NCBI GenBank assembly: GCA_965202585.1
Contig: OZ241830.1
Location: forward strand, 63,550,001-63,614,000
Length of the DNA stretch: 64,000 nucleotides
Direction: 5' to 3'
DNA from: Thalia democratica
Taxonomy: Eukaryota
Below, piece by piece: positions 1 through 64,000 of the stretch. Position numbers and translations under genes: made by a program. The stretch's first letter is position 1. Each line of letters begins with the position of its first letter. Below the pieces are notes generated by a model. It did not search any database and had not been told where the DNA came from. It saw nothing but the letters and a program-made list of their open reading frames with translations.

Positions 1-18600: not shown

Positions 18601-20174
18601 TCCGGTTCCGGCCGGATTCTAATTTGAAAAAAAAGTCCGGATCCGGTTCCGGCCGGATTCTAATTTGAAAAAAAAAGTCCGGTCCGGGTCCGGCCGGACC
18701 CAAAATTGTGGGTCCGGTACATCACTAGTTAAAATACAGTTTTTATTTTATTTCTTATGAAGTGGTGGCTACAATTTTCTAGCTTAAGTCGGTTAATAAA
18801 GTAAAGATAAACTGTCATAAAGGATAAACGAAAACTTTGTATCCTCAATGTTTATATATGTATGAACACCAAACCACCTTTTAATCATACTACTTATGAC
18901 TAAATAAGTTCGTCAAAATGAAAAATAAAAAAAAACTGTTAAAAATTTGAACAACAAAACTTTATATGTAAATAACAAAATATTTTATATTTTAAGCATA
19001 CTATTTTTATAGAAAGCTCGTTTATTTTAAAGTAAATCTATACTTTAAAAAAAGCTTTATAAGTGTTTCAATCAATACGTTTGTTTTTTATCTAAAGTGC
19101 ATTGTAAATTAACTAAAACACAAATTTAATTAAGTTTAAAAAACAATAACAATCAATGACAAAAAAACGTTTTATAAATGTTTTAAACTATTCTGAGTAC
19201 TGGCAGTGGCACAAAAAAAAACAAATCTTTGTTATTGCTTATATTCATACAACCAAACTACCTTCCAAGTTTGAAATAAAAAAGTATTTTTATAACAAGC
19301 TTGATACTTCAAATGAAATAATAAAACTAATGTCAGCTACCTTGCCAGTAAGCCTGTTGATGCTGAAGTAAATATTCTCGCCGTGCATTTTGTACTTTGT
19401 GGTACCCGCGTGTTTGATGTGTCCGTACAAGCAAGTGCTCGCGTGCAATCTCGCCAAACCTTCGAGTTCCTTGTCGTACTTCATCTTCAACATGTTAGTC
19501 GCTTCTGGTTGAACCTTAAATTTATATATATATATATAATATACATTTCTAAGATATAATAGACCGTGGTAGATTGGGTAAATAATCTTTTAAAACATTT
19601 TTTTTATGTTTTACTATTTGTATTTAATAAAAATATAAACTTTTAACTTTTTGAAAATATTAACTTTGCGGTTTAATCAGATGTTTAGCAACATATGATT
19701 TTCCTCACTGACAATTACATTATATAACACTTAAATAGTTTGAGGAAGATTTTAGTGAACTTGAAACAGTCAACACTTCTAGAGTAAGTTACTGTAGATT
19801 ATCATTAAAAGCTACGTAAATTAATTTGAAAAAAAAACTCTGATTGTTTGTTTTAAACCATCATAGTATTTACAAAGTAACTACCACAAAAATAATTTTA
19901 AACTTTTTTACACGTGTACTTAACAAACCTCAGCCCTCCACTTGTTGTGAGCATCCACGATGCTCTTCTGTATGTCTTCGGTGATCACCTCGGATATCTT
20001 GGGAGCGGGAGTTGGCCGGGCTTGAGGCCAAATAAGAGGATTCCTCCTGTTCAGCATCCTCCTCGTTGAGGACCTCCTTGTGTAAGAGGGATTTCCCCCA
20101 GACCAGAAGTTGTTCACCTGCATCTGGCGGGTTGCAGATGCCAGGTAGAGTATGAGTATTGTTCTGAGTAACAT
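15634..20174 (-). CDS. Secreted CAP/SCP/PR-1 superfamily protein with Thr-rich linker and Lys-rich tail, copy 1 (355 aa)
   Basis: Exons 20174-19929, 19514-19341, 16789-16685 and 16176-15634, with all introns phase 0 and GT-AG. Signal-peptide-like MLLRTILILYLASA; CAP motifs HNKWR, GENIY, GHYTQIVW and VVCNYGPAGN. AATAAA at 15596-15591. An acceptor at 20192-20193 implies an upstream non-coding exon. Confidence 0.93.
18040..18460. repeat. Two ~82-bp direct repeats inside the hAT element (18040-18121 and 18376-18460)
   Basis: gctagctgttctact...tttttaaaaacctcattctgactta...gtttatact occurs twice. Confidence 0.85.
18460..18727. mobile_element. 268-bp hAT MITE forming the right end of the larger element
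   Basis: It starts with a second full left end (TAGTGATGTACCGGACTCACTATCC), contains about four ~41-bp CCGG/A-tract repeats (24 CCGG) and ends in the right TIR. Confidence 0.88.
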
Positions 20175-21024
20175 GACGTGTTAATAAAATTCTGCAAATG
20201 GAAAGAAATGTTAGAACTTTCATTATTTTTTTAGGGACAGGAGGTCTTCGTTTATATCTGTTAAACAGCAGTGCTAAGGCGGATATAAGTTTAAAGAGTA
20301 AGATTGTTTTCAACTAAGGTTGCTCTTAAAAATACTTTAAAAACTTTACTTTTTAAAAGGTTGTTTAAACATTAAAAAAAAAACATTTGGTTATTTACCA
20401 TTCATATACAAAAGTAAAATTATTTTTTATCAAAATTTTACAAAACCTGATGTTTTTTGTAAAGTTTTGTAGTCAAAATGGAAAACATGAGCTAAAAAAG
20501 TTGATTTGTCATCACTAATAGCACCAGTTCATTCACAAAATGTAAAGAAAGTAATTTAGTGAAAACAAGAAATAAATTTTTATAAAATAAAGTTTTTGGT
20601 TAAAATTTCTTTATTGGTTTTTACAACTTTAAGACCTAAGTTGATTATGTACTTAGTTTGAACGGATATTTAACATTTATTTAAAAAGCATATACTAAAC
20701 TAAGTTTTTATCTCTTTATGAACTGTAAGTAGATTAATAATTATCTTGAAAGTTTTTAATTAACAATAAAAAGATTAAATATTTTTACAACCAATAAAGT
20801 TTTGATGAAAAACTTAAATGCTACAATAAACTGGTAAAAATTATAACAAACTGTTCCATTTTATAAAGAAGCTTTTTATATTTTATAAATCATTAAAATC
20901 TAAAGTGTGCAGCATGAATTAAAAAATATATAATTTATTTTAGAATTACAACAAGAGCTTTAGAATAAAAATGATAAACATAAAACTAATATTAGAATAA
21001 CATAAGTTTATATATTTAACTTAC

Positions 21025-21644
21025 CAGTTTTATTTAGCTTGAAAAAGCACAGGCATTACACAAGTAATCAAAAATAAAAATAAAAGCTTAATGAATCCAT
21101 CCTACTTCTTTTTATTCAGCTTAGAAAACTATATAAAATAAGATCAAATTGTGAAAAAAGTGCTTTAACCCCCCTATGCCCTTCAAAAGTATACGTTTCA
21201 GGGTTTATTTTTAGTTTAATGATAAGTTCAAGGTTAAAAACTGTTTAAAGTTGTATAATAACATTGAAAAAATATTATGTTGCAAAATATATTTATTATC
21301 TAACCTGTTGCTTGTTCGTTCAAACATTTTTAAAATGTGATAATATAATGGTGGTTATGTTTGATTTAAAATATGATTATATATCATAGTAAAATAAACA
21401 ATAGTAAAATCCAGCAGACAGATGAACTTACTGTATGAACTTGTGATAAAGTAAAATAAATTAAAAAAAACTCACTTACAAAACTTCTTGTATGAACTTG
21501 GGTCACTCACTCCTATATCTCAACTCAAATTCAGAAGGAATTTCATTTTCAAAACTAGGTGATTGCTTCAGATCAGCCTTCTCACAATACCATACATAGA
21601 AGAAGTCAAAAGAGTTTTTGGTGATGACATTTATAATACATTTT
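21025..21644 (-). other. Two candidate exons (21644-21476 and 21119-21025) upstream of the CAP gene: pseudogene exons or 5' UTR exons
   Basis: Splice sites ctaacag|...|gtgagt and ttttctaag|...|gtaagtt are present in both copies. The joined frame is mostly open but has four stops. Confidence 0.4.
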
Positions 21645-22433
21645 CTGTTAGAAGTTTAACAATATTGTTAACCTTTAATTAAGCTTTTACTTGTGATGGG
21701 TATCTTAATAATATTTTTCTGTTTAAAATATTTGTATAAATAGTTGTATGGTTTGAATGTTTCAAGGACTTTAAAGATTAATTTAAATAGTTATAAGCAC
21801 TAAAGTTTCATATAAATGAAACAGTTTGAATACAGTTCACAAGTAGGTAATGTTCATAATTAAAATTTTCCAAAAATATCATTATTTAGTCTAGCTACAT
21901 GAGAAGCAGTATTATACTTATTCAGTTAAATAAAACAAATAGATGACTTAAGAAATACTTAAACTGGTCATTTTTGCGACTTAAAACTGCTTGAAATTTA
22001 TAGTTTGGCCATAACAACAATATTTTCATTAAAAAAATATGCTTTGTTATGTTTTAAAAAACATTATGTTTTGTTAATTACAAAAAAACAAAGTTGTATG
22101 TTGGAAACATTATTTAAATTGTATCAATGAAATATGTGACATTATAAGTCAAGTTAATGTTAATGTAATAGTTCAGTGTTTAGACAAAAAACCAGTAAAT
22201 AGAGTTGACATATTTTGTTTGTTTATTGAAACATTTTACAAATATCTTAATATAATAATGGTTTTGTTTGAGCAAAATATGTTTCTAAGTAAAATAAAAA
22301 AATCAGCTTTTAGATTCAAATTTGTGCACATACAAGTAATAGTTGTGTGAGAATTATAATAGAAATTATTTATTAAACTATTTGAACTTTGTTTCAAAAA
22401 TGTTCTACAAGAGTTTTTTTGTAACATAAAAGT

Positions 22434-22760
22434 AGTTATGTCATAAATGTTTTTATAATTGCTTGTTTGTTAAGCATTCACTCACTACGCACAATATGGC
22501 TTTTTGTTTTATACCTGCTTCAAAAGTTTTACAACAATGAACTAACTAGTTTTGGCAAATATGGCAAAACGATTCAAACTAAATTATAACTAAAATGTTA
22601 AAGAGTTATGTCATAAATGTTTTTATAATTGTGTGTTTGTTTAGCATTCACTCACTATGCAAACTTTTTTTTCTACCTGCTTCAAAAAGTTGTACAACAA
22701 TGAACTAACTAGTTGTGGCAAATATGGCAAAACGATTCAAGCTAAATTATAACTAAAATG
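22434..22760 (+). repeat. Two-unit tandem repeat, period ~170 bp (also about 49630-49958)
   Basis: agttatgtcataaatgtttttataattg...aaattataactaaaatg begins at 22434 and at 22604. Confidence 0.9.
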
Positions 22761-25700
22761 AGTTTGCAAAAGTTAAATGTAACCAGATGCAATTAAAGAC
22801 TTGAAGCTAAATATAACAAATCTTATACAAATTGTTAAGTGTTAAACATCTTTAAAACAAATAAAAAACAATTTCGTAAAATTTAGAGTTAAGTACTTAG
22901 TTTATATACTTTTATAAATTGTAATTTTATGATCACAATGAATTACTGTAGCTTAAATATTAAATAATGTGTTCAACCATTTATCACTAATGCAGAAAAA
23001 AAAGGTAGATATTAAGAAAGACTTTGAAAAGAATAAATTATAATGAAAATAATATTTTATTTTTTACCAAAAAAAATATTTAAGGTTTAAAATTATGTTA
23101 AGTATTTTACGTTCTAAAAAGCTAAAAACCACCCTGCTATGCTAACATAGTGTTTCAATTTGTAGTTTTTAATGAATTCTGTAAAATCTTACATTTTATT
23201 GTGACATCACAACAAAATAGTATTTTGCAAAATTAATTTTTTCAATGAATATTCTTTTGAGAAAAGCACTTGTAGTAGTAAGAGCTCTGGATGCTATATG
23301 TGTAAACTTTACCTTTTTTTCTTTTTATACTGTTTATGTGAGCTTTGTAGGACACTTTAGCAAACTCTATTTGATTTTCAATGTTCTTGAAGATCAAACT
23401 TGATGATTGTTGCACATTTTATCTTCTAAAATTCTTATATTTTTTCATTGTGTGAGTAAGTCTAAGACCTATTTTGGGAATCAACAGTCTTGAAAGTTGA
23501 TAACCTAATTTATTTTTCTCATGCAAAACCTTTGAAAAAAATCTTTATTTTATCTTCTAATTCATCATGCACTTTTATATTTACAAGATCAATTGGCTAC
23601 TTACATGATGCTAAAACAAATCATCAAGAGGCTTTTAAAACTTGCATCTCAGTGTATTTAATCTTTGAAACATCATTGTAAAGTGAACTGGGTAGAAAAC
23701 AGCTCAAAAAAATCTTTTGAACCTCTGTAAAGTTTTAAAACTTCTGAGCTTGTTTCAAAGCCTTTGTCTTTATAAGTTGTAACTGTGACTTTTTCCTACA
23801 TGCAGAGTTTAGATCACACTTTTTTCGGATTCTGATTGGATGATTAGTACCTACTACAGCAGCTGTTGAGGTTAGTCTGTTAAATAGTTAGTTAGATTGT
23901 TTTAATTTGTGCAAAACTTAGTCTTTTTTTGCCAGCCAGACTAGTTGAATATTCAGTTACAAAGTTAAGGTTTTTTGTATATTACAATAAATGTTAAAGT
24001 TTTATACTTTCTACTCATTAATTGTTAAGACCTTTTGTAACTATTAAATTTTTTGAGTGCTCATGCTTGAATAACATTAAGTTTTGCACAAATTCAGACT
24101 AGCATTTCTATTCATAGAGTTGTAACCTTGGCTTCATTCTCCTAAGATCACTAGGCTACCTTAAAATAAAACTTAAACAAGAAAATAAATAGAATTATTA
24201 ATGTTCACTTGTATAAAGAAGTGTTTTATTCATGAATGAAGCCCAAAGAGACAGCAAGCTATATGTAGAAGTTTATTTAGAACATAACATTTAAATTCTG
24301 ATTGTATTAATGTAGTTTATATATTCATAGAACAATAATTTGTAATAAGAAGTACTTCTTAAGTGTGCATGAAACATAATTAGTAAGAGTAATTATAAAA
24401 CAAAGTGTTATTAGTTTCATTAATAAAATTTTTTCAAAAGAAAACAGTTAAACCATATAAGGATTAGGTTTGCTAGTAAAGAAAATGTTCCAAAGTTGTA
24501 AGTTTACAGCCATATACTTACAAAGCAGTTCAAAGCAAGCAAAATTTAAAAGTTGTTAGTGCATATGTGTATGAGGTTTATTCCTATCTATGTTTGTATT
24601 CTTGTATCACTAACTTCTTTCTTTTTTGTTATCTACCAATAATTTATTTGTTCATGGGTTTGCACTAATAAGCTTTTGACAACAACTTGCTGTACTGTTT
24701 TTTATGTATATGAAAAATGTAAAGGCTAAATTTTGGGAATAGTACAAATATTAGCTTAATAGAGCCATGAAAATTCCAAATGATGTTAAATGCAGAGTAT
24801 TTAAGATGCAAGTAACTTTAAAATTAACTACATGCCACCAAACATATGTTATTGACACAAAGTAGTATGGTTTAATTGTTTTAGTTTGAAACAATGTGTT
24901 AAAAAGATGTACTAAAAAGATAAATTGAAATCAGCAAACATCTTTAATTTGTATGCAAACTTTAAGAAATAGACAATAAAATGGCTTAATTGAATGATTG
25001 AAACACTAAGCATTCAAAGTTTAAGTATGTTAGTAAATATATAAAGTAAATTAAAGTATAGTAGTTAAAGAAATAGTAATGGTAGTAAAAGTGCATGAGA
25101 ACCTATGTATTTAATAGACTGCTAGATAAATACTTAACAATGAGACCAACTTAACTATCATGGAAAACTTTAGCTTATGTAAATTACATGACATTAAAAT
25201 GGTATACTGTAGTAGGAACAGTATAAAATTGAAGTAAACAAAAATATATACAATTGAAATGTTTATTGAAAAAAATATGTTTACTACTTAAATCTAAATA
25301 ATTTCAACTGTTTAGTTGAATCTTAAGTGTTTATTTATTTTTGAATATTTTAAGTTTTACGCTGTTTTTAAAAGGTTATCTAAGTAAATTACATAAGCAC
25401 AGTAATCAATTTACATAAGCAAGTTAAGTGACTATTGTTTGAATAAACATAGAGTACAGTTCAATCATATAAATAGGTTTGTTTTAAAAAACCTGTTGTT
25501 TCATATTAATTTTTCTCTTTTTATTTGGTTTATTTTCTGTCATTAAAAAGTAAACCTATCTATGAGATTGATGAACTGTTTTCTATGTATATATAAAGTA
25601 TTAGGTAATCAACTAGGAAGATTCATTTAACTTAGGCTCTACTAAACCATAACTATTAAGAGTGTGATTTTAACAAAATAAATACATCTAATAGGTACGC

Positions 25701-28700
25701 ACCAGCTTAAGTTACGCACTAGTTTTTTAATAACACATTTTCAGTTGCAATCAAAGGTCTTCTTTAAGGAGTACGCACCCGCATAAGGTACGCACTAAAC
25801 TTTTAATAACACGTATTAGTTTTTTTTTAATTCTTGTCCTTTCGGCCCGGTTACTCTGCTGGTCGGCACCCCTTTTAGTTATGACTTGGATGTACGAGTA
25901 AATGTGCTAGTACTTTTAAGTCATGACTGTATTAAATTTTAACTTTACTAGAAGTTAAACTATCTATTATAATAGCTACTTTCACCCTCGCGTTGTATTT
26001 AAGGTAACAGATAAAACCAGTACAAATACTCCTGAGCTTAAGTAGATTACTTACTGAGTTTTAAGCGTCACTAGTTTTAAAAGAGAAAGAAGTGGTTGGG
26101 CAAAAATTGTTAGTAATAAATTGCATTCTTAGCAGTACAAATCCATATACTTTTGTAAGTACTGTATGTATATCACTGATAGAGAAACTAAGCAAAAGTT
26201 TTCCATTTACATAAGTAAATTTTTATGTCTTAATTTGTATAAATAAATTTTGGCCATCTTTTAAATTAAACACTAACAAAATCCTATTTTTGTCCATAAT
26301 TTTTCATTTAATTCGTTAAGATTTTAGTTTTTTTTTTTTTATTACCTATTATTACGTCATAATCCAGTAGTCTCATAAAGTGTTATCTTACTAGTTTTCC
26401 TTTTAATTATAGAAATAAGTACATTACAAGTATGTATAAGATAATTGTGCTTTTTTGGAAACTAAACTTAAATTTTGTTTAATGCAGACAGTGCTATCAC
26501 TAACTATCTATGCTAATCCATAACAAGCTTTATATACTATTTTGTTTAATTAAATCTTAGTTTAAAGTTCTTTATACTGCATGGACAAAGTAGTGCAACT
26601 CATGTATTATGAAACAACAACATTACTAACACTAATTATATGTGCATAATGAATACTAGATAGTTTGTGCTTCAATTAGATTTTTACATATTTATATATA
26701 CGATAATGAACTCGTAATCATTTAATTTTGTTATTTAGTTATGATTGAATACTTTTTATCTTGAAATGAAGATCACCAGTTTAGTCTAAATTACCAAGTT
26801 TATCACTTAATTCGTTGTTAGTGATCCCTTTTTTGTTTTTTTTTAGTGTCTACATATCATTAAAGCTTGTTCAAACTACAGCTAATATCATTGATTATCA
26901 TCTTGTTGCGGTGGTTTATTAGATTATTTTCAAAGTTTCCAAAAAAACTGTGTTTACTAAACTTATAACTAAGACGGATAAGCTGTTTCTTTTCAGTAAT
27001 ACATCCCTACTATCTTTCCTCTATAATCTGTTTTCCCAATCTGTATCCAATTAGTTTTACGCAGAGTTTGTTTTTTATTGTTAAGTAAACCAAATAGTAA
27101 CAAATTGATTAAACGATTACCAGCTTTATACTTTTGTTTTTCAATAACTACCGTTATGCCAGTTTAGTAACTAACTATTTTTGATGTCTTAGAAACTTAT
27201 CAACATAAATTTTTGTAGCTTTATATCTCGTTATTTAAGCGTAAGTTCTTATTTTTCTTTATAAGGTTGTGTATACCATACATTATATTAGTGGTACTTT
27301 TATTTGACAACGTAAACTTGCTGTCAATGAAATTGAAAAACAAAAAATCTCTTTGTCCTTTATTTTAATTATTATTCTTTTGCATGTATGTATTTATTAT
27401 GTAACATTTATTTTTCTTGTTTAACTTCAATACTATTCATGTTTTTTTTAAATGAAGACATATTGTCTATTTAGAAAAGAAGGGTAACAGTTTCTCTAAA
27501 CTGTAATGCGGCATCATGTAGTTCTGCCTTATGTTTTTTAGTTTGTTAACAAGTCAATCAAAATTAACTAAATTAAATTCTGTATTTATCTTCACAATTA
27601 TGAAAGTTAACTAATTTTCTCTGTTATTTTTCTTTGCTTTTCCGATTATTGATATTTTTTTGTTTGTCACCAGTGTAATATTTAATTTAGGCAAACGTTC
27701 ATTGGCTCTCGATTTTTAAACATACACTTGCAACATACTTGTTTAAACAAATTGCTTTATTTACCAATTATTTGCACGAACATGTGATTTCAGCTTTTAA
27801 TAAACCAACGTTAAAAAAATAAAAACAAATTATTCCTTTATTGTACCGTTTAAAAAGTATTCAGTTATGGCAACAGTGGCTCGTAAATTTTCTTCAATTT
27901 TGTCACTATTTACGTTGTTGCGTTCATTTCAATTAATATAATTATTAATATTGGTTTAGAATATAACAAAACTTTGGGTATTGTTGTAAATTATGTCTCA
28001 TTCGTGATTAAACACACCTTATTCTCAACAAGATTAAGAGTAGATCCAATTTTGTATTTTAAGTTAGTAGCTCAGCATCTGTAAAATTAATTAAAAGCTA
28101 GTTTAAATAACATTTTATACGGTTTCTCTTTTAAATCAATAGCATTTGTTTATAACTCTAAAACGTTATTACATTTCTATTTTGTAGTTTCGTATCTAAT
28201 TCTACTTCTAACCCTAAGTTAACAAAAGGCTGAATAGATCTTCATTTACATTTTTTTGTCTTAGTTTATCGAATGTTCTCTACTAAATTCAATCTGCTAT
28301 AAAATAAGTAAAAACAATTCAAATTTTAATTGGCTTCTAACTTTACGTTTTATTTAATACTGTTGTTTCACTGGTTTACGAAACTAACTCAGTCATTTTT
28401 TATTTCAGAAGTTTTTTCTTTCAAACCTACAGTATATGCAAGAACATACGTTAGATTTTTATCAATCTGTGCTTAATATCAATTTTATTAAACCAGATGA
28501 TTACGGATGTAACAGTTTTTTCCATTAATTTCATTGATTTAACTTCATAACGTGTATCAAAACTAGTTTTATGGCTTTAATTTTTTTTTGTGTTAAAGTC
28601 TGTTGTAGTTGCCTTGTTTGTTATTTATGCTTGCGAAGTATTACTTTAAATTTTTAGTTTGGCATTTATGTTTATGCTATAAATTTTTACTTCTTTGGCT

Positions 28701-31700
28701 AAGTTTAACATTAGATCATTCAATTTTGTTTAAGCTACTTGGCGATTCTTTTACGTTGTTTTACAAACTTTTTGTTTCTTCATAAGTGTGGAATTTATAA
28801 GTATATTATGAATTTTCTTGTTTAATTTTTTTGATAACCCGTTTAAAGTAGGTAAAAGCCTTAAATTTTAGCTACATCCTATTGGTAAAAATACTTACTT
28901 AAGTATTACAATAAAGTTAGTAGATTAAACTTGCTTTCCGACTGAAGTACTAACTATTTTGTTGTATAGCTTGCTTTTACTATAGAACCATACAAACATA
29001 GTTGTGCTAACACTTATGATATATTACAAAATTAATTCATTACAATAACCATGCAAAGCAAATAAAGTTTAAAAAAAAGGTTTAAAATCAAAACTACCAA
29101 TTAAGTTCAAATTTCTCATAATAAACGTCTTAAATTACCCACGTAGCATTAAATGCTTTATTATAGTACGAAAGTGTTTTTTTTTTGTTCATTTAATTTA
29201 GGTGTTTTAGTTGAAATTTATGTTTGTCTTACACCCAATAATATTACGTCATTATATAGTCTCATTAAGTATATAATGTTTCTTTAAATTTTAGTAATAT
29301 ATGCTTTAAGTGTCCAAATGTATGGATGAAGAGCTTCTTTTAATGTTTTATTATAAACCATTCACGTTCTTGTTTTTTCATTTTTGTTCGTAATTTAGTT
29401 TACTATTTGGTTGGTTTGATTTTGGATGCATTAATCAATAAGAGTTATAATGTGGAATGGGTAATTTTACTTACATCTAAACGTTAGATATTTAGAAATC
29501 TATGCATGTGTTTATTTAAGTGAAGCAGTTATTTACAAATTTAATATTTTTTTCCTTTAATTTTACTTCATAACGTAACTCATTCTACAAGTAATCCTAC
29601 TTTGAATTATCTTATCTAATTACTCTACATCTAATTTAATTAAAAATTATGTGTATTGCCAATATAAAATTCAATTGAATAAAGCAAATATTCTCTATAT
29701 CTGGTTTTTAAACTTCTGCAACGTACTTGTTTAAACGAATTGCTTACCTTACAAATTATTTACTAGAGATTTTAGTTTTAAATGAACCAAATTTTAATAA
29801 GCATTTAGCGTTCAATTGACGTATTTTTGTATTTCATACATAATGGTTTTGTCTAAGTTGTATTTTTGGAAAATATGTCAATAAAGTTGAAAACATTAAA
29901 ATAAGTACTACATTTTGAGTTTTATGAAGTCTAAGCTGTTTGGTTTAACAATGCCTCTAAGTAATATATATGTTTCCATAAGTAAAACAGTTAACAAAAT
30001 CCTATGTTATGTTTTATTGTCCATCTTTTCTTAACGATTCTGATTTTGACTATTCATACTTCTTCTGTTTATCACCAATATAAAACTTGATTAGGCAAAT
30101 GTTTATTAATTCTCGTTTTTAAATGTCTGCGAGTTTTACAAATGTAACTACTTCGTTGTAGCATTCATTGTAAACAATGTAGTTTTTTTATTGGATAAGT
30201 ATTGGCTTTTTACAAAACTTGGAAATGGTTCAAAAAGGAGTTTTAATAATGCTTTATTTCTTCCCTCTCAACGAAATTAGATCATATTTTAGTTAATGTT
30301 TCACTGTGGAAATTTTTAAAAGTTTGTGTATAAAAATGTTAGTATGGTTTCTTATGAATTTATACTATAGTTTATCTATAAGTCTGATTTGTTATTATAC
30401 TTTAAATTTATTATTTCATAATTTAATTCTACTTTGATAAATCTCGGTTAAAAAGTGGTTTCTGGATTTAAAAGTATGTTTTACTCAATGATTTAATTTA
30501 CCTTAGCAATACTAAAGCTTTTATTTACCACTTCATTGTTTTGTTGTTGTTGTTGTTGTTACAGTAAAACTGTTTTAAGGTTTGTTTAAAAATTAATCTA
30601 CGGGTTTTCTTTAATTAATGTTGTTTGTGTATAAGTCTATTTTGCTGTTATATTATGTTTTTATTGTTTCGTAATCTACATCTGGCCCAAGGTTAAGTAA
30701 AGACTGAATATAGTTATGTATATTTATATTTAAAATGGTTTTGTATGTTTTGGAAATCTAATAAGGTCGTTAAAGGTAGGATAAACATTGATTTATAAGT
30801 GAATAAAACTCTTGGATTAACTAAAATATATGTTCCACTCTTACCGATTTTAAATTGTATCGAATTTCGCATTTTTAGATAACATATGATTTCTTATGAC
30901 TGTCAAGTTATTTAAACTTTTGTTCAACCTGAACTAGTAGTGTTTGTTATTGAGAGTTAATGCTATTTCGTATTTAATTCTACTAACAGCCCAAAGCTAA
31001 TTAAATACTTAACAGAATTTTATTATTTAACATATAGGTTTAAACTAAATGTAAAACTTAATGTTTTATAGTATATATCCTTGGTGTTGTACTATGAGTG
31101 GTATAGTTTTATAGTAGACAACCTTGGTATTATTCTATAAGTAACACAACAGTTTTGCGTTGTAGTTTAATTTATCAGTATCTATTGTAATTCATATTGT
31201 TAAATTACTTCATTTTATTTAATGCTAAGTCTCATAAATAGCAAATAAATTTTTAGTTTAGTATTTAACTATCTTGTAGACTGTTTGTTTATAAAAGTTA
31301 GTTAAAAGTTGTTCATGTCACTATTTTAATTTAATTACAATTAGCCATACTACGTGTTATTTGTTTTACTTAAAATTTATACCACATGGATTTATTTGAC
31401 AACAATAAAAACAATTTTTTAACAATTTTAAAACAGTTATTGTAAATAAATTTGTTAGAGTTAGACTTTAGATATTATAATTTAGTGCGAAATATGTCAT
31501 ATAAGTATCAAATGATAAAACAAGAGTTACTAACTAAAATAACTGTCATTCCAAATATATCACAGTTCGTCTATTTTTAATGTTCAAGTACACCTATAAG
31601 TCTTGTTTTCGCGTATACTTAAAGTTAATTATGTCACTATTTTAGTTTAATTACAATTTATACTACTTGTTAATATTTAAACAAGCCTTAGCTCTATATC

Positions 31701-34700
31701 ACCATTATAAGTAATTGACAACATAGACAACATTATTAATGTTTAAGTAACTAATAAAGGTTAAATTATTTTTATTTTTTATCTTTTTTATTATTTCTTG
31801 GTTTAAAGCTTTTAATAAAGTTTAGGTTTTAAAATAGACATCATATTAATGTTAGTAAACTAGTAAACTGTCCATTTTATTAGTCACTTAATTACAAATT
31901 ATTACCCAAAGGCTTTTAAATGTTCTTAAGTGTTAAGATGACGTAACAATCAAGTTACCTGACTTTAGTTTTATTTATTCATTCGCTTTTTGTACTAAAA
32001 CATTATCAAGTCTATTTTTATCTTTCCTATAAACTGTTTAGATTCTATCTTTAAAATGAGGAAGTTTTCTAGCTATTCATGACAATCAAAACCTTGTAAA
32101 AATCTACTTAAACTTGCATTAAATGATAATAATAATAACAATATACTTACTTTACGTTTATCAAAGTTTAAACCTATAACTTATCTTACTAGTTACTAAT
32201 GAACTAATGATATATATTGTATTGAAGTTAACTGTCTTTGAAAGGTATAAAAAGCATCAAAGTGTGTCTAATGTTGTATTTATATACTTTTTTTAAATTC
32301 ATCCATGGTACTGTGCTTATTCCAATAAAATATTTTGGGTCTCATTGATAGTTGTCAAGCTTTTTATTTTAGGCATAAGCGCTACAAACTTGTAAACAAT
32401 TTAACAATATAATAAACTAATTAAGTTATATTCATTTAAATTATATTGCTCGAAAACATGGTGTTTTCATGTGGAATGATGGCGTAAAGGTCATCTCTCG
32501 TGTCTTTTGGTACAGAGACCCGAGTTCGAGCCCTCGCTGCATAACATTTCACCAACATAATTTCTTTCATTTTAAACTTTGTTAGCTTAGTTGTAGTTCT
32601 TATTTTTTAGTTGATGGATCAATTTATATTGAAGTGTGTAACTCATAAACACTTTAATTTCAGAATTGTTTTAAAATACCGAAAAATATTAATTAAATTA
32701 AGATATATACTGGCGTTTACATAGACAAACTTTTTGATTTGGTAACATTTAAATTCATATCTTTATTTTTGCTTTGTACAATGTTAGTCTGTTTCGAGTA
32801 AAGGTTAATGATATAATATATTAACACCAATAACAGCTTGTTCAAATGTATAGTTTTTTTTACGATTCTTTATGATTGCATTTTGATGGTTTGTTTTTAG
32901 CTAAGAATCTACACTTAAAATAGTAAACACTTTATTTATCGAAATCATAGTCACCAAATGGTAATAAACTTTTTTTTTTGGTTTTATTTTACTTTTGGTT
33001 GCAAAACTGTTACTAATAAGTTTGTAAGTCTTAGTGATCCTAAAACTATGTTCTTTTTCGATTAGTTCATTAAGTTGGTTTTATTAAAAATTTATGGGTC
33101 AGCGCAAACAGCATATGCTTGTTAAATATGCAATCGATAAATACTTTTCTATTGGATGTCTATTTAAAGTTTTAAATATTTAAGAAACTCATGAATCAGA
33201 AATCACAAGCTGTAAGCTTCAGTAACACACAAGGATCTAATCTTTATCAACGCCGATATGAAGTCGCAATTGAACAACTTTAAAAAAAAATAACTATTTT
33301 TGGTTGTACTAAAATACTTTAGATTTTACAACCATTAAAGAAAAACAAGTTATAATAAAAAAAATTATCATAAAAATAAGTTAAGTTTGTTAAATTCCAC
33401 AATAAGTTTAAATCAGTTTAAATCTTAAAAGCTACTTCTTTTATTTCAATTAAAGAGCAAACTTATTTATTTAAATTTTTTACTTTTCCTACTATATCAT
33501 TTTAAACTTGATCCTTTTAAAATAGATTAGAGATGGGTAACGTTTTGTATTTATACTATTTTATATGGTATTGTATACTTATTTGTCTATTAGTTTGGTA
33601 TCTATAATATTTCAGCGCATGTAGCCCTTTTTGGTAAAAAACTCTGTTTTAAATTTGTTTTTACTTTCAATGTTAGTTTGAAACTTAAACTTACATATTA
33701 GCGTGAACACATCTCTAACATTAAAATTCTAGTTTGAATAATACCTTGAAAACAGAAAGTCCTCCAATTAAAGGGACACGCTTCGTTCCGACCCTAGCAA
33801 AATTCCCACCTTTATATTCCTCGAATCAAATAAGCTGACAAGCAGTCCGGTGGCCGAGTTTTTAAGGCGGTGAAATCGCAATCCATATTTAATGTGTTCG
33901 AATCCGACATGTGTCAGACTTTTTGGTTTCTAACCTGTCAATTTAAAATTACTTGCGAGATGTTATTCTGTGTGTATGTATAAATAGAGCTTTAAACTAT
34001 TTTTAAATAACAATTTAATGGTTAACTATAATTAATAAAATAAAAATTATCAATGTTTAAATTTGCCTCTTAGGCTAGTTGTTTATTTTTGAAGTTTTTG
34101 TTTTTTACTTTAGTTGACAAGTTATATTTAAATATAGTTAAACTAAACTTTTTATGGTAGTTAGTTTTTTTCCCAAGGTAAAATGTTCACTATTTATTTC
34201 TTTGCAAAAACTTAAGTTAAGTTACAAACGAGATTCATTCAAATTTCTTTAAGCCTTTTTTTTTTGATAATATATTCATTATAAATATAAAGTTTAATTT
34301 AGACCTCAAGTTAAACAATTTACGATATACAATCAAGCATCACAAAATAACCTTTAAATTTAAATTAAATTACAAACAGGATTCATTCAAATTGCTTTAA
34401 GCACATTTATTTTATAATAACATACTATTCATTGTAAATATAAAGTTTAATTAAGACCTCAAATTAAACGAATTATAAGATGCTCCATAATCAAGTATCA
34501 CAGTAGTTTGATTTTGGATGCATTACTTAATAAGAGTTATAATGTGGAATGGGTAATTTTACTTACATCTAAACGTTAGATCTTTAGAAATCTATGCATG
34601 TGTTTGTTTAAGTGAAGCAGTTGTTTACAAATTTAGTATTTTTTTCCTTTATTTTTACTTTATAACGTAACTCATTCTACAAGTAATCCTACTTTGAGTT

Positions 34701-34956
34701 ATCTTATCTAATTACTCTACATCTAATTTAATTAAAAAACTATGTTTATTTCCAATATAAATAAATATTTTTTTTCGCTTATAATAGACTAGTGTAGTTT
34801 TTTATAATTATACAAACTTCTATAACTTTTCTCTACTTAAAATAAACACTTTTTTTTGCTTACAGATACTTTTAGCCGCTTATAATTAATTCGTAGTATT
34901 AAAAGTTGTCCAGTTTGTTTCTTATTCTTTGAAAACTTCTTTTGTTTTAGTTATAA

Positions 34957-41563
<6,607 letters not shown>

Positions 41564-44500
41564 AAATAAAATAACATACTTGCCATTATGTTTTTTTTTT
41601 CAAATTATATACTATCTTTTAAACTTTTGTTGATAAAAGTATATAAACTTTAAACTTTTTTTTTAATTCTTTGTAACCAGCTAACTTTTGTGCTTACAAA
41701 TCTAAAAAGAAAAATTATGTGCATTCCAAGAGCAAAACTCCCTGTTAAAATGCCACGGACCTATTTTTTGCCCTTTACCATTAACTCCATAAATCTAACA
41801 TGAAATTCAAAAGGAGTTTTAAGCACCCTTAAATTTTTGTGCAAATCAAAATAAACTTTATGCACACTGTGGAGACCACTAACCTAAATAATTTTTTTCG
41901 ACATTTTAAAAATTTTGTAGCTAAACCTAAAGTTGAGTAACTAAAGAGTAACTTGCTTGTTTAGTTAACTCATTTTTGTTTATATTATACTAGCGAAATT
42001 ACAAACTCGTATAAAAGAAGTTTATATTATCTTGAAAGTATGTTTTAATCAAAACTTTACCGATTGAGTAAACGTCGTAATATTGTATATTGAAAATAAT
42101 ACTTTATCTTTTAGTAATTTTTTAATTATTAATATTAAACAACTTAACTTTTTACTTAGTGTAATCAGAATATTAATGTCTTTACGGTTGTACTTTTTTT
42201 TACTTATTTTTAGCTGTTTATAACTTAGCTTTATCTAAAATTTTTATTATTGTAATATACCAAGTTTTTTTTAAACAAGTTAATAGTTCTATGTTTTTAA
42301 TTATACAAAACAAACATTTTAAAAAATTTGACAGTTTTTCATCTTTGATTTTGACTTAATATGTTTATTTTCTTGCTTATATTTCTACCATCGAAAATGT
42401 GTCTTAGATTTATTTTGTAATTATGTACAGTACAGTGATAAAGATAACATTTAGAAACTTGATAGCGATGTCTTAGTTAAAGAGCTACAATTTAATTTTT
42501 TTTAAACAGTTGATCAACTTATAAATTTTTTTAAACATATTTCTATATAAGTAGTTGTTTAACAAATAAATAAACCTTTATGTTTAGTAAGAATTTATTA
42601 TCGTAAAATACCTAAAGCTTAAGATAAAGTTTTTCAGTCAATAAACTTAAAACATATTTTGCAAAACCATTTAGTTTAGTAAAACTATTTTATTGCTTGT
42701 AGCTTAGCGATTATGGTATTTTAAGGTTTCAAAACATGAGTATAATTAAAAAAAAATTTTAGACTGTATATGTCAAACAAAATCTAAAAAAATTGTACGA
42801 TTTATAATAGTTTTAAAATATTAGTTTTGTATGGTACAAATTATTAATGGCTAAAACTTCCGTCAAAATTACAATATAAGTAAGAATATTCTAAACGTGA
42901 AGGGTGAGCTATGCAGGGCTTTGTAGACAAGCTTATGTATATCTCAAAACATATTAAATATGTACTGTTAGTAAACGGTTTGACATATTCTATTAATAAT
43001 AAATTTTGTTTAACTTTTCATATTAGCTTTTTTAATTAAAAAATGCATCGTTTATCTTACTTTATTAATTTTTTAAATTTATTATAATTTAACAAATTTT
43101 AAATATTTTTAAGTTAATTTTAGCCTTTTTTTTACAACAACTTGTTTAATATAATAGCACAGGTTAAAAGTACATACAACTGTTAATAGTAACTTATAGC
43201 AGTACTATTTGAAACTCAAGCTAAAAAGTAGAAAACAGTATGGTCTTGTATTTAACTTATTTAATTACAAGTATGACAGACTTAAAGTTTATAATGTAGT
43301 CATTTTTACTTACACTGGTAACAATATTTAAATCAATATTTGAACTTTTAGTTTAAGGGCCAAGACTCCTTTTTAAATAATTTTGTATCTGAATTTGAAC
43401 ATCACACAAATTCAAATTACAAAAAGTACATAGTAAGTAGATAATTTTTATTAACAGTTTGACCTTACACAGTTTATTAGGTAGATAGTTATAACTCTAA
43501 GGTTTTAACTTATTACTTCTAGCATTTATTAATTCTTTAAGAACAAAAATGGATGTTTTGTATAAATCTTAATGTATAAAAACTGGTTTCAGTTGATACT
43601 GTACAATTTAATACACCTTAAGTGAACTACTTTGTAACTTTAACGTTTGTTTACTTTGCGCGTTATTGGTTTGTATACAACTAAGATGATAAAACAACAA
43701 ATTTAACTAAACATTTTTTTACGTTAGAATAAAACCTAATACTATTATTAATTAGATTAAGTTTTGTACAAAGTCTGTTTTAATTGTTTTTTTAAGAAAA
43801 TATATATAGATATATATAGACATATATAGAAAATGTTTCGAAATAAAAATTATTCAGTATAAACTATTTTTTTCCTTTATTCAAGGTTTTGGATACTTTA
43901 TAAGTTTGTGAAAAAGAACTATATTTATGCGACTACTTTTTATGATATTATTAATGTTGTTAATCAAATAAATACAAAGAAAAATAATATAAATAAAGAA
44001 CATCATAGGTTTCGACTTATATTTTTATCAAATATTCACAAAACTACTTTATTTTATTTTTAGTATTACCTGTTAAAAACCCCATTGTCTAATAATAAAT
44101 GTTTCGATTTCCTTAAATTAAGTTGAAGTTGTGCTTAAATTAAGTTTTGAACATTATTTAACAAATATTTAACATCATTAAACAGACTTATATAAACAGG
44201 TTTTTCTTTAATATTAATTTTTTACTTTGACTAAACATATTTTAGATTTAAATCGTGTTTTTTTAAATAAAACTTGCTAATAGTTTTCTATTTAAAAACA
44301 CTTCAAATAATATCATTTACGCTTTTAGGACTAGTTAAACTTGTTGAAAATAAGATTATGTTAACTGTTTATAACGACAGTTATTTTATAGCTTAACCAG
44401 TATTTTTCATCAAAATCAAAATATATATTAAACCGCTTGAAATAATACTTACTTGAAAATGTAATAAATACCAAAACAAGCTAATATAAGATATATATAC

Positions 44501-44612
44501 TTAAACATCAATATTTTATGTCTTCGAAATCAATGAATAAACTTTATTAAATAAGGTTATTAGTAATTATTTATTGAATCAATTCAATTTGATATAAACA
44601 TAAATCTCAAAA

Positions 44613-47355
44613 CTATATGTCTTCAAAATCAATTTTCTTCAGCAGCCTCTCCAACTTGGTCACAGTCCACTTGATTTTTTTCAGCAGCTTCTTGTCTTCT
44701 TCCAACACCTCCTTCTTATCGGTCTTTTTCGGCAGATCCTTCAATTTACTCACCAAATCCTTCGTCTTCTTAACGACTTCCTTCTTCTTCAGATCCTTGG
44801 TTTTCTTCACCTCCTTGTCCCTAATTTTCTTGACGAGATCCTTCTTCACTTGAAGATCTTTGGTAATCTTATGTTCAACATCAATACCATGTTCAATTGC
44901 AACAGTTGTCTGGTTGGTTGCCACGGGAGTCGTCGTTGTGACGGTGGCGCCCTTGCCAACGCAAACCTGACCCGCGGGGCACTGGCTCATGGAAGCCCCT
45001 CTCGTGTACGGGAATCTCCCCATCCAGTTACCGGCAGGCCCGTAGTTGCAAACTACGTACTTAGCGTTTTTGTAGGTGCTTGTGGACCTTTCTCTTCTCA
45101 GCAGGGGGCACAACTTGATGGCGCATCCGACTGCGTAGCTGGAATGCCACACAATCTGTGAAAAAAAAAAAATAAATTGATGTTTAATTTAGTTAAAAAA
45201 ATTTATAAAGTGTTTAGGGTTAAAGTAGCAATGAAAATCTAAAAATGTTAACGGTTTAAAAATAATTAATAATATTTACCGTTTAGTTTCTGTGACGTGT
45301 TAACAAGTAAGAAGTTAAACTCAAAGTAATTATGCAAATTAAAATCATTTTCTAAACTGTAACGTATGAATAATGAGTGTATAATTATCATTTAAGATTT
45401 AAATAAATTTAAATACTTTTATAGAAGAAAATTTGTGCATGTAAAGTTCCTTTTTATGTCTCCTTTTTAAGTTTTTAGTTGTGATTTCATAAGCTAATAA
45501 TCTATGAAGTTGTAAATGTAAATAATGTTTTTATAAAACTTAGGTTCGATTTATATTTTTTTGATAGTTTCCACATTGTAATACTTTTTTTGAGTACACT
45601 TACAACATGAAAGTTTACTTGTTTAACTGGACTCATGTAAATATGTTTCAAACAAACCTGAGTGTAATGTCCACATTTCTTACCGGGTTTGCACTTTCTA
45701 GTGTAGTAATTGTAATCTTTATATTCTTCACCCCAAAGCATGATTGCTCTTTCTATGTTTTCCTGTTTATGGTTTCTTATTACCAACATATAGTTTATTT
45801 TAAATTAAAATTTTCTAAAGTTTGTATTTATAGACTAGTTCGTATATTTGAAACTGATTTTTTTTTTCAATGCTTAACTTTTAAACAAAGTATAACACTA
45901 AGCCTATAAGGTTTGTTAAAATAAAGTTTTTATTCTATTTCTTATGAAGTGGTGGCTACAATTTTCTAGCTTAAGTCGGTTAATAAAGTAAAGATAAACT
46001 GTCATAAAGGATAAACGAAAACTTTGTATCCTCAATGTTTATATATGTATGAACACCAAACCACCTTTTAATCATACTACTTATGACTAAATAAGTTCGT
46101 CAAAATGAAAAATAAAAAAAAACTGTTAAAAATTTGAACAACAAAACTTTATATGTAAATAACAAAATATTTTATATTTTAAGCATACTATTTTTATACA
46201 AAGCTCGTTTATTTTAATACTTTAAAAAAGCTTTATAAGTGTTTCAATCAATACGTTTGTTTTTTATCTAAAGTGCATTGTAAATTAACTAAAACACAAA
46301 TTTAATTAAGTTTAAAAAACAATAACAATCAATGACAAAAAAAGGTTTTATAAATGTTTTAATATATTCTGAGTACTGGCAGTGGCACAAAAAAAAACAA
46401 ATCTTTGTTATTGCTTATATTCATACAACCGAACTACCTTCCAAGTTTGAAATAAAAAAGTATTTTTATAACAAGCTTGATACTTTAAATGATATAAGAA
46501 AGCTAATGTCAGCTACCTTGCCAGTAAGCCTGTTGATGCTGAAGTAAATATTCTCGCCGTGCATTTTGTATTTTGTGGTACCCGCGTGCTTGATGTGTCC
46601 GTACAAGCAAGTGCTCGCGTGCAATCTCGTCAAACCTTCGAGTTCCTTGTCGTACTTCATCTTCAACATGTTAATCGCTTCTGGTTGAACCTTAAATTTA
46701 TATATATATATATATATTATATACATTTCTAAGATATAATAGACCGTGGTAGATTGGGTAAATAATCTTTTAAAACATTTTTTTTATGTTTTACTATTTG
46801 TATTTAATAAAAATATAAACTTTTAACTTTTTGAAAATATTAACTTTGTGGTTTAATCAGATGTTTAGCAACATATGATTTTCCTCACTGACAATTACAT
46901 TATATAACACTTAAATAGTTTGAGGAAGATTTTAGTGAACTTGAAACAGTCAACACTTCTAGAGTAAGTTACTGTAGATTATCATTAAAAGCTACGAAAA
47001 TTAATTTGAAAAAAAAAACTCTGATTGTTTGATTTAAACCATCATAGTATTTACAAAGTAACTACCACAAAAAGAATTTTAAACTTTTATACACGTGTAC
47101 TTAACAAACCTCAGCCCTCCACTTGTTGTGAGCATCCACGATGCTCTTCTGTATGTCTTTGGTGATCACCTCGGATATCTTGGGAGCGGGAGTTGGCCGG
47201 GCTTGAGGCCAAATAAGAGGATTCCTCCTGTTCAGCATCCTCCTCGTTGAGGACCTCCTTGTGTAAGAGGGATTTCCCCCAGACCAGAAGTTGTTCACCT
47301 GCATCTGGCGGGTTGCAGATGTCAGGTAGAGTATGAGTATTGTTCTGAGTAACAT
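44613..47355 (-). CDS. Secreted CAP/SCP protein with Lys-rich tail, copy 2 (355 aa)
   Basis: Exons 47355-47110, 46690-46517, 45762-45658 and 45155-44613. Intact, with 4 amino-acid differences from copy 1 (A/T, E/K, T/I, A/T). Confidence 0.93.
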
Positions 47356-50300
47356 GACGTGTTAATAAAATTCTGCAAATGGAAAGAAATGTTAGAACTT
47401 TCATTATTTTTTTAGGGACAGGAGGTCTTCGTTTATATCTGTTAAACAGCAGTGCTAAGGCGGATATAAGTTTAAGGAGTAAGATTGTTTTCAACTTAGG
47501 TTGCTCTTAAAAATACTTTAAAAATTTTACCTTTAAAAGGTTGTTTAAACATTAAAAAAAAACATTTGGTTATTTACCATTCATGTACAAAAGTAAAATT
47601 ATTTTTTATCAAAATTTTACAAAACCTGATGTTTTTTGTAAAGTTTTGTAGTCAAAATGGAAAACATGAGCTAAAAAAGTTGATTTGTCATCACTAATAG
47701 CACCAGTTCATTCACAAAATGTAAAGAAAGTAATTTAGTGAAAACAAGAAATAAATTTTTATAAAATAAAGTTTTTGGTTAAAATTTCTTTATTGGTTTT
47801 TACAACTTTAAGACCTAAGTTGATTATGTACTTAGTTTGAATGGATATTTAACATTTATTTAACATTTATTTAAAAAGCATATACTAAACTAAGTTAATT
47901 ATATGAATTATCTATGATTATCTTGAAAGTTTTTAATTAACAAAAAAAATATTAAATATTTTTACAACCAATAAAGTTTTGATGAAAAACTTAAATGCTA
48001 CAATAAACTGGTAAAAATTATAACAAACTGTTCCATTTTATAAAGAAGCTTTTTATATTTTATAAAGCATTAAAATCTAAAGTGTGCAGCATGAATTAAA
48101 AAATATATAATTTATTTTAGAATTACAACAAGAGCTTTAGAATAAAAATGATAAACATAAAACTAATATTAGAATAACATAAGTTTATATATTTAACTTA
48201 CCAGTTTTATTTAGCTTGAAAAAGCATAGGTATTACACAAGTAATCAAAAATAAAAATAAAAGCTTAATGAATCCATCCTACTTCTTTTTTATTCAGCTT
48301 AGAAAACTATATAAAATAAGGTCAAATTGTGAAAAAAGTGTTTTAACCCCCCTATGCCCTTCAAAAGTATACGTTTCAGGGTTTATTTTTAGTTTAATGA
48401 TAAGTTCAAGGTTAAAAACTGTTTAAAGTTGTATAATAACATTGAAAAAATATTATGTTGTAAAATATATTTATTATCTAACCTGTTGCTTGTTCGTTCA
48501 AACATTTTTAAAATGTGATAATATAATGGTGGTTATGTTTGATTTAAAATATGATTATATATCATAGTAAAATAAACAATAGTAAAATCCAGCAGACAGA
48601 TGTTACAACTTACTGTATGAACTTGTGATAAAGTAAAATAAATTAAAAAAAACTCACTTACAAAACTTCTTGTATGAACTTGGGTCACTCACTCCTATAT
48701 CTCAACTCAAATTCAGAAGGAATTTCATTTTCAAAACTAGGTGATTGCTTCAGATCAGCCTTCTCACAATACCATACATAGAAGAAATCAAAAGAGTTTT
48801 TGGTGATGACATTTATAATACATTTTCTGTTAGAAGTTTAACAATATTGTTAACCTTTAATTAAGCTTTTACTTGTGATGGTTATCTTAATAATATTTTT
48901 CTGTTTAAAGTATTTGTATAAATAGTTGTATGGTTTGAATGTTTCAAGGACTTTAAAGATTAATTTAAATAGTTATAAGCACTAAAGTTTCATATAAATG
49001 AAACAGTTTGAATACAGTTCACAAGTAGGTAATGTTCATAATTAAAATTTTCCAAAAATAGACATTATTTAGTCTAGCTACATGAGAAGCAGTATTATAT
49101 CAATACTTATTCAGTTAAATAAAACAAATAAATGACTTAAGAAAAACTTAAACTGGTCATTTTTGTGACTTAAAACTGCTTGAAATTTATAGTTTGGCCA
49201 CAACAACAGCTGTAATATTTTCATTAAAAAAATATGCTTTGTTATGTTTTAAAAAACATTATGTTTTGTTAATTACAAAAAAACAAAGTTGTATGTTGGA
49301 AACATTATTTAAATTGTATCAATGAAATATGTGACATTATAAGTCAAGTTAATGTTAATGTAATAGTTCAGTGTTTAGACAAAAAACCAGTAAATAGAGT
49401 TGACATATTTTGTTTGTTTATTGAAACATTTTACAAAAATCTTAATATAATAATGGTTTTGTTTGAGCAAAATATGTTTCTAAGTAAAATAAAAAAAAAC
49501 AGCTTTTAGATTCAAATTTGTGAACATACAAGTAATAGTTGTGTGAGAATTATAATAGAAATTAGTTATTAAACTATTTGAACTTTGTTTCAAAAATATT
49601 CTACAAGAGTTTTTTTTGTAACATAAAAGTAGTTATGTCATAAATGTTTTTATAATTGCTTGTTTGTTAAGCATTCACTCACTACGCACAATATGGCTTT
49701 TTGTTTTCTACCTGCTTCAAAAAATTTTACAACAATGAACTAACTAGTTTTGGCAAATGTGGCAAAACGATTCAAACTAAATTATAACTAAAATGTTAAA
49801 AAGTTATGTCATAAATGTTTTTATAATTGTGTATTTGTTTAGCATTCACTCACTATGCAAACTTTTTTTTCTACCTGCTTCAAAAAGTTGTACAACAATG
49901 AACTAACTAGTTGTGGCAAATATGGCAAAACGATTCAAACTAAATTATAACTAAAATGAGTTTGCAAAAGTTAAATGTAACCAGATGCAATTAAAGACTT
50001 GAAGCTAAATATAACAAATCTTATACAAGTTGTTAAGTGTTAAACATCTTTAAAACAAATAAAAAACAATTTCGTAAAATTTAGAGTTAAGTACTTAATT
50101 TATATACTTTTACAAATTGTAATTTTATGATCACAATGAATTACTGTAGCTTAAATATTAAATAATATGTTCAACCAATTATCACTAATGCAGAAAAAAA
50201 AAGTAGATATTAAGAAAGACTTTGAAAAGAATAAATTAAAATGAAAATAATATTTTATTCTTTACCAAAAAAAATATTTAAGGTTTAACATAATGTAAAG

Positions 50301-52889
50301 TATTTTACGTTCGAAAAAGCTAAAAACCACCCTGCTATGCTAACATAGTGTTTCAATTTGTAGTTTTTAATGAATTCTGTAAAATCTTACATTTTATTGT
50401 GACATCACAACAAAATAGTATTTTGCAAAATTAAATTTTTCAATGAATATTCTTTTGAGAAAAGCACTTGTAGTAGTAAGAGCTCTGGATGCTATATGTG
50501 TAAACTTTACCTTTTTTTTCTTTTTATACTGTTTATGTGAGCTTTGTAGGACACTTTAGCAAACTTTATTTGATTTTCAATGTTCTTGAAGATCAAACTT
50601 GATGATTGTTGCTCATTTTATCTTCAAAAATTCTTATATTTTTTTATTGTGTGAGTAAGTCTAAGACCTAGTTTGGGAATCAACAGTCTTGAAAGTTGAT
50701 AATCTAATTTATTTTTCTCATGCAAAACCTTTGAAACAATTCTTTATTTTATCTTCTAATTCATCATGCACTTTATATTTACAAGATCAATTGGCTACTT
50801 ACATGATGCTAAAACAAATCATCAAGAGGCTTTAAAAACTTGCATCTCAGTGTTTTTAATCTTTGAAACATCATTGTAAAGTGAACTGGGTAGAAAACAG
50901 CTCAAAAAAAACTTTTGAACCTCTGTAAAGTTTTATAACTTTTGAGCTTGTTTCAAAGCCTTTGTCTTTATAAGTTGTAACTGTGACTTTACCCTACTTG
51001 CAGAGTTTAGATCACACTTTTTTCGGATTCTGATTGGATGATTAGTACCTACTACAGCAGCTGTTGAGGTTAGTTTGTTAAATAGTTAGTTAGATTGTTT
51101 TAATTTGTGCAAAACTTAGTCTTTTTTTGCCAGCCAGACTAGTTGAATATTCAGTTACAAAGTTAAGGTTTTTTGGATATTACAATAAATGTTAAAGTTT
51201 TATACTTTCTACTCACTAATTGTTAAGACGTTTTGTAACTATTAAATTTTTTGAGTGCTCATGCTTGAATAACATTAAGTTTTGCACAAATTCAGACTAG
51301 CATTTCTATTCATAGAGTTGTAACCTTGGCTTCATTCTCCTAAGATCACTAGGCTACCTTAAAATAAAACTTAAATAAGAAAATAAATAGAATTATTAAT
51401 GTTCACTTGTATAAAGAAGTGTTTTATTCATGAATGAAGCCCAAAGAGACAGCAAGCTATATGTAGAAGTTTATTTAGAACATAACATTTAAATTCTGAT
51501 TGTATTAATGTAGTTTATATATTCATAGAACAATAATTTGTAATAAGAAGTACTTCTTAAGTGTGCATGAAACATAATTAGTAAGAGTAATTATAAAACA
51601 AAGTGTTATTAGTTTCATTAATTAAATTTTTTCAAAAGAAAACAGTTAAACCATATAAGGATTAGGTTTGCTAGTAAAGAAAATGTTCCAAAGTTGTAAG
51701 TTTACAGCCATATACTTACAAAGCAGTTCAAAGCAAGCAAAATTTAAAAGTTGTTAGTGCATATGTGTATGAGGTTTATTCTTATCTATGTTTGTATTCT
51801 TGTATCACTAACTTCTTTCTTTTCTGTTATCTACCAATAATTTATTTGTTCATGGGTTTGCACTAATAAGCTTTTGACAACAACTTGCTGTACTGTTTTT
51901 TATGTATATGAAAATGTAAAGACTAAATTTTGGGAATAGTACAAATATTAGCTTAATAGAGCCATGAAAATTCCAAATGATGTTAAATGCAGAGTATTTA
52001 AGATGCAAGTAACTTTAAAATTAACTACATGCCACCAAACATATGTTATTGACACAAAGTAGTATGGTTTAATTGTTTTAGTTTGAAACAATGTGTTAAA
52101 AAGATGTACTAAAAAGATAAATTGAAATCAGCAAACATCTTTAATTTGTATGCAAACTTTAAGAAATAGACAATAAAATGGCTTAATTGAATGATTGAAA
52201 CACTAAGCATTCAAAGTTTAAGTATGTTAGTAAATATATAAAGTAAATTAAAGTATAGTAGTTAAAAAAATAGTAATGGTAGTAAAAGTGCATGAGAACC
52301 TATGTATTTAATAGACTGCTAGATAAATACTTAACAATGAGACCAACTTAACTATCATGGAAAACTTTAGCTTATGTAAATTACATGACATTAAAATGGT
52401 ATACTGTAGTAGGAACAGTATAAAATTAAGGTAAAGAAAAATATATACAATTGAAATGCTTATTGAAAAAAATATGTTTACTACTTAAATCTAAATAATT
52501 TCAACTGTTTAGTTGAATCTTAAGTGTTTATTTATTTTTGAATATTTTAAGTTTTACGCTGTTTTTAAAAGGTTATCTAAGTAAAATACATAAGCACAGT
52601 AATCAATTTACATAAGCAAGTTAAGTGACTATTGCTTGAATAAACATAGAGTACAGTTCAATCATATAAATAGGTTTGTATATGTACACATCTAAAAAAT
52701 TTGTTGTTTCATATTAATTTTTCTCTTTTTATTAGGTTTATTTTCTGTCATTAAAAAGTAAACCTATCTATGAGATTGATGAACTGTTTTCTATGTATAT
52801 ATAAAGTATTAGGTAATTAACTATGAATTTTCATTTAACTTAGGCTCTACTAAACCATAACTATTAAGAGTGTGATTTTAACAAAATAA

Positions 52890-53640
52890 ATACATCTAAT
52901 AGGTACGCAATCTAATAAGTACGCACCCGCATAAGGTACGCACTAGTTTTTTAATAACACATTTTCAGTTGCAATCAAAGGTCTTCTTTAAGGAGTACGC
53001 ACCCGCATAAGGTACGCACTAAACTTTTAATAACACGTACTTGCATTAAATAAATATGTTATATAAAATAAGGTACGCACCCGCACAAGACACGCTCTGA
53101 ATTTTTAAAACCCATCACCCATTTTGAAAAAATGGGAAATCCCCCAAACCAAAAATGTGGTGAAATTTTTTGATGGAGACTATTTAAAATTATTTTTTAA
53201 GGCATAAGAAAATTTTTTACCTTTTCCTTTTCTCTTTTTCTTTACGGCCTATTCTCTTGAAGGCCCTCTTTTTCTGTCAAGTAGACCGTGAGTAGCGTAA
53301 CTGCCAAACAAATATACGTTATTGCGTTGTATTTGTACGGTCTTTATCTGTTATCTTTTACTAACCTTGAGCTTATGTGATCTAATTCATTGATGTGAAG
53401 CCATTAAAGGCCTGACGGTAATATCGGTTGATAGTTTTTTAGTTATTGACTGAGTGGTTTTGTATTGATGAGTTTGAAAGTTAAGTTTGAGGTAGCGGAC
53501 AAGAATTAAAAAAAAACATCGAAGGGCTACGGCCGGTTGATGACACGGTGCTTCGCACCTGTCATCTCCCCGGCCTGCCCTTAGTTTTTTTTAAATTCTT
53601 GTCCTTTAGGCCCGGTTACTCTGCTGGTCGGCACCCCTTT
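52890..53640. repeat. Unclassified GC-enriched element with a GTACGCA motif array and long fold-back structures (complete in copy 2; 53040-53580 missing in copy 1)
   Basis: GTACGCA at 52903, 52919, 52936, 52995, 53012 and 53073. Nested inverted repeats at 53497-53604. Copy 1 (about 25685-25875) joins aataacacgta directly to ttagttttt. Confidence 0.7.
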
Positions 53641-56600
53641 TAGTTATGACTTGGATGTACGAGTAAATGTGCTAGTACTTTTAAGTCATGACTGAATTAA
53701 ATTTTAACTTTACTAGAAGTTAAACTATCTATTATAATAGCTACTTTCACTCTCGCGTTGTATTTAAGGTAACAGATAAAACCAGTACAATTACTCCTGA
53801 GCTTAAGTAGATTACTTACTGAGTTTTAACCGTCACTAGTGTTAAAAGAGAAAGAAGTGGTTGGGCAAAAATTATTAATAATAAATTGCATTCTTAGCAG
53901 TACAAATCCATATACTTTTGTAAGTACTGTATGTATATCACTAATAGAGAAACTAAGCAAAAGTTTTCCATTTACATAAGTAAATTTTTATGTCTTAATT
54001 TGTATAAATAAATTTTGGCCATCTTTTAAATTAAACACTAACAAAATCCTATTTTTGTCCATAATTTTTCATTTAATTCGTTAAGATTTTAGTTTTTTTT
54101 TTATTACCTATTATTACGTCATAATCCAGTAGTCTCATAAAGTGTTATCTTACTAGTTTTCCTTTTAATTATAGAAATAAGTACATTACAAGTATGTATA
54201 AGACAATTGTGCTTTTTTGGAAACTAAACTTAAATTTTGTTTAATGCAGACAGTGCTATCACTAACTATCTATGCTAATCCATAACAAGCTTTAGATACT
54301 ATTTTGTTTAATTAAATCTTAGTTTAAAGTTCTTTATACTGCATGGACAAAGTAGTGCAACTCATGTATTATGAAACAACAACATTACTAACACTAATTA
54401 TATGTGCATAATGAATACTAGATAGTTTGTGCTTCAATTAGATTTTTACATATTTATATATACGATAATGAACTCATAATCATTTAATTTTGTTATTTAG
54501 TTATGATTGAATACTTTTTATCTTGAAATGAAGATCACCAGTTTAGTCTAAATTACCAAGTTTATCACTTAATTCGTTGTTAGTGATCCCTTTTTTGTTT
54601 TTTTTTAGTGTCTACATATCATTAAAGCTTGTTCAAACTACAGCTAATATCATTGATTATCATCTTGTTGCGGTGGTTTATTAGATTATTTTCAAAGTTT
54701 CCAAAAAAACTGTGTTTACTAAACTTATAACTTAGACGGATAAGCTGTTTCTTTTCAGTAATACATCCCTACTATCTTTCCTCTATAATCTGTTTTCCCA
54801 ATCTGTATCCAATGAGTTTTACGCAGAGTTTGTTTTTTATTGTTAAGTAAACCAAATAGTTACAAATTGATTAAACGATTACCAGCTTTATACTTTTGTT
54901 TTTCAATAACTACCGTTATGCCAGTTTAGTAACTAACTATTTTTGATGTCTTAGAAACTTATCAACATAAATTTTTGTAGCTTTATATCTCGTTATTTAA
55001 GCGTAAGTTCTTATTTTTCTTTATAAGGTTGTGTATACCATACATTATATTAGTGGTACTTTTATTTGACAACGTAAACTTGCTGTCAATGAAATTGAAA
55101 AACAAAAAATCTCTTTGTCCTTTATTTTAATTATTATTCTTTTGCATGTATGTATTTATTATGTAACATTTATTTTTCTTGTTTAATACTATTCATGTTT
55201 TTTTTAAATGAAGACATATTGTCTATTTAGAAAAGAAGGGTAACAGTTTTCTCTAAACTGTAATGCGGCATCATGTAGTTCTGCCTTATGTTTTTTAGTT
55301 TGTTAACAAGTCAATCAAAATTAACTAAATTAAATTCTGTATTTATCTTCACAATTATGAAAGTTAACTAATTTTCTCTGTTATTTTTCTTTGCTTTTCC
55401 GATTATTGATATTTTTTGTTTGTCACCAGTGTAATATTTAATTTAGGCAAACGTTCATTGGCTCTCGATTTTTAAACATACACTTGCAACATACTTGTTT
55501 AAACAAATTGCTTTATTTACCAATTAATTGCACAAACATGTGATTTCAGCTTTTAATAAACCAACGTTAAAAAAATAAAAACAAATTATTCCTTTATTGT
55601 ACCGTTTAAAAAGTATTCAGTTATGGCAACAGTGGCTCGTAAATTTTCTTCAATTTTGTCACTATTTACGTTGTTGCGTTCATTTCAATTAATATAATTA
55701 TTAATATTGGTTTAGAATATAACAAAACTTTGGGTATTGTTGTAAATTATGTCTCATTCGTGATTAAACACACCTTATTCTCAACAAGATTAAGAGTAGA
55801 TCCAATTTTGTATTTTAAGTTAGTAGCTCAGCATCTGTAAAATTAATTAAAAGCTAGTTTAAATAACATTTTATACGGTTTCTCTTTTAAATCAATAGCA
55901 TTTGTTTATAACTCTAAAACGTTATTACATTTCTATTTTGTAGTTTCGTATCTAATTCTACTTTTAACCCTAAGTTAACAAAAGGCTGAATAGATCTTCA
56001 TTTACATTTTTTTGTCTTAGTTTATCGAATGTTCTCTACTAAATTCAATCTGCTATAAAATAAGTAAAAACAATTCAAATTTTAATTGGCTTCTAACTTT
56101 ACGTTTTATTTAATACTGTTGTTTCACTGGTTTGCGAAACTAACTCAGTCATTTTTTATTTCAGAAGTTTTTTCTTTCAAACCTACAGTATATGCAAGAA
56201 CATACGTTAGATTTTTATCAATCTGTGCTTAATATCAATTTTATTAAACCAGATGATTACGGATGTAACAGTTTTTTCCATTAATTTCATTGATTTAACT
56301 TCATAACGTGTATCAAAACTAGTTTTATGGCTTTAATTTTTTTTTTGTGTTAAAGTCTGTTGTAGTTGCCTTGTTTGTTATTTATGCTTGCGAAGTATTA
56401 CTTTAAATTTTTAGTTTGGCATTTATGTTTATGCTATAAATTTTTACTTCTTTGGCTAAGTTTAACATTAGATCATTCAATTTTGTTTAAGCTACTTGGC
56501 GATTCTTTTACGTTGTTTTACAAACTTTTTGTTTCTTCATAAGTGTGGAATTTATAAGTATATTATGAATTTTCTTGTTTAATTTTTTTGATAACCCGTT

Positions 56601-56762
56601 TAAAGTAGGTAAAAGCCTTAAATTTTAGCTACATCCTATTGGTAAAAATACTTACTTAAGTATTACAATAAAGTTAGTAGATTAAACTTGCTTTCCGACT
56701 GAAGTACTAACTATTTTGTTGTATAGCTTGCTTTTACTATAGAACCATACAAACATAGTTGT

Positions 56763-59700
56763 GCTAACACTTATGATATATTACAAAATTAATTCATTAC
56801 AATAACCATGCAAAGCAAATAAAGTTTAAAAAAATGATTTAAAATCAAAACTACCAATTAAGTTCAAATTTCTCATAATAAACGTCTTAAATTACCCACG
56901 TAGAATTAAATGCTTTATTATAGTACGAAAGTTTTTTTTTTGTTCATTTAATTTAGGTGTTTTAGTTGAAATTTATGTTTGTCTTACACCCAATAATATT
57001 ACGTCATTATATAGTCTCATTAAGTATATAATGTTTCTTTAAATTTTAGTAATATATGCTTTAAGTGTCCAAATGTATGGATGAAGAGCTTCTTTTAATG
57101 TTTTATTATAAACCATTCACGTTCTTGTTTTTTCATTTTTGTTCGTAATTTAGTTTACTATTTGGTTGGTTTGATTTTGGATGCATTAATCAATAAGAGT
57201 TATAATGTGGAATGGGTAATTTTACTTACATCTAAACGTTAGATATTTAGAAATCTATGCATGTGTTTATTTAAGTGAAGCAGTTATTTACAAATTTAAT
57301 ATTTTTTTCCTTTAATTTTACTTCATAACGTAACTCATTCTACAAGTAATCCTACTTTGAATTATCTTATCTAATTACTCTACATCTAATTTAATTAAAA
57401 ATTATGTGTATTGCCAATATAAAATTCAATTGAATAAAGCAAATGTTCTCTATATCTGGTTTTTAAACTTCTGCAACGTACTTGTTTAAACGAATTGCTT
57501 ACCTTACAAACTATTTACTAGAGATTTTAGTTTTAAATGAACCAAATTTTAATAAGCATTTAGCGTTCAATTGACGTATTTTTGTATTTCATACATAATG
57601 GTTTTGTCTAAGTTGTATTTTTGGAAAATATGTCAATAAAGTTGAAAACATTAAAACAAGTACTACATTTTGAGTTTTATGAAGTCTAAGCTGTTTGGTT
57701 TAACAATGCCTCTAAGTAATATATATGTTTCAATAATTAAAACAGTTAACAAAATCCTTTGTTATGTTTTATTGTCCATCTTTTCTTAACGATTCTGAGT
57801 TTGACTATTCATACTTCTTCTGTTTATCACCAATATAAAACTTGATTAGGCAAATGTTTATTAATTCTCGTTTTTAAATGTCTGCGAGTTTTACAAATGT
57901 AACTACTTCGTTGTAGCATTCATTGTAAACAATGTAGTTTTTTTATCGGATAAGTATTGGCTTTTTACAAAACTTGGAAATGGTTCAAAAAGGAGTTTTA
58001 ATAATGCTTTATTTCTTCCCTCTCAACGAAATTAGATCATATTTTAGTTAATGTTTCACTGTGGAAATTTTTAAAAGTTTGTGTATAAAAATGTTAGTAT
58101 GGTTTCTTATGAATTTATACTATAGTTTATCTATAAGTCTGATTTGTTATTATACTTTAAATTTATTATTTCATAATTTAATTCTACTTTGATAAATCTC
58201 GGTTAAAAAGTGGTTTCTGGATTTAAAAGTATGTTTTACTCAATGATTTAATTTACCTTAGCAATACTAAAGCTTTTATTTACCACTTCATTGTTTTGTT
58301 GTTGTTGTTGTTACAGTAAAACTGTTTTAAGGTTTGTTTAAAAATTAATCTACGGGTTTTCTTTAATTAATGTTGTTTGTGTATAAGTCTATTTTGCTGT
58401 TATATTATGTTTTTATTGTTTCGTAATCTACATCTGGCCCAAGGTTAAGTAAAGACTGAATATAGTTATGTATATTTATATTTAAAATGATTTTGTATGT
58501 TTTGGAAATCTAATAAGGTCGTTAAAGGTAGGATAAACATTGATTTATAAGTGAATAAAACTCTTGGATTAACTAAAATATATGTTCCACTCTTACCGAT
58601 TTTAAATTGTATCGAATTTTGCATTTTTAGATAACATATGATTTCTTATGACTGTCAAGTTATTTAAACTTTTGTTCAACCTGAACTAGTAGTGTTTGTT
58701 ATTGAGAGTTAATGCTGTTTCGTATTTAATTCTACTAACAGCCCAAAGCTAATTAAATACTTAACAGAATTTTATTATTTAACATATAGGTTTAAACTAA
58801 ATGTAAAACTTAATGTTTTATAGTATATATCCTTGGTGTTGTACTATGAGTGGTATAGTTTTATAGTAGACAACCTTGGTATTATTCTATAAGTAACACA
58901 ACAGTTTTGCGTTGTAGTTTAATTTATCAGTATCTATTGTAATTCATATTGTTAAATTACTTCATTTTATTTAATGCTAAGTCTCATAAATAGCAAATAA
59001 ATTTTTAGTTTAGTATTTAACTATCTTGTAGACTGTTTGTTTATAAAAGTTAGTTAAAAGTTGTTCATGTCACTATTTTAATTTAATTACAATTAGCCAT
59101 ACTACGTGTTATTTGTTTTACTTAAAATTTATACCACATGGATTTATTTGACAACAATAAAAACAATTTTTTAACAATTTTAAAACAGTTATTGTAAATA
59201 AATTTGTTAGAGTTAGACTTTAGATATTGTAATTTAGTGCGAAATATGTCATATAAGTATCAAATGATAAAACAAGAGTTACTAACTAAAATAACTGTCA
59301 TTCCAAATATATCACAGTTCGTCTATTTTTAATGTTCAAGTACACCTATAAGTCTTGTTTTCGCGTATACTTAAAGTTAATTATGTCACTATTTTAGTTT
59401 AATTACAATTTATACTACTTGTTAATATTTAAACAAGCCTTAGCTCTATATCACCATCATAAGTAATTGACAACATAGACAACATTATTAATGTTTAAGT
59501 AACTAATAAAGGTTAAATTATTTTTATTTTTTATCTTTTTTATTATTTCTTGGTTTAAAGCTTTTAATAAAGTTTAGGTTTTAAAATAGACATCATATTA
59601 ATGTTAGTAAACTAGTAAACTGTCCATTTTATTAGTCACTTAATTACAAATTATTACCCAAAGGCTTTTAAATGTTCTTAAGTGTTAAGATGACGTAACA

Positions 59701-62700
59701 ATCAAGTTACCTGACTTTAGTTTTATTTATTCATTCGCTTTTTGTACTAAAACATTATCAAGTCTATTTTTATCTTTCCTATAAACTGTTTAGATTCTAT
59801 CTTTAAAATGAGGAAGTTTTCTAGCTATTCATGACAATCAAAACCTTGTAAAAATCTACTTAAACTTGCATTAAATGATAATAATAATAACAATATACTT
59901 ACTTTACGTTTATCAAAGTTTAAACCTATAACTTATCTTACTAGTTACTAATGAACTAATGATATATATTGTATTGAAGTTAACTGTCTTTGAAAGGTAT
60001 AAAAAGCATCAAAGTGTGTCTAATGTTGTATTTATATACTTTTTTTAAATTCATCCATGGTACTGTGCTTATTCCAATAAAATATTTTGGGTCTCATTGA
60101 TAGTTGTCAAGCTTTTTATTTTAGGCATAAGCGCTACAAACTTGTAAACAATTTAACAATATAATAAACTAAATAAGTTATATTCATTTAAATTATAATG
60201 CTCGAAAACATGGTGTTTACATGTGGAATGATGGCGTAAAGGTCATCTCTCGTGTCTTTTGGTACAGAGACCCGAGTTCGAGCCCTCGCTGCATAACATT
60301 TCACCAACATAATTTCTTTCATTTTAAACTTTGTTAGCTTAGTTGTAGTTCTTATTTTTTAGTTGATGGATCAATTTATATTGAAGTGTGTAACTCATAA
60401 ACACTTTAATTTCAGAATTGTTTTAAAATACCGAAAAATATTAATTAAATTAAGATATATACTTGCGTTTACATAGACAAACTTTTTGATTTGGTAACAT
60501 TTAAATTCATATCTTTATTTTTGCTTTGTACAATGTTAGTCTGTTTCGAGTAAAGGTTAATGATATAATATATTAACACCAATAACAGCTTGTTCAAATG
60601 TATAGTTTTTTTTACGATTCTTTATGATTGCATTTTGATGGTTTGTTTTTAGCTAAGAATCTACACTTAAAATAGTAAACACTTTATTTATCGAAATCAT
60701 AGTCACCAAATGGTAATAAAATTTTTTTTTTGGTTTTATTTTACTTTTGGTTGCAAAACTGTTACTAATAAGTTTGTAAGTCTTAGTGATCCTAAAACTA
60801 TGTTCTTTTTCGATTAGTTCATTAAGTTGGTTTTAATTAAAAATATATGGGTCAGCGTAAACAGCATATGCTTGTTAAATATGCAATCGATAAATACTTT
60901 TCTATTGGATGTCTATTTTAAGTTTTAAATATTTAAGAAACTCATGAATCAGAAATCACAAGCTGTAAGCTTCAGTAACACACAAGGATCTAATCTTTAT
61001 CAACGCCGATATGAAGTCGCAATTGAACAACTTTAAAAAAAAATAACTATTTTTGGTTATACTAAAATACTTTAGATTTTACAACCATTAAAGAAAAACA
61101 AATTATAATAAAGAAAATTATCATAAAAATAAGTTAAGTTTGTTAAATTCCACAATAAGTTTAAATCAGTTTAAATCTTAAAAGCTACTTCTTTTATTTC
61201 AGTTAAAGAGCAAACTTATTTATTTATTTTTTTTACTTTTCCTACTATATCATTTTAAACTTGATCCTTTTAAAATAGATTAGAGATGGGTAACGTTTTG
61301 TATTTATACTATTTTATATGGTATTGTATACTTATTTGTCTATTAGTTTGGTATCTATAATATTTCAGCGCATGTAGCCCTTTTTGGTAAAAAACTCTGT
61401 TTTAAATTTGTTTTTACTTTCAATGTTAGTTTGAAACTTAAACTTACATATTAGCGTGAACACATCTCTAACAATAAAATTCAAGTTTGAATAATACCTT
61501 GAAAACAGAAAGTCCTCCAATTAAAGGGACACGCTTCGTTCCGACCCTAGCAAAATTCCCACCTTTATATTCCTCGAATCAAATAAGCTGACAAGCAGTC
61601 CGGTGGCCGAGTTTTTAAGGCGGTGAAATCGCAATCCATATTTAATGTGTTCGAATCCGACATGTGTCAGACTTTTTGGTTTCTAACCTGTCAATTTAAA
61701 ATTACTTGCGAGATGTTATTCTGTGTGTATGTATAAATAAAACTTTAAACTATTTTTAAATAACAATTTAATGGTTAACTATAATTAATAAAATAAAAAT
61801 TATCAATGTTTAAATTTGCCTCTTAGGCTAGTTGTTTATTTTTGAAGTTTTTGTTTTTTACTTTAGTTGACAAGTTATATTTAAATATAGTTAAACTAAA
61901 CTTTTTATGGTAGTCAGTTTTTTCCCAAGGTAAAATGTTCACTATTTATTTCTTTGCAAAAACTTAAGTTAAGTTACAAACGAAATTCATTCAAATTTCT
62001 TTAAGCCTTTTTTTTTTGATAATATATTCATTATAAATATAAAGTTTAATTTAGACCTCAAGTTAAACAATTTACGATATACAATCAAGCATCACAAAAT
62101 AACCTTTAAATTTAAATTAAATTACAAACAGGATTCATTCAAATTGCTTTAAGCACATTTATTTTATAATAACATACTATTCATTGTAAATATAAAGTTT
62201 AATTAAGACCTCAAATTAAACGAATTATAAGATGCTCCATAATCAAGTATCACAGTAGTTTGATTTTGGATGCATTACTTAATAAGAGCTATAATGTGGA
62301 ATGGGTAATTTTACTTACATCTAAACGTTAGATCTTTAGAAATCTATGCAGTTGTTTATAAATTTAGTATTTTTTTCCTTTATTTTTACTTTATAACGTA
62401 ACTCATTCTACAAGTAATCCTAATTTGAGTTATCTTATCTAATTACTCTACATCTAATTTAATTAAAAAACTATGTGTATTGCCAATATAAATAAATATT
62501 TTTTTCGCTTATAATAGACTAGTGTAGTTTTTTATAATTATACAAACTTCTATAACTTTTCTCTACTTAAAATAAACACTTTTTTTTGCTTACAGATACT
62601 TTTAGCCGCTTATAATTAATTCGTAATATTAAAAGTTGTCCAGTTTGTTTCTTATTCTTTGAAAACTTCTTTTGTTTTAGTTATAAATGTTAAAAAATAA

Positions 62701-64000
62701 AGGAAGTACTACATCTGAAAAATTAAACGACGAGTTTTATGACAACTATCTTGATGAAAAATCGGCAAAAGAAAAATTAAAAGAACAATTCATTAGAGTT
62801 ATGAAAAGTCTAAGGTACGTTTTAGCGTTACTATTTTTAAAAGCGTTTTTAATTTTTACTTGATAAATTAATACAAAACTTTGTTAAATAAGATACTTAT
62901 GCAATGCTGCTTATACTAATTCCTTTTTTGTTAGTTCTATTTAAAAAAAACTTCATCTCTGTATATAGCACAACTAGTCTACATTCTAAAATAACTATGA
63001 CCACTGTTATGTTATGAGCTACAAGGTTTTAGATAGATTCTAAAAAAACATAATTTTTTAAATTTATGCTTAAACAAGGTCTTTAAATAAGTTATCAATC
63101 TATATTGTACGAAGATAAATTCTTTAATGATTAAATTTAATTCTGGAAAGAAAACTAAACTGCATACTTAAAAGATAATAATATTATATTTAGCATATTT
63201 ATTATTTAAAAAGTACTTTTTTAAATTTTTATATCTAAATTTGTTTAGTAAAACTGGTACTCTAAAAAAAGAAACTAAAAATGAAATAAAATTGATCAAA
63301 GGAAAACTGATTAAGGAAGAAAGAGTAGAAAAAGGATCTGTTAGTTCTATGTTTATTATACTTATTTCAGTTAGTTTTTTTTTTTTTGTAAAAATAATGA
63401 AAAATATAGCGATGCGTATTTAAAAACTAAACAAAAACAAACATTTTAGACAACTATTTATACGCTTTTGCTATAGTTGTTAAGAATAATCGTTTTTTTT
63501 TTCTTTATCTGAAAAACTTATGACCAGGTGAAACTGTCCTTGCTTACATCGTATATCAAAGCTGTAGGAGTATCGATGTTTTCCATTGTTCTTACTACTG
63601 AATTTTTGTTCCAGGTTTGTGCTGCCGTAAAAAAATATAGTATAGTAATTAATAAATTTACAATTCATATTAAGTTATTAAAAAATAGATTTACATAGTT
63701 AGTTTTTGCAAACTTTTTTTCCTGACAACCATTTAGTTTATGGGCAGAGTTTTTATTAAGTTATAATGCAAAATAAATACAGATATTTTAACTAGAAAAC
63801 TATAGTTTCAAAAGCGAATAAATTAAAAATCATGAATTTTTGCATGAAAAATAACTTCCTTTTAAACTAACCCATGACCACTAATTTTTCATTATAACCA
63901 TTAATTTAGAAAAAAATCAGTTCCAGCTACTTTAAACTCTCCGTAACATATGAAAATAAGTAAATAAACTTTTGAACAACTAAAAAGCTTACATGCATTG
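56763..64000. repeat. Tandem segmental duplication, copy 3 (truncated by the window end)
   Basis: Colinear with about 1-7290 of copy 1. Confidence 0.97.
62687..63614 (+). CDS. ABCC: ABCC fragment, copy 3, first three exons (continues beyond the window)
   Basis: Exons 62681/62703-62814, 63249-63339 and 63528-63614 are homologous to copies 1 and 2, with the frame open. Confidence 0.85.

Follow-up and report, generated by a model that had tools for sequence, protein, structure and literature searches.

The 108-nt fold-back at positions 53497–53604 of the window, which is the whole 64,000-nt stretch of Thalia democratica DNA analyzed here, lies inside a conserved block of ~430 nt whose + strand carries four consecutive hairpins, termed HP-0, HP-A, HP-B (the fold-back itself), and HP-C. 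Our leading reading, to which we give a probability of roughly 0.45, is that HP-B may be one helix of an undescribed structured RNA encoded on the + strand of this module. The module would then be transcribed from the + strand and act as a structured RNA, with HP-B serving as its rigid, very stable rod. The preliminary description of this DNA had proposed a structured non-coding RNA or a long pre-miRNA-like hairpin. The first of these is favored by the flanking hairpins, which are + strand-specific, with HP-A predicted to be stable only as RNA and its fold kept in 16 of 16 arrays; the second is disfavored by a loop of 3 nt and a stem of 44 pairs. We infer that an RNA is made from the module and that selection acts on its fold.

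Anatomy and folding of the module

The module and its parts are placed in the window as follows.

53270–53697, + strand (proposed sense strand): conserved non-coding module, with long invariant stretches across arrays
53283–53343, + strand: HP-0, a local 5′ hairpin (GACCGU...ACGGUC; −19.9 kcal/mol, z −3.1)
53361–53495, + strand: HP-A, a long imperfect hairpin in which 16 of the 52 pairs are G:U
53497–53604, unstranded: HP-B, the 108-nt fold-back, with 44 predicted pairs and a 3-nt loop
53605–53638, + strand: linker from HP-B to HP-C, a near-invariant GC-rich segment and then a variable U-rich stretch
53639–53696, + strand: HP-C, a 3′ hairpin of 58 nt and 25 pairs

Between the outer arms of HP-B (53497–53517 and 53584–53604), 20 of 21 positions are paired in the sequence as read, and further inward AAGGGC pairs with GCCCTT, GGCCGG with CCGGCC, GATGACA with TGTCATC, and GGTGC with GCACC. 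The loop region, 53550–53556, reads GCTTCGC, or GCGAAGC on the minus strand. Many other copies have GCTCCGC (GCGGAGC on the minus strand), and this sole loop substitution seen falls at the free N of the minus-strand GCGNAGC motif. HP-B is GC-rich in AT-rich surroundings, and A9 and T9 tracts stand on either side of its core.

Folded as single-stranded DNA, HP-B reaches −37.9 kcal/mol compared with −10.8 ± 2.6 kcal/mol for 200 dinucleotide shuffles, none of which was as good (z −10.3). As RNA, it reaches −60.7 kcal/mol on the + strand (z −11.5) and −61.8 kcal/mol on the minus strand (z −11.2). The rod-like shape with nested arms proposed in the preliminary description is thus confirmed by the arms and loop as read and by both DNA and RNA folding. 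HP-B is the best-kept and most stable helix of the module; because it folds equally on both strands, it is uninformative as to strand or molecule.

The hairpins on either side do distinguish strands. As RNA, HP-A folds at −42.9 kcal/mol (z −5.7) on the + strand and at −15.3 kcal/mol (z −1.85) on the minus strand; as single-stranded DNA it gives −5.2 kcal/mol (z +0.16). It is therefore stable as + strand RNA only, and its tip is branched. HP-C RNA folds at −27.7 kcal/mol on the + strand (z −7.8), with z −3.9 on the minus strand and z −5.7 for + strand DNA. Just 3′ of HP-C, homology weakens or stops in many copies, with BLAST alignments at many loci ending at 53688–53706. In the 9.6-kb core, strongly structured 120-nt windows cluster in the 3′ half of the module (53461–53700), on a window grid that cut HP-A in two, with one more at 58801–58920.

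The 5′ strand of HP-0 (53283–53305) has an alternative partner at 53610–53636, giving a long-range helix of 19 pairs that the alifold consensus prefers over the local hairpin. Its duplex energy is −24.4 kcal/mol, equaled or bettered by 11 of 1000 shuffles. The GC-rich linker segment 53608–53635, AGGCCCGGTTACTCTGCTGGTCGGCACC, is the candidate 3′ strand, and such a closing helix may enclose HP-0, HP-A, and HP-B.

The module matched no described RNA class. Rfam returned no match in the whole window at gathering threshold, and at E up to 10 on 52500–54500 it gave three chance-level matches only (E 0.8–4.8), among them the best match to HP-B, a nonsignificant mir-235 hit of 21 bits (gathering score 75, E 0.82). 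ARAGORN found no tRNA or tmRNA, a scan for bacterial-style terminators and promoters gave nothing informative, and no promoter, terminator, processing signal, or 3′ box was recognized for the module. A full-length Pol III transcript is made less likely by internal T6–T9 runs. An Sm site in the U-run that separates HP-B from HP-C was considered and rejected because the run is not conserved between arrays. The sequence TAATATC in HP-A was considered as a CRESS/geminivirus nonanucleotide, but it lies outside any GC-stem loop. An exact pattern of the hairpin core had no match in IMG/VR and JGI metagenome contigs, and nothing relevant to a described equivalent was found in the salp and tunicate genome literature.

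Tandem arrays and conservation

The module is present in ~230–257 copies genome-wide, most of them once per tandem-array unit. An exact pattern of the HP-B right arm and the adjoining 3′ sequence has 230 matches, the 45-nt HP-B core has 204 at ≤3 mismatches, and the 28-nt linker motif has 257 at ≤3 mismatches. The first two counts indicate that the full hairpin is ancestral, a proposal of the preliminary description that the copy 1 right arm (below) also upholds. In about 234 copies, HP-B is reversed in only 4, all in one array, where its interior is inverted and 12–13 nt of an arm are deleted.

We estimate that the family comprises at least 15 tandem arrays totaling ~5 Mb; arrays lie on at least seven chromosome-scale contigs. 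Unit sizes are 0.9, 4.4, 5.5, and 22–34 kb (exact spacings outside the window: 925, 4,387, 5,522, 22,248, 27,842, and 33,579 nt). At least four host-gene cargoes, differing between arrays, are carried: ABC transporter, calpain, PARP14-like, and kelch genes. The module is the conserved center of a multi-kb ORF-poor repeat and also forms a pure satellite of 925-bp units (n = 36). A 5.5-kb unit on C4 is essentially module plus core segment A, without an ORF of ≥60 aa. Some units have lost the module partly or wholly while the array was kept, as in copy 1 of the window and in 5.5-kb C4 units truncated inside HP-A. The arrays would grow by ordinary tandem duplication and unequal exchange.

The window holds one such array, with these features.

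34772–62501, + strand: complete local array unit, junction to junction
34761–34772, + strand: unit junction, at which a 256-bp piece of core segment A, here in a second and partial copy, meets an ABC-transporter intron
34940–41128, + strand: cargo gene, the 3′ half of an ABC transporter, with transmembrane and nucleotide-binding exons
49800–53269, + strand: core segment B, ORF-poor, upstream of the module; common in part to other arrays at 76–84% identity
56855–59320, + strand: core segment A, downstream of the module; common to arrays on C1, C4, C8, and C9 at 76–85% identity
25816–25932, + strand: truncated module of copy 1, reduced to the linker, HP-C, and the 24 nt at the 3′ end of HP-B (end coordinate projected from a 27,765-nt offset)
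53040–53580, unstranded: deletion, 541 bp of this unit that are absent from copy 1, with one end inside the HP-B right arm

The local unit runs from the ABC-transporter 3′ half (Pfam ABC_membrane on 37705–37917, E 9e-07; ABC_tran on 40883–41128, E 3.9e-07) through a minus-strand gene, core segment B, and the module to core segment A, whose equivalent in the previous unit is 29098–31561. Self-BLAST shows head-to-tail units, as in a macrosatellite repeat, that are 97–99% identical and spaced 29,005 and 27,757 nt apart, and the ABC-start segment is present in four copies (C6:63535320, 63555764, 63584772, and 63612502). Other arrays have the 256-bp junction piece within segment A. What precedes the equivalent of 34772 in the leftmost copy, L053, is a unique coding exon with a GTAAGT donor and ~20 nt of intron. 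The single array edge read thus lies in the ABC-transporter intron, ~18.7 kb from HP-B, with an overlap of at most a short T-run. Because the leftmost unit is continuous on its upstream side with a unique exon of that gene, the truncated ABC gene was not acquired by capture. Judged from its sequence, the window array is one that arose in place by ordinary tandem duplication, with its breakpoint in this intron.

Copy 1 of the module is defined by self-BLAST, in which 25816–36272 aligns with 53581–64000 and 18728–25815 with 45915–53039. The deletion junction reads ACGTA/TTAG, with microhomology of at most 1–2 nt. What remains of HP-B at 25816–25839 is TTAGTTTTTTTTTAATTCTTGTCC, the reverse complement of which equals the copy-2 left arm; sequence comparison bears out the perfect match that the preliminary description had reported between this arm (25819–25839) and the copy-2 left arm.

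Among 16 arrays, mean pairwise identity is 80.7% in the upstream flank, 90.4% in the 5′ part of the module, 97.5% in HP-B, 84.9% in the 3′ part, and 47.8% in the downstream flank. HP-B divergence is ~8 times below that of the adjacent flank in arrays that otherwise differ by ~19%. These comparisons, like all those made here, are between paralogous copies of one genome, so that shared ancestry and gene conversion inflate the apparent conservation. An alignment of 15 arrays (A1) has 92% mean column identity and long invariant stretches, and the conserved positions also cover loops, bulges, and linkers rather than being concentrated in 22-nt arm segments. Variants of HP-B in the 15-sequence alignment fall in the loop, the bulges, and the A/T runs; the exceptions, in the outer stem, are a private A:A mismatch in the window copy and one compensatory G:C to U:A change in L021. 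The fold-back is thus multicopy with a compensatory change, whereas the preliminary description would have given up a single-copy sequence that had none; nor did the searches made here tie it to a described TE family, the other ground for refutation named there.

The predicted folds of the flanking hairpins are also retained in most or all arrays. HP-A keeps its fold in 16 of 16 arrays despite ~10% divergence (−42.9 to −53.7 kcal/mol; z −4.7 to −8.8 on the + strand, +0.2 to −3.5 on the minus strand), and 13 of 16 arrays keep HP-C. Where HP-A is paired, 25 transition variants keep the pair and 2 give A·C mismatches, compared with ~65% pair-keeping expected from pair composition (binomial p ~0.001, by our own arithmetic); pooled over HP-0, HP-A, and HP-C, the count is 41 versus 5. 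A further 17 variants at HP-A paired sites, which are transversions or alignment shifts, break pairs. An excess of G:U could also come from strand-biased mutation (A→G and C→T on a single strand), which would itself imply transcription.

Against column-shuffled alignments, alifold gives z −7.6 for the + strand and −1.4 for the minus strand in the left block, and −3.7 and −1.8, respectively, in the right block. In the alifold structure, which was fitted to the same alignment, 98.2% of cells pair, compared with 34–47% in slid controls. The paired percentage, the covariation score, and the number of double-change cells were reached in 0 of 500 shuffles, and the number of pairs with a double change was reached in 11 of 500. 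Double-sided covariation is sparse (5 pairs, 8 cells).

Alternative explanations

A doubtful but serious alternative is that the module works as DNA, as a cis-acting site (a cruciform or single-strand hairpin with conserved flanks) that favors tandem amplification or sustains it. Its role could be that of an origin of replication on unit-length circles, of a re-replication origin, or of a hotspot of breakage or recombination. Such a site would explain why the module is present in many arrays with different cargo: most of the copies sit in tandem arrays, with at least four cargoes, and there is the 925-bp satellite besides. The equal folding of HP-B on both strands, also as DNA, and the A9 and T9 tracts around its GC-rich core are consistent with this idea. 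The palindrome is, moreover, a site of rearrangement, with one end of the copy 1 deletion inside it and one array carrying the inversion and arm deletion. Its loop varies only at the N of GCGNAGC, a motif of single-stranded DNA phage priming sites (PMC13037366). However, HP-A, which is conserved in all arrays, has stability neither as single-stranded DNA nor on the minus strand, so that a DNA hairpin model leaves much of the conserved block unexplained. Unit junctions and boundaries also differ from array to array, and the one edge read is intronic and 18.7 kb from the hairpin.

It is improbable, in our estimation, that the module has no function and is a neutral quasi-palindrome in a repeat family, its apparent conservation coming from recent spread, gene conversion among copies, and correction of one arm by the other through template switching. 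A palindrome can restore its own complementarity in this way, and the compensatory change in L021 would be a product of it too. The evidence is all paralogous, and single units tolerate loss of the module, as this explanation would have it. Self-correction keeps arms complementary, yet copies could still drift apart, and the ~8-fold lower divergence of HP-B in 16 arrays stands against such drift. Nor does this explanation account for the invariant nonpalindromic stretches or for a G:U-rich HP-A fold that all 16 arrays retain.

A proposal that cuts across these readings, and that we put forward only as a long shot, makes the module an amplification cassette. As a structured RNA or a DNA element, it would seed, spread, or stabilize 20–30-kb tandem gene arrays in the genome of this pelagic tunicate. 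It might, for example, be an origin for unit-length circles that replicate and reinsert, or an RNA that shields arrays from silencing or collapse.

We think it rather improbable that the module is a small-RNA precursor, a polycistronic transcript from which HP-A, HP-B, and HP-C are diced into miRNA-like or endo-siRNA species. Adjacent long hairpins on one strand, multicopy in tandem units, would suit such a precursor; HP-C is of pre-miRNA size, stems of 44–52 pairs could give one or two duplexes each, and the top Rfam match to HP-B, although nonsignificant, is to a miRNA family (mir-235). Animal pri-miRNAs, however, have a stem of ~35 bp and a loop of at least 10 nt, and their conservation is concentrated in ~22-nt arms. 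The 3-nt loop and 44 predicted pairs of HP-B and the branched tip of HP-A are unlike this, and conservation in the module is not confined to 22-nt arms. The octamer UGAGGUAG just 5′ of HP-B, which resembles a let-7 seed, is present in only some arrays and was taken as coincidence because one of its bases varies between arrays.

Very improbable is the reading of HP-B as the terminus of a Helitron-type or other rolling-circle transposon, one of those offered in the preliminary description, with the hairpin as a 3′ subterminal stop signal and the arrays as concatemers with captured genes. A GC-rich hairpin in AT-rich DNA and head-to-tail units with captured-looking gene fragments, such as the truncated ABC transporter, suggested it. 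A Helitron ends 5′ in TC and has at its 3′ end a hairpin of ~16–20 nt, 10–12 nt upstream of CTRR. HP-B is 108 nt long, and the nearest homology break is no closer than 90 nt. Every copy examined stays homologous for at least 220 nt upstream of it and ~90 nt downstream, and most do so for longer. The absence of a CTRR end and of a target-site duplication, noted in the preliminary description, held up (the HP-B flanks GGTAGC and TTTAGG show no duplication), and TC ends were likewise not seen in aligned copies.

The search for linked Rep or helicase genes was also negative. It covered five array units and the window unit; of their ORFs of ≥90 aa, the longest were put to Pfam, which reported only host-type domains (ABC, BACK/kelch, calpain, PARP, and RRM) or nothing; Rep/helicase was absent from these longest ORFs in all the units examined. 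In 30 BLAST loci and the best 40 matches to the upstream block, the hairpin is always at the same place in the module. All ~50 copies with readable flanks sit in the same flanking module, so nothing indicates that any was inserted independently, and none turned up in unrelated surroundings. The ABC gene, as described above, was not captured but multiplied in an array that arose in place. The Helitron reading thus appears largely refuted by sequence features that hold whether or not the module is transcribed. Of the two associations attributed to GCGAAGC-type loops in the preliminary description, the one with single-stranded DNA origins stands, since a review of mini-hairpins ties GCGNAGC loops to single-stranded DNA phage origins; the one with Helitron termini finds no backing in that review, where Helitrons are never named (PMC13037366).

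Four further candidates were rejected: an SL RNA gene, as a 16-nt spliced leader is absent from the module and has only a distant 2-mismatch match, once per unit and on the minus strand; a MITE or foldback element, as the flanks have no target-site duplication and there is no independent insertion context; a rolling-hairpin (parvovirus-like) or hairpin-telomere replicon, as 230 copies in one orientation versus 4 reversed show no systematic flip-flop; and an R2/28S-site-associated hairpin repeat, as the window has no match to the 28S R2 target site (a 21-nt pattern) at ≤3 mismatches and no LSU match by Rfam.

Implications and comparison with known systems

If the module is transcribed, it would be a new multicopy structured RNA of ~350–430 nt in a chordate relative of vertebrates, with an architecture that has no Rfam match. 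If it is not, a long palindrome is near-unchanged across arrays on many chromosomes while the surrounding DNA is ~20% diverged, a pattern that would suggest a role at the DNA level, in replication or recombination. The module also marks at least 15 arrays that multiply unrelated host genes, and it may thereby offer access to the way in which this genome builds 20–30-kb arrays. Should the amplification cassette prove true, one non-coding element would be behind the copy-number expansion of ABC transporter, calpain, PARP14-like, and kelch genes.

HP-B combines features of several known systems. Like Helitron 3′ subterminal hairpins, it is a GC-rich hairpin in a repeat with gene fragments and tandem copies, but it is internal and six times longer, and CTRR/TC ends, Rep/Hel, an A/T target site, and dispersed insertions are all missing from the copies and units examined. 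As a near-perfect 108-bp palindrome with 21-nt outer arms, it is like foldback elements and palindromic MITEs; these differ in having target-site duplications and independent insertions. Template switching at quasi-palindromes is a mutational mechanism that acts on hairpins. It explains the array with an inverted HP-B interior, and possibly the L021 change, but leaves conservation of the module unexplained. With its minus-strand loop of GCGAAGC or GCGGAGC, HP-B is also like the d(GCGNAGC) mini-hairpins, which are short motifs of single-stranded phage and plasmid replicons recognized by primase (PMC13037366). Here, in contrast, the motif sits at the tip of a 44-pair stem within a chromosomal repeat, next to conserved hairpins that fold essentially only as RNA and on the opposite (+) strand.

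Two systems resemble the module at the level of the array. The primate C19MC and rodent Sfmbt2 clusters are tandemly repeated miRNA clusters, and the hairpins of the module, too, lie inside repeat-derived tandem units and are amplified with their flanks. The stems of 44–52 pairs and the 3-nt loop set the module apart, as do gene-bearing units that are larger by a factor of about ten. In the human RNU2 array of 6.1 kb, the RNU1 clusters, and the 5S arrays, every tandem unit holds one non-coding RNA gene. The module differs from these in having no Rfam class and no recognized promoter or 3′ box, in units that range from 0.9 to 34 kb with varying host genes, and in its spread over at least seven contigs. 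It shares with them the organization in which a short conserved structured segment occurs once per multi-kb unit, in hundreds of copies, while the remainder of the unit evolves faster.

The fold-back and its conserved block

The fold-back at 53497–53604 (HP-B) is real, strongly non-random and unusually conserved. Read directly from the sequence, its outer arms (53497–53517 and 53584–53604) pair at 20 of 21 positions, and the nested GC-rich arms and 3-nt loop of the preliminary description are present, with GCTTCGC at 53550–53556 reading GCGAAGC on the minus strand. Its computed folding energy is −37.9 kcal/mol as single-stranded DNA, compared with −10.8 ± 2.6 for dinucleotide shuffles (z −10.3; 0 of 200 as good), and as RNA −60.7 (plus strand) and −61.8 kcal/mol (minus strand), with z about −11 on both. 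The truncated copy in the preceding array unit (copy 1) retains, as had been noted, only the right arm of the hairpin (25816–25839); that unit is without the equivalent of 53040–53580, and ACGTA is joined there to TTAG.

HP-B lies within a larger conserved block, the ~430-nt module at 53270–53697, and has changed least of all its parts.

Mean pairwise identity between copies representing 16 arrays, all paralogues in one genome
53060–53269: upstream flank, 80.7%
53270–53496: module 5' part, 90.4%
53497–53604: hairpin HP-B, 97.5%
53605–53697: module 3' part, 84.9%
53698–53850: downstream flank, 47.8%

Invariant runs of 20–45 nt occur outside the hairpin in the 15-sequence array alignment (A1). 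Variants within the hairpin fall in the loop (T/C), internal loops (T/C, and C/T or a 1-nt deletion), a bulge (3-nt deletion) and the A and T runs (length changes); the outer stem has a single compensatory change from G:C to U:A (locus L021) and an A:A mismatch in the window copy only. Directly before the hairpin in several arrays (region of window 53487–53496; A1 columns 236–247) stands the 10-mer TTAAGGTAGC, identical to the core of the 28S target site of R2 elements. The window contains no longer match to 28S, and we treat the likeness as coincidence.

Plus-strand folding of the module

Predicted folding of the hairpins on either side of HP-B
53361–53495, plus strand: HP-A as RNA, −42.9 kcal/mol, z −5.7
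53361–53495, minus strand: HP-A as RNA, −15.3, z −1.85
53361–53495, plus strand: HP-A as ssDNA, −5.2, z +0.16
53639–53696, plus strand: HP-C as RNA, −27.7, z −7.8
53639–53696, minus strand: HP-C as RNA, z −3.9
53639–53696, plus strand: HP-C as ssDNA, z −5.7

In these predictions the parts flanking HP-B fold on the plus strand only, and essentially only as RNA; 16 of the 52 predicted pairs of HP-A are G:U. Every one of the 16 array representatives retains the HP-A fold on the plus strand, at energies between −42.9 and −53.7 kcal/mol (z between −4.7 and −8.8); the minus strands give z between +0.2 and −3.5. The HP-C fold is retained in 13 of 16. Measured against column-shuffled alignments, the consensus fold of the left block scores z −7.6 (plus) and −1.4 (minus), and that of the right block −3.7 and −1.8. 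A 5' hairpin, HP-0 (53283–53343), has z −3.1; alternatively, its 5' strand pairs with the invariant GC-rich linker at 53610–53636 (19 pairs, −24.4 kcal/mol), an energy matched by 11 of 1000 shuffles.

When the structure was taken from the window sequence alone and variant pairs were then tallied, transitions at paired sites of HP-A kept the pair 25 times and gave A·C twice. Pooled over HP-0, HP-A and HP-C, 41 transitions keep the pair versus 5, where pair composition predicts about 65% keeping; 17 other variants at paired sites of HP-A (transversions or alignment shifts) break pairs. Of the cells in the alifold structure, 98.2% pair, compared with 34–47% in slid controls, and changes on both sides are limited to 5 pairs among these paralogues in one genome. 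When the 9.6-kb core was scanned with a sliding 120-nt window, on a grid that split HP-A, strongly structured windows clustered at 53461–53700, the module's 3' half. One outlier (58801–58920) lies in segment A, downstream of the module, where 58790–58930 (~31035–31175 in the previous unit) folds at −38.2 kcal/mol as plus-strand RNA (z −4.0); in the scan both strands reach ~−5. The data support maintenance of the module's sequence and predicted plus-strand RNA-type pairings in arrays otherwise ~20% diverged.

Copies, arrays and cargo

Pattern counts, rather than a curated census, give 204 genome copies of the 45-nt hairpin core (up to 3 mismatches), 230 of the right arm with its 3' flank (exact) and 257 of a 28-nt motif just downstream of the hairpin (up to 3 mismatches). 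The assembly spans 800 Mb and includes nine contigs of chromosome scale; copies lie on C1, C2, C4, C5, C6, C7, C8 and C9 and on many small contigs. Most are evenly spaced and a few apparently solitary; spacings include 925, 4,387, 5,522, 22,248, 26,218, 27,842, ~30,200 and 33,579 nt. Adjoining the C8 macro-array, 36 units that repeat every 925 bp make up a pure satellite at C8:6348869–6381705; each carries the 28-nt linker motif and, in the cases listed, the right arm of the hairpin. Near- or exactly constant spacing over 3–5 units in several arrays (26,178–26,218, 22,248 and 27,842 nt; C5:6394323–6472937, C6:77118321–77185135 and C60:11052–122447) implies that they expanded very recently, or possibly that the assembly collapsed or expanded them.

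The window (C6:63550001–63614000, GC content ~26%) is made up of tandem units that recur at periods of 29,005 and 27,757 nt and are 97–99% identical to one another.

Features of each window-array unit
Plus strand: ABC transporter 3' half (Pfam ABC_membrane, ABC_tran)
Minus strand: predicted gene between the ABC transporter and ORF-poor DNA
After the minus-strand gene: ORF-poor DNA containing the hairpin
405–659, 5498–5753, 29414–29668, 34506–34761, 57169–57423, 62258–62492: 256-bp piece of segment A, 2 copies per unit

Minus-strand exon-like ORFs at 44613–47494 have motifs recalling CAP/SCP by eye and a lysine-rich tail; none of four ORFs tested from this region matched CAP/SCP (three without hits, one sub-threshold DUF1978). 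About 1.8 kb at 16950–18727 is restricted to the first unit, and 16950–17153 recurs at 18460–18663 as a 204-bp direct repeat.

The array arose in place by tandem duplication, with one breakpoint in an ABC-transporter intron, because upstream of the leftmost of four copies of the ABC-start segment (L053) stand a unique coding exon, a GTAAGT donor and ~20 nt of intron, whereas in later units a partial copy of the 256-bp piece takes their place. The leftmost unit's upstream exon, donor and intron rule out insertion of an element with a captured ABC fragment. The second 256-bp copy in each unit directly abuts the junction with the ABC-transporter intron, which, given two copies per unit, suggests that a second, incomplete copy of the core contained the breakpoint of the original duplication.

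Whole units from C9, C8, C4, C6 (67.5 Mb) and C1 have in common with the window unit only the hairpin block, parts of 49800–53100 (segment B, upstream of the module) and segment A (29098–31561 = 56855–59320); the ABC-transporter region is not common to them. Domains recognized in their long ORFs are of host type: calpain in the C9 unit, RRM together with PARP in the C1 unit, and BACK-kelch in the 67.5-Mb unit of C6. The C8 unit has extended homology with C1, and its tested ORF has no Pfam match. The C4 5.5-kb unit is essentially the hairpin block plus segment A, contains no ORF of at least 60 aa, and has a junction that falls inside the block, at the position corresponding to 53401. Among ORFs of the compared units there was no transposase, Rep/helicase or reverse transcriptase. 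The core's outer limits vary by array and group by array pairs, and no common termini could be defined across the compared arrays.

A 157-bp satellite forms two abutting arrays of opposite orientation in the C1 unit (L044, about 1300–5300) and short arrays in the C6 67.5-Mb unit; about two monomers lie at window 34208–34502, just upstream of the unit junction. A minus-strand 16-mer with 2 mismatches to a spliced-leader sequence occurs once per unit (3302–3317, 32316–32331 and 60068–60083; 3 window matches versus 0.33 expected) and is probably a repeat-borne coincidence.

The module as a candidate structured RNA

With a probability of about 0.45, we favor, tentatively, a module transcribed from the plus strand to give an unclassified structured RNA, of which the fold-back would be the most stable helix. 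The main rival, a DNA-level role tied to the tandem-array association, for example as an origin or recombination site, accounts for that striking association and for the strand-symmetric HP-B but leaves HP-A unexplained, and we consider it less likely. The preliminary description had offered a structured noncoding RNA or pre-miRNA-like hairpin; the conserved plus-strand RNA-type pairings lend support to the first part, whereas the hairpin geometry does not fit a classical miRNA precursor.

Rolling-hairpin replication is unlikely, as the hairpin interior is inverted relative to its flanks in only four copies, all in one array (C6:67.53–67.63 Mb; L047–L050 at C6:67530264, 67563843, 67597422 and 67631001, 33,579-nt period; also L039:600–1000), and all four lack the same 12–13 nt of the left arm (ATT plus A run). 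We read the inversion and arm deletion as a single inversion or template-switch event. An independently inserting MITE is rejected: flanks are homologous to the window's in 30 of 30 hairpin loci fetched and likewise in the 40 top-scoring matches of the upstream block, and neither set contains a copy in an unrelated context. The exact core pattern was absent from the viral and metagenome collections searched.

As for known systems, a review of mini-hairpins (PMC13037366) bears out that GCGNAGC loops are stable and occur at ssDNA phage priming sites, but is silent on the proposed link to Helitrons. A rolling-circle (Helitron-type) terminus fails every defining feature tested, and framing the fold-back as an element terminus was wrong. 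A better description is a single helix in a hairpin-rich non-coding module, hitherto undescribed, present once per unit in a gene-carrying tandem-array family; it is moderately interesting now, and its interest would rise considerably with proof of a transcript or of a part in forming the arrays.
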